From assembly GCA_030167865.1 (NCBI GenBank), contig JALAGF010000799.1:1-64000 (forward strand): 64,000 nucleotides of DNA. Direction: 5' to 3'. A model generated the notes under the pieces. That model was not told the origin of the DNA. It searched no databases and worked only from the letters and a program-made list of their open reading frames with translations. This document shows positions 1 through 64,000 of the stretch, piece after piece. A program made the translations under genes and the position numbers. Numbering within the stretch: position 1 is the stretch's first letter; each line of letters begins with the position of its first letter. This DNA is from Craspedostauros australis. Lineage: Eukaryota.

Positions 1-611
1 CTGGCCCTGGGCAGCACCCAACTTCCCTTCCATGTCCATGGCATCTTCTCCTTTCTGGCGGGGTTGTCCAGATCCAGCACCTTGATCCATTTGGGGTTGC
101 TGGTCTGTTATGACGCCAACGTCGTTTTGCGCCAGATTCCTTTTTCGATTCTGCAGTGTTTGGAGTGTGGACAATGTCGATGTGGATGCAGGATTGTTGG
201 TTGGAAGGATGACGCGAACAGTGAAGCAAGACAACAGAATATGAGAATAATATGTGAGAATAGAATGCAATGTTGTTCTGTGTGTGAGGAGCGCGATGCA
301 TACCATGGAATACTTGCAGAGCTTCTTCAGCTCATTCGTGCAGTGTATTGCGCATTGCGCATTGTACGTACCTTGGAATCCTTCCACAGATTGAAGAGCA
401 TGTCATTGCCTGCTGCATCCGTCCCCATCTTGCTCACGAAGGGTATGTTGTCATCCGCCTCAAGGACGTCGACGACGCACTTGTAGGATCTGGTCTTGGA
501 CTTGGTGCGATCGCCGAGCGTGTTGAGGCACATCTCGTTGGCCTTGGAGACGAAGCTTTTGGGGGACTTGCTGTCCACATCCTCCAATGAGGCGTAGGGA
601 TCGTTCGCCAT
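1..611 (-). pseudogene. Disabled prolyl oligopeptidase (peptidase S9A) N-terminal region; exon 1 611-372, intron 371-151, exon 2 150-<1 (runs off window)
   Basis: Exon 1 reads MANDPYASLEDVDS...DDNIPFV...LFNLWKDSK and ends at AAG|gtacgt. After the ctgcag acceptor the sequence reads KGIWRKTTLAS*QTSNPKWIKVLDLD..RKEKMPWTWKG. This matches the POP N-terminal pattern (DPY.WLED; NFW.D..NPKGLWRRTT..SY....P.W...LDLD.L...E...WVWKG). There is an in-frame TAA at 110-108 and one extra base in the A-run near 141-145. Confidence 0.75.
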
Positions 612-1364
612 GCTGCTTCTCTTTGCGTTGTGATGCGCTATGATGCGTTGTGATGCGTTGGAATTGTCGCGGTCGCACAAGCAGGCATGAGTGACCGTAA
701 CGGTACAACCCACCAACTGAACACGAGCGGCGATCGGTCAATTGATCGAAGCGATGAGAGATGCCAGTTGGGCGTGGGATGAAGCACTTCAGAAGATGAA
801 CGTGCTTGTGCATGATGCTCTTGATTGAAAANAAGACGATGGCGAGCGAGTATGGTACTCGTGCGGTTGCCAAGGCATGCCGATGGAAATGGAAATGGCA
901 ACGGCAATGATGCGAAGCCACGCGACGCGATGTTTCCCACCAGTCAACACAGGGCCCCTTTCGTCTCTTGTGTTGACTTGTTTCTTGTCTTTGTCCAAGT
1001 CTGTCTCTTTGGATGGCTCGTGCGTTGAGATTCTCAACGAAGCCTTCACGCCAAGGCGCCAGGTTTTACTCAGCAGATTTGACGTCTGTCCGGATACCGC
1101 AATCACAATCGACAATATTGATTTAGTTTCATTGGCGCAAAAAGCTTCAAAGGACGTTCTGGAGGATACCTCCGACGAAACAAACTGTAAAAATTGTGAA
1201 ATCGAATAAAAAACGCTGGAACGGCGACCGTTGAAATGGATCGAAACAGTGCGGGAAGCAAAAAAGTGGGAGAAAAGCAAGAGTTCGCGACAAGGGCAAC
1301 ACCAGAGCAACGGAGGAGGTAACTGTGTGCAGATGACGTTGTTCAGACAGAGTCATGAGGTTGC

Positions 1365-1430
1365 TCAGGGTTAGAGTTAGGGCTGGGGTTCTGGCTTGGG
1401 TTAGAGTTAGGGTTAGGGCTGGGGTTAGGG
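1365..1430 (+). repeat. Interstitial degenerate telomere-like hexamer tract (TTAGGG/TTAGAG/CTGGGG variants, about 11 units)
   Basis: tcaggg ttagag ttaggg ctgggg ttctgg cttggg ttagag ttaggg ttaggg ctgggg ttaggg, all in 6-bp register. Confidence 0.75.
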
Positions 1431-3350
1431 TGCCAGAGGGTCAAGACCTGGATTAGATGTGTGGGTTGGGGTTGCCACTGCCTACAGGACTGTGGCAAGG
1501 GCGCTGTCCATTTCCATCTTGGCACCAGCAATTCACATCGTCCAATTCAGCGCTGCGCAACTTGCATCGTATGCGTCTCGTGCATTGCAGCCCGTGCATC
1601 CCCCTTGCTACCACTCTGACATAACAGACAGGAGGAAGAGGAACAAGGACCGTGCCTACCATCCTGGTTGTCGGCCCATGGCACATCGCCCCGCATCACA
1701 TTACATCACAATACATCACATCACTCTCCATGCAACAACAGTTTTGTGTTCACACCAACGATTCTGTGTGAGCACAAGATAGAGTCACGCTCCGGAAATT
1801 TGAGAATCGCGAACAAGGCCCAAACGATGGAAGAAAAAAGAACGTTTTGGGACGAATGACCACTGCGACTCTATTGAAGCGCCAATGAGCACCGTAGCGT
1901 CTGTGCGTTATTCACCTAATAGGTAGCTTTCCCATGAGTTTTAGCCCTCCATAACTCTTAAAATATAAGGTCTTTGAGGGGTCTAAGGTGTTCAATAGAA
2001 ACTTAACATTGATTTTAAGAGATATACGCAATTTTATACCCGATCCGTGCTGCGATGCCAACTTGGGCGTAACCTTTTCGCTCACCAGGGTCTTACAGAA
2101 GCAATGACTCGGTCGTGCGGAGCATCTACAAACAGGAACCAAAACGGCGCAGCGTTGTTGGCGACGGACGCATTGGAGAAAAGGTATCTCCACAATCAGC
2201 GAACTTTGCTGATGATGTCGTGACATGCGAGGAGGGGCATTCGCTTTGGGTTCTAATGATATTTCTTGTTGTAACCGATGATCCGATGACGTGGTGATAC
2301 TCCATACACGCACCTTCTGTCACAGGAGTCAGTTACCACGACCGATGAGCGCGGTATGTGTCACATGGGACGCGTACACGACATGGATGTTCCAACAGGC
2401 ATCGGAATCCGCGTTGAATCTGGAAAAGGAGAACCTTGCGGTTCTGCGAGAGAGATATTGACGTCACCACGTTAAGATTCTACGGCGCGGTACGACATTC
2501 GTCCCAAATTCCCTCCCAACAGCACTCTTTTGGATCAAACCTCGCTTCGATTCTATTCGACGATCGCTCTTCGCCCGCATCCTGAAGAGAAGTTATGGTC
2601 TTGGTTCCGAAGGTAATCCAAGCATCGGCACCTCGAGCCTTCGCATTTCCGTTTTGTTATCGTGGCCGTTGCTGTGTGCGTGTGCTTTGAGGTGGAATGG
2701 TGGATCGGATGCGTCGCCGTTAAGTGCGCTCGATGCGCTCTCGTGCTCCTGTGTCCGTGGCCGTTGGCGCATGGATGTACGTGACATCTCTCTTTTTCTT
2801 TTGCCCATCACGTACCGAATCTACGGTGTATCTTCGCGTGTGTGTCTGTGTGTATGCGAAGGTGTGTGGAGGCGTGTTTGTGTTTGTGTTCGTGGTTGTG
2901 GCTCTGGTTGCGCCTTGTGCATGTGAAATCGCTGCTGCGCGCTTCCGACATTGGCACCATCAGCCTCGCGAGAGGAGAGCCCAGATGGCATTTCGCCGCT
3001 CCGCACATGTCCTGTCATCGGATGGGATTATTGCTCCTTCTTACTCTCCTCTTGGTTGTCGTTGTTAATCGCTTCTTTCGCTTGGGCACCACCACAACCC
3101 ATTTCGTCATCTCGTTCCACTCGACATCATACTCATACCATCCAGACATACCATCCGCCAACTCATTGCTGGCTCCGAACAACCTCCGATCATCCATACC
3201 ATCATAATCTGACCACGGGCATTTCATATCCAACAGACAGCTTGACGGAATCGAACTACTGCCATCGTCTGCACGCCTGCAGCCGCCTCTGACCCGCACA
3301 ACACCAATACCAGTACCAACACCAGTACCAACACCAATACACACATCACG

Positions 3351-5478
3351 ATGCCTTCCATCACATACAAGGCGTCTTCGGCATCGGCTATGCCTCCAAA
3401 GCCAGCAATGAGCATGGGCATGAACCTGAACACGACCGGCGCTGCAGCTGACAGACGAGATGGACGCAGCAACAGCACGTCTGCTTGGGGTCATGACATC
3501 GCCGCGGATCTGGCTGCCGCGAGTACTCTCACGCAGTTCAAGATCTTGGCGCAAAAGGAAATCACGACAACTTCCAAACCCGCCATGGGAATAACGCGAT
3601 CGACGCAGTCAGCGGAGTCATCTCCACCCGCATCTCCATCTTCCTCAGCAGCCAGCTCCGTCTCGAAGAGCAGCAGCAGCAGCACCAGGGAGGCGGGCAG
3701 CGTTGGTCGCAGAGGCATCAGCATGCTGCCCCCACCATTCGCCGCGACTCCTGGCTCCATCAAGCCCACGACATCGATTCTCAGAGCGGGGGCCGTGCGC
3801 AACATCCCTTCCACAGCCTTGCCACCACCAATCCCTCCGCCTGCAGGCGCCCCGATCTCCAGCTTCATCCAGAAACAGCACAGGATCCATCAGCGAAAGC
3901 AAGGACGACAACGCCTGCGGCAGCTTGCCCCCTCTGCTCTCGGAGTCCCCATCATGAGGCGCGACTTGGGTACAACAGCAGCCGCAACTGCATCCACGAA
4001 GTTCTCCCGTCGAAGCCGCACGGTCAGTCTTGACTTGCCGGTGGGAGATTTCGCCCACGACTTGGCACTCCCACCGATGCCCAAGGTGCTCAACAAGGGA
4101 AGGAAGGTGGGTCCGCTGGCCTCCACTCCGCCCTTGAGACCCATGCCTTCCCTCATCATGCCGCAACCGCTCACGCCGCTCTCCTCCGGGCGGTCTCTGC
4201 CGGTTGGCAAGTACTCCGCCATGTCTCCGCATATGGCGAGCGTGGCGGGCACCATCCCACCGCCCTTCTTGCTGGAGCACCACGACTGGAAGACCCACTC
4301 CAGAAGCGACGGCGAGGCATCTTCCAAGGCCCGCAGCGACGTTAGCGTCTCCAGCAAGAAGAAGGCGAAGCGGAACAAGCAGTCCGGGGCCGCCCACGAC
4401 AACTCATCAGCAACCTCATCTCTCCCTTCCGCCGCTTCCACTGACGCAGGTTCGCACTCCGACCTGACCAGCGATGAAAGCTGCACGGAAGATGAGGCCG
4501 AGTCCATCACCCGTGAGCATGATGGTCGCTACGGATTGGAGCCAGACTCCGAATCCGACGATGAGTCCATCGACAATCGCGCCTCCTCACACCTACACGG
4601 TGCAGGCAAGCACCGCAAGCGAACATCGCATGAGCAGCGCGCCAAGAAGTCCATCCGCCCGCACAAGCGCGCCAGAACGGCCTCGTTCCGCACGACGGAC
4701 GATGCCTCTGCCACCCGTAACACAACAGCACCTCGCCCGGTTGCAGTCCTCAAGAGCCTCCCAACCAAGGTGAAGGCCCCGGCGACTGCAATCAGCAACA
4801 AGATCACGAAGAACAAGAAGCAGGCACAGCCACACAAGCAGCAACAGTTGCCGGTGAAGCAAAGCAAGCCAAGACATTCCTTCGTCGGCACCAGCACCTC
4901 CGCTGAGGCCATCCGCAATGTTCTGCGCAAGGGATTCTCCTGGCGCCAATTCCCGGAGGTAAGTTCGAGGAGGACATTGTGCCCCACCCCTTTCGTGTGG
5001 CGAACCACCTAAGTCGTCCTTCAGTTGCGCATAAAGTGCCGTTATCTATTCCTGCTGCACTCGTTGATACACCTATTGCCCCCTCTATCCCTTCTCACAC
5101 CAATCGTTTATTTTGCTATGTCTCTTTCTCTTTCCTTCAAATGCAACACGGTACTTGCACACCTCGACCACCCACCTTGATTTGTCCGTGCAGCTCGAGC
5201 AGTTCTTGCGAGACAGCCGTGATGAGTACTTCGCACACTCCTCCCTGAACTACACCATGGAGCAGCGTCAATACAACAACAACCTGACTAAGCAGCTCCT
5301 CAAGATCGCCAACGATGCTGGCTACGTCTTCGAGGACTTCACCTTCGCCATGGTTCGCGACCGGATCCGATGCTACTACAAGAGCTACGTGCAGGCCATC
5401 AAGAAGCGCAAGCAGCAAACAAAGTCTGTAGCCTCTGCCATCGCCGGCCGAAGTCGCAGCGTTTCCGAGACGGCCTAG
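3351..5478 (+). CDS. Hypothetical protein (~630 aa), S/P/K-rich disordered N-terminus plus conserved diatom-type C-terminal helical domain; exons 3351-4958 and 5194-5478
   Basis: The long ORF ends at GAG|gtaagt (phase 0). The acceptor gtgcag|CTC joins KGFSWRQFPE to LEQFLRDSRDEYFAHSSLNYTMEQRQYNNNLT...VRDRIRCYYKSYVQAIKKRK. Several basic NLS-like clusters are present. Confidence 0.85.
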
Positions 5479-6862
5479 AGAGGGCGCCCCCAATATCCCC
5501 GATGGACCGATTTGGCGCTTGCCTCGGTTCCTTCATTTTTGACAACGGGGAATAGCTCTCGACGCTCCTGGTGGAGTGTGAAAGGGGACACGGGCGCGAC
5601 GATCCTTCCATCCACTTGTGCACGTATGCACAGACCAGTTGCATCAATGCTCATAGAGCAGGCACTGGATCCATGCCTTTCCTCCAGGTGGTGGTGGACA
5701 TCATTTTTGTACGGTCGCAGGACCTGCCCATCGCGTCCGACGAGGCCTCGCGCCTCAAGTCCGACCAAGATTTTTGCTGATTGCAGAGCATAGTTCGTTC
5801 GAGAGTGATAGTTACGAAGTTTACATGAAATCACCTCTGTCTCTATCTACTCGTATGTATTATGACCGCACAGCTGTACAAGTGCAAGTAGATGCTATCT
5901 GTGGATCGCATCTGGAATACTCTCTAGCCTGGGAACCATTTGCCCCTGCGCTGTGCCGTTCCAGGGGACTGCGTCCACAACCGAGTCCGGTCAACCCTTC
6001 CTACCTTTTTGGGAGCTATGGATAATTGGCTAAATATTCACAAACAAGAAGTTGGTAGATTTCCATGTCGAAAGTAGAGTCTGGATGTATGTCAAACTAG
6101 TCAAAGGTGTCAAGAAGTGTCTGTTCATGTATCAAACTGCCAGAATCGTGCACAAACATACAAGTGTATGTCTGTTTGATGCAGATGAGACTCGACGAGA
6201 GTTGATACTTCCAAATCAAAGATAGACGAAGCCCCATCTCCAAGAGCAATGTTTTGTCGTGTGCTGCTCTATTCTGTCGTCTACTATATGCCGCCGATTT
6301 CGCACTCCGACGGAGGAAAAGAAACACGTTGCTGCACTCTTTGCTGTTTGTGAAGTCCCCGAGGCCCAATTGCACTCATATGGCAAACCAACAGCACCCA
6401 TGTTTCTTCCATTTGCAGCGCAACAACCTCTTCATAGTCTGCCTCCCTTGGCATCCCTTGGCATCTTCCGTTCAGCAACCTGGAAGTCCCATCACTGTTA
6501 GTCGCCTTTGCCCATCAACGAGTGCCGAATCATCGCACCATCGGCTGAATAGACAGAACGGGGCAGGTCAAAGCACTCGCAGAGTACACACTCCATTCCA
6601 CGCCCAAGCTGACCGCAAATCATTCAACTCGCCAGTAAGTCAGAATGCGAGTTGCGCCGCAAGCATGGGACAAGTCTGGACTGCCCAACTCGCAGTGTCA
6701 AGTAAAGTATAATATGGTACAAGTACGCTTCTTATCGTTTTATCATCCACATCACTATCTCGATCGTTGCAGGTCTCCTCCTGACATGCATGCATCGAAA
6801 CTGCAAGGAACAAAAGTGCGGCAACCTAACGCACCGATGACAACCGATCGAGCGACATCAAA

Positions 6863-9800
6863 TTACGACTGCTGACTTGATCGTGCGGCGATGCGTGCGT
6901 CGATCGCGGCGCATCTCTCACAACCAGATCCCACCTGCTCTTGCAAGATCTTTACCTGCTCGAGGGTGTCCATCAGCCTTGTTTTCAGCTTGGAAATTGC
7001 CTCGTCGGGCTTCACTGTCTGCGTATACACCTCGATGAGCTCCATCGATGTGCGATCATCCTTCCTCTGCGAGTCCTCCTCGATGCGGTACAGGTGATGC
7101 AGCAGCTCGACATTGTCGCTCAGCATCGACCCGATGTCTTGGGGAACTGCCTTGGAATCCGCCAGCTTGTAAATGTCCTGAACAACATTGTCAACCTGGG
7201 CGGACCTGCGTGCCCGCGATTCCTCCTCCTTCTCGGTCCTGGCCTGAATCAGCTTGACCTTCTCCTGCGGCACCGGAGGCGCCTCCTGCTCACTCTTCAA
7301 CCGCACGATCTCCTGGTGCAGCGACACAATCTGGTCGTTCTTCTTCTTCCGGATGTTCTTCAGGTCCTCGTTGATCCTCTTCGCCTCCTGCTCTCTGGCC
7401 GCCTGGGTCTTCTCCAGAACCTCCATGATCTGCTTGAGGTACGCGTGGTGGGACTCCTGCGTAGACTTCAGCTCGTTCTTCATCTTCGTCAACTCAGCCT
7501 TGTACCGAGCCTCCATGAGGTCCTTGTCGTGCCGAAGGGACTGCAGCTCCTGCATGGCAGAATCCTGCTGCTCCTTCAGCTCATCCTTGAGACGCGCGAC
7601 CTCTGCATCGCGCTCTGACGTCATTGCCGACAGTTTCTTCTCGATGGAGTTCAGCTTGTTGACTGTTTGGTAGTTCTTGCTTTGGTACGACCGTCGAAGT
7701 TGGTTGTTGTCACTCTTGAACGCGAAGATCTTCTTGGCCAAGCCTTCGTTGATCTTTTGCAACTCTGCAACGCGCGTCCTGGCAGCCAAGGCCCCGGAGT
7801 CGGCACGTTCCACCTGGCTGGACAACGTGCGATTGGTCTTCTCCGCCTTCTCTGCCCTGTGTGTCAGAGCTTCGTTGCTCTGTCGCAATGCAGCCATCTC
7901 AGCTTTCATGGTCGTCATCGCTGCTTCCATATCGTGAAGCGCGGGTCTCTGAGCCGGCCCATCAGATGTGGATTGCGAGGCAACTGACTTCGCTGATGAA
8001 GATGTCTCATCGATTGCCCTCTCGAATTTTCTGCCTTCTGCATCGACGGAGCTCATTTGCGATGCCTCCCTCTGCTTCGTCATCTTCGACACTCGCATAA
8101 TCTCGGCCAATCTGTTCTTCATCGTCCTCATCATGAGCATGTGGCGTGCGAATTTCTGGAGCACTTCGTTTGCGTGCGCACGGCGGCTGTACTCCTTGCG
8201 CACAGGGAGGCCACGAACTGCTGCTTGGATCGTGATCGCAGCCTTCTGACGACGAAGGGACTCAGAGACTCGCGCAGCCATCTTGATCCTTACGATGCAC
8301 TGGATTTGCAGGGCTGCTCTCTCACGACGCATCGTCCCGGTCATCAGCTTGGCTGATCTAGCTCGGGCAAAGGACTGGATCTTCAGAGCGGCGTGATGCT
8401 CTCGCAATCCGCGCAGTGCTTGCTGAGCACCGATGCAACGAGTCCAGCAAGCAATCGATGTTGCTGCCCGGTTCGAGCGCATCGTGGATGCGTCCTTTCT
8501 ACCCAAGTTGCCACGGGAGAGGCTCTGGATCTTGAGTGCTGCCGCTCGTGTGCCACGATACTCCCGCTGAGCCTTCATGCATCGGAACCACGACGCGATC
8601 GAAGTGGAGGATTGGATCATGTCTCTTCGCTGAACTCTTACAACAGCCATCCTGACAAATGCCTGCAGACGCACGGTGTGGACACGAAGTGCGGCGTATC
8701 TGCCCACCGCCAACTTGCGCCTTGCGTGTTTCTGGATAGTTGCAGCGCGTTTCCCGTAGTAGCTCTTCCTCAGCACCTCCAGGCGTTCTTGCGCTCCTGG
8801 TTTGAAGAAGATCTTGGTCTTGCCGCACGCAAATGGAAGGGAACGGCTTCCATTCATGTTGGGGGTGGATAGGTCGGACAGCCACGATGTGAGGACCGCC
8901 TGGACCTTTTCGTTGGTAGTTTCTGCTGCTGCGACCAAGGCACTTAGCTTGGATCCATCGGGAGATCCTGATTCTCCCGCCTCCTGTTGCTCCTCGATGA
9001 GCATGGAGTAACGAGAAAGGATGAAGTCGTATCCCAACGAGGTAGGGAAGCTCTCCTTGGAGATTTGGATCGCGGTGATGAGGCCGGAGCATTGGAGCTG
9101 GTACAGCGTCGTGTTGTGATCGGTCAGCCGGGGCGTCATGGAGTTGTTGGGCTTGATGCATCGGATGTATCGTGTGCGGGAACCGGTCATTGCATCCATC
9201 AGCCCGTGTAGCTGCTGGCGGAACTTCTCGATGACGTAGTTGCGACCGCGTTTCTTCTTGGGGCTTGTCATGATGTCGTCCGCAGCGCCGCTGGATCGTG
9301 TTGTCATCAGCTCTTCGAACTGAGAGCGGATGAAGGCGTTGTCGAACTTTGCGGCACATGAAGCGAGGTCATTGGAGATGGTGTCCATGTTGCGTTCCAA
9401 GAATTCTGTCGCGTCGTACTCCACCGGCGACGCGAAGTGCATCAATCCAAATTCTGTCCTGGTGTGCAGCTTCCTGTCGATCAGACGGTTGGACTCCTTG
9501 AATGCGACCTTGTTCTTCAGCACGTAGTTCTCGGGAGTCCCCTGCGGTCGAAGGCATTCTTCGTTCAGGGAGCCGATGAGGCCATCCCGTCCCTCCAGCA
9601 GATCAAGCACATCTGCATTGTCCACCAGCGCGAAGTCGTACAGATCGATGCCTTCTCTCTCGTATTCCGCCTTGATGAAGTTGAAGTTGTCATGGACGTA
9701 CTTGTTGTGGAGTTTCTCGTTGGCATAGTTGATGCAAAACTGTTCGAACCGGTTCACCTCAAAGTTCTCGAAGCCAAAGATGTCCAGTAGCGAGATGTGA

Positions 9801-12800
9801 CCGATGGACTGGCCAGATTTCAGAGCCGCTGCGCCGAAGGCTGTGAAGTCGTTCATGCTCCGCACGACAGCATCGAAGATCCGTGCGTAGATGTCCTTGG
9901 CAAGGGCGTCACGGGCCTCGTATGCCGCCTGCGGTGGCATGCCGACCCTGACATCGACGCTGTTGCCTGGTGTTCGCAGCAGTCGGGATGTGAGCGACGA
10001 TTCCAGATCTGCTGCTGGCAATCCGGTCATCGCAGATAGCTTGTTCAGCGCTTCCTCGGACGTCACGCTCGTGCCCTGGCCCAGCACTTCATCGAAGGTG
10101 AGGTTCCCAAGCTGCAGCACGATGATCAGAGCGCGCATGAGCTCTTCGAGGTCGGCACCGTAGATCTTGAACAGCTTTAGAGCAGCGCACGTGGAGTGCC
10201 AGTTGTCTTCGTCCGCAAAGCCATCCGACAACGCGGCAGACTGCGAAAGGAACGCGTAGTCACTGGCAGTGGATGTGCCGAATCCGTCGAAGAATTTGTC
10301 CTTGGTGGCTGAGGGCGCCGCGAGGAGCTGGTAGAAGATGTGATATGATCTCTCGTTGTCATCGTGGTGGACAACTCGGCTCTTTTCGAGGAGGTAGGTC
10401 GTCGTTTTGCTCCCGACGAGGTCAGTGTACGGAACTGCCCTGCCAGCGTTGATGGAGGCGTCTTCGGGTTCCAGCAAGAACTGCAGCTGGATGAATCGGC
10501 CAAATCGCGAGCTGTTGTCATTGCGAGTTGTCTTGGCATTGCCGAACGCTTCGAAGATCGGTGAGGACTGGCACACTCTGGACACGATCTCTTGCGCCGT
10601 GACGTGTTCCGCATCGACTCCCTCTGGTCTCGTTTCCTGAACCGTCGCCAGATGCGTGATGACGATCTTGACGGATTCCGTCTTGCCGGCACCAGATTCG
10701 CCTGTGAAGAGAATCGTCTGGTTCTCGCCACCAGTTGCGAGTCCCCTGTAGGCTGACGAGGACACCTCGTAGACATGCGGGTCAAGCGCGGTTCTGTCGC
10801 CCATGGTGACCTTCTCCGAGATGCCCGTGATCGTGCTGCCATCGTCACCGTCTCTGTGCGCCTCCCAGATGTAGTGAGTGGCGTACTCGTCCCTCGTGTC
10901 AGACGAGTACAGCTCGTTGATCCATCTGAATGGATTCATGGCGATCACGATATCGCCAACTCTCGTGTACGGCTTGGATCGGTAGTGCCTGTCTTTCAGA
11001 TTGTACAGGATAGCAGCATCGTGGAGGTGGATGAGATCCGCCATGTCCGACTTGCCTTCGCTGCCGACCAACGAGTTCTGCTGCGGCAGTTCACCGTCGG
11101 TGTAGTCCGCGAAGAGCACCTTGCGCAGGGAGCAGGCACTGCGGATGCCATTCTGCTTCATCAGATCGGCGATCTCATCGTCGGATCTATTTTTCAGAGA
11201 TGGATGCCGTTGCAGGGAGTTCTTGAACAGGGCCTCGGAATTGACGGTCGTGTCTTCCCAGTCGTCACTCTCGATGATGTTCACGATCACCCCATCATCC
11301 TCGTGCTTGGTGATCTTGGCAGGAAGCCATGCGAAAGCTCTGTCCTTGACGTAGACGCCCTTGACGGACTTCTTGGGGTCGAAGGGGAGAGCATCAAATC
11401 CGCTCAACTGCGCGTGTGTCCACGCCGATGATTTCTTCTGCCTCGAGAAGTGCGCGTACTGTGCATCTGACAACCTCGATTGCTTCGCGATCTTCTTGCG
11501 ATGGGATTTCCTTGGTGTCACGTCCGGGCTGACGATCGCTGCGGGCTTGTCCATCGACACCGCAGGCTTGGATTGGGTCATGATTGCCTCGAGCGCGCCA
11601 GGTGCGTTATCCTTGGTGTTGACATCATCGCCGGCGATGTCCTTCTTCTCCTCGCTCACAGCTTCCTCGAGTTCTTTGGCGATGCTGCGCGGTTCATGGC
11701 GAGATGAGGTGCCCTCTTTGGACGCTGCGGTCATCGTGATGTCTGACATATCTCCGGAGATCTGGTTGCTGCTGTTACCTCCTCCCCCTTGGATTTCCAG
11801 GTGGGACAATCGAAAGGACTGCTCTTTGCGTGAGGGGCTTCCGATGCTGTCAAGTTCCTTGTCGATCGGCGAGTCATTGCTTTGGCTCACCACCACCTCT
11901 TCCAGGGGCCTGTTGGCTTGCTTCACTAATTCTGGTGTGACCGCCTCGTCGGCTGTAGCAATGCCGTCAACTGGCTGGTCGTCCATCTCCGCATCTGCCA
12001 TATCGGCGTGCACCTCTTCGGCCGAGTCCACCTGAAGGATCGCCAGATCGACATCATCTTCCAAGTCGAGAGGACGGGCATTGCGTTGCTTCTCCTTCAG
12101 TGCGCGTCCGTACTTGGTATCATCCTCCTCGAGTCGACGAACGGCCACGATGCGCAGGAGCGATGTGAATTCCACAGGGAATTCGTCCTCGTCAGTTTCG
12201 ATGATGTACAGGTCGTTGGCCTTTGCCGTCAGGGTGTGATCCATGATGGCATCATGCACCGATGGAAAGAACCAGGCGCGATCGTCCATGTAGCACTTCA
12301 GCTCGGCAACGTTGGATGCTGCTTCGTGCAGCACATCCGCGACTGTTGGAGACAGCTCGATGCCCAATTCCGATTTCAATTCGTCCAGGATCGATTGCAT
12401 CTGGTCACGGATGCGCTGGAGCCGTTCCTCGCGTTGTTCCGGTGTCATGGGGATGCGCTTCAAATCGTCCTCGTTTGGCTCATCTCCGCCGACGTTGGTT
12501 GCTTCTGAGGATGGTGATAAGACATCGACGTCCTTGTCAGTCTCGCTTGCAGTGGGTTCAACACCGTCACGCTGTTCGTCATCACCAGCTTCGACAGCGT
12601 CAGCATCATCATGAACTGGAAGCGGAACAACATCAACGACCACAAAGTCCTCCAAGGCCGACGGCGTGAGATCGATCGGCATGGACATGGTCTCGCGATG
12701 TTCCACGTTGACGGCATCCGTCTTATGCAGCCTAGCAGCGACCATGACCAACGTCGTGATGAGTTCGGCCGGGATCATCTTCTCGTCTTGCAGATGCGCG

Positions 12801-15040
12801 TAGCAGCGATCGATATGCTTGACGAGGGACAGGCTCTGCTCGTCGTCGACCAGCGTCTCGGTGATGGTGGGGTAGCACACCATGTCGTCGACGGTGGCGT
12901 CGAAGTACTTGTGCGTGTAGGTCACGGTGAAGGCGGCCTGGCAGATGGCGCGCACGATGGTGGGTGACAAGTTGCTGTTCATCGTCTTTTGGGTCTCGTT
13001 GAGGATGGTCTTGAGTTCCTGCTGCAGCAAGGCCTTGCGTTGGTCGGTCTCGTGCTGTCGGCGCTGTTCTCGTTTCTCTTCGGGAGTGACCGGTTCTGGC
13101 AGGATGACGTCGTCGCCGCCGGTCTCCTGATTCACGCCGAGCATGGAACTGTCCTTCGCGTTGCGTGGAGGAGTGGCGTAGCTGTTTGGTTCTGTGCTGT
13201 CCGGGGTGGCGTTGAGTCCAAGACGTTCCTCGAAGGTGGTCTGCTTGACCTCCTGGAGGCGTTCCATGATCTTGGAGGCTTGTGGCCGCGATGGAGATTC
13301 GTTTTCCTCCGTCTCGGCCGAGGAGTTAACGTCCATGAATGTGGCATCGAAGCTCACTGCCGGCGATGCCTGCAGAATCTGCTCCAGCGCAGAATTGTTA
13401 TCGCCGGCGTTTCGTTTGTTGGTTGGTAGATCCGGCAGAGATGGCGTGATGGCGGAGGACTCCTGGCCGTCTGTTGCTGCCGAAGATTGCTCCTGCTGGG
13501 ATTGCAACCACATGTCGGTAGACTCCAGGAAAGCTGCGTGTATCGCAGACTTCGTTTGAACTGGCGCACCGCTGACGTCGGCGTCGTCGCTGGCTCGGCT
13601 GTTGTTGTCGGTGGTGATCTGAGATCCAACAATTTTGGTAGCTGCAACGTCATTGCTGCTGTCGGAAGCCGCTGCGTTCCTTTTGCGGTCTTCGGAAGGT
13701 TGATCTGCGTGAGGAGATTGGGAACCCATGGTGGAAGGCGTCGAATGCTGCGGCGACGATGTGTCGGAAGGAGTGAAGTAGGAACCGTTGGCATCCTGCG
13801 TGGACATGTTCCTGGGTGGTGTGCGATGGTCCGGATCCGCCTGACCGCTAGCGTTGCGGATGGGCGATGTGGGAGGGAAGAAGGGTGGTTGGACTCCGTC
13901 GTTCTCTTTGGTCGACGCTGAATCGGTTGCTGCGTTGGTGGCGCCGGCTGTATCCGCGTCGGCAGTTTGATTTGCAGGTGCAGTGACAGAGGAGGCCATC
14001 TTTGCGAGTTGTTCCGATGGAAATAGATCCGTAAAGCCCATGATCTTGCTTATCCTGTACCGTTCGTGATCTGGCAGAACCTCCCTGTTAGCTTCGAAAG
14101 GGTCTAGCTCCACACGATTCTGGATGTGCAATGGAAGAGTCCTCTTGTTCCGCCATGCACTGGATGATGACGAGGATGAAGATGAACTCGACGGAGATTG
14201 AGATGCGCTGCCTTCTGCACTTGCCTTCTTTTGGAAGTAGAGGCTGCTGTCTTCGTCGTCGTCGTCGCTGTGATTACTACTGTTGGTTCTGCTGCTACTG
14301 CTGCTGATATCTGCGTCCTGATAATCGTTGCCACCAAGGTTGCCAATATCAAGAGCAGTGTCAAAGGAAAGCGTTCCAGCTTGCTCCACGTCGCTCCACC
14401 AATGATCCAACGCGTTGTTGGCACTGCCGATGCTGCTGTGGCTGCTGAGGTCGAAGCTCTGGCTGCGTCTCGATCTTTCTTCGCTGCGCTGGGTCTTGGC
14501 CTCCTCCAGTCGGTTGTCCAGCCTCGCCTTGCGTTCACGCAATCGCTGCAGCTTCTCGGCGATCTGCTTGGCGCTGTCGGAAGGTTGCTTCTGTTGTTGC
14601 TTCTGCCGTTGCTTCTGCCGTTGCTTGTCTCTGCGCCGTTTCGATAGCTTCGATGATGACTTGGATGGTGCCTTTGACGATGCTGTGGATGCAAATGTGG
14701 ATGCAAATGTGGATGCGATACCTGTTGCTTCCTTTTGTGATGGAGCAAGAGATGTGGATGCCTGCGATGTGTTGCTATTGCTATTGGTGGTGATGGTGTT
14801 GATAGTAGTGTGGCTATGAACGTTCTCCCCACCAGTGCTCCCGCTGCTCTCGCTGCGATTGCTGTGGACTGAGGCGCTTCTGCCACTCTTCGTCCGTTTG
14901 GTTTTTGCCGACGACGATGAGGACTGAAGCGACGCCGACCTCGCAGCAGCGCTCTTGTTGCTGCCGCTCCTGCCATCGCCCTCACTGTTCCCACTGCTAT
15001 TGCTGCTGCCATGCCTCGAACCTCCCAACAGACGGATCAT
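6863..15040 (-). CDS. Unconventional myosin heavy chain (2725 aa): ~1200-aa N-terminal extension, SH3-like domain, motor domain, ~9 IQ motifs, coiled-coil tail
   Basis: Single long ORF. Motifs: ILYNL..R...PYT..GDIVIAMNPF, P-loop GESGAGKTE, switch I NAKTTRNDNSSRFG, switch II LLDIFGFE, FEQFCINYANEKL, YIRCIKPN, GKTKIFF. Repeated IQxxxRG-like motifs follow, then an E/K/Q/L-rich heptad tail. Confidence 0.97.
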   Translation of the reverse strand: MIRLLGGSRHGSSNSSGNSEGDGRSGSNKSAAARSASLQSSSSSAKTKRTKSGRSASVHSNRSESSGSTGGENVHSHTTINTITTNSNSNTSQASTSLAPSQKEATGIASTFASTFASTASSKAPSKSSSKLSKRRRDKQRQKQRQKQQQKQPSDSAKQIAEKLQRLRERKARLDNRLEEAKTQRSEERSRRSQSFDLSSHSSIGSANNALDHWWSDVEQAGTLSFDTALDIGNLGGNDYQDADISSSSSRTNSSNHSDDDDEDSSLYFQKKASAEGSASQSPSSSSSSSSSSSAWRNKRTLPLHIQNRVELDPFEANREVLPDHERYRISKIMGFTDLFPSEQLAKMASSVTAPANQTADADTAGATNAATDSASTKENDGVQPPFFPPTSPIRNASGQADPDHRTPPRNMSTQDANGSYFTPSDTSSPQHSTPSTMGSQSPHADQPSEDRKRNAAASDSSNDVAATKIVGSQITTDNNSRASDDADVSGAPVQTKSAIHAAFLESTDMWLQSQQEQSSAATDGQESSAITPSLPDLPTNKRNAGDNNSALEQILQASPAVSFDATFMDVNSSAETEENESPSRPQASKIMERLQEVKQTTFEERLGLNATPDSTEPNSYATPPRNAKDSSMLGVNQETGGDDVILPEPVTPEEKREQRRQHETDQRKALLQQELKTILNETQKTMNSNLSPTIVRAICQAAFTVTYTHKYFDATVDDMVCYPTITETLVDDEQSLSLVKHIDRCYAHLQDEKMIPAELITTLVMVAARLHKTDAVNVEHRETMSMPIDLTPSALEDFVVVDVVPLPVHDDADAVEAGDDEQRDGVEPTASETDKDVDVLSPSSEATNVGGDEPNEDDLKRIPMTPEQREERLQRIRDQMQSILDELKSELGIELSPTVADVLHEAASNVAELKCYMDDRAWFFPSVHDAIMDHTLTAKANDLYIIETDEDEFPVEFTSLLRIVAVRRLEEDDTKYGRALKEKQRNARPLDLEDDVDLAILQVDSAEEVHADMADAEMDDQPVDGIATADEAVTPELVKQANRPLEEVVVSQSNDSPIDKELDSIGSPSRKEQSFRLSHLEIQGGGGNSSNQISGDMSDITMTAASKEGTSSRHEPRSIAKELEEAVSEEKKDIAGDDVNTKDNAPGALEAIMTQSKPAVSMDKPAAIVSPDVTPRKSHRKKIAKQSRLSDAQYAHFSRQKKSSAWTHAQLSGFDALPFDPKKSVKGVYVKDRAFAWLPAKITKHEDDGVIVNIIESDDWEDTTVNSEALFKNSLQRHPSLKNRSDDEIADLMKQNGIRSACSLRKVLFADYTDGELPQQNSLVGSEGKSDMADLIHLHDAAILYNLKDRHYRSKPYTRVGDIVIAMNPFRWINELYSSDTRDEYATHYIWEAHRDGDDGSTITGISEKVTMGDRTALDPHVYEVSSSAYRGLATGGENQTILFTGESGAGKTESVKIVITHLATVQETRPEGVDAEHVTAQEIVSRVCQSSPIFEAFGNAKTTRNDNSSRFGRFIQLQFLLEPEDASINAGRAVPYTDLVGSKTTTYLLEKSRVVHHDDNERSYHIFYQLLAAPSATKDKFFDGFGTSTASDYAFLSQSAALSDGFADEDNWHSTCAALKLFKIYGADLEELMRALIIVLQLGNLTFDEVLGQGTSVTSEEALNKLSAMTGLPAADLESSLTSRLLRTPGNSVDVRVGMPPQAAYEARDALAKDIYARIFDAVVRSMNDFTAFGAAALKSGQSIGHISLLDIFGFENFEVNRFEQFCINYANEKLHNKYVHDNFNFIKAEYEREGIDLYDFALVDNADVLDLLEGRDGLIGSLNEECLRPQGTPENYVLKNKVAFKESNRLIDRKLHTRTEFGLMHFASPVEYDATEFLERNMDTISNDLASCAAKFDNAFIRSQFEELMTTRSSGAADDIMTSPKKKRGRNYVIEKFRQQLHGLMDAMTGSRTRYIRCIKPNNSMTPRLTDHNTTLYQLQCSGLITAIQISKESFPTSLGYDFILSRYSMLIEEQQEAGESGSPDGSKLSALVAAAETTNEKVQAVLTSWLSDLSTPNMNGSRSLPFACGKTKIFFKPGAQERLEVLRKSYYGKRAATIQKHARRKLAVGRYAALRVHTVRLQAFVRMAVVRVQRRDMIQSSTSIASWFRCMKAQREYRGTRAAALKIQSLSRGNLGRKDASTMRSNRAATSIACWTRCIGAQQALRGLREHHAALKIQSFARARSAKLMTGTMRRERAALQIQCIVRIKMAARVSESLRRQKAAITIQAAVRGLPVRKEYSRRAHANEVLQKFARHMLMMRTMKNRLAEIMRVSKMTKQREASQMSSVDAEGRKFERAIDETSSSAKSVASQSTSDGPAQRPALHDMEAAMTTMKAEMAALRQSNEALTHRAEKAEKTNRTLSSQVERADSGALAARTRVAELQKINEGLAKKIFAFKSDNNQLRRSYQSKNYQTVNKLNSIEKKLSAMTSERDAEVARLKDELKEQQDSAMQELQSLRHDKDLMEARYKAELTKMKNELKSTQESHHAYLKQIMEVLEKTQAAREQEAKRINEDLKNIRKKKNDQIVSLHQEIVRLKSEQEAPPVPQEKVKLIQARTEKEEESRARRSAQVDNVVQDIYKLADSKAVPQDIGSMLSDNVELLHHLYRIEEDSQRKDDRTSMELIEVYTQTVKPDEAISKLKTRLMDTLEQVKILQEQVGSGCERCAAIDARIAARSSQQS

Positions 15041-16701
15041 CGTGATACGACTGCGGGTACCTCCACCAGCAAGACCACCAGCACCTCCACGAGCACCAAT
15101 CGGCTTCTTTCTCCAATCACTCGCTCGCCACGATCATGCGGCGCACCTAAAAACTTGGCGCTGCTTTGATGGGATAGAACGATGCGCTCTGCTATGTGTT
15201 GCATACCAACGGCAACGCCTACTATGCCATCGACATGGAGCCAACGCTCGAGGTTGTAAGTTGGAACGGACGAAGTGCTTTGGAAGTGCGCGATGTCGTC
15301 CGTTTTTGCTTCCTCGTCTTTTTTGGCGCGATACTTGCCCACAACACTTCCGCGGAACAGGTCGCAATAACGAGGAACTACTCGCTCGAAACCTCGTAGA
15401 CTGCACCTCGGACGCAGCGACGTTGAGAACCTGGCAGGCGCGAAACACTCCCACCACTGCTTCAAACACACATTAATTATCGTGTGGATGCCATTCATCC
15501 AACGGCAGCGCGGATGGGCGTTACGCTGACCGAGGCGCCCAAAAATAAACCGGATGTTCTTGCGATCTGCGAACACTCAGCAACACGCAACACTGCGGAG
15601 ACGAACATTCCGTCCATTCCATCTATTATAATTGCATGACGGGCTGGGATAGAGTCGATTAGACTTGTCTCTGTCCAAACATCAGAAAGACGACTGCAGA
15701 GGGATGGTGTCTGGTTTGGTCTGGGCATGATGTGACGATCTTTGTCTTGGAGGAAACGCGCCACTGCATGTCCTTGGAAGGATCGCCACAAATCTGGCTC
15801 CCGCACTGCTTCCACTGCTGCCACACAATGCCACCCTCCACGTTGCAACCAGAGATGTCGCGCTCTCCCTCTCCAGACAGTAAATGGTTCCTGATCACAA
15901 GATGGGGTCTCAAGGACAGCATTACAGTTTCTTCTCGTTGTTCATGAAGCCTCCACCATCGCATCAGCTGTCGTATTGGCGCATGGAATCGATGATGCTT
16001 TCTGAAGATGCTGTTGGCCTCCTGACATGTCAGAGCAACTGAGAATACACAAGGACCACAACTACTCATGAGTAATGGGTATCACGAGGGGAGGTATAAT
16101 ATGTATCTAGACAGAGTATAGCATTCTATTATGCATCCTTTGTGTCCTCACATTCCTTCCTGTACCTGCCTTTTCCTGTTGCAGACCTCATCTCTCTCCA
16201 CAGAGAATTGCTCAAATTGACGCCAACCCCGACGCAGTAGCGGCATCATTGATTCGGCATAGTACAGGACTTTCCTCGTGTGCCCTCCACGAGACTCATC
16301 TACTCTAAATCGCAATAGTCACATGCTTCTGCAGATGGAGACGGAGGCCGCCGAAATTTGTCGCAGAAACGCCGTTCGCGCATCAGTTCAGCGGCGATTC
16401 TCTTTCTTCCTCAGAACAAACCAGAACTTCGGTTTGCACTCATTGTGCTTGCGCGTGAGCGCCACATTCTTCCCAATTGATGGTGACACCCATGACTAGC
16501 GCAGAACACCGGCATCAAAAGGTCATTGTGCGCGTACTCGTAATCTGACTGTATGGTACTATGGTGCGTCGAATGTTCTCGGTTAGATTAGCTTGTTCCA
16601 TTCAGACTGAAGTATTCTACTCTAGCATATATACTCAACCCTCTATTGTTTGCTTACTTGCTTATTTGTTCATCCTGCTGCTTGCTCTCGTTGGACACGC
16701 T

Positions 16702-18450
16702 TCAAGCGAGGTCATCGAGGCAGCGCAGAATCTCAATGATCTTCCAGTAGGACTCTGTTTCCTCCTCATCGAGGATGGATGGTCGAAGGATCGTGTTCCA
16801 GCAAGCTGGGTTCAGAGAGGAGTGGTTCAAAAATGTGTTGAGTCCGTGCGGTGATGTTGGTGTCTGCATGTCGTTGGACTCTGCCAGCTGATGGACGAGC
16901 AGTGCCAGAGCAACCAGCGAGTTCGGGTAGGAGATGAGGTCGGCGTCGCACAGAATCTGATCCATGAGCTGGCGCAAGGATGTGCCGGTTGCTGTCATTC
17001 GTGAGAAGCAGACGCTGCCGTTCAGGTCCAATGCTTCCAGCAACTCGCGGTAGATGGTGGGGACGGTTGGTACGGTGAGCCTCCATTGCAACTTGGAAAG
17101 GATCTTGTACTCCAATCGTTTCAATTCCTCATGGGCGTACTTGCCATGAGACATGTGAAGGATCATGTCGAACGACAGCATGTGCGGAGTGTTGTTGGCA
17201 TGGACATTTGTGCTAGCTGCGTCGAAGCGCACTTCACCGTATGGTCCAACCAACGGTGCCGCGAGCACTTGCGAAGTGGGGGACGTGTGGTTCATCTTGC
17301 TGATGATGTGGAAGCAGACCATGCAGTAGAGCTGGTAGGTGCGGTAGGTGGTGGATGAGGTATCCTCGTCTCCATCGAACATGTCCGTGAGCATGCAGCG
17401 ATCCAGGAGTTCGAAGGCGGCGTACACCCATTCATGGTCCCAATTGAAGATCGTGGTGATATGGAAGCACCAGCGGATCATCTGCGTCCTCCAGGCGAAG
17501 AGGGACGACAGCGGCGTCGCTGGGGGTCTGCGAGGGGCGATCGTCGCCTTTCGGAAAATTGTTGACGATGAGAAAGATGACCGATCCGTCCACGCAGTGA
17601 TCTGGCTCCCGTTGAGGTTCTTGCCGGGCCTCGAGCCGTGGCCGATGGCGGACAAGGAGCCATGGGAGGAGGCTGAGATGGATTGGAGGGACGTGGTGCG
17701 TTTGGAAGAAGAAGGTGGGGGAACGGTTGCACCGTCCGACTTGCTCCGGAAGAGGCCACCTCCCGACCTGTTGGGGAAGAACCAGGATGTAGTCGAGACA
17801 GGTGGCGTGGAAGACGAGCGCTGGTGTGTTGATTCCAGGCTGTCTTGCCGGCTTCCCAGAGAGAATCGCCAGGACAGGCTGTCGGAACCATCGCAGTCAT
17901 CGTTGTCTGTTGGTTGGGAGCGACCGTCGACTTGGGTTGGGCTGCGTTCGCCATTCTGCACATGCTGGGCACAGTTGCAGGAATCGTGAGGCTGCTGCAG
18001 CTGCTTGATCGTCACGACGTCGAAGTCCGTGACGAGGCTGGCGCACGCCTCGATGACGTGCAGCGGTGAAGTGATCCGTTTTTTCTCGTTCGGATGATGA
18101 TGATGATGAGAATTCCCAGAATCACGGAGATTCGGGCTTGTGTGGTCCACACGATAGTTGCTGCCGACATGATGAGCACAGCCGTTTCGCTCCACAGCCG
18201 CATCTCGATCTTCGATCCACTGGGTCATCTTGCTGGTGGGGTGATGGCTCTCCTGACGCAACATCGCCTTCAGACGGTCCAGCCAATCTGGTTGCGACCA
18301 TACGTGAGACTTCCAGCGAGTATCCGTGGGAGTGCATGAGCCGATGGTTGTAGAACCGGAGTCATTGTTTCTCATCACAGGTCTCGTTGATGGTGTTGGC
18401 ATTTGGGTTGCCATTGGCATCGACATCAAACCTCCAGCTGGTTGCTGCAT
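16702..18450 (-). CDS. Cyclin N-terminal-box protein (diatom-specific cyclin type), 582 aa
   Basis: Cyclin box pattern: WRTQMIRWCF....F....VY.AF.LLDR, YQL..M.CF.I.SKM, S.G.Y..EELKRLEYKILSKLQWRL..PT. An upstream LKAMLRQE motif is also present. Confidence 0.85.
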   Translation of the reverse strand: MQQPAGGLMSMPMATQMPTPSTRPVMRNNDSGSTTIGSCTPTDTRWKSHVWSQPDWLDRLKAMLRQESHHPTSKMTQWIEDRDAAVERNGCAHHVGSNYRVDHTSPNLRDSGNSHHHHHPNEKKRITSPLHVIEACASLVTDFDVVTIKQLQQPHDSCNCAQHVQNGERSPTQVDGRSQPTDNDDCDGSDSLSWRFSLGSRQDSLESTHQRSSSTPPVSTTSWFFPNRSGGGLFRSKSDGATVPPPSSSKRTTSLQSISASSHGSLSAIGHGSRPGKNLNGSQITAWTDRSSFSSSTIFRKATIAPRRPPATPLSSLFAWRTQMIRWCFHITTIFNWDHEWVYAAFELLDRCMLTDMFDGDEDTSSTTYRTYQLYCMVCFHIISKMNHTSPTSQVLAAPLVGPYGEVRFDAASTNVHANNTPHMLSFDMILHMSHGKYAHEELKRLEYKILSKLQWRLTVPTVPTIYRELLEALDLNGSVCFSRMTATGTSLRQLMDQILCDADLISYPNSLVALALLVHQLAESNDMQTPTSPHGLNTFLNHSSLNPACWNTILRPSILDEEETESYWKIIEILRCLDDLA

Positions 18451-20882
18451 GGTTGTTACTCCTGTCGTGGATGTGATTGATGTGGCAGTACTCTCGTGTG
18501 GAGCAGTGTTGTTGCTTGTTGTTTGTTATGATGTGTCGCTGTTGTTGTTGTTGTTGTTTGGTGGTACCATGTGGAACAGTTCCATCCGATCTGTTTCTTG
18601 CTTCTTGCCTGTTTTTGTGATCGTTGTTTTGTGTGATCTTTCGTTTTGTGTGATCTTTCGTTTTCTGTGGCCACAAGTTTGTGCGCGCACGTGCGTTTAC
18701 GTGTTGTTGGTGTGGTCGTGGCAGATGATGGAGATTCGGCAACGTGAGAAAGTCTCTTTGTTAGCGATCGTGCAAGTACAACCGACAAAATCACCTATTT
18801 TGTGCACTGAGAGGGCTGCTTTCTCTCTCTCTTTTTCGGTGTTCGTGTCTGTCGTCAACCCGTTTGTCATCCCGCGTCGCCATTCCTCCTCTCCCGATTG
18901 CAATCCCAAGCACACGCAACTGCAACAATCGCCACGCGGGACATAGCCTTCTCGATGCAAAGTTCTCTCCAACCGTCGTCACATTGGTCTCCACAAGTGC
19001 ACCCGTGTTCCTCGTCAGATCGCCAGCATCTGCGATGACGTAAGCAAGCTTGACTGGACGAGTGATCCAAATACGCCAAGTCGCGCCAGCCGTCCGCCGA
19101 CAAAGAAGATCCAGGGAGGAGCCCTCTGCGCCAACCACGTATTCTTCGCGCCAAGTGTATCTTTAGAGTTCTTCGCAGGGTTCTCCGAACGTTAAACTTC
19201 CGGCAGTTATGACGGATTTAGTTTACGATTGACGATGTAGATACAGAAGGCTAGAGAGGAGGCAACAGCCACAACAGCTGGTCGAACAGGTTGTGACCAG
19301 ACGACGACGATAATAGCAACGGTAACAGTGGCGGCAACAGCATGATGACAGAACAACACGTTCTCTGTAGACCACGCAGCAAGCCCACATGCGGGAGCAG
19401 AAGGATGAGTGGATGGTATTAGGAATAGTACATAGTACGAGAAAGAGCAAGATACCTTCAAGCCGTGGCAATCGCATCATTCTCATGTCCTGCTGGGCTC
19501 CCAGGATGTTCGACAGAAATCATCAACGAACCATTAATACTATCCTCATCTCTGCCTCGCAACATGCTCTGTGCTGTTGGCTTCTTGATACTGTTTCTAA
19601 TTCTGACATACTATGTGTAGTCACAATTGTATTCTACTATGCACTTGCAGTTGCCGTCACAGTCGCATTTTCAGTCGCAGCCGCAGTTACAGTCGCAGTC
19701 GCTACCATGATGAGATGTTTCGACTCTGCAGCATTGCTTCCCAATCGGCGGCGGCATTCCTCCGATTGTATTTGCGTTTGGGTCCATCTCCATTCCACAT
19801 GTGTTGACGTTTGGCGTGTGATGTTTGATGTTTCTCGTTTGTATTTGCGTTTCGCTCTCTCTTGACGCTGATGTTCTCCATCCATCTTGTGGTGCGTTTT
19901 CACCCTCCCACGACCACCAAGGTCTCTGTTTTGAAGCGGAAGATTCTTCAGGGTTGCAGGCTTGTTCGCGCCTCGAAGATGCCTTGTTCAATTTCCTCTT
20001 GGGTGCCAAGAGACCGTCTGTTTCTCCAGTCGGTACAATAAAATACGAGGGACTTCTTACAACCCACAGTCTTTGCGCCACGCAGATCGTCGCCGGTATA
20101 GGACTCTACTACTATACTATACTCAATTGCATGCATGTTCGGAGGTTGCCACCACCGCCATGAGAAGACATACATCTCCGTGCCCTTTCGTTGAATGATC
20201 ATGTAGCACTCCCCGCCGGTATGTACGAGTAGTACGATCCAGAGAGCTGCGTTACCAACGCCAAACATCGCAGACGATACACTGGTGAGGTTGAACTCAC
20301 AGAGAGGTCAGCGGGGACAGATACTGCCGACAAATCATGGCGGTTGCTTCTCTCTGACAGTGCCGGTGTCCATGTCGATGCCGATGTTGGTGGTTGGTCT
20401 TAGTCTTGTCTGTTTCTCTCTGTGGGACGCTCACCCACTCGTCAGGAACACAAGCGGGACTAAAGGAGAACCGTTACATGAATCGGAACGGAAAAACGGC
20501 CAATTGTGGACGTTACACCTGCCAACCACAAACATCTGTTTCCAAGCGGCGGACATGAGGAACAAAGACGATTGTTCGCCTGTGCCCGCCTCGTTCGCTG
20601 GGCGATCCGTCTGTTGCTTTGTTGGCGTGGCATCACGCTCGCGTGTCACGTTCACACAGCCCCACATCTGTCAGGGGGAGAGAGAGGACGAGCGTCAGTG
20701 TAGATCTAATGAGGGTGCAGTACGATCTATCATATTATTATGACAAATCATGTATTCCAAGAGCGTGATGCCACGTCTTGCTGCTCCGACTTGTGCATGA
20801 CAGGAGCACATCAATCTCCATTGATTGCTGTCTTCACAGAATCACCTCGCCTCCCTTTCTTCTTGCCCTTCCTTCATGTGGC

Positions 20883-22181
20883 TTACGGCAACAACTGATT
20901 TCGGCATCCCAAGGTCACCGTGAAAGATGTCGGTCCATCATTCATGCCAATGATCTGGGCAGTGGAAGTTCCAGAAACGGTATCGCCGTACAAGACGTTA
21001 GCTTGGCATTCGTCCATGGAAGGGACTCTGCTGTCATCGATTTCACAAATCTCGATGAACGAAAAGGTTTGCGCCGGCCCAGGCGCACTTCCCACAGACA
21101 AGGCCATGGGACACATCCAGATGAGTTGCGGGGAAATGTCGAGAATGGGTTCAAAGAATGGGTCTCCTCCGTCGCAATCAATGTCGTCGCATGGCAATCC
21201 AAACCCAGCCGCGGGCGCGGGGCCGCTGCCACCGTCGAAGATGATTTCGGGCTGTGACCCTCCGGATGCTCGCGCAGGCTCTCCTGTCATGCCCGTGGAG
21301 CCCTGCGGGCAGTCCATGATGAATTCGTATTCAGTGTCTACAAATCCAGGCGCTTGATTTATCATCGTGCTTGCCACTTGGATGGTGGCATCGAGCTTGT
21401 AGTCGTAGTTGCAGATGCCACCGATGCATTCCATGATCTTGGTGGGGTCGCGGTGACTGTCGATCACGACCGGGATGGTGCTGGCCTCGACAAATCGGAA
21501 GCTGCAGCCGCGGACGTTCACCGTAGACTCCGCCGTCTGGGCAAGAAGGAATGAAAGGATCACATCCTCCGGGGCTGGTCCGATGACCAAATCGCATGGT
21601 GGAAGCGAATCACTAGGATCATCAGAGCAGATAGCTGGCAGCTTTCTCCCGTGGCGGATCTTCTTGCCGCTGGCCTTGGCGCTAGCATTGGCACGGGCCG
21701 CCTTCCGTTGATGATCCGATTTCTTCTCTTCGATGGATACGGCCTCCGCAACCTTGCGCTTGCGAAGGTGTCCATCGTTGCCAATGCCTGTTGGGGTTGT
21801 ATCATACATGCTGCCCCCTGCACCTGAAGGTATTCCCGGAGTGGCATCACCCATTCCGTCCATTCCGCCGTCAGTGTACGGAAGCATGGAATCTCCACCA
21901 AAGATTGCTTCTGTTGGGATGTTGGAGCCGTTCAAGGTGAAGATCCCCGTGTTGACTCGTGGCTGCCGTGGCGTCGATGAAAAGGAAGAGCTGCCGCTTT
22001 GCCATCTGGCCAGCCGCCGCCGACCAGGTCCAGCCGACTTGTCGTTCAGTGCATCATTTGCGGATGCACCTGCTGGATCCATCGCATCCTGATCGGCGGC
22101 GCCTCCGACATTTGCGCTGGCAGAGCAAGCGTCGACGGAGAGCAGGAGTGGAATGAGCGCGGCTGTGAAATGGATCTTCAT
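20883..22181 (-). CDS. Secreted protein (432 aa) with signal peptide, two RXL processing motifs and a Cys-containing acidic C-terminal domain
   Basis: Starts MKIHFTAALIPLLLSVDACSA (signal peptide). Contains RRRL and GRKL motifs, with 12 Cys after the second. The upstream in-frame part of the ORF track looks like UTR. Confidence 0.8.
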   Translation of the reverse strand: MKIHFTAALIPLLLSVDACSASANVGGAADQDAMDPAGASANDALNDKSAGPGRRRLARWQSGSSSFSSTPRQPRVNTGIFTLNGSNIPTEAIFGGDSMLPYTDGGMDGMGDATPGIPSGAGGSMYDTTPTGIGNDGHLRKRKVAEAVSIEEKKSDHQRKAARANASAKASGKKIRHGRKLPAICSDDPSDSLPPCDLVIGPAPEDVILSFLLAQTAESTVNVRGCSFRFVEASTIPVVIDSHRDPTKIMECIGGICNYDYKLDATIQVASTMINQAPGFVDTEYEFIMDCPQGSTGMTGEPARASGGSQPEIIFDGGSGPAPAAGFGLPCDDIDCDGGDPFFEPILDISPQLIWMCPMALSVGSAPGPAQTFSFIEICEIDDSRVPSMDECQANVLYGDTVSGTSTAQIIGMNDGPTSFTVTLGCRNQLLP

Positions 22182-22809
22182 GGTGTCGGAACTGTGTGGC
22201 AGGAAAGAATTCAATTCGAGAAAGCGAGCGAGCGAGGGAGAGAGGACAGGATAAGTCGGCTGGAGTTGAAGGTGATGGATGCAGGGCATGCATACATACA
22301 ATATCGCAGTGCAATTGTGCTCGTAGGATATGTGTGATTGTCGCCACATAGAGAGGAGCAATGATCGGTGTTCTTGTGCATGTTCACTCCCACTACTCCA
22401 TACATTTGGCTGGTGTCGACATGATCTTACCTTTCTTCGAGTAGAGTAGTGTAGAATAGAGTAGATTGGTTGGGTTTGTGGTCAAGTGTTGATTCTCGAG
22501 ATTATGACTTGTTCATTTTGTGAGCACTGATCTCGCATCACAGAGATCCCGAGGATGCAGAAGCAACGATGAGGCTCTGTGGACCACGCTCTCGAAGCAC
22601 GTCCACGGCTACATGAGCGTATCCCACCATGTGGTAGGGTATCGCAGATGCTGCACTCATCACACAGGATCGTCGCAAGGCAAGCGCATTCTCACACGGG
22701 CACCGACACATGCGACATCAAGCATCTTTCCAGAGGAGCTTCATTGTTGGCTCAACGAAGAAGCCATTTGGTTGCTTGTTTGTTTGCCCTGATCGTCCAA
22801 GCGTTGCTA

Positions 22810-22875
22810 TCCAAGTTGGGTTCGTTTGCTGTCGACTGGCTGCTGCCCAAGTCGGATTCGTTTGCTGTTGACCGG
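22810..22875 (+). repeat. Two-copy diverged ~36-bp tandem repeat
   Basis: ccaagttgggttcgtttgctgtcgactgg versus ccaagtcggattcgtttgctgttgaccgg. Confidence 0.6.
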
Positions 22876-24012
22876 TCGCGACCACCATTCCAAGTTTCCG
22901 CCCTGTGATTCACACATCACAAGTCACAACGAATCACGAGGGACGCAAGAGGGCAACAGACTCCTGTTGCTGCTTCATCGACATCGCACCTCGTATAATA
23001 GACATTGAAATCAGCAATTCAGCAGTCGTACCGTACCCATGGGGGAAGCAATTGCCACCTGTCACTAGCTACATTTCCTTGCCTGTGACCAGTGAAAGCG
23101 AAGTGCGATACCTGTAGAGAGCGAGAGGGAGAAGGCAGAGAAGTGCCATGGTCTTACACTAGTTATATGTGTGGGATACATTCGACGATGTGACATGGAA
23201 AGAGATAGAGTAGATTTATTGCTCGTGTTGTCTTGCAGCCTGCTTTATAGCTGGTAAACGAAGAGACGACACGGTTGCGAGTGGTGAAACCCAATCTTGA
23301 CTTGTGAGGGGTTGGATGGACATCCAATGGTGAAAGCTTGCTGCTTTTCGCTGAGCGTATGGGAAGCTATCATTCCCGACGACGGCAGTCCTCTGTGTCG
23401 ACCATGAACCAGAGAGAAATGCAAATCCGGCTCTTTCCCATCATCGGAGTATGAGTAGTCGTACGCACGGCGCACAGAGCAGAGTGTTTGAAATCCTTCC
23501 CGTGCATCCTGGTAGTGCTGATGCCTTGTCCATGTCGGAATGCAGTCACACATTTTGCGTGCTTGAACGAGGAAGCGGCAAGCACGCTGCCTGGTTGCTT
23601 GCCTTGGTTGAGTAGTTTTCCTCCTTCGTTCCTTCCTTCTTGTGACGGACACAGCTGTACGTTGCTCGACCAATCATAATTGGCGCGGCTGGTAGACTTG
23701 TACGAGTAGTCAATGTTGGGTCGCGAAGCTACGCCGATCTTACAGCTCTTGTACCACATGGCAGGCATGCTCTTCCCCCATCTATTCGTACTGGATGCTC
23801 GTAACTCTTGCATCGCTGATTATGATTTTCATGTCCGATTGGCGATCTCCTTCAACACACACATACATGTATGTATGTATACATGCAGTATCGGGCTTGA
23901 TTTCATTGTGAAACCAGATCATTGGAGATTTGAAATCGGATGCTGTTCCATGCTTTCCCATGCTGCAGCAGTCGAGACTACATCACGCCGTTTGCTCACG
24001 GCGTTCGAAGCT

Positions 24013-25299
24013 TTAGTCCTCATGGACATATTCTGACCGATCTACCTTCTCGACCATGTGCTGGGATATGTACTTGTTCATGGAGAACATGGTGACCTTC
24101 GATTCATTGTCCATAACACGTGACAGCTTGTCGTCACAGAATATTTCTCGTTTGTTTTCTGGATTCTGCGGCGGATGAAGGTGGTCATGAAGAATGCGTC
24201 CCAAAAGCAATCACAAATGCAAACGGGAAGGGAATGTGAGCGCAGGTGGGAATAAAGTCATCGTTCCATTCCAGTGTCCAGCATGCATCAACTCATCAAC
24301 GCATCCACACATCAATACCAAATATTATACCAAATCCCAATACTCTGCTCTGATCAACACGATAAAACTATGCTGTGGCGCATGAAGCAACATTGCAACA
24401 TCGAGAGGACTGTGTTCGCTCCATTCCATGTAGCGTACCTGCAGTTCGTTGGATTTGATGTACGCCCAGATCCCCGACACAACCTGCGGTCGCGGAAGTA
24501 CGCGCTTCCCCAGCAGCGACGCCATGTCATCGGATAATCGGTACGGCGGCTGGCCTCCCGTCTTCTTGTCCTTTTTGCCTTTCGTCTTGCCGCTCTTCTT
24601 CGCCGTGGCCTTTTGCTTCTGCTTCTCCTTGCTCTTCTTTTTGGCCGCGGCGAGCAGCTGGTTCATGGACGGGAATGGTTCCACGTGCACGGAGATGTAC
24701 CGATTCATGGTGAACATGTCGAACTTGTCCGTGCTGAAGCATTTCTTCATCGCCTTGTCCAGAACGATCTCCTTCTTGTTGTTTGGATTCTGCAGCTCGT
24801 GCTTTCGGATGTATGCCCACAGACCCTTCACGATGGCAGTTCTGGCCAGTTTCACGTCGTCATTGCTCTCCGACGGCATCGGCACAACGCCTGCCTTGCG
24901 AAGGAACTTGGCCAGCTTGGTCGATATCTTCTTCTTCGCCGACAGCCCTCCTCCTTCTCCCCTCGATCTTCTCGTTTTCGCGGGCGTTCCCTCCGTCTCC
25001 ATGTCGCTGTCATCATCATCATCATCATCGCTATCGTGTTCGCCATCGCTCTCTGCGGCCATGTTGTTGATGGCCACCGTCAGCTCATCGCGAATGAACT
25101 GCGACTTCTCCTTCAATTCCGCATACGACACATCGATCTCCTTGTTGCCATTGTTGCGCGCCTGCAGCTGATCCGTGACATGCTTGGCGAGCAGCTTCGT
25201 GAAGGACTTGATCCCGGTCGTTCGGATATCCACCGTCGGCACCAGCTCGTTGATCAGCGTCCGCAGCGCATCGTCGTCTGGGAAGAATGGGTTGCTCAT
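24013..25299 (-). CDS. DEK-C plus double SWIB/MDM2 domain chromatin protein (UAF30/TRI1-like), ~337 aa; exons 25299-24439 and 24165-24013
   Basis: N-terminal DEK-C-like helical domain. SWIB 1: ISTKLAKFL...ARTAIVKGLWAYIRKHELQNPNNKKEIVLD...FDMFTMNRYISVH. SWIB 2 is split by a phase-0 intron, CAG|gtacgc...cgcag|AAT, giving LPRPQVVSGIWAYIKSNELQ/NPENKREIFCDDKL. Confidence 0.92.
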
Positions 25300-26128
25300 T
25301 GTGTGGATGTGTGTGCTCTGCTTGATGCGATTGCTTCGTATTCGGTCGAATGCAGCGTCCGCGTCCTCAGGTTGATGGATGAAGCGCCTCTCGAGGTTCC
25401 TCTCTCTCTTGCTCCCAAGCCTCCGTCTTTCGCGACTCTTTGGCTGTTGCCGAGAGGACCTGTGGATGCGTGCACGCTCATCTCTCTCGTGGTTCTTTGT
25501 TGTGGAGAAACAAGGACAGCAAAGCGCGCGATTTCCACGGAGTCGAAGTTTGGGCAGTTTCGCGGTTTTGGGCACGGAAAGGGAGAAACGCGATCAAGGA
25601 TCGAACCAATCATAATGATCCACGTGTAACAGTGACAAGAGAAGAGTATCAATCTACACATTGGAGATAGAGACAAACAGAGAGAGCAACAGCCCTCATT
25701 TCTTCGCTGTCCACGAGGTACTCGTATCAGTAGCAACACACGGCGAAGCGTGTCACGGTGCTCCGATGCAAGATGCTCTGTTCTTTTTGACGCTCTGCGT
25801 GGGGTCGACGCTTGTAAATGCGGACTGTCGCCGAAAGCGCACATGCGTTCATGTGCCATGCGTGTACTCTCTTTCTCCTCTCGCCCTCTTCCTCCAGAGA
25901 GTATTCAAAACTGTTCTGAAAAGCAAGAGTAGAGCGGGCGTACTACTATGTAGCATTGTATGATATGATTGCAACATTTAAAATTGGTTTACTATGATAC
26001 TTGTATTGCAAGCGTTGCATGCTGGTGGCGTGTTCGCAGGTGCGGGAAATGCTCGCATTGTACAGCACTTGCATTTGACGGGATCTGAGTACGAGTGCGA
26101 GTGCACTCGTTGCCTTCCTCTCTTGCGT

Positions 26129-28930
26129 TTAGGCATCATGCTCGCTGTTGTTGTTGCTGCTGTTGTTTTCGTTGTCGCTTCCGTTGTTGTCGCTTCCGTT
26201 GTTGGCCGTTTCGCCGATCTTGTCTGGCTTTCCGACGTCGTCGTCGTCGTCGTCACCATGCTCCGACGCGGAGCTGAATGGCTTGGGTCCGAAGACGGCC
26301 AGCAGAACCGGAAGGAAGATGAGACCGTGGCTGATGCCCAAGATGACGGTGAGGGCAAGTTGGCGCGATAGGGTCACGAAGACGTACGAGGATGAGAACA
26401 GAAGGACGACGACGGCGAGGAAGGTGGAGATGGCACCGCTGAGGACGGCGGCTCCGATGTCCGTCAAGGCCTCGAGGGCGCGGGCGTTCTTGTCGTCGCC
26501 ACCCTTCACCATGAAGCAATGTCCGACGTGGGCGCTGTAATCGACGGAAAGGCCGACGGCCAGCACGATGTTGATCACGCTGACGGAGTCGATGACGATG
26601 CCGAAGGCGAACATGAAGCCGAGAATCTCGACGATGCAGAAGGCGACGTTGATCGTGATGAGGATGGAAGTGACAGGACTGGCGACGGTCAGGAAGACAA
26701 TGACGCCGACGGAGGCGATGGCCAAACCGACGTTGAGGAAGAGCTCACGACGGATGATCTTGAAGCCTTCGATGGTGAGGAACTTGCTGCTGTATGGCGT
26801 GGCGGGTGGGAGGTCGTCCCAGCTGTCGACGAGGGTGCGCGTGTCGTCCATGGCCTCGATCTGGCGCTCGGCATCATCGATGACTTCGCCGCGCAGCTTC
26901 TTGACGAGGCGGACGTACTCGAGTTCCACCTTGACGGCCTGCAGCTTTCCGTCATCCGACAAGGACACATCGGGGGCGTACTGGGAACCATCCGATCCAC
27001 GGGCAACGTAGGCGTCGAGCACAGTGACGAAGTCCGCCTCTGTCGTTGGCCAGTTGTCGTCACCGAGGGTGATGTTGGCAGCGGGGCCGGTGCTTCCGTT
27101 GGCTGTGAGGTAGTCTCTCAAGCCCTTCATGACATTCTTGTAAACCTCGTTGGAAATTGGCTCAGCGATGTATGGCGACTTTTCGGAGAGGCCGGAGACA
27201 CGGGTCTCGAGGTTGGCGAGCTCGACACGCGATGCGTAGATCTGGGCAGAATCCTCAAAGACGATCTCCAAGGCGATGCCTTGTGATGGAAAGTAGTCGT
27301 CGGTGGCTTCGAAGTAGTCGTTGAGGTAGCTGTCGGCCGGGATGAAGCTGCGCTGCGAATCTTCGACGGAGAGGTTGAGGGCACCGTAGACGCCGAAACC
27401 GAAGAGACCGAGGAACACGACGAAGACGACGGCCTTTCCGACGCCGGACAGGATGGCGGGTGCGTGGTAGTTGCGGAAGTAACGCGACATGAAGTCCTCC
27501 TTGAAGGCATCGCCCTCGTCTTCCTCCAGATCCTGCTTGCGGGTGAGGCAGCACAGACACTCGCGGCGGTTGTCACGCTGACGACGTTCGTCGAGGACGA
27601 GGCAGGCGGTGAAGAATGTGGAGGCGAAGAGCCAGAGGAAGAAGATGCAGATGGCGGCGTAGGCGCAGAAACTTGCGAGGGCCGGCAGGGCGGATGATGA
27701 GGAGATGGCGAAGGCGACGAGATCGGTGGCAGATGTGACCGTGATGGAAGCTCCGGAGCGCGCCAAGGCGCGCGCAGAACGGACTGCCAAGATCTCATTG
27801 GTTTCGGACGATCGGGATGTCTTGCGCTCGCGGTTGAAGGCGTTGACGATGACGAAGGCGTCATCGACACCGATACCCAGGAGGATGAATGGCAGGAGGG
27901 AGTGGACCGGACCGAAGAAGAGACCGACGAGAGAAGAAAGACCGAATCCGGCAGCCGTACTCAAACCGACGGTGACGAGGGCACCGAGGGACATGGTCCA
28001 ACGCGAGCCTGTTCCGCACTTGAGGTTTCCGAGGTTGGCGCCGAGGAAGAGGAAGGCGATGACGTAGGAGATCTGCACGAGGGCGAGATCACCAGAGATG
28101 GCACCTCCGAATTCATCACCAAAACTGCGCCCGGCAAAGTAATCGACCTGGATGGTATCGTAGTCCTTGACGGATTCCGCACCCTCGAGGAAGACCTGCT
28201 CCTCCCAACCCTCGTTGATTGGATCCATCTCATCTCCGTCCTTGACGATGACACGGGATTCCAGGAAGTAGGCCAGGGTGAAGGCCTCGGCCTCCTGAAT
28301 GTTACCATCGGCATCGAAGACCGGGTTTCCGAGCACGGCGGAGATCTCGTCCTTCGATCCGTATCCTTGCAGCGTCTGGAGGATGTTGTCATCGGCCTCG
28401 AGGGTCTCCATGTCGTAGTTCCATTGCTTGAGGATGCTGGAAACAAGGCAGCCGCAGATTCCGTCGAACTTGGACGCGCAGCTTCCGCCAGCCTTGACGC
28501 AGAGCTCGGTGTAGGTGTAGAGCTTGTCGTCGCCTTCCGCATGCTCGGCATCGCTGTCCGTAATCTCGGCAACCTCGGTCTCGATGAAGGTATGCAGCTT
28601 CATGGCCTCCACGAGTCGCTCCTTGGTGAGGACGTTGGCGCCGTCGCCCTTGGGCTGTACGATGATGCTGTTGAAGCGCGACGTGCTGGCGTAGTAGGAC
28701 TCGTAGAGGTCCGTCTCGGACTCCGCCGTGGTGTCCTGCGGCACCCAGAGCTTCTCGCCTCGGTTCTCAGTCTCCCACGTGGCGAATCCGCCACCCATGA
28801 GGACTGTCAGGAGGATGGCAAGCGCGATAGTCTTGCGCGGCGCATTGCCGACGAAGGTTCCGATCGAGTAGAACGTGGCGCTGATTGCGCCCTCGATGCG
28901 ATCGCCGAAGGCTTCGATGCAGCTTGCCAT
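26129..28930 (-). CDS. Patched/NPC1-family (RND superfamily) sterol-sensing-domain membrane protein, 933 aa
   Basis: About 12 hydrophobic segments in a 1+5/1+5 layout. Motifs: LWVP, LLPFILLGIGVDDAF, GASITVTSATD, PALASFC, AVGLSVDYSAH, HGLIFLPVLL. Strong coding codon bias. Confidence 0.93.
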   Translation of the reverse strand: MASCIEAFGDRIEGAISATFYSIGTFVGNAPRKTIALAILLTVLMGGGFATWETENRGEKLWVPQDTTAESETDLYESYYASTSRFNSIIVQPKGDGANVLTKERLVEAMKLHTFIETEVAEITDSDAEHAEGDDKLYTYTELCVKAGGSCASKFDGICGCLVSSILKQWNYDMETLEADDNILQTLQGYGSKDEISAVLGNPVFDADGNIQEAEAFTLAYFLESRVIVKDGDEMDPINEGWEEQVFLEGAESVKDYDTIQVDYFAGRSFGDEFGGAISGDLALVQISYVIAFLFLGANLGNLKCGTGSRWTMSLGALVTVGLSTAAGFGLSSLVGLFFGPVHSLLPFILLGIGVDDAFVIVNAFNRERKTSRSSETNEILAVRSARALARSGASITVTSATDLVAFAISSSSALPALASFCAYAAICIFFLWLFASTFFTACLVLDERRQRDNRRECLCCLTRKQDLEEDEGDAFKEDFMSRYFRNYHAPAILSGVGKAVVFVVFLGLFGFGVYGALNLSVEDSQRSFIPADSYLNDYFEATDDYFPSQGIALEIVFEDSAQIYASRVELANLETRVSGLSEKSPYIAEPISNEVYKNVMKGLRDYLTANGSTGPAANITLGDDNWPTTEADFVTVLDAYVARGSDGSQYAPDVSLSDDGKLQAVKVELEYVRLVKKLRGEVIDDAERQIEAMDDTRTLVDSWDDLPPATPYSSKFLTIEGFKIIRRELFLNVGLAIASVGVIVFLTVASPVTSILITINVAFCIVEILGFMFAFGIVIDSVSVINIVLAVGLSVDYSAHVGHCFMVKGGDDKNARALEALTDIGAAVLSGAISTFLAVVVLLFSSSYVFVTLSRQLALTVILGISHGLIFLPVLLAVFGPKPFSSASEHGDDDDDDVGKPDKIGETANNGSDNNGSDNENNSSNNNSEHDA

Positions 28931-29974
28931 GGTGGTGTCGTTTGATATGTTGTGTTGTGATGTATGTAGTGTTATGCTGTGTTGTGCTGTATGTAGTGTG
29001 GTGCGGTGCAGGGTGATACGCTCTCAGCTGTGCTATTACACGCCGTCTTTTGTATCAATTGTGATGCTTTGATGGAATGCTGTGATTGCGTTGTTGTTTG
29101 TGGTGGTTGCCTTTCAATGAGTTCAAAGACAGGTTTTATGAGCTGACGGAGAAGTTTGCTGACCTGTCCGTGGATGGATGGAACGCAATGCAATGCACAA
29201 TGATGCTATGTGGGGTGATGCAATGTCCAGCGATCGTACGAAGTTGCTCTGCGAAGGGTTCGTAGATGGCTTGCGCTGACTTCGGATGGCACGGATGTGA
29301 TTCAGAAGGCGGAAACGTCCGGCAACAGGGACAAGCCAACAACCAACAGTCAACAGTCAACAGAACCGGTGAAGCGATGTGCGTGGTGGTGGTTGTTGTT
29401 GTTTGATGTGTATCGCGATGCGAGACAAGAAGGACGAGAGGCGTCGGGAAAGAAAATAAAGTCAGTGACGATCGTGTTGGAGCAGAGTGTTCCAAACTTA
29501 GCGGCGCTGTGGTCCACGATCTCGGCAAGCCTCAACCGTCTACGTATGTACTCAGAACGTATGCTACAATGGGTTGTGGTTGGTGCCGCGAACGCGCCTG
29601 AAGATCCGCGAATTCGAAATACAGGCACCTCGTTGATTTTAGCGGTGCGTGTGTGTGATGTGTGATGTGTGATGTGGTGAGTTGTCGAATGGCTGGCTCG
29701 CGTCCCAACGCCTCAAGTGACCCGCATTGTTTGAGCATTTTGCTTTCCTGTTGCTGACGCATCAGCTATGACTTGGCGTCATCGTCGCGGTTGTTCTTGA
29801 CGCGATAAGTACGAAAGTATGGTAGTTGTGCCTGCGCAGTTCACTAAGTATCAAATGTCTGATTAATGAGCCCAGAATGGGCTGACGTCATGCACCGTGT
29901 CCACAGTGTTGCACAAAGGCGCCTCCATCCCACGTTGTCGAACAATCAAGAATTTGTTGCTATCTACTCTTCAT

Positions 29975-30033
29975 CAGTACCTTGGTACCGCACCTTGGCG
30001 CAGTACCTTGGCGCAGTACCGTGGCGCAGTACC
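29975..30033 (+). repeat. 13-bp minisatellite (cagtaccttggcg), about 4 degenerate copies
   Basis: cagtaccttggtaccgcaccttggcg cagtaccttggcg cagtaccgtggcg cagtacc. Confidence 0.75.
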
Positions 30034-31079
30034 TATTTACGAGGACGAGTGCTATGGAGTGAGGGTCTGGGGCAGGTTCGGGTATCGACTGAATTCATTG
30101 TTGTTCTCAAACATGTCCAGACTTGTCTCCGCCACCCACAGACACGTTGGCCATCAGTGTTCAGCATCAGGTATGACGCAGCCAAACATCGAGGACATCC
30201 AAGATTGCAACAAGAACCGCCAAAATCGATTGCACGCCACAAATGAATCCTCCAGAACAACCGTCTCTGATCAATCTTGATGTGTTCCGAGCAACATCGA
30301 ACGCCATTCTCTGGAGAGAGAGCATGTTTCTCACCATCTCTCGAGAAGATTTCTGTGGAACCTCATCTTGCTTCCATGGGTGATTGCATCCGCCTGTGTG
30401 CTAGCACTTTGCTCGTGAAGACATTCATCGCATTCTCAACAAGATCAGATGGCTTTCCCCCCTTGTCCACGGCCTGTAGTCGACCCTCGGAAGGAGTGTA
30501 TTCCTGCTGCTTCTTTGGTGATCCCGACACAAGGCATGCCGAGCAACATCATCTCTGTCAACTTCATGGATAGATGATGGTGAACATTCATTCTTTTGTG
30601 GAGTGTACGAGTCAGAGAGAGTTAGAGCGAGAGAGAGAGAAAGAGATGAGGCGACTGAGATCAATTCGATTGGGTTTTTTCCTGTCAATCATATATAATA
30701 ATAAACCTATTATACCGCATATCTCAATACTAAATGAACAAGAACACACTTCAACAAATACCATGATACATGGAAGGACACGCTAATTTGCAGCAAGAAA
30801 AGAAATGTCCTCGACTCCATCGACCAACGCAGAACTCTCGATTCTTCGGACTAACGTCACACCCATCAACAAGCGCCAACCAAAACACCAACTAATCGAC
30901 ACATCAACACATCAACCCAATCTCAGAGACGCGCAAAACAACAAACAGTCTTTCGAGCGCTTGTTGCATCCACCGTATTACTCTCCCATACTCTACTCAG
31001 AGTACAAGCATCTGCACATCCCATCAGATTATCGCAGTAAGCATTATCCTACCAAATTACGACATACCCGTACGAGACG

Positions 31080-32789
31080 ATGGTGCGATTGACGCGACCA
31101 ACTCCCTCCAAGAACATTTGGCGATCATCCATCTCGGTGCTGGCATCTTCCCTGTTGCTTTGTGGCCAGGGCAGGATCACAACAACCACAGGCACGTTTG
31201 GGGCGGTGGCTGCATTCACACCCAACACTCCCAGCAACATGGACGTCGTGACCAATGCCAACAAGAAGATACGCAATGGAAATCGTCATCGTCATCAATC
31301 GAAGCAAAGAAACGCTGCACGATCAGCGCTATCCGTTTCGGCAGATGACTTTCAAGCTGACGACGGTCGGTCACCACTCCGCGATCCACCCAAATTGATC
31401 GTCTTTGATTTGGACAACACGTTGTGGACGCCGGAGCTCTACCAGCTGCGACGATTGGATCGCGCCGGGAAAACGCCGCTCGCCAACAAGGACGTGTCGT
31501 TGTTTCCAGGTTCCAGATCCGTTCTGAAACGCATCGAAGACGGGGAATTCGGCGATGCCACCCGATTCGGCGTCGCCTCCCGCACCAGCAAGGGTGAATG
31601 GGCCAACGATTTGCTGGATCAGTTCCAAATTCGCAAGAACTTTCCGTACATCGAGATCTTCCCGTCCAACAAGCGCAAGCATTTTGCGAATATTGCCGCG
31701 CAAAGCGGCATCGGGTATCACGAGATGCTGTTCTTCGACGATGCTCGTGGCGGCAGGTATGGCAACTGCGAACCCATCTCGGAACTGGGCGTCCTGTGCG
31801 TGCATTGCGCGTCGGGCATTGACAAGGAGAACGTCTTCGATCGGGCCTTGCAGTACTACCAGAAGGGTTGGGACGGTGCTCCTAACACTATCATCGAATG
31901 GGACGGCAGCGTTACCAACACGGCGGCTGCCGCCTCCACGGCTGTCGACACCTCGGCACGCCAAGAGGGCACCGTCAAGACGATCAACTACGACAAACGG
32001 TACGGGTTCATCAACTACGGCGACCGCAACACAAAGGACTTGTTCTTCCATTTCAGTGCCCTGCCCAGCTCCATGGCGGATTTCATCCAAGAGGGCGACT
32101 CAATCTCCTTCGGAATCGGCCGCGACGGCAAGACCGGCAAGTCGCGTGCCACAGATATCCAGGCATCTGGCACGCAAAACAGCAACATGAACAATGGCAA
32201 TGACGATGGCAATGATTCTGGCGACAAAATCACCGTGCGCGCGTTCTCCATGAACCTGCCATTCGCCGCGCTGTTGGCGAGCGAATGCAAGACGCTGGAA
32301 ACGCGCAACGGCACCATGTTCGTGCCGTACCCCGAGGGCACCTTCATGCTGCTGCATGTCGGCCAGCGCATTTATCCCGACGGTGGCAAGCACATGGACA
32401 TTCTGCGCGGCGGCGGCATGGACGATGCCGAAATCGAGCGGCTCAAATCCCTGCCGAAGGGCTTCCGCAAGGGCAACATCGTCGCCATCTGTGAATTGGG
32501 CAAGACGTACGAGACGACCGAGGAGGAACGCAACGTTCCCGATTTCCAACGCAAGGTGGGTGCGTACGGCAGCGACAGTGGACGTATCGTGACGGAAATC
32601 AAGCGCGCGGCGTATTTGAAGCGTCCCATAAACCAGTCGGGCAATCGCGGCGTGTTCAAAGCGAAGATCGATCCCTCCGTGCTTCCGGACGGGTGGCTGG
32701 AGGACATGCAGAAGCAGCAACCCGGCAACGTGGAGGACAGCGGCAGCAATGTCGATGGCAAGACCATGGTGTATTCCATCTCGGGCTGA
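31080..32789 (+). CDS. Multidomain protein (569 aa): probable plastid presequence, MDP-1-like HAD phosphatase, cold-shock domain, ASCH/PUA-like domain
   Basis: HAD motifs PKLIVFDLDNTLW, VASRT, K..HF, MLFFDD. Cold-shock domain GTVK....KRYGFI.....DLFFHFS....EGD.ISF....GK.RA. ASCH domain AFSMNLPFAALL...KTLETR...LLHVG...GNIVAICELG...PI...G.RGVF. Hydrophobic N-terminus with AVAAFTP. Confidence 0.9.
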   Translation: MVRLTRPTPSKNIWRSSISVLASSLLLCGQGRITTTTGTFGAVAAFTPNTPSNMDVVTNANKKIRNGNRHRHQSKQRNAARSALSVSADDFQADDGRSPLRDPPKLIVFDLDNTLWTPELYQLRRLDRAGKTPLANKDVSLFPGSRSVLKRIEDGEFGDATRFGVASRTSKGEWANDLLDQFQIRKNFPYIEIFPSNKRKHFANIAAQSGIGYHEMLFFDDARGGRYGNCEPISELGVLCVHCASGIDKENVFDRALQYYQKGWDGAPNTIIEWDGSVTNTAAAASTAVDTSARQEGTVKTINYDKRYGFINYGDRNTKDLFFHFSALPSSMADFIQEGDSISFGIGRDGKTGKSRATDIQASGTQNSNMNNGNDDGNDSGDKITVRAFSMNLPFAALLASECKTLETRNGTMFVPYPEGTFMLLHVGQRIYPDGGKHMDILRGGGMDDAEIERLKSLPKGFRKGNIVAICELGKTYETTEEERNVPDFQRKVGAYGSDSGRIVTEIKRAAYLKRPINQSGNRGVFKAKIDPSVLPDGWLEDMQKQQPGNVEDSGSNVDGKTMVYSISG

Positions 32790-32962
32790 TGCAACGCATT
32801 GAATTGGATGCAGCGTCTTCAACTCTCTCTTGCATACGAATGGCAGAACGCAAACGCCGACAAGAACAAGAACAATTCAAACATTTAAAAAAGAACAAAT
32901 AGCAAGTAACCGATACATGAAATGGCCGTGAAGGAGAAGACAGAACGTGTTGTCTGTTTACG

Positions 32963-33007
32963 TGGATGGGTGGATAGATGGATGGATGGATGGATGGATG
33001 GATGGAT
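32963..33007 (+). repeat. (GGAT)n microsatellite
   Basis: Direct reading of tandem GGAT units. Confidence 0.9.
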
Positions 33008-34448
33008 TCATCGATGATTCATCGACATCGTCGCGATGCTCTTCTTCCCACCTTGGGCAACCAAAATGACGGAACGCAATTGCGCACGCATGGTTTGTAC
33101 CGCCCGCTGCCGTCGCCGCAGGCCCAGCGTCTTTTTGTTTGGCTCTGGAGCACATGGCGAGATGTGACGATGGATGGTGATGACGTGACGACAAGGCTCG
33201 ATGACGTGATGATGACGACACATCGTGGAGAGATTCCCTTTTCGCATCGCGAACCATGTGTGTGCGAAGAACAAAAGCAGCATTTGTCATTTTGATCTGT
33301 TGATCCGTGTTGCTGTTCCATCGGTGTTCCCTCCATGTCAAACTTCGAAATGGGTGTTGCCAGTTGGTTGACTGGTGGGGAATGATTGCGGCGGTGTCAA
33401 TTTTGATGGGCGTGACGGTGGTGGTCTGTTTGGTGTTCGACGAGAGTTCTCATTCGAAACACTGGACTGCGCGCGAATTCGTGTTTTGGAGTGTGCTCCG
33501 TTGAAAACAGACACCAATGCGTCGGAAACTGCTTGAGTGGCGAACAGCAGGGTGTTGTTGGTGGCCGAGTCACGACAGAACACATCAGGCATGTCGTCAT
33601 CAGATGTTCTGATTGGACGTTAGTTTGTTCCGTGAGAAAGTTCTGACCAATGAGGGAATTGTTGCTGACGTAACATCCACGACTTGCGAGAAAGACACCA
33701 GTTGGCAGAAGATGATGTGGCCGGTGTCATTTTGGGAACAACACACGAAGCGCACCACCGCACATGATGCCAACGCAAAACACTCGAAAACGAAACAGCA
33801 ACACAAGACCTGCAGAGTTGGCGCGCAGATGCGACACGTGAAACCGCCAACGAAGAATCAGAACACGGCCAAACGACAGAAAAACTCTGCCGTTGTTGTC
33901 GTGAACCAGAACCGTGGTTCGAATCAGCGCATTCGCATCATCACGCCACGGGGCACCTGCCACGGAGTGCAAACACGACAACAGCTCACGCAAATGCAGC
34001 ATTCAAACACCACCCACCAACTCATCATCACGGTCGGCAAACACACTTTTCCAGCGCAGTTCCAACATTCCAACCACGCAGAGAGAGAGTTCTGACCCAC
34101 ACAAACATCAGAACGGAACGAACACAAGCGAAGAACAACGCATGTGTCAACTGACACAAACACAAACAATCAGCGTCAACCTCGCATCAACCTCACATCA
34201 CATTGCCGATTCCCTCCATTTGGCCAGGGCTTCTGTTCCATCGTCAAACTTCGCTTCCCATTTGCCATCAACGAAAGACATCTCACCAACCTCTCACAAA
34301 TCACATCACCACACAAACTGAAACGCTCACTCAGCCCAATTCATCTCAGCTCAACTCACTCCGCAAGGCGAACTTCACGCACAACATCATAATCAAAGCA
34401 TAATCACAGCATAATCGCAACATCATATTATATCATAGCACAGGAACA

Positions 34449-35590
34449 ATGACGACAACGCAACCAACACAAATTCAGGTGTGTGCACTCTCACGCAGAG
34501 TCCTTTCAATGGAAGCACCATTGGAAGCCACAAGCCTGCAGCGATGACGAAATGACTCCAATACTCAATGTTAGCGCGCATCAACTGCAATCAACTGATC
34601 CATCCCCATCCTTCTCCTCCCCCCACACATTCACAACTATTCCCACCTTCACACATACAGATCGTCCATGTCGAGGTCGAGGTCCCGCTCGCCATGGGCA
34701 GCAATCGCCAGACGAACGCCACAGTCGACATGACCGCCAAGACCCTGCATCATCATCAGCATGCGGATGACCTGACCGCCGATACTGTTTCGCTCACCTC
34801 ATCCGAACGAAGTGTCGACGGAACAAGCAGCGCTGCCTCCATTGCTCAGAATTCCCGGGCCGCCAACAATACCAAAGCGAAGAACGGCAACAAGCAGCAA
34901 CAGAAGAAATTGCGCCAGAAGAACAAGCAGCAGAAACAGCAACAAGCACAGAACGGCAAGAACAGCAAGAAGGGCAAGAAGTACAACAAGCAGCGTCAGC
35001 AGGAGGCCAAGCTCAGCCAGGCGCAGAAGGAAAAGTACGTCGCCATCGACTGCGAGATGGTTGGAGTCGGGCCACGCGGCTACCAATCCATGCTCGCACG
35101 CGTCACCTGCATCGGCTGGGACGGTGCCGTCCTCATGGATGAATTCGTCCAGCCAACGCAGGAGGTCACCAACTACAGAACTTACATCAGCGGAATCACG
35201 GAGCAGGATCTCAAGCACGCCACCATGTCCATCGAACAATGCCGCGAACAGGTCCTCTCCATCCTCGACGGCAAGATCCTGATCGGCCATGCCCTCAAGA
35301 ATGACCTCAAGGTGCTTCAAATCCAGCATCCATGGCACCAAACCCGCGACACCGGCAAGTACGAACAATTCATGAAGACACGCGACGGGGTGTTGTGGCC
35401 CCGCAAGTTGAAGGACCTTGCCAAAACTCGTCTGCAGCGCGAAATCCAGCTCGATGGACGTCCACATGACCCCTATGAGGATGCCAAGGCCGCCATGGAT
35501 CTCTACCGTCTCGTCCGCATCAATTGGGAGCGCGCCATCTGTTACAAGCTGGAACGCACCAAGCAGATCAACACCAAGCATAACACGTGA
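34449..35590 (+). CDS. DEDDh 3'-5' RNA exonuclease, REXO4/ISG20-like (~319 aa); exons 34449-34478 and 34661-35590
   Basis: Motifs YVAIDCEMVGVG, ARV, VTNYRTYISGI, ILIGHALKNDL, RDT, LKDLA, IQ...HDPYEDAKAAMDLY. A short first exon MTTTQPTQIQ ends at CAG|gtgtgt and joins in phase at atacag|ATC. The first exon is less certain than the domain call. Confidence 0.92.
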
Positions 35591-36696
35591 ACATGCAATT
35601 GCGGCACATGATCATTTGATTTCAACAAACGCAGAGCGCACCATGCTCCACTCCGCTGCATTCGATGGCGAGCAGTCATCCACAGGGATGGACGAACCTC
35701 GACCACCAGCTTGCCATTCGGCTGCTGGATGCAGTCCGCGCCGGTTGCCGTTGTCAATTTCAACCAAGCTTGAACCGCAACTTGGATAATCGACACAGCA
35801 GCAATTGCTTCGACCACATGGCAAAGCACGCATGCATGCTTGGATGGATGGAAGGATGGAAAGACACAAGTCCTCAGACGCATTGAACTGGATGACGTCG
35901 TCTCCTACTGCCCTATGTCAAGTGGCACATGCGAGGCGCACGCCAAGCAAAGCACGCACTGCGCAAAAACATTGCACAGGCAAGGCGACAGCAACAGCAG
36001 TTCCTGACTCTCTCGAGTCGGACTTGGAGCTCGCCAGCATTGCAGCGACAAGGAAGCAATCCATCCATCGCATGCATGCAGCTCCATGCAAAGGGATAGC
36101 CGACACATACCTGTCAGCAAACCACACAACACACTTACTCTCACGAGTAAGGCATAAAGTAACAATCATAGCACCAGCACAACGAACAAATTCAATCCAT
36201 CCATTTCCTTCATGTTGTTCATACGCACATGTCGTCGCTTGCGGCGGGCGGACACGCGATGGCGCAATTCTGGCACGCGTTGGCTTGGGTCCAGAATCGC
36301 CATTTCCCGTGTGGCACGGTCATCGTTCTTGCTTTGATCATCTCCGCAGGCAGCACACCAAGAGAAATAGAGAGGACGTGCCCATCGCTTTTGCTGTCCC
36401 CAATTGCTCAGATTGTCCAAAGTCCTCGGTGGGGGTGCGGAGGGCGTTCCCATCAACATTTGAAAATGCGGACAACGTTCATCATCCATTCTTTCTCTCT
36501 AGCTTTTCTTGCATAGAATGGAAACTGCCAATTGTCCACGTCATATTCATGACTCAAAAAGTATCCGCGATTGAAAAGCCAAATCGCACAACAAGCAATC
36601 CGCAAACGCAAACCAAGAGTGAGAGAGATCCACGATGACGATGATGATGTCTCGGAACTGCCCCTCTGTCCGATTCATGCATTGGTCCATCCAAAT

Positions 36697-36742
36697 TACT
36701 CCACTCTACTCCATTCTACTCTACTCCACTCTACTCTACTCT
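36697..36742 (+). repeat. (CTACT/CCACT)n pentanucleotide microsatellite
   Basis: tactccactctactccattctactctactccactctactctactct. Confidence 0.8.
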
Positions 36743-37308
36743 GCCGACCATGCAATCAACCACCAAGGAGAGATCATGACGTGTGCAATCCACAAGCATC
36801 CATGTCAACGACCGAATGTTTCAGATATGAATGCGCATGGCCAACCGATGGATCTCGCCGCTTGCTGTCGGCCTGGGTCTTGTCACACAAGTCATCCTGT
36901 ATGCGAACGTCATTGGGATGCGCAAAAGTCTGAGAATGTGTGCGACCTCTGAAGAAGGAACTTCAACTTTCCGAAAATTTACACCGTAGAGCATTGGTAT
37001 TGATCGCAGCCACATGAACGCACATACTCTAGTACTCGTGCCACATCATACTATGCGAGCACACATGCCCTCACAGCAAAGAGCCATCGCGATGTGTGCA
37101 GCAAGATGGATTCGTCTGCTCAGGTGCACTTGCGTTCTCATAAACCTGGCAACTGCGGACCCAAAACGCTGGCGAGAGGAAGAGCACGAATACCAAGGTC
37201 GCAGTGCATACATACAATACAATACTCGATCAAACCACAGCTTGAACCACGAGTCCATCATCAATAACAGCAGCAAGACCAGTAGGAAACCCAACACTAT
37301 CTTCCACC

Positions 37309-39288
37309 ATGCTGAGCAAAGATAATGAAACCAGCTTGACTATGCTGAGCATGGAGCTCTCCGAGTTCTCAGTCATCGAAGAGGACTGCTACGTCCTCGA
37401 CGAGATCGAGGAGGTCGACGACGAAGCCGAAGAACATGATGGAGAGATCGGGGCCAGCGACATGAAGATGCTCAAGGGCGAGGCGTCGCACGCCAAGCAA
37501 TCCACCTCCATGCTCCTCGCTGCATTGGAAGCGGACATGAGCGAAGCACAGGACCTCATCAACAAGCTGAAGAATGGCACTGCGACAGCAACGGACAAGA
37601 GCCGTGTGCTTGACCTGAAGAAGAAGATCAGCAAGTCCAGATCCGCGACCGAAGCGGGCAAGGTTCGCGAAGACAAACTCAAGACGACGATCAGAGCTGA
37701 AGAAGAGAGCAGACGAGAGGCTTTCCGCAAGATCAAGATTCGTCAGATCAAGGGTATGGTCAACTCGGTCAAGAAAGCGGAGTCTGTGGATCTTGCATTC
37801 ATCGTTGATGCGACCTCATCCATGGGACCCCACATAGAGGCAGTGAAAAAGAACATCATCGCGATCGTCACACAGGTGAAAGGCTCCAATCGTAGTCTCA
37901 GCCTTCGGTTGGCCTTCGTTGCGTACAGAGACCTTTGTGACACCAACCGATTCGAAGTGCTCGACTTCGTGAAAGATGCAGGACGGTTCCAAACGTTCGT
38001 TGGGGGTATCAGGGCATCTGGCGGTGGCGATACCCCTGAGGACATGGCTGGCGGCATCCAACACGCCAATGCGCTTTCGTGGCGACAAGCTACGCGGGTT
38101 GCATTCATCGTGGCGGATTGTCCATGTCATGGGCGGGAGTTCCACAGTCTCGGCGATGACCATCCTAACGGAACACCAGGTATAGACATCAAGAAGGAAC
38201 TGCGTGCACTCATCGGCAACTGCGGCGAGGGCACCATGTCTGTCCAATTCGGACGCATCACGGCATTTTGTGACAGCATGATCGCGCGCTTCGTCCAAGA
38301 CGGCATCCACCTCAATGTTGTCGACTTCAGCAACGAATTGAAGGTCAAGACCTCCGTCACTTCGAGCGTCCGCAAGTCCATCTTCAAGACGATGTCGTTG
38401 GCTAGTGGAGGCACCAAGGCCGTCTCCTTTGACGAAGGTCCCAAGCGCAAGTCGCGCAAGGCGGCCCTCAAGCCATACAGCATCGAACCCAGACTCCCGA
38501 AAAGCGACGAGTGGACACCAGTCGCGTCCGTGAAGGTGTACCAGAACAAGCGCATCAAGAGCATCAACGACCTCCAAGCTCCTTTGTCGTTCGGGATGCT
38601 ATCATACTTTGATGGCAAGACCAAGACCGACGAGACCAAGGAATCGAAGATGTTCCTTCGCCGCGCCAAAGCACCCTTTGCCGAAGGCGGGTGCCGTCTC
38701 GCGTATCACGCAGAGCTCGCCCGCAAGGAGAAGTCGCTGGGGGCACCGAAGACGAAGGTCGTGCTCAAATGCTTCAAGCACCATGGCTTTGGTGTCAACG
38801 ACCGCATCCAGTACCTCAGACAGATGGAGGTCTCCAACATTGCCCGCTTCTTGGCCAAGGAGTACAACAATTCACCGTTTCGACCAGCGCATTGTGCGCG
38901 GATCCAAGTCTTGATGTCCTGCGTCGTCGAGGAAGAGGACGACGCGAATGAAAAGGACGGCAACCGCCGTTTCTGTGCCGAGGAGGTCCTCCCTTCGGAT
39001 GGTGACATGGATTTCACCAAATTCAGCAACAACACCGGATACTGGGACACCGACAACATGGACGAGACGCTCCTGCGTTTCACAAAGTTCACCCACGAGG
39101 CCACCAACTCGTACCTCATGGTGACAGACCTGCAGGGTGTCAAGAAGAACGGTAAGTTCTACCTCACGGATCCAGTGATCCTTTGCCGCGACATCATGCG
39201 ATTTGGCAACACCAACCTCGGCGAAACCTTCATGATCGAATGCATGGGGTCCACCGAGCATTTCATGAAGGAAAATGGTTGGAGTTGA
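37309..39288 (+). CDS. Alpha-kinase with von Willebrand A domain (VwkA-like architecture), 659 aa
   Basis: vWA domain: VDLAFIVDATSSM, LAFVAYRD, GGGDTPED, IVADCPCHG. Alpha-kinase domain: PFAEGGCRLAY, VVLKCF, FTKFSNNTG, LMVTDLQGV, LTDPVI, FGNTNLG. Confidence 0.93.
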   Translation: MLSKDNETSLTMLSMELSEFSVIEEDCYVLDEIEEVDDEAEEHDGEIGASDMKMLKGEASHAKQSTSMLLAALEADMSEAQDLINKLKNGTATATDKSRVLDLKKKISKSRSATEAGKVREDKLKTTIRAEEESRREAFRKIKIRQIKGMVNSVKKAESVDLAFIVDATSSMGPHIEAVKKNIIAIVTQVKGSNRSLSLRLAFVAYRDLCDTNRFEVLDFVKDAGRFQTFVGGIRASGGGDTPEDMAGGIQHANALSWRQATRVAFIVADCPCHGREFHSLGDDHPNGTPGIDIKKELRALIGNCGEGTMSVQFGRITAFCDSMIARFVQDGIHLNVVDFSNELKVKTSVTSSVRKSIFKTMSLASGGTKAVSFDEGPKRKSRKAALKPYSIEPRLPKSDEWTPVASVKVYQNKRIKSINDLQAPLSFGMLSYFDGKTKTDETKESKMFLRRAKAPFAEGGCRLAYHAELARKEKSLGAPKTKVVLKCFKHHGFGVNDRIQYLRQMEVSNIARFLAKEYNNSPFRPAHCARIQVLMSCVVEEEDDANEKDGNRRFCAEEVLPSDGDMDFTKFSNNTGYWDTDNMDETLLRFTKFTHEATNSYLMVTDLQGVKKNGKFYLTDPVILCRDIMRFGNTNLGETFMIECMGSTEHFMKENGWS

Positions 39289-39903
39289 GCTTCATACAAC
39301 GAGCACGGAGGTGGGCTGAGACTAATCGATTTAGGATGATGGGAGTATCGTACATACGAAGATGGCGATGGTACCACCAAATCAAAGAACTGGTGCTCCC
39401 AATACATAATAACCAACCATACATAATGGAAAGGTGGGACCGTATCACAGTGTCGCAATGAGCAGACCATCATCCAATCGATTCATCCAAGTATTGGCTG
39501 TTTCCATTTCTGTGCGAACCGATACGAGTACACCAACCAACCAAATATGAATCCTTTTCGACTTGCTTGCAATACGTACGAGTAGGAGTGTCTGGACCCA
39601 CCCTGAGTCTTGTCCGTAGCTTGCTTCGGTCGCCACAATAATTCGGATACATTGTGATGAAGACAGGAACAAGTAGCCTTCGAAAATGAAATGACTTGCT
39701 ATGTAAAAATTCTGTACATCTTCACGGAGAAGGCTCGATCGAACCTGCAGCCGTGTGCCGAGGTTGGGTCATCACAATCATATTGTTACGCCCTGTTGTG
39801 TAAAGCAAGCGACCGACCGAGCGAGCAGGAGCGGGTATGTCCTAGAATTGGAACATTCTTCGCTCAGCAGCATCACCATCACGATCCGCGTGATTCATCA
39901 CGG

Positions 39904-41536
39904 CTAATTGCTGAGCTTGCCGTCCATTGTTGCGGTCTTTGCATCTCGCTGCTGGCGTTCCTTCAATTGGCGCTTCGTGAGCGGAATGAGCCACGTCATG
40001 GCCTCCTGCACTCCAACGCCCGTGGATGCCGATGCACATCTGAATCTCATGATCGGGTTGTGATAGTGTGGCATGAGCCGATCGGTGGAGAAGAAGTGTT
40101 GGGAATAGGGCTCGGCGAGGTTGCCCCCGAATACTTGTCCAAGCACCAGCACGGGGATGTCATCTCCGATGTTCTCCCGAACCTGTTGCAGCAAGGAGTA
40201 CTGCTGTGCGTAGTCATACTGTTCCTCTTCTTCATCATCGCTGCCGTCGTCGTCAGCGTCGCCTTCCTTCTTGCCAAGTTTTGGCTCCTCGCCGATCTTC
40301 CAAACGAAAATGACGGCGTCGCAATCGTCATAATACCTTTCCCACAAATTCTGAAGCTTGCCACCGACGTCGAAGAAATGGCACTTGGCGCCGCACACGT
40401 CCAGCTTTGCTAGGTTGGTCCCAACTGCGTACGAGTAGAATGAAGAGACAGTCCAAAGCGAGCGAGCGAGCAAGGAAGCAAGCAAGTGATCATGTGATGT
40501 ACCGTTAGTGGCATGCCATTGTGCACGGACATAGTGTTGATCAAGATTCGGCACAGCACGTGTTACCGAAGAGACGGCAGATACTTTGGGCGAACATACA
40601 TACAAGCACGCGCGGGCTCACGAATCACAACTTACTCGTCGGACGGATCTTGGAGAGCGGGAACATCTTCTTCTTGGATGATAGATGATGCTGTTGGTCG
40701 GAGTCCTGATACAGCGATGCCGGCAGGGAAGTCGGAGCGTCATTTTGTGGCTGTGGTGTCGGCGTTCCCGACAGCATGGACACGACCTCCGCCAGACTAT
40801 CGTTGTCGTCGTTGTCGTCATCCTTGAGATCGATGCTGTCCATGGATATTTCATGCGAATGCAAGCGCGCACGCGCCGGCGGCATGGGTGGTTCCATCCC
40901 TGCTGTCGCGTCACCATTGGCAGCTGATGGCCGCGCTGTGCCACCATTGGGTGCATCTTTGAGCGGGGACGTCTCATCGCTTTCGAGATTGCGCTGCAGC
41001 TGCGCATTGATGCCTTTCTCCACGATGCCGTCATCATCATCATCGTCTCCATCGTCATCCATGATGATGTCCTCATCCTGATCGGCGTCGTTGTTCCTGT
41101 ACTTCTCGGGCGCGGGACAGAAGAGAAGCGGGAATCTCCTCTTTGGCTTCGTGGGCGTGAAAGATGGTGCTGGAGGCGACTTCAATGGTTGCGCGGCGTC
41201 AGCAGCCAATGCTTGTGATCGCGATGTCGCATGGGGTGCTTCTTCTCCTGCAGCATTGCCGCTGGTTTTGGCGATCGATTTCACTTTGAATGCAGCCTGC
41301 TCCATCTCGCTCATCTCGGGTATGCCGCCCAGCTCCAGCTGTTGCTCCAGCGAGGGTGGCAGCGCGTTCGTCGCCAGTTGCGCGGGCGTGAGCGGCGGCG
41401 GTCTCTTGGGAACCTCCGTGACCTTGATACGTTCCAGCAACGCAGTCTTTCCCGATCCTGGGGCACCGACGACGAGCACATTGACCTGCACTGGCGCGAG
41501 GTAGCTGTCGTACAGCCCCGACACAAGACTGAACAT
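39904..41536 (-). CDS. ARFRP1/Arl3p-like ARF-family GTPase with large insertion (~473 aa); exons 41536-40636 and 40424-39904
   Basis: N-terminus MFSLVSGLY, G1 GAPGSGKT. A phase-1 intron, ACGA|gtaag...acgcag|TT, restores KIRPTIGTNLAK. Then FFDVGG, LWERYY.DCDAVIFV, PVLVL, SA.TG.GV.EAM.WL. Confidence 0.85.
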
Positions 41537-42526
41537 GGTTGCGGCAGTTCACACGTTGTCGCAACTTCCTGCACTCAATTGGAGCGGAGTCAAGCAAAGC
41601 AGAGTATGGTATTCTCCAGCAATCCTGAATCGATCGTTGCTGCTGTCGTCGGTGGTGTTGTTGGTTCAAGAGGTACGAGTATGTATTGATAAGGCTGGCC
41701 CCAGGGGATGGTTGCAGCTCTGCCCTTGCATCCACGAATGAACCTTGTTTAACTTTCACAGCGGCGGCGATCGATTTCTTCGTTGCCTCTTGTGCGAATG
41801 ACCACGTTCACGATGCCCCAAGACCTTGCGATGCCTCCTCTCTTGTCGTTGGCGTTGGCGTTGTCGATGTTTTTATTACTCTCATGCACGTATTGCTGCG
41901 TTCAACAACTAATGACAATTGCTTTTCTGGAACTGATCCTGGACGTTGTACTCTGTTCTATGTGCTCGTATCCCAGCACATGAGCAATTGCGACCCTGGC
42001 AGGCATCCTGCTCTCTTCTTGTTCGTCAGAAACTCGTGATCTTCCGTCTTTTGGGCTGGCCGGTCATGTCTTTGGTTGGTTTCGTTTGTGCGAGCAACCA
42101 GCCGTTTGGCATTTTTGGCCACAATCGCGATGAGATACGACTCAACCGAACATGGCTTCATTCACCCCAATAGATTACTTCGACTATTCGAGTTTACCAA
42201 CATAAATATAGACAACATATAGCCAGCGCACGGTCTGACAGATATTTGCGTCCCCCTGCTTACCAGACGATGGAAAAAGGAACTCTTTACCTGTAAAGAC
42301 AATAGAATGAAGCTATTATGCCAATGATTACCTCACTTGTTGTCGTGACGATTCATACTATTCTCAATGTTGAACAAAACACATTCCCATCCAGACTCGA
42401 CGACTTTCCTGCTATACTCCTGATCTCCTTCCTTCATTCATTCATTCATTCATCCAGGAATTCAGTCATTCGTTCTGCAATACGTTTCCCCCTCCTCCTC
42501 CCCTCCCCTCCCCTCCGCTTCAGATC

Positions 42527-45223
42527 TTACATTTCTAGTTCCTGACGAAGATTACCGCTGAGATCCCTGACGAAACGTCGCTTGACGAGGCTCACTTCGA
42601 ATTCCTCTTGATCATCGGGGTCGTCGGCATCCTTCGCAAGACCCGACTCTTCATCGTGCGGATTGCCATGGCGGTCCGTATCGGTCGAATTCTGCGGCGG
42701 ACTTCGGTTGCTGCGTGGGAATGTAATGGCGCGGGATGCCCGCTCCCGGAAAGGATTGATCCAACTGAAGCTGCCGGGGTTGCTGTCGCCTTGGCACATG
42801 TTGTGATCATCGTTGCAGGGGTTGTCGTGGCAGCAATCGGCATGATTGCCCGTGGGCTGTGCCTTTTTATCAACCGTGTTCATGTTCCCTCCAGCGTCCA
42901 CGCTCTTGCTCTTATCTTTGACGTCGATGGTGCCGCTCTTGTTGCCATCAATGCCATCAATGCCTACGCTGCTGGCGTTGCTCCTGCTGCTCCTGCTCCT
43001 GCCACTGCTGTTGCTGCTTGCATGACTCTCGTCGCCCCCCTTGCTGCCACCGTTGCTGAATGCCGAGTCATCTTCTAGGAAGTTGGAATCGTCATTGGCT
43101 GTGGCCGCCTCGGATATCGCATCTGACTTCTGGCTTACCGCGGTGAAGTGAGATGTATCAGATTCCACCGATTTCTGCCTGGATGTGTAGTGTGGCTCGA
43201 GAGCGGCTCCGACGAAGTGGTCCATGATGGCAGCATCCAGCACCATCAGATCCTGGTACCGACGTTCCATGAAGTTCATCTCATCCTGCTTGCTGTTCAG
43301 CTCCACCTCCAGCAGCTCCCTTACGCTTGTTCCTGTTGACGAACCTGGCGTGCTGCTCGTCAGCTGCGTTCCTACGGTCCTCGATCCTTCCGATGAGTAC
43401 CTGCTGGCGATGGCGAGATCGGAGCTGCTATCGTGGACGTGCTTGCTGATGCGCCTACGGCCAGTCATTCTTCTGCGATTGTCGCCTTCGCTACCGCTTG
43501 TCTCCCCAGTCCCATCAGATCCGCTCACATCCTCGTCAAGGAGATTCTTACAGCCCTCTACGCTGAATCCAGCAATGGTAGTGTCATCGCCATCTCCTTC
43601 TTCAACGGCACCCATGACATCCTGCGTAGGAGTGGCATACGCAGTGTGCGGCTGCCCTCGGCTTGCAGACGATGGATAGGTCTGTGAGTCAAATCGTCCA
43701 GCATCCATGCTGCTGGTGGTGTTGGCGCTTGACGTTGGTCGTGGGAGACGTCGTGCAACAGCAGCTTCCACATCCTGAAGCTTGTAAATGTCAGATCTGC
43801 TGGCTTGGGACTCTGCGTCGAAGCTGGGCCTAACCTGAACAGAAACATCTTCCTTGTCAGGAGCGCTTTGATACATTTTTACCCTCGAATTGGCTTGGTT
43901 TGATTGCCGGATTGGCTTGCGCACCTCCTGGCTTTCTCGTCGCAGCTCCTGCTGCTGCTCCTTCTCCTGCTGCCGCTGTTCCTGTTCCTGTTCCTGTTCC
44001 TGTTCCTGTTCCTGTTGTTGTTGTTGTTGTTGACGTTGACGTTGCAGCAGCCATAGTTGTCGTTGACGCTGGCGTTGCTGTTGCTCCTTTGATCGTTTGG
44101 GATCTTTAGTATTGGCCACCCGTTCGCGTCGAGGTGTCCGGCCGCCTTTGGATCTTCGCTGTCGTCTCTGCTGCGAAGATCGGTCGTGCCTAACCTTCTG
44201 CCGGAACCACGACAGAAGCATCCATGCTGCCACCAGAACCATGGTGGAGCACACAATGACCATGGCCAAGCCCATGCTATTGAGTTTGAACCGAGGTGAC
44301 GAGGTCAGTGCCGCAGCATTGCCGGAGGAGTTCGCAGATGAAACATCGTCTCCTCTCGCAGTCTGGTTTTCACCAGTTGGCGACGCGCTTGGGTGCTGCG
44401 AGGCAGCCATGTCTTGCGAACGTATCGCGGTGATATCGACTTGTTGATGTTCCAACGGCAACTGCGCTATCGCATCGTTTATGGCAGGGAGGTATGTTCC
44501 ATCCCGCATGTCCCGTTCAATCAATGCGTAGATGGCTCTGTCCATTGCCTCGCTGTCGGATGACTTCTTGGGGGTGTACGTGATCATCAACGACCCATCA
44601 AATCTCGTGCAGCTCTTCGACGAACTCAGATTCTGCTCTACAGAGCACAATTCATTCTCTGCGATGCGATTGATGTCGCCCGTCGTGATTGTCCTCAACA
44701 CGAATGGCCAGGGTCCAGCTGATGCTGATGCTGATTCTGCTGATGATGACGATGCATCTGGGCAGTTGATGCTGTACACTTTCTCAATGATAGACGAAAG
44801 CACGGCTTCTGCAATCGTCTTCTCCTGCACAAAGGAGAGCTCTTCCAAAATAGAAGTCTCCACCGCGTATCCAAAATCGACCAGCAGAGTTGGTGCGTCG
44901 TCAGTCAGAGTCACCGTTAGAGCCGACGTGCACTCCCTGCTCAAATTGAATGTCTGCGTCATGTCCCCAGTGGCTTGTGTCGCAACCTCAGCCCGAGTAT
45001 TCACGCCAGCGCTGGTGCGTGAGGTCTCGCTGGCTCCTGTGCTTGGAATAACGGCATTCTCCTTCAGTGTTGTTTCTGAATGAACTTCAACTGAGATTGG
45101 CCCGTCATGGTGGGTCTCCACGGACCCCGAAACAACTTCGATGCCGTCTTCATTCGGGAGGTCCAGTCCATCGTCGAAGACGTTGTGTTTGTGATGAGCG
45201 CCGTTTCGTCGTCGAAGAGTCAT
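42527..45223 (-). CDS. Hypothetical single-pass membrane protein (~898 aa) with folded pre-TM domain and long disordered Q/E/S-rich tail
   Basis: Long ORF with one TM helix (GLAMVIVCSTMVLVAAWMLLSWF) followed by a basic stretch. A Cys-containing domain precedes the TM. The start codon is uncertain. Confidence 0.7.
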   Translation of the reverse strand: MTLRRRNGAHHKHNVFDDGLDLPNEDGIEVVSGSVETHHDGPISVEVHSETTLKENAVIPSTGASETSRTSAGVNTRAEVATQATGDMTQTFNLSRECTSALTVTLTDDAPTLLVDFGYAVETSILEELSFVQEKTIAEAVLSSIIEKVYSINCPDASSSSAESASASAGPWPFVLRTITTGDINRIAENELCSVEQNLSSSKSCTRFDGSLMITYTPKKSSDSEAMDRAIYALIERDMRDGTYLPAINDAIAQLPLEHQQVDITAIRSQDMAASQHPSASPTGENQTARGDDVSSANSSGNAAALTSSPRFKLNSMGLAMVIVCSTMVLVAAWMLLSWFRQKVRHDRSSQQRRQRRSKGGRTPRRERVANTKDPKRSKEQQQRQRQRQLWLLQRQRQQQQQQQEQEQEQEQEQEQRQQEKEQQQELRRESQEVRKPIRQSNQANSRVKMYQSAPDKEDVSVQVRPSFDAESQASRSDIYKLQDVEAAVARRLPRPTSSANTTSSMDAGRFDSQTYPSSASRGQPHTAYATPTQDVMGAVEEGDGDDTTIAGFSVEGCKNLLDEDVSGSDGTGETSGSEGDNRRRMTGRRRISKHVHDSSSDLAIASRYSSEGSRTVGTQLTSSTPGSSTGTSVRELLEVELNSKQDEMNFMERRYQDLMVLDAAIMDHFVGAALEPHYTSRQKSVESDTSHFTAVSQKSDAISEAATANDDSNFLEDDSAFSNGGSKGGDESHASSNSSGRSRSSRSNASSVGIDGIDGNKSGTIDVKDKSKSVDAGGNMNTVDKKAQPTGNHADCCHDNPCNDDHNMCQGDSNPGSFSWINPFRERASRAITFPRSNRSPPQNSTDTDRHGNPHDEESGLAKDADDPDDQEEFEVSLVKRRFVRDLSGNLRQELEM
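43975..44058 (-). repeat. Coding (GAACAG)n/(CAA)n repeat giving a poly-Q / QE tract
   Basis: Plus strand shows ctgttc x6 followed by tgt repeats; translates as QRQQQQQQQEQEQEQEQEQEQ. Confidence 0.8.
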
Positions 45224-48200
45224 CGTGCAGCTGCTCTCTACTCTCTGCTGTCTGCTGGTAAAGTGGGTGTAAGTGCCACTATGAATTGGTCTTGTGCTTC
45301 CACAGATGTGGTCGCCGCGATCGACACAGTTCCTGTTCCTGTTCCTGTTCTTATTGCGATTGCGATTGCGATTGCTGGTGTTGTAAACTCCCTTTGTGTC
45401 AATTGTGACTTGCCGAGCCAGGATCGAAGTGTTGCAATCTGCGGTAATCCTGTGGTCTCTGGGTGTGTGAACAGATGTGTGAACTGGAGTGCCGACAAGT
45501 ATGGAGAGGAAGAAGCAAGCAGACACACACAAACGCACACACGCACACGGAGGAGAGAGTCTTCGAGCTTGTCTGGGCTTGCCTTTTGCGAGTGCAGTTG
45601 TCGATTCTTGTTGTTGGTCCGTTCGTTGCCGAGCATTGACATACAACACACGCCAAAATACATGACCTGCACTCCACCGCGACAGATGCCGGGAACGTCG
45701 CACAACTGTTGCCCACGGCGACCTCACCAATGCTCCCTTCTCCCAATTTTTCCAAACCTCCGAAGCCAACTTTGTGAGCGTATCAAATTCGTCGGTTGGT
45801 GTGACATCATGCTTCGTGGGAATCCGCTTAGATTCTCCCATCTTTGTTGTCCGTCCGTTGTCACAGGACATTTTTCGAGTCTTGGAAATACACGACTGTG
45901 CATCCGACAGTTACGTCTTCGCCAATCACCCAACGAAAGACGACAACAACGCGAAACGAAAGCCAAATTCTGCCATCTCCGCCAGAGTTCCACCGTTTGG
46001 TCATATTGGTGTGTTTTCGCACGTGTTTGTGGTAGATGCTGTCGGTTTCAGGAAGTATCATGATATATCACAATGTCTGTTCATCGTTTGATTTTGCCTC
46101 TTTCCAAGCCGATTCAAGGTCAAATGTGTGAGTGGGCATAATTCGGATCTTTGGCAAATAATCACTTAAACCATATATTTTCTGGTGAAACTGTCAGAGT
46201 GTCCTTTGGTGCCAGAGTGAAATCAAGTTTGTGTGATTGCAATCACGACTAAAAATCGAGTTTTGCGCGCCAAGATTGGATGGATACTTTCTGCCTCCCC
46301 AATCACACACACAATCGCCCAACCGCAAGAGACAACGCGACACATACAACAACTGGAGACAAACCGATTGAAATACCGCATCCACAAAGGAAGATTGCCA
46401 GATGCTGCATGTCACATGTCTCCATCCCCACCAGCAGGCCGTCGGCAGTTTGTTGGGGAGGAAATGATGCAGAAAACGTCGCATCATAATCGTACATTCT
46501 GTTGGCGCTTCGCGTCTCGATGATACCTATTCTCTCGTGTTTCGCCTGAGAGTAAATGTGTGGTACGAGGCAGAGGATGGCATGGCGAGTGTGAGTATTG
46601 TCGCGATTTTGCTGCGGGATAGCTTGTGGATGGTTGCCACGCCATGGTCACGAGCGCCAAGAGTCGAGAATGCGCCCGCAGAGTACAACCAGGAGGAGCC
46701 GCGTCCCAGGACAATCGCTCGCAATGGCGGCCAATAACCAAGCGAATGATGGTGGCATACATGGAATGAGGAATCGCGTGCATGTGTATGGACGTGGTTC
46801 GATAGAGATTGCAACCTGAAACCAACCACTTCGCATCTCTTTGCAACGCAGCTGTCAATCCTTTTTTGGACATGTCTCAATCCGATCTTTCTGCGCGAGT
46901 CGGAGAGTGTTGTGCACGCTGGTTCTCCCATGACGTCATGGCAAGGCCAGAGTTCCCGGGACCAGGCAGACAGGACGAGATGAAAAGATAACGTATCATG
47001 ATACATGGCGCATTCCATGTGCTATCTCTGTGGGTCAGACTCCGTTGCGAAGAGTTCAGTTGGGTACGCTTCCTTCTATTTTTGATGTTTGTGGCATCGC
47101 TGCCCTCCACCATTGCAGGCGTACGCTCCCACGTACGACTACTATCCGTACGCATTTCTGGCACCACGCCAAACGCAAATTTGCTCCTGCGGGAACAAGC
47201 AGGTGGAGTGGGAACACGAACAGGCACTGCCAAATCATGGGGAAGGCTGCCGACGAACAACAGGTTGCGACCAGGCGTTGCGGGATATGCCGGCATCATA
47301 CCCACATTTGCGTGGGTGCAAGATAGAGCAGAACAGAGCAGAGCAAACGAATGTTGATTGAATTGCAGAAACTCCATGCATCTCTGAAGGTGGGCGCCCG
47401 CAGTCTCCAGCACAGGAGATCATGTAGAGGCTGCCGATGCTGAAACTCTCTTTGCCCACGTTGAGCCTCGAGGTACCAACAAGGTGATGCACGATACGAG
47501 GAAGCAGACAGGGACAACGAAGAGGTACTTCTCTCGGTGCCGACAGGCATCGGAGTGCGGGCACAAACCGCGGACAAAGAACCGAAGCCGGAGGCTGCTC
47601 CACCACAACAAGCGGCCATCTGTCAGGGACAGTTAGCATCGAGTGTGCGTGGTTCCTGCGACGTCGTGCTATCGCCGGGATCGCTCTCTTCCCCTGTCCA
47701 GTTGGCACCACTTCCGTACTACTCACACGCTACCATCGGCACCACGTCCATCGGTCAGATCGCCTCCGATGAATTCGAGTTGGGTGCTTGCTACCCTTGC
47801 TACCGCGTGCGCGATTGGTCAGAACCTATCTTCGTTGGTGGCACAGTCCGCCTGGCCACGTCGACGTGGCCAGACGAGGGCATGCATTTGATGTTTCCCA
47901 ACTCAGATGACGCAACTGCATTGCGCATTGCGTCGCAGCGGGCGATCAGCAGTTAGCTTCGCCTGTTCTTCGGCGTATCTTTGCACGGAAATCGATGCGG
48001 AGGTGCAAGTCTCCGAGACCGTCCGTGTCGATCTTCTCTGGGTATCGCCTCGCTTTGGATCGCGAGTCTTGTCCTCGGGCAGAAGATGCTTCACCATTAC
48101 CATCTGTTTTTCTTCCCCTGCCTTCACATGAGCGGGAGATGATGTGATGAATGCTGCTGCCATTTCTGTTGAACTTTGGGCGAGTATACAGTAATGTATT

Positions 48201-51085
48201 GTACATAATATCATACTCGCCCAACGAAGTGAAATGCTCTGCCCGACCAATCAAATCAATAGGAAGCCCGCTACATCAGATCCAAGTTCTACACCATCGT
48301 CGAGTGCTCAATGGTCTTGGCATCATGCTGTTGGACGGTGTAACGGTACTGCATGGCAGAGCATAATTGCAGCAAAAGTGGTAGAGCATGCGATGTGCAC
48401 CAGGCACGGATGACTTGGAAGCACATGCATAGCAGAAAGCTGGCGCCACAGCAATGCTTGAAGTTCGTGAGCGAGGGTCCAACCAGGCCGCCGGTTTGGG
48501 CGGTGGCATGCATCAAGAGTCGCGAAGAAGCATGTCACTGCAGCCGCTGTATGCTACAAGTATGTGACATCCATCTACGGATGCTAGTCGCGCTCTGTAT
48601 CTCTCGCTGTTGCGTATGGTACCATGCCTCACACCACCGCCTCCTACTGTCGACGAGTTCACTCCATGCAGGAAGGTTGCATGTCTTCCAAGCAATCAAT
48701 CTTCATGCGAGTTCGTGAGTACAAACAGCCACACTCGCCATGCATGGCGCAGACGTTGTATTTGCGACTGAGCAATGCCTCGCTCTTCGTCTGCCAGTAT
48801 CATTGGTTGCTTCCTGCACCTCTCTGCAATCGCATTCCGCTCACCACGTGTCTATTGTCATGGAAGTGCCACCAGAGTTCGGCGACGCGGCTGCTTCCCA
48901 AGACAAGACACCACTTCGCGAGCAATCAGAATTGCTCTGCTGCGATTTGATGACCCCGTTGTTGCTTGGTGCCACTCCCTTGGCATCGTCGGCAGCTGCT
49001 TTGTAAGGCGCAGTTTCATCCATGATAATGCGGATGGGCACAGAGCTGGTTCTATCACGTGAGCGATAACCTCGCTCCGTTCAAATCGTGGCAGCGTCAG
49101 GCATAGTCGTAGATGCATAGGTCGTACTCGCGTCGTAGCAGTGCTTCTCGTACCCGAACCAGGGCAAGGAAGCAGCAAAAACACTTTGGCTTGTGATAGT
49201 TGGTGGTAATGTCACTGTTGGCGGTGGCGGATGAGTGGGTTGTCTCGCGTGGTTGCATCAACCGGTACGCAGTGGATCGAACGGCGTAGTATGGTATGGT
49301 ATTGATCGACAGAGATTGATGGATTTCATTGTTTCTTGATGGCGTGTTGTGGTGATACATGCGAGTGTGCATGGAGTGGAATGAAACCGGAACGCAGATA
49401 GGTCGTAATCGTGGAGTGCAGAGTACTATCGTGCTCTTCTCCTTTCCGCCTCGGTTTGTTTTCGTCTGCATGCCGAGGAAAGCAGAAAACGTGAGCGATT
49501 TGCTGCCATTTGCGTCGTCTGTGGGGCATGGAGCACAAGGATGTACTCTATGCAGCACACACATGTATAAAGCACAGTGCGAGTATGGTACTGTCCATGG
49601 TGATGGTGCGATGATGGCGACCCACTCCGCGCTTGAACAACCAATCTCCAGAGGACAGCCAAAGATGCACCTAGTCTGCGTGTGTGCGAAAAGTCGACGG
49701 CAGCTGTCAGGAGTCGAAAACCAGTCTCCATTCAGTCTCCACGACCTTCCTTTGGGGACGCTGTGTTGTGAAGCGCCGCCTTGCCCCCATGCATGATCGA
49801 TTACGCCTGTGACAGAATGGAGCGCATTTGGTGAGTGGATCGCCACATGCGGTTTGGTTCCTGTTGTTGGCGTTGCTGTTGTCGTGTTCTTGATGCCTTG
49901 CGCAATGATGAGTGGTTTGTGATGGTGGGGAGAGTGGAGTGTATGAAGAACGACAGATGGCAGATGGTTCTGTCGTGACTGAAGAATGATGTATTGTCCA
50001 ATCCCCACTGGGTGACGCACATCAACCCAATTAAGCGTCCACCTTCCACGTTTCTGATAGGCCATTAAGTGAGAGAGTGCCGTCACGTCTCTGACGAACT
50101 TGCGGGAAGAGAAGCTGCCAAATCCTTCGATTCTGCAAACGGAACACACCATGACAGTGGAACCGCTGATTCTGTCGTCATTTTATCATCCCCGCCTGCG
50201 TGTTGCCAGAATTCGCTTCTTCGTCGATTCTTGATGGTGTTCCGCCTCTCGTTTTTCCATTGCCTCGCAAACTCCTCTGCGATTGTCCAAGAATGGTTGG
50301 TTGCTTTTATCGGTACTCCTGCGACATGTCCGCGTAGCAGTGATGAAGGCCGGAACGCCATTCGGTACTCCTGGCTGACGAACAATGCAAACCTCCTCCC
50401 GAAACGCAGATCAAGCCAGAAGCGCTGAAGTGCAATTCATCTTTTGTCTGCTGCCCACCTGATGGGTGCAACGCCAATCGCTCTGCTCCTGGCTGCCCAG
50501 TCGACGTTCGACCCAGCAGGCCTCGTTTTCATCGGCCGGTTGATTGGCAAAATTGACACATCTCTCCGTTCGTCCCGCAAAGCACACGACATGTGGTCAT
50601 CCTTCCACAACCCTGGACGGTGACTGCAACCCTCAATCGCAACTTCAGCACACTCCAAAAAAGCTGCAATAGCCGATGCACGCAAAGAGCTGAACACTCC
50701 GCCAGAACCTCTGCCCTCCTCTCTTGATCGTGCACGAGCACATACCGCATACCCACATCACCACTGTATTATGGCTTGCTCCTCTCGCGAGACAATCCAC
50801 ATCAACTCCACCCGACTTGTCTTCATTGCTCCCTTCTTCGATCTTGAAGGCTTGATTGTTCGACTGTCATCGCAGATCATCCATCGCACACACAACGACG
50901 AGAATCGCTTCGATTTCCATTCTTGTGCCACCAACAGAAGCAGCAGCACCACCACAAACACCCGCCGACACCGACGCCAACACCGACGCCGACAATAGTA
51001 TCGACACCAGTATCGACAACAGCAACTCCAACTCTGACAGCGACACCGATAACAAGAGCACCACCAGCGGCGAGATCGACGGTTG

Positions 51086-51126
51086 ATTCCTTCCTTCCTT
51101 CCTTCCTTCCTTCCTTCCTTCCTTCG
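51086..51126 (+). repeat. (CCTT)n microsatellite
   Basis: Direct reading of tandem CCTT units. Confidence 0.9.
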
Positions 51127-51633
51127 TTCGTTGCACATCCACTGCGTTTGCCGACGCCTGCAGGGAAGCGCGCGGATTGAGAAAGCGACTCGCAAGAACG
51201 TGAACAATCCAATCGATCACGCGCTCAAGCTCTCCAACTTCGGCACAGAGCGCGAATTCTTCCGCGTGGTCCCAGCTGCTGCCGTGGATCGACCGACAAC
51301 CTGCTTCCGTTCAAGTATCCGTGCGGCCGTATCCATATCGGCATCGATATTGACATCCAAATCAGCAATTCTCGACATCGCTCCACGTTGTTCAAAGGTA
51401 CCTTGGTGACCCCTTTCGGTAGAAGAGGCCCGCTGCCAACAACGTCACATTGTTGCACACAAGACGACGGCGACGAAGTCAAGTCACCGTCACTCAATAT
51501 TGAGAAAGAAAAACGGCGCCAAGACGACGATCCAAAGGACGAATCGTCGTTGTATTGGCTGTCGTGGTTGCTGCCGCCGCGGAGCCGTCAAGCCCGCAAG
51601 GAAAGACGTAGTCGTCCAATTCCATCTGGCTTG

Positions 51634-54600
51634 ATGTCAAGTTCGGCAGCACCCAGCACGAGACCTGTGCCTGAGGACCCCGCCGTCGTCGATGACTCCA
51701 TCCGCCAACTGGACCGCGTCTTGCAGATGATGCGCCCCGACGAAACAGCCGCGTACAACTTGGCATGCCATGCATCGCCGCATCTCATCACAAGCCGCTC
51801 ACTTCGACTGCAGTTCTTGAGAGCAGAGGCATTCCAGCCCGGACTCGCGGCTCATCGATTAACGCAGTACTTCTCGACGGTCCAGAAAATGTTCGGCACG
51901 GAGCTGCTGGGACAGGAGCTTCGCCTTTCGCACCTCACGCCATCTGATATGAACATACTTCGGAATGGTGCCATCCAACAGCTCAGCCAGAAAGATATCG
52001 CGGGCTGCCCGCTGTTGTTTCACCATGACACTTGCCGTCGAACACAACCGGAAACCTTGGTAAGTGCTCTCGAAGCATAAATTGCCTGACGCTCTCACGA
52101 TTTTGATCAAGCAATCTTGCCACGTGACACCATCATTGCGCTAGGCTGCCACTCCATGCCATGCCAACGCGAGCTATCTTGCTCATACCCATGCAACGAA
52201 ACCGCGCATATTCTCATCGCCACTTTGCCCTTTTTGTCGCGAACCCCTTTCTACGCTCAATGTGGATGCCATGTGAACACCATGTGGACTTCTTGCTTGA
52301 ACCTTCCATGATGGTACGCGAACTCTTGCGCCAACGTATGCACACCACCACGACGGCCCACCTCGGATTCTGCATCCCTCTCCGTCAACGGATGTGTTCA
52401 TCGTGTATCGTGGCCTTCCGCTTGTTCGTCCACGTAGCTGAAAATCGCCCTGTACATCGTGGATGTCATATCCAGAGACACCCGAGTCCAAAAGTCAGGT
52501 ATCGTTCGTATTTGCTACGATGTCACCACAGATGACAATGGTCCCGCGGGACGATTGGGAGGAGCTCACTTCGATCAACTTCATGGTACTCAACGTCCCA
52601 ACAGCGACATCAACTACCAGCTCTTCTTGGGTTTGGAAGAATTCTTCAGATTCGCCGCGCCTGTTCGAGTTGAACGGCACCATCTCATCCAAGACACCGA
52701 AACGTACACGCATCGTCCCACTCTCAATATGTTCAAGAAGATCCTCTCCAAGGATGCGCAGCGACGATTTTCCTTTCATCTCAGTAAGTGCCACTCAGTG
52801 CGATGCCAAATCCAATGCTCTCACATTGATCAGCGAGATGGGCGCAGCTGCCTCTGGTACGCTCCCTTTCTGATCTGCTCAGTCTGAGAAGGAACCACGA
52901 CTGTGATAGGCATGATGCTTTGGTCGCTTCCATGCGTCACGTCGATGTACTCCATGTTGATGTACTTCGTGCGCATTGCAAAAGCCGAATTCCAGACTCT
53001 CCGAAAGCCGGCAAACGGAACGGCCGATGCTCTCGTCCATGTCCCCCACGATGTCTTCCCAAGCATTGCTTGTTGTTTGTATGCCTCTTGCTGACTGCGA
53101 ATTGATGCGATGGGTTGCCTGGAAGATGAGAGACGGCGTTACGAATGTCATGATGCCAATCCTCTTTGATGTTGCCACGTGGTTGAGTATATTGATGTTC
53201 ACATAGACACTCACCCGTTCGTTCATCTTTTCACGCGATTCGGCGACGCGTCTGTCTTGTTCTTCAATGTGGCCGCATATGTGTGCACGTAAATGTACCT
53301 TGTGACCTCTGCCATTTCGGTCTGCCTTGATCGACTCTGATGATCTTGAACGACCCCCGTCAACCACCTCTCAAACTCTCAGTATCCGCACAAGGCGTGA
53401 CGCCAAGTCTTGAAACGCATGGCATACAAATGTCATGCCTGCCCCTCGACACCCATCAACGTGTGAACACTGCGCAGCACCTTCAGTGGATCACGAGCAG
53501 GCAGATGACGGAACAGACAGATCTTGAGGATGCGAGCCAATTCATCCATCACAGGTTCGTCTCGTTTCCATCGTATGCGTCTGCGCAGACCTCGAGGGCA
53601 TCCGCATCCGCACCGGCGTTCGCAACCGCAACCGCCGCTTCGCCTGGGTTGGCTGGGGATACCTCGTTGGACGCTCCAATCAGCTCCATCGTCAATGACC
53701 CGCAATCGTATTCCCAGGGTGGGCATGCCCGCTCGCAGCCAACGCGGGATCTCAGAGTGGATAGCCCGGAGTCGAAGCTCGAAGTTCCGTCGCAGATACC
53801 TACGATGAAGACCATGCCAGCATTGCTCGCATTAGACTACGACTCGGAGGTACTGTCTGAGTATCAGTGCCTGCTGCGCCATCAAATAGAAGTATTTGTG
53901 GCCCAAGAGAACGACATTGAACCGATGACCGTCAAGCAGTCCAGGGTCATCGAGCTTGGGCAGGTGGGATTGCGCTGTAAGCACTGCGTTGACGACGAGG
54001 AGAAAGCTCCCGGTTCTGTCTACTTTCCAGGTAAGCGTGTCGTGATGTGGCGGATGGGTGCTATACCTGCACACGGCGAAGCGATGAGTTGTTTTCGGCT
54101 TGCCGCACGTGCGTAGTGGGTTGGTGGGATGCGTTTGCTCTCTTTGGGGTACAGATGCTCGCGCGGTACGACTGGAATGAACGCCCGACATCTGGTGCAT
54201 TCACATTCGCTGTGCCACTTAGTGTGGTGCAGTCTTGGGACGATGCCGCTACATCGAGCGGCGTTGCTTATGGATGATTGCACGGACGGGTCACATCGTG
54301 GACATGTATCGCGATTGATTGCCGACTCACGACTCTGTTCTGCCGTGCTCTGCCCTTGTTTCATGTCCATGACGTCGGTTACGATGACAACCGTGGCGGG
54401 CGTTGCGTGGATGTCCTTCGTTGGCGTGTGGGACGTCGGCTGTTGAAAACCTGCGTTCATGCAAAATGCCCTGATGTTCAGGTTCTCTCGGCATGCTCTA
54501 TCAGGCCGCCCAGAACCTGGCGAAGAATCATATCTGCAATCCAACAAATGGATGCAAGTCCATACCGAGCGACACCAAGGCAAAGCTCAGCCAGCTCCGA

Positions 54601-54762
54601 GCAGACAAGCGCCGTGCGGCGTCTGGGAAGGAGTATTGGAAGAACACAGCGGTGAAGGTGTTTGGGATCTACCAGCACAGCAAGGCCCTTTGGCTCCGGC
54701 AGCAGCGCTCAGCCCAAGCCCACCCGAGATCACCAGCCGCGGCTTCTGTAGATCAATCGTAA
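51634..54762 (+). CDS. Four-exon gene (~566 aa): diatom-type CRAL-TRIO-like domain fused to a diatom-type CxxC-containing C-terminal domain; exons 51634-52059, 52438-52783, 53383-54030, 54482-54762
   Basis: GT-AG introns with consistent phases (0,1,1) join four ORF pieces into one 1701-nt frame. N-part: AYNLA...LRLQFLRAEAFQP.LAA.RL..YF...LFG/MFG...KD.AG.P, QKSGIV. C-part: D...LSEYQCLLR.QIEVF.A...GQVGLRCKHC...GSVYFP..L..LYQAAQN....H. Start codon uncertain. Confidence 0.8.
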
Positions 54763-57362
54763 GTGGGCATGGGGTACGGGGTATGGAGTACGGGATACAG
54801 TGTCCACAGACACATACGCACACGCCACGAGGCCAGAGAGCGCGTGTGCATGTGGGTGTGTATGGATGGAGGTGCGGTAGTGCTGGCTCTTCGATTTGCC
54901 AGTGAGATGGTTCGGCGATGCAGCAGTCAGTTGATGAGGGGGCGGGAGTGTCGTGAGAGAAGGGATCACGTCGTGATCCATCTTCCACGACGTGCACCTG
55001 GCGGCGATGAGCGACGGTGCGATGTTGTGGCAAGAGCGTTCGGTGCGAAGCTCGGAAGTATTTCCATCAGTCGGTGCAGCCATCGCGGACAGCCCTTGTT
55101 ATTGTCGCATGGCGAGTGCGAGTGATCACCCACGCTCTGCAGGAGCACGAATCGGGTCGCTATGGCAGCGACGACGACGGCATTGTCGGAATGGAAGCCG
55201 ACAACGCTTGCGCTGGCAGAAGGAAGGAAATGCGTGGCGCCGACTCGTGGCGACAAAGCAGGATGACAGTGCGCATCCAAGATGCCTCGCCATTGCCCTC
55301 TCTTGCATCCTGAGCTGGTCTGGCCTGGCGTGGGCCCACCATCACATTTCTCTCTCTCTCTCTCTCTCTCCTCCCTTTCGTTCCATGTCCGAAGCATCCA
55401 CCGCACTATGGAGGTATTCAGCCTGTTGGTAGCAGCATCCGTATCTTGATGAAGTGTGAGGAAACGCCTGGATTATCAGCAGCTTCGGGAAGATGTGCGG
55501 GAAGGAAGGGCAACGGAGGTGGCCTTGTGGACAACGAGACAAAGCACCGCGCTGACCACCCACAATTAGGTGTGTCCTCACATGTCAATGTTCGGGAGGA
55601 AGCCGTCTGCAGGAACTCACTCTGTTTGTGTGGACGGAAGCGAGGTCAGGTGATGCAACACGCAGAAGGGGGAGACGTTGGGTTAGTAGAGGCCCGCTTG
55701 AGGTTTGGATCAGCGCGTTTAAGAATTGGATCACGCAGCGCTGAAGGCGCCAGATGTCGACTGCCATCGGTCATCATGCTGACGCTCTGGGGAGGGCACA
55801 ACCATCATCTCGCTGGATGTGACACGGCAGACGTGAATTTCGTGGCCAGACCACCGCAACCTCGAGCGGCCGCAAACAGTCATGGGCTGTTACTGCGTGG
55901 TATCGATGACTCCCAACGGCAGCTGCCCGCAATGACCCTCGCTCCTCTCATTGCGATGGTGCGCAATACCTATCGGCCGCGCACGGGCATTTTTCTTCCA
56001 CCTGAGACTCTGTCTGCGGCAGATAACCATCAATCGCCATGACGCAAAAGGAAGCAACCAAAAGACATGTGGCGCGGCACCTTTGAGGCCCCAGCGCTGG
56101 TGGGATGGTTAGCATTCGTGAAGTCTTCGTGTGCCCATAGAGATGGCGTAGAGTAATGTAGTGAAGTGAAATTGGGGCTTCGGACCGCAGGCTGGGTGCA
56201 CGCTTCTTCCAGAATCGACGGCAAGCTTTCGGTGCTGGGGAGGCAACTCGCGAGATGATGAGCTGCTGCCAGAGGGTAGAGATCCATGAGAATCCTCACC
56301 AACAACCTGATCGATGACCCCCTCCTCTTTTGCTGTTTTGTGTGTGGCGTTGACACGCATACCAATACACACACTTGCTGCTGCTTTCGGTCACACGGGT
56401 GGTCATCTGGTTGATGTCATGTGATGTGAGATGACGTCTGATGCTTTTTCAAGGACTGCGTGCTGCACAACATGCACGGGAGCTCCGACGACACCCACAA
56501 CCACAAGAGGAAGCGAAAGCAGGAAGAATTCCGCCACTCAGCCGAGGCGCGTACTTCGTCATTACCGTGTTCTGTCCTTCTCTGCAAGAATAGAAGTCTC
56601 CTCTGGGCTGCTCCGCCACGAAGATCAATCGCATCTGTTGTCACCACCGCTCCCGAACAGCGCTGTGGTCGCTTCTGCGTTGTCGCTGCTGCCCGTACGT
56701 TTCGCATCAGGCTCGTCATGGCGCGATTGTGTCAAAGCAGCTGAGCCGAAGTGTTCCGGTTCTGATGCGACAGAACCAGAACCCAAAGCAATCCTCCATC
56801 CTTGTCGGGGCACAGCAACACGAACGCACAACTCCGATTCTGGTAGCGACAACCAAGTGCAGCCTCTCTTCGGCAACAGCGAAGCGACACCTGGGGAAGG
56901 AGCCAAAAACCGCTGTAAACACGCAGGTGCATGTTCGCGCTTTCGGGGAAATGCTCGGAGAACAACCTCATCGAATGGTCCACTTAAGCGTCACTGGAAC
57001 GGCGTGTTCGCCAAAACGCAAACATGCTGATGTGTTGCACAAGAAGAAGCTGCACAGAATGGGTTCGGAAACAGCATAAAATAGGAACGTGATTTGTTTT
57101 GCATTTGTCGACTTCACATACTACATACGAAGCTAGGAATCGATGTTGGACGAGTAATAGCTCGTACGTGCACATCTCTCTGATCTCTCTTTCTCTGTGA
57201 GCAAGTCGAGAACGCAATGCGAATAAAAGAAGTGGAATGGGACAGCAAATGATCAATGTAGAGCACTTCAATCTTAGCATACTTCGGAGCGCTACATGTG
57301 AGTACTCTTTTCTGGATTGGAGCAAACCAAACCAACACATAGCACTGTTGGTCGAGCTGCGT

Positions 57363-58400
57363 TCACGCTCGCTGGGCCTTCAGGATGTGCGAGTACACGG
57401 CCACGGGCTTGGATGGTTCATCGAAAAACATGGCATCCTGCGGGTCCAGGTAGGCGGCCGTGAGCAAATTTCCCTTGAGGTCGCCGCCGTCCGGTGAATC
57501 CGGATCTCTCCTCCATGTCCAAAAGTGCGCGTAGTTGCCGACGACTTGGCGTGGCACGCCCACCTCTGTGCCGGTTCCGAATGTCACCTGGCGGATGTGC
57601 TCGCTGCATACAAACACCCCTGTCGATTCCACCATCTCGGACTCTCGGGCGTTGCAAAACAGCTCGATGCGTTCTGCATTTCGGGTGCGGTAGTCGACAA
57701 AGTCGATCGACAGGCGATTTGGGTTGGCCTTTGCATTGTAGGCAATGTCTTTGACTGCCTTGTATCCCAAGTTGGTGTCGATCTGACTCCGTAACGTCGA
57801 GCCTCGATCTTCCAGCCCGGTGCGTGGATCGATCGACATTTGGTACGTCACGTCCTTGCCGACATCGCTGAACGCGGCTATGGAGCACTTCTGAAAGCCA
57901 GGGATGATGGCATTTGACACGATCTTGTCGCGGGGAATGCGCTTGGAGGGGAAGAGGAAGCCACCGAACGTGGTCTGAACGTTCCATGTGCCGCGCAGGA
58001 ATTCGGGATACGTCTGAGCGGCTGGCGGGATGTTGAAGATGGAATTGGAGAGCCGAGAAGGATCCCTTTCCGCCAGACGCGCGGCCAATCCGTTGGAGCT
58101 TCCTTGCGTTGTGATTGCGGCACTTGCTGTCTCAGTCGGTACAATCAACCCACCTGCGGTGACGATGCCTCCAACAGCCCCGAAGTTGTGAAGGACGCCG
58201 CGTCGGGTTTGGCCGGTTTGATTCTGCGATGGGGTTGTGGCGCCAAGAGCTACCGCTCGCCGATCCCGCAAGGCGTCCGCCGATGTACTACCGCATGTTG
58301 TCTGCGGGGCAAATGACGAGACGTGAGGAATCGTGGAGATGCACAGCAGTGCCGCCAGAAACATGGAGCGAAGAGTCATGACCGCATGTATTGATACCAT
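57363..58400 (-). CDS. Plastid thylakoid-lumen-targeted conserved protein (resembles the cyanobacterial/algal DUF6816-type family), 345 aa
   Basis: Signal peptide ending VSS|FAP, S/T/R-rich transit peptide, twin-arginine TRRGVL, hydrophobic core and ASA cleavage site. The mature part has YPEFLRGTW and NPNRL motifs. The family name is from recall and unverified. Confidence 0.82.
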   Translation of the reverse strand: MVSIHAVMTLRSMFLAALLCISTIPHVSSFAPQTTCGSTSADALRDRRAVALGATTPSQNQTGQTRRGVLHNFGAVGGIVTAGGLIVPTETASAAITTQGSSNGLAARLAERDPSRLSNSIFNIPPAAQTYPEFLRGTWNVQTTFGGFLFPSKRIPRDKIVSNAIIPGFQKCSIAAFSDVGKDVTYQMSIDPRTGLEDRGSTLRSQIDTNLGYKAVKDIAYNAKANPNRLSIDFVDYRTRNAERIELFCNARESEMVESTGVFVCSEHIRQVTFGTGTEVGVPRQVVGNYAHFWTWRRDPDSPDGGDLKGNLLTAAYLDPQDAMFFDEPSKPVAVYSHILKAQRA

Positions 58401-58985
58401 GACTTCTTGAGATGTTTCCGCTCGTTTTGCTGATGGACACCTCTCTCTCTCTCTCTCTTTCTCTTGCTGGAGAGAGGCACAGGAGCAAAGATTGGACGAT
58501 CTTGAGTGGTGCTCACCGCCTGTTGGAGGCTGCAGAGTATGGCACGAGGTGGTACGAGCGTGTTATTCTCTTCGCAATTGCAACCGTTCGTCAGAGGCGA
58601 TGTTCTGTGTTTCGGAGAGTGGTTGTTTGTTCCGAGGCTGTCCTTGTCCTTGCGCGGCTTGGGCCTGTCGTCAGAGAAGAAAGAGTTGGTGGGATGTGTT
58701 GGCGCCGCCGAAAAACGTATGTTTCGTGACTCCAAATCACGGGAATGACTGTTCGTCATATCCACGACTAGCATTCATCGCTCAAACTTCCTCCCACAAA
58801 ATGGAGAGGCAAACCAATGAAGGAGACAGACTCGCCCATCCATGCACTGCTGCAACATCGCTCTGCGGGTCAGGATAAACTCGTCCAAGCCATTTTACCC
58901 GATGATTACTATACAGCACGATACTCTCTCTCTCTCTTTGCTCGTGGAGGGTGTTAAGTTGTGGAGTACTGCAAAGTGTACTAGT

Positions 58986-61900
58986 TTAACTTGTGGCTTC
59001 CGTTTCCAGCACACCGTTGTTGCCATTGAGGATCGATTCCAACGATGAGCCGATGCCACCGCTGACCTTTTCCACCATCACCTCCAGAATTTCGTTGTCG
59101 CTAGATCGCTTGATCTGAATGCTGTATTGGCGACCATCAGGGTCTGTGTCTGCGAATCCCACGCTAGCGGAGTCACCGGTCTTGAGAAAGCCTCTCACGA
59201 TGGCATCGCTGATGGCATCCTCGAAGAATCGCTGCGCTGCCCGCCGCATGGGACGCGCACCGAACTGGGCCGCGTTGGAGCTACCCTCCTGCATGACCTT
59301 CTCCACCAGACTCGGCTCGATGGTCAGAGCCATCTCCTGCTCATTTTCAGCGCGCTGCACGGTCTGCTGCAAGATCAGCGATGCGATGCTCTCCAGATCA
59401 TCCTTGCCCAACGGCGAGAAGACCACGATTTCGTCCATGCGATTCAGCAGCTCTGGTCTCATTTCCTGCTCCAGCTCCTCCTTCACGACCTCGGACAACA
59501 TGGCGTACAGTGCATCGTTCTCCTCCATCGTCATTTCGTCCGTGCTGGAATTCGGCATGACCTTGGAGAGGTCCAAAATGCGCTTGCTGCCGACGTTGGA
59601 TGTCATGACCAGGATGGTGTTTTTGAAGTTGACCGTGCGGCCTTTGCCGTCCGTGAGCATGCCATCCTCCATGATCTGGAGCAGGATGTTGAGGACGTCC
59701 TTGTGCGCCTTCTCCAACTCGTCCAGCAAGACCAGGGAATGCGGCGCTCGTCGGACGGCCTCGGTCAGCTGACCACCTTCGTCATATCCAATGTATCCGG
59801 GCGGTGGTCCTGTGAGGCGTGCCACGGAGTGCTTCTCCATGTACTCCGACATCTATAATGATAATTGTAGGTACGCAAGTGGGATGAATGCGATGTGCCA
59901 TAAGCGAGAAGCATGAACAGCGATCGTGAGTCGAGATAAGATCATACAAGCGGAAATGACAGCAACTCCATGAAACACCATGCACTGGTCCCGAATGGCC
60001 GCGCGCCAACAAGCTGCATTGCTAGAGAGTGGTGTATGGTACACCCAACCAACCAACCAACGAATCCAACGAATCCAACAATCCACTCACGTCAATGCGA
60101 ATCATATCCTTCTCCGATCCGAAATACGTTTCGGCCAACGTCTTGCACAGCTCCGTCTTGCCCGTTCCGGTGGGACCGCAGAACATGAAGGATGCGATGG
60201 GACGCGTGGGATCGCGCAATCCCGATCGTGCACGACGCACGGCACGGCTGACGGATTGCACAGCACGTCCTTGCCCCTTGACGCGCCTGGTGATGTCATC
60301 CTCCAGCACGACGAGACGATCCATCTCCGCATTCTCCAATTTTCCAATCGGGATATTGGCCCATTCACTGACGACTTGGGCGATTGTGTGCTCATCGACG
60401 ACGGGGAGTTCGGTTTCCTCGTCGTCGTCGTTGTCAAAATCAGCGGCCATGTCATTGTTGAGGTCTTTGGCTGCGGCAGTCTCCAGATGCACGACGGCGC
60501 CAGCTTCGTCCATAAGATCGATGGCCTTATCGGGAAGGAACCGATCGGAGATGTAGCGTTCGGAGAGTTTGGCAGCAGCCTCGAGACTGCTGGGCGTGTA
60601 CTGAACACCATGGTGCTTGGAGTAGGTGGGCGACAGCGTTTCCAATATCTGCACCGTCTCATCCACGCTGGGTTCCTTGACCATGACAGGTTGCAAACGA
60701 CGTTCCAACGCGGCGTCCTTCTCGATGTACTTGCGGTACTCCGAGATGGTGGTAGCGCCAATGAGCTGCATCTGACCGCGCGCCAACGCCGGTTTGAGGA
60801 GATTGGCGGCATCCATGCCACCTTCGGCAGCACCGGCACCGACGAGGTTGTGAATTTCATCGATGAAGAGGATGGTGGGCGGCGCCTTGGGATTCGTGAC
60901 TTCCTTCAGAATATCCTGCAGCCGCTCTTCGAACTCTCCGCGATACTTCGTACCGGCCACGAGCTGCGATAACTCCAGCGACACCAACCGCGTGCCGCGC
61001 AGCCGCTGTGGACACTTGGCAGGATCGATGAGGATCTGCGCGATGCCTTCGGCGATGCTGGTCTTGCCCGTGCCGGGTTCGCCGATGAGCACGACGTTGT
61101 TCTTGCGGCGGCGTGTCAGGGTGCGGATGCAGTTGTAAATCTCCTTGTCGCGGCCTTGCACGGGATCGAGGAGGCCGTCTTGGGCCTGCAGCGTGAGATC
61201 GACGCCGCATTCATCGAGGGTCTTGGAGGAGGCCGTGGCGCCGGTACCACCCATGGCGGCGACCAATTCCTTCTTTTCCAATTCGGCGTCGTCCTGGTCC
61301 TTCATGTTGCTGAGGAGCGAGTTGCAGATATCGATGGCCTGGTACCGATCCGAGTCGAATCCGTCGAGCAGAATGATGGCACGCCAGGCATCGTTGGTCT
61401 TGGGATCCATGACGGCCGTGGCAGCATCGCTGTTGGACGACGGGTTGATGTCGTGGTCGTATTCCAGGATCGCCAAGAAGATGTGCATCGATTCGATCGT
61501 CACGGATCCCATGGTGTCCGCGAGCTCACCGGAACGCTTCAGAGTCTGCTGCACCTCCTTTCCGAACGGAAGATCGTCGTCGGGATTTTGACGTTGAAAG
61601 ATGGAAGACAATCCGCCACCGCTATTGGCCGACGCAGCGCTTTCGGCGTAGAGGACGGACAGCACCTGCTGGTACTTGCGCCATGTGATGCCGTACTGTG
61701 TGAGGGTGCGATCGAGGGGTTTGAAATTCTGCATGTCGACGATGCCGGCCAAGAGGCAGGGCAGCTCCACCTCGGAACGACCGTACTTGGAAGACTGCTT
61801 CTGCGCCGAGACGATGGAGCTTATGACCTCCTCGGACATGCGTTCGAAGACGTGGCGTCTTGTGATGGATGTGGCGTGCGTGCGTCGGAATGAAGATGGC

Positions 61901-62163
61901 GATGAGCGACTTGTGCTGCTGCTGCTGATCGAGTTGATGGGATTAGGTGAAGAGATGAGCGATTGTGCAGTTGATGTCTGCGACGACCATCTCGTGTTGG
62001 CGACCGATGTGGAGGTGGATGGGATTGTGAAGGACTCCACCGTCATGATTCCACTCCCCGATGCTGTGAAGCCGTGTTGGTCAGCAGCATCATTGTGCAT
62101 CCACAACGTGCGCTCGTTGGAGAGGCTCAAGATGAGCGTCGAGATGGCGATGGATCGCAACAT
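58986..62163 (-). CDS. Nucleus-encoded Clp/Hsp100 AAA+ ATPase (ClpC/ClpA-like), probably plastid-targeted, ~979 aa; exons 62163-60091 and 59852-58986
   Basis: Presequence, then FERMSE Clp-N repeats. NBD1: [53 protein letters not shown]2: [17 protein letters not shown] across a GAC|gtgagt...tatag|ATG intron, [23 protein letters not shown]. Confidence 0.95.
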
Positions 62164-63143
62164 GGCTGCTCCCGCTGCACTTATGTGCTGTGTGCTCTGG
62201 AATGAATGATGGATGGTCTGCTCTGCACCTTTTTGTGAATGCTGAAGTGGAATCGCGTTGCTCCCTGGCGCTCTCCAGCTATTGTATGATCCACTCTGTT
62301 GCTGATCAACGGTTCCTCCTACTGTTCCTGCTACTGTTCCTGCCTCTGCTTCTTGATGGCAAACACCTGCTGAAGGTGATTGTGTGACACGACCCTTCCT
62401 CGTTGCCTCTTGGTATCTGAACTGACGTCAACTGATGCCAAAGGATTGATTGAACAATGAACAAGGAACAGCGTGGATGCTGGTTTGGCCTAGCGGTGAT
62501 GACACTCTTCAACCTCTTGCACGAAGTGATGGTGATGATGGATGATGCGGATACGATGGATCTGCGAATGCCTCTCTTGTGCGACAATCATCGTCATCAT
62601 CGTCAGCAGTGGTATCACGATCGCATGGACATTGTTCCGCGAAACCGCGGCCACAAATCACGTTTCCGTCAAAGATCCTTTTCGCCACTTCTCCATCTTG
62701 ACTCAGCCGCATGCGAACGGTTCATGAGAAAAATGACGACCAATCCAGAAACTGCGACTCATGTGACCAACATGATGACGTCATGTTGGATGAAACATGG
62801 AATGTGGAATTCAGAATGTCATTCACCGTGCAAGTACGACATTCGATACCCAAAGCTCCCAACTCACGCAAGAACCAAAAGGATCACACACCCATCACGC
62901 CGTGGTGATGTGACGATGACACCAACACCGCCACAATGATGGATCCGTCGAGAACGAGTGCGGCAACGCACGACCGTCCCTTCACACAAAAGAAGGAAGG
63001 CCTGCATCACATGCGTCATTGCCACACGACCTACCCGCACGAGTGTCATATTCGAAGGAAGAGAACATCGTTTGGAACCTCGCACTCGGTCGTATTATAT
63101 AATACAGCATACTATTCTATTATATAATATTATACTTGACAAG

Positions 63144-64000
63144 ATGATGTCCGCTGCGAGCCGATCGCTGATGAAGGCTAGGATGCCACCATCGCAATCA
63201 TTGGCGATGATGCAAGGCACTGTGCAACGTTACTCGACCACGATCGGGCATGGCTACTCCAACGGCCTTCTGTCCGCCCACAACGCGCATCACACCAAGT
63301 ACCTGCAGAATCTGAGGCGATGGCACCGCAACTTCTGGAGGTTGTACGCGCGCCGCATGCTCGATCTCATGGCCATCTCGGCATCGGCCATGGCGTTGCG
63401 TCAAAAGGCCAGCAAGCTCGAGGCGGTGGCGCAGCCCAAGCGATGGCAGAATTGGGAACGCGCCGATTGGGAGGAGACGGCGTTGGCCTCGGTGGGTGCG
63501 TCGTCCTTCCAGCGATGGTGGATGGCGACGCAGCGCGTCATCACCCTGGGAGCGTTGGTGTCGCCGTTGGCCATCCTCGTGCCGCTTTCCTACGTGTCGG
63601 ATCGCGCCAAGGATGGGGCCTGGGCCTACGCGCTGTGGGGCATCGAGCATGCTGGTCCCACGTGGATCAAGCTCATGCAATGGGCCACGACGCGTCAGGA
63701 TCTCTTCTCTCCCGACTTCTGTCAGTACTTCGGCAAGCTGCGCGACAACACGACGGGACACTCCTGGCAGGAGACGAAGCGCATTCTGCAGGAGGAGCTC
63801 ATTGGGACGGAGTCGGGCGCCACCGTCGATAAGAACGGACGTCCTCCCGTCATGAATGAGAAGTTGACTTCCGATCCCAACAGTCCGTTCTACAAGAAAC
63901 CTGGCAGCAGCTTCAAGCGCAACAAAACGGATGGCAGCGGCATGGCGGCACCTTCGTCGTGGGAGGATCTCGTCCGACTCGATCCGAAACCGATTGGAAG
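63144..64000 (+). CDS. ABC1/UbiB atypical kinase, ADCK2-like, 5' part (runs off window end)
   Basis: An open frame from ATG 63144 to the window end, absent from the ORF track because it has no stop. Reads GIEHAGPTWIKLMQWATTRQDLFSPDFCQYFGKLRD...HSW..T..IL...PIGS. The N-terminus is R/S/A-rich, like a mitochondrial presequence. Confidence 0.88.
   Translation, partial: MMSAASRSLMKARMPPSQSLAMMQGTVQRYSTTIGHGYSNGLLSAHNAHHTKYLQNLRRWHRNFWRLYARRMLDLMAISASAMALRQKASKLEAVAQPKRWQNWERADWEETALASVGASSFQRWWMATQRVITLGALVSPLAILVPLSYVSDRAKDGAWAYALWGIEHAGPTWIKLMQWATTRQDLFSPDFCQYFGKLRDNTTGHSWQETKRILQEELIGTESGATVDKNGRPPVMNEKLTSDPNSPFYKKPGSSFKRNKTDGSGMAAPSSWEDLVRLDPKPIG

Follow-up and report, generated by a model that had tools for sequence, protein, structure and literature searches.

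A predicted protein of the diatom Craspedostauros australis that joins a CRAL-TRIO-like pocket module to a diatom CCHC domain

Does a run of four forward-strand open reading frames (ORFs) in the diatom Craspedostauros australis encode a single protein in which a lipid-binding pocket is joined to a putative zinc domain and, if so, what might such a protein do? The ORFs lie in a stretch of 64,000 nucleotides (contig JALAGF010000799.1 of assembly GCA_030167865.1, positions 1 to 64,000) that we call the window and to which all coordinates refer. A first-pass annotation, made from the letters alone, had spliced them into a CRAL-TRIO-like domain followed by a basic, putatively Zn-binding CxxC/His domain, had proposed a ligand-regulated transcription factor and had called for structure prediction of both domains as well as a survey of the domains that partner each of them. 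The locus is of interest because it ties together two large diatom gene families without assigned function.

The features of the gene model are collected in Table 1. The spliced coding sequence comprises 1701 nt (566 codons and a stop), begins with the ATG at 51634, the first in-frame ATG within its ORF, and is interrupted by three GT-AG introns with donors GTAAGT, GTAAGT and GTAAGC. The four fragments do join in phase, as had been proposed, with domain profiles continuous over the junctions, and all of the motifs quoted in the first-pass annotation are found in the spliced protein. One of them was misplaced: the basic KRR...GKEYW segment does not follow the C-terminal domain but is the conserved GGK-x-YW helix of its family, inside the domain. 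At each of the three exon junctions the homologues run on ungapped, gaps of 1-2 residues lying near junction 1/2. BLAST alignments to the relatives P0148, P0126 and P0216 span the exon 2/3 junction ungapped and continue through residues 301-304 of exon 3, and joining exons 3 and 4 restores the C-terminal domain with the spacing of its homologues (alignment A3), the residue number across junction 3/4 being equal. At the level of sequence, a four-exon diatom nuclear gene model predicting one 566-residue protein of two modules is confirmed as internally consistent, and the agreement goes beyond chance.

Table 1. Features of the predicted gene, in coordinates of the window.
Feature	Position	Strand	Description
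Exon 1	51634..52059	+	residues 1-142; start codon, CRAL_TRIO_N-like helical part (FLRA...AAHRL), first CRAL-TRIO core strands, D-I-A-G-C at 121-125
Intron 1	52060..52437	+	378 nt, GTAAGT...TAG, phase 0
Exon 2	52438..52783	+	residues 143-258; CRAL-TRIO core plus subfamily-specific insertion
Intron 2	52784..53382	+	599 nt, GTAAGT...CAG, phase 1
Exon 3, whole	53383..54030	+	single open frame
Exon 3, first part	53383..53531	+	residues 258-307; C-terminal end of CRAL-TRIO-like domain
Exon 3, middle	53532..53825	+	residues 308-405; acidic S/A/P-rich linker, stop-free, pI 5.4
Exon 3, last part	53826..54030	+	residues 406-474; first half of C-terminal domain, Cys456-x2-Cys459 at 53976-53987
Intron 3	54031..54481	+	451 nt, GTAAGC...CAG, phase 1; interrupts C-terminal domain after YFP
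Exon 4	54482..54762	+	residues 474-566 and TAA; second half of C-terminal domain to about residue 548 (54705), then 18-aa tail
Exon 4, conserved set of C-terminal domain	His490 54529-31; Cys498 54553-55; Pro502; GK-x-YW helix	+

The N-terminal half was compared with a profile (A5) built from 113 related proteins, with no sequence of the window included. The profile recognizes one continuous domain in the spliced protein, residues 11-307 (222 bits, E 7e-70), running over junctions 1/2 and 2/3, and its parts are detected in the individual ORFs as well (exon 1, E 8e-39; exon 2, E 1e-14; exon 3, E 2.9e-5). The closest relative, P0008, is 43% identical to the exon 1 ORF over 83% of the length. When the exon translations are scanned singly, the domain thus being split in three, the Pfam families PF00650 and PF03765 give no match at E ≤ 1; P0008 itself scores E 0.012 and 15.9 bits against a cut-off of 22.6 bits, and among the 113 relatives PF00650 is matched by 18, CRAL_TRIO_N (PF03765) by 14 and PF13716 by 7. 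Against the PDB the profile finds CRALBP (6.9e-17), the alpha-tocopherol transfer protein (alpha-TTP, 4.9e-16) and Sec14 (0.019), so that alpha-TTP and CRALBP (entries 3w67, 1oiz, 3hx3 and 3hy5, ∼1e-16 over some 220 residues) are by sequence the nearest solved relatives of the module. As a structural proxy we used an AF2 model of P0148, the best full-length relative and 28-30% identical to the N-terminal half (pLDDT 84, pTM 0.82). A Foldseek search of the PDB with this model returned alpha-TTP, CRALBP and Sec14, with 42 matches at E ≤ 1e-3 and a best match of E 4e-9, TM 0.68 and probability 1.0; the Sec14 fold is therefore one found in the proxy and not in a model of the 566-residue protein itself. 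An N-terminal helical part and an alpha/beta pocket domain are common to the protein and to alpha-TTP and CRALBP. The identity is 17-20%, however, the diatom subfamily has an insertion in the core, Cys125 stands in for an Arg of that subfamily, and the two known proteins are single-domain carriers without a C-terminal zinc domain.

The core insertion is shared by exon 2, P0148 and P0216. Cys125, in contrast, replaces an Arg (Arg198 in P0148 numbering) that is invariant in the 113 relatives, while the subfamily Asp (D194) and both Gly positions (G237 among them, same numbering) are kept, as are, judged by eye, all remaining near-invariant positions of the family. Profile and proxy model together support the first-pass assignment of the N-terminal half as CRAL-TRIO-like: it appears to be a real though divergent CRAL-TRIO/Sec14-fold domain from a large subfamily that is expanded in diatoms, with 4086 representative clusters at E ≤ 1e-3 and members that mostly have a small orphan domain at the C-terminus. 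In the diatom Seminavis robusta, 40 genes of the CRAL-TRIO superfamily are reported to carry a pennate signature (PMC7335047).

The C-terminal domain extends over about 140 residues (406-548), and an independent profile of 338 domain instances, again without rows from the window, matches residues 406-536 continuously over junction 3/4 with 116.7 bits and E 3e-38 (exon 3 ORF, E 4e-21; exon 4 ORF, E 1e-9). Of 8000 proteins scored, at least 729 fall into the family at E ≤ 1e-3, and in the 120 matches listed every organism named is a diatom, a Pfam domain is present in none and the only annotation is that of a hypothetical protein. The family is marked by the conserved columns D, G-x2-G, C-x2-C, P, H, C and P and by the elements YFP and GK-x-YW, together with conserved Arg, Lys, Tyr and Trp residues. 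Over the 338 instances the CxxC...H...C set is retained at 98, 95, 96 and 98%, respectively, and of the 11 columns in which conservation reaches ≥80% the 566-residue protein has 9, including all four putative metal ligands; the two exceptions are the G and R of a QGRN motif (84 and 81% conserved), which read K and Q here. Cys456, Cys459, His490 and Cys498 probably form a structural zinc site. What had been described as a C-terminal Zn-binding domain thus stands as a discrete and conserved domain with a near-invariant CxxC...H...C set, with which zinc is consistent. Instances of the domain tend to be mildly basic, with a median pI of 8.6 and a pI above 8 in 64% of the 338; this copy has pI 8.8 and net charge +4. 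The closest comparisons are found in diatom CCHC proteins such as IV203_018044 of Nitzschia inconspicua, the P. tricornutum proteins B7G928 and B7G929, and ACHAWT_009413 of Skeletonema menzelii, which are 38-46% identical by BLAST, have the same CxxC...H...C, G-x2-G, YFP and GK-x-YW elements and also carry the domain at the C-terminus; a literature search by accession found no papers on B7G928 or B7G929.

An AF2 model of P0098, 45% identical to the domain studied here, is confident over the domain (pLDDT 78-98), yet no known fold is recovered from it. C-domain comparisons with Pfam gave 0 matches out of 48, and the exon translations were likewise without a match; PDB sequences gave none at E ≤ 10; Foldseek against the PDB gave a best E of 0.63; VIA-align over 48,161 chains gave a best Z of 2.8; and none of Foldseek's top 275 chains, when rechecked, reached Z ≥ 2. 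The helix-helix-helix-hairpin order in the second half of the model, together with weak matches to SelB, ArgR, Fur and H1 in Foldseek, Atlas and VIA, had suggested a winged helix, an idea rejected on the same Z values. BED and PARP-type fingers are CCHC-type zinc modules with a pattern of Cys-x2-Cys, ∼30 residues and His-x3-7-Cys that resembles the one here, and in the model, as in these fingers, the first Cys pair follows a beta-strand and the His lies in a helix; the C-terminal domain is far larger, though, and the BED finger 2djr scores Z 2.2, within noise, with no sequence match. Judged from sequence and proxy model, this is an undescribed, abundant, unannotated and diatom-restricted domain, with a fold unmatched in the PDB despite a confident prediction.

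The partner-domain survey places the protein in a wider context that the first-pass annotation had not noted. Pfam finds DUF6824 (PF20710) in 47 of the 113 N-terminal relatives, and a local HMM finds it in 56 of 150; the domain lies C-terminal of the CRAL-TRIO-like domain in 8 of 8 DUF6824-bearing proteins checked against Pfam, and in the C-terminal part of the proteins shown from the local-HMM scan. Among the 1455 six-frame ORFs of the window none matches it at E ≤ 10, the exons have no Pfam match to it either, and a literature search found no paper that mentions it. Proteins of this kind (P0190, P0157 and P0203) resemble the one studied here in belonging to the N-terminal subfamily, with E values down to 1e-30 and below, and in the order of pocket, linker and small C-terminal domain, but their C-terminal domain is unrelated to the CCHC domain (hhalign probability 0.5%), and a common origin of the two was rejected. 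In predicted architecture the protein is a variant of this common diatom layout, its CCHC domain occupying the place where relatives usually bear DUF6824. Among C-terminal relatives the partners are low-complexity N-terminal regions or further copies of the domain, in proteins with a single domain or with repeats such as the four-repeat ones, and a CRAL-TRIO domain is present in 0 of 123.

Exon 3 alone carries the tail of the pocket domain and the head of the CCHC domain, each recognized by its own profile in what is one ORF, and both modules are therefore in one reading frame. No homology was found for the linker between them. The fusion is unique in the survey, occurring in 0 of 150 N-terminal and 0 of 123 C-terminal relatives from searches over proteins 378-2000 aa and 250-2000 aa long, ranges that an orthologous fusion called exon by exon as short genes would escape, and metagenome locus scans that started from exon 3 or from P0008 gave no relatives. 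Since it is seen in no other protein among the relatives examined, the fusion may be young. Its likely source is indicated by Nitzschia inconspicua, where the best BLAST match of the N-terminal half is P0148 (IV203_020764, cluster mate IV203_018042) and that of the C-terminal half P0088 (IV203_018044, cluster mate IV203_020766). The N- and C-type genes are separate there. Each of the same two contigs has one of either type, the pair being two locus tags and two accession numbers apart with one gene in between; since the regions on the two contigs are copies with 97-98% identity, they provide a single observation. We read the gene as a lineage-specific fusion of neighboring genes. Natural fusion and linkage in a second diatom are classical evidence for two proteins in one process, and here they suggest that the CRAL-TRIO-like and CCHC families work together.

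The explanation that we favor, with a probability of roughly 55%, is a two-module protein derived from fused neighbors in which a Sec14/CRAL-TRIO pocket is combined with a diatom zinc-type domain in a targeting or effector role. The pocket (residues ∼11-307) would take up a small hydrophobic ligand, and the CCHC domain (∼406-548) would be the targeting or effector module, docking on nucleic acid or protein; with docking module and pocket in one chain, the fusion would hard-wire a cooperation that in other diatoms may be run by two separate linked genes. We infer zinc binding, ligand binding, functional coupling of the modules and expression. There is precedent in multi-domain Sec14 proteins, including Sec14-GOLD (SEC14L2/SPF), Sec14-nodulin and Sec14-RhoGEF/GAP combinations, in which the second module localizes the pocket or transduces its state; the Sec14 domains of SPF, Kalirin and AtSFH5 are among the Foldseek matches of the P0148 model. 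The principle of pocket plus module is the same, whereas the CCHC partner lies outside all of their partner families. What speaks against this explanation is that the fusion was seen in none of the relatives examined, that introns of 378-599 nt are unusual here, that the linkage in N. inconspicua is one observation with a gene in between, that the 566-residue protein departs from both families at conserved sites (Cys125 for Arg, K-Q in the QGRN motif) and that both structure models derive from proxies.

A more specific proposal, that of the first-pass annotation, is a one-component ligand-regulated transcription factor in which sequence-specific DNA binding would reside in the CCHC domain and ligand occupancy of the pocket would control nuclear entry or DNA binding. 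We regard it as tentative and on the whole unlikely. Such a protein would work as aureochromes (LOV sensor and bZIP), which are stramenopile-specific, and animal nuclear receptors do, with sensor pocket and DNA-binding domain in one chain, but neither is homologous to the protein here. The term ligand-dependent transcriptional activator has been applied to SEC14L2, which, to our knowledge, is without a DNA-binding domain. The CxxC...H...C set, the conserved Arg, Lys, Tyr and Trp residues and the mildly basic character of the domain would all suit a factor of this type, as indirect hints. So would its setting: the 49 single-domain relatives all end in it, with a median tail of 2 aa, after an S/A/Q/P/N-rich low-complexity remainder of median length 221 aa, ≥113 residues in every case and with poly-Q in some, a layout typical of lineage-specific transcription factors. 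The family is also expanded, with 3-5 domain copies in 74 of the 123 relatives retrieved. The same features would suit RNA-binding or protein-binding domains too, however, and two basic or Gly positions that the family conserves are no longer kept in this copy. AT-hook-like motifs, for which enrichment was sought, are not enriched (6/74 multi-repeat and 0/49 single-domain proteins against 6/150 controls), and the Pfam, PDB, Foldseek and VIA-align searches described above returned no known DNA-binding family or fold, although a new DNA-binding fold would escape such searches.

The boldest version takes the fusion as a Rosetta stone that pairs the two families, the CCHC domain being a new zinc-dependent DNA-binding fold of diatoms within a lipid- or pigment-gated gene switch that would be formed by the fused protein and, elsewhere, by the split pairs. 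We consider it doubtful. If true, it would amount to a diatom analogue of a nuclear receptor, for example for oxylipins, sterols, tocopherol-like or retinoid/carotenoid-derived molecules, and the literature search found no described diatom system of this kind; the first-pass annotation had named none as characterized. Should the CCHC domain bind DNA, a new family of diatom transcription factors would result, along with a candidate switch for sensing lipids; should it not, it would still be an uncatalogued family, with pocket plus small C-terminal domain as a general diatom Sec14 layout.

A different possibility is that a deletion joined neighboring genes in frame and that the resulting young chimera, without selected function, or a gene now in decay, gives a product that is unmade, unstable or neutral. 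The fusion is unique among the 273 relatives examined, an invariant Arg has become Cys, the QGRN motif is degenerate, the introns are long and the locus is on record in no RNA run, all of which could be expected of such a gene. We nevertheless judge it improbable: all 566 codons are open over four exons with consensus splice sites, about 100 linker codons are free of stops, the domains score 222 and 117 bits against independent profiles, none of the four putative metal ligands has been lost, 9 of 11 conserved columns remain, and GC3 of the gene is 0.63 as compared with a GC of 0.51-0.56 in its introns. That the model misjoins two genes, one for the CRAL-TRIO part on exons 1-3a and one for the C-domain on exons 3b-4 whose start would be an internal Met at about residue 399, is very improbable in spite of the separate halves in N. 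inconspicua and of Met residues just upstream of the C-terminal domain, since no stop separates the modules and any transcript covering the N-domain would read on into the C-domain, while a C-domain-only product would lack the N-terminal region (≥113 residues) common to 49/49 single-domain relatives.

A sequencing run (X1) whose RNA label is a guess and which may be DNA yields two contigs over 51400-55000 (52286-52475 and 52531-53212), both of which follow the genome colinearly and without joints; they span exon 2 and parts of introns 1 and 2, and with the run possibly DNA they are uninformative as to splicing or expression. Within intron 2 a minus-strand ORF of 163 codons (52882-53370) was considered as a nested gene, which it probably is not because there is no Pfam match and Atlas recognition is low (965, best score 0.75). 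An origin of the introns as repeat insertions was rejected, no second copy of any of them being found in the window. Three introns of 378-599 nt are unusual beside the long uninterrupted ORFs of the neighboring genes.

The four ORF fragments that the first-pass annotation had spliced in phase into one protein do join in this manner, giving a CDS of 1701 nt (566 codons plus a TAA stop) that starts at the first in-frame ATG of the exon 1 ORF. The three introns (378, 599 and 451 nt) all have GT-AG boundaries, with donor sites GTAAGT, GTAAGT and GTAAGC, respectively; GC3 of the CDS is 0.63, as compared to an overall GC content of 0.51-0.56 in the introns, and no second copy of the introns was found within the window.

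Exons of the predicted fusion gene
Feature	Position	Strand	Remarks
Exon 1	51634-52059	+	ORF fragment, joined in phase
Exon 2	52438-52783	+	ORF fragment, joined in phase
Exon 3	53383-54030	+	ORF fragment, joined in phase
Exon 4	54482-54762	+	ORF fragment, joined in phase; TAA stop

A profile of the N-terminal half (A5), built from 113 relatives without any window sequence, covers residues 11-307 of the spliced protein in one unbroken match (222 bits) that spans junctions 1/2 and 2/3. A C-domain profile of 338 instances, likewise free of window rows, scores 116.7 bits over residues 406-536 and crosses junction 3/4. Among 1455 six-frame ORFs of at least 25 aa, matches to either profile in the window are confined to the four exon ORFs. 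The exon 2/3 junction (residue 258) is ungapped in BLAST alignments to the N-half relatives P0148, P0126 and P0216, which extend to residues 301-304, and exons 3 and 4 reconstitute the C-domain with the residue count of its homologues (alignment A3). At the level of sequence comparison, the predicted four-exon model is supported beyond phase alone by profiles, BLAST and alignment.

The acceptor of intron 2 is followed 12 nt downstream by a second AG (53393-53394), likewise in phase; use of this AG would delete four residues and alter the junction residue, and homologue spacing favors the upstream acceptor. A consensus donor-like GTAAGT at 54759-54764 overlaps the exon 4 stop, which is probably used because relatives terminate right behind the domain; an alternative 3′ exon beyond this site is possible. 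Two contigs of the public sequencing run X1 (52286-52475 and 52531-53212) are identical to the genome and extend from exon 2 into the flanking introns with no joint; they may simply be genomic DNA, as the RNA label of X1 is only a guess. A minus-strand open frame of 163 codons in intron 2 (52882-53370) is probably not a gene, with no Pfam match and low Atlas recognition (965, best score 0.75).

The CRAL-TRIO character claimed for the N-terminal half is borne out by its relatives. Pfam does not recognize this half in separate exon translations, and P0008, the closest relative, has a CRAL_TRIO match at E 0.012 only. A search of 1.84 billion representatives places 4086 in the family at E≤1e-3 and 2086 at E≤1e-10. 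The 113 aligned relatives were selected by length (250-620 aa) from 150 listed matches, and Pfam finds PF00650 in 18, CRAL_TRIO_N in 14 and CRAL_TRIO_2 in 7 of the 113. Against solved structures A5 reaches CRALBP (6.9e-17), alpha-tocopherol transfer protein (4.9e-16) and yeast Sec14 (0.019). As proxy for the window N-half we used P0148, its best full-length relative (28-30% identity), whose AF2 model is confident (pLDDT 84, pTM 0.82) and has 42 Foldseek matches at E≤1e-3, to alpha-TTP, CRALBP and Sec14 proteins (best E 4e-9; TM 0.68). Family profile and proxy fold together make the CRAL-TRIO assignment sound, the window N-half being a divergent member of the superfamily. Cys125 occupies the site of an Arg that is invariant in 113/113 relatives (R198 of P0148, in a D-x-x-G-R turn). 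Some relatives of 873-1079 aa (P0126, P0129, P0155 and P0133) contain two tandem CRAL-TRIO-like plus DUF6824 units, which could reflect either genuine duplication or the merging of gene models.

Residues 406-548 form a conserved domain of ∼140 aa, for which an alignment query scored 8000 candidates, 729 of them at E≤1e-3. Among the 120 of these that were listed, all organism names given are those of diatoms (genera Skeletonema, Thalassiosira, Cyclotella, Cylindrotheca, Nitzschia, Pseudo-nitzschia, Seminavis and Phaeodactylum), every entry is annotated 'hypothetical' and none has a precomputed Pfam domain. A direct Pfam scan matched none of 48 family members to any family, a PDB sequence search with the domain returned nothing at E≤10, and its ESM Atlas neighbors are clusters of diatom proteins labeled 'hypothetical protein' that lack Pfam families. 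To judge from the Pfam copy used, the PDB and searchable papers, the family is uncatalogued. The AF2 model of P0098, used as proxy (45% identity), has pLDDT 78-98 over the domain; its best Foldseek E is 0.63, and VIA-align finds no chain at Z≥5 among 48,161 representatives, the best Z being 2.8. The predicted fold is confident yet resembles nothing solved. A winged-helix idea was dropped on that best Z and on the absence of Z≥2 in all of Foldseek's 275 top chains, and an AT-hook idea led nowhere.

Over the 338 instances the most conserved columns are D, G-x2-G, C (98%), C (95%), P, H (96%), C (98%) and P, the Cys-x2-Cys...His...Cys set being typical of a structural, here putative, zinc site. 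Of 11 columns conserved at ≥80% the window copy retains 9, with G-R of the QGRN motif changed to K-Q, and it is mildly basic (pI 8.8; family median 8.6). The basic KRR...GKEYW stretch, described initially as a following segment, is actually the family's conserved GGK-x-YW helix rather than a separate tail. The domain is single-copy in 49 of 123 relatives in hand, always at the extreme C-terminus (median tail 2 aa) behind low-complexity sequence rich in S/A/Q/P/N (median length 221 residues), and is present in 3-5 copies in the other 74 (528-1433 aa, mostly ∼1100 aa). In multi-copy proteins of many diatoms (e.g. P0004, P0034, P0060 and P0077) copies 2 and 4 are far more divergent than 1 and 3. 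The Phaeodactylum tricornutum proteins B7G928 and B7G929 (P0085 and P0124), which both carry the domain, have consecutive accession numbers and share a 683-kb contig, so that they probably form a tandem pair.

One open frame spans all of exon 3, running from the final ∼50 residues of the CRAL-TRIO-like domain through an acidic ∼100-residue linker into the first half of the C-domain; any message encoding the N-domain thus continues into the C-domain. In a survey for other fusions, covering the top of the 4086 and 729 matches, the C-domain was found at E≤10 in 0/150 listed N-half relatives (best 150 of 4086) and the N-domain in 0/123 C-domain relatives (top of 729); metagenome locus scans with exon 3 and P0008 gave no relatives. 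DUF6824 occurs in 47/113 N-half relatives by Pfam and 56/150 by local HMM, C-terminal to the CRAL-TRIO-like domain in 8/8 such proteins checked against Pfam and in the C-terminal part of those displayed from the HMM scan. It is unrelated to the C-domain (hhalign probability 0.5%) and has left no remnant in the window. Since DUF6824 is normally C-terminal, the window protein has the usual family layout, but with a different, unrelated end module.

The best BLAST matches of the two halves are both from Nitzschia inconspicua, P0148 (IV203_020764, cluster mate IV203_018042) for the N-half and P0088 (IV203_018044, cluster mate IV203_020766) for the C-half, and share the same two contigs, where locus tags and protein accessions both differ by two, leaving one gene in between. 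Both regions are 97-98% identical to each other and therefore count as one observation. Chance placement two genes apart is very unlikely by rough, uncomputed estimate, and the most parsimonious account has two linked genes fusing in the lineage of the window.

We favor, with a probability of roughly 0.55, a protein of two modules: a Sec14-type pocket would bind a hydrophobic ligand, and the putative zinc domain would serve as a targeting or effector module, docking on nucleic acid or a protein partner. The fusion would then hard-wire a cooperation for which other diatoms would use separate linked genes. The more specific version proposed initially, a ligand-regulated transcription factor, fits both the expansion of the C-domain family and the layout of a low-complexity region with a small basic zinc domain. 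No known DNA-binding fold is detectable, and we consider this version rather unlikely. Less probable still is a young, possibly functionless chimera, for which the uniqueness of the fusion among relatives examined and two degenerate conserved sites speak, and against which stand the open frame of 566 codons, splice sites that follow the consensus and high profile scores. That two genes were mis-joined by the model is very improbable given zero stop codons between the domains. Like other multi-domain Sec14 proteins, the favored two-module protein couples a pocket to a further module, but here the partner domain is not a member of any described family. The main value of the fusion is to tie together, in the manner of a Rosetta stone, two large diatom families that are both orphans; it also draws attention to an abundant domain whose predicted fold is confident but unmatched.

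Neighboring genes are mostly long single ORFs, as opposed to the three long introns of the fusion gene. They include an ORF with an unusual pairing of Acid_PPase (PF12689) and cold-shock DNA-binding (PF00313) domains (31041-32786, +), an uninterrupted frame of 2756 codons (6866-15133, -) with a myosin motor (residues 1362-2111) and IQ motif behind ∼1360 residues without Pfam match, a sterol-sensing-domain/Patched-like protein (26132-29023, -) and a VWA plus alpha-kinase protein (37246-39285, +), with cyclin, SWIB, RNase T-type exonuclease, DUF6816 and ClpB-type AAA ORFs as further neighbors.
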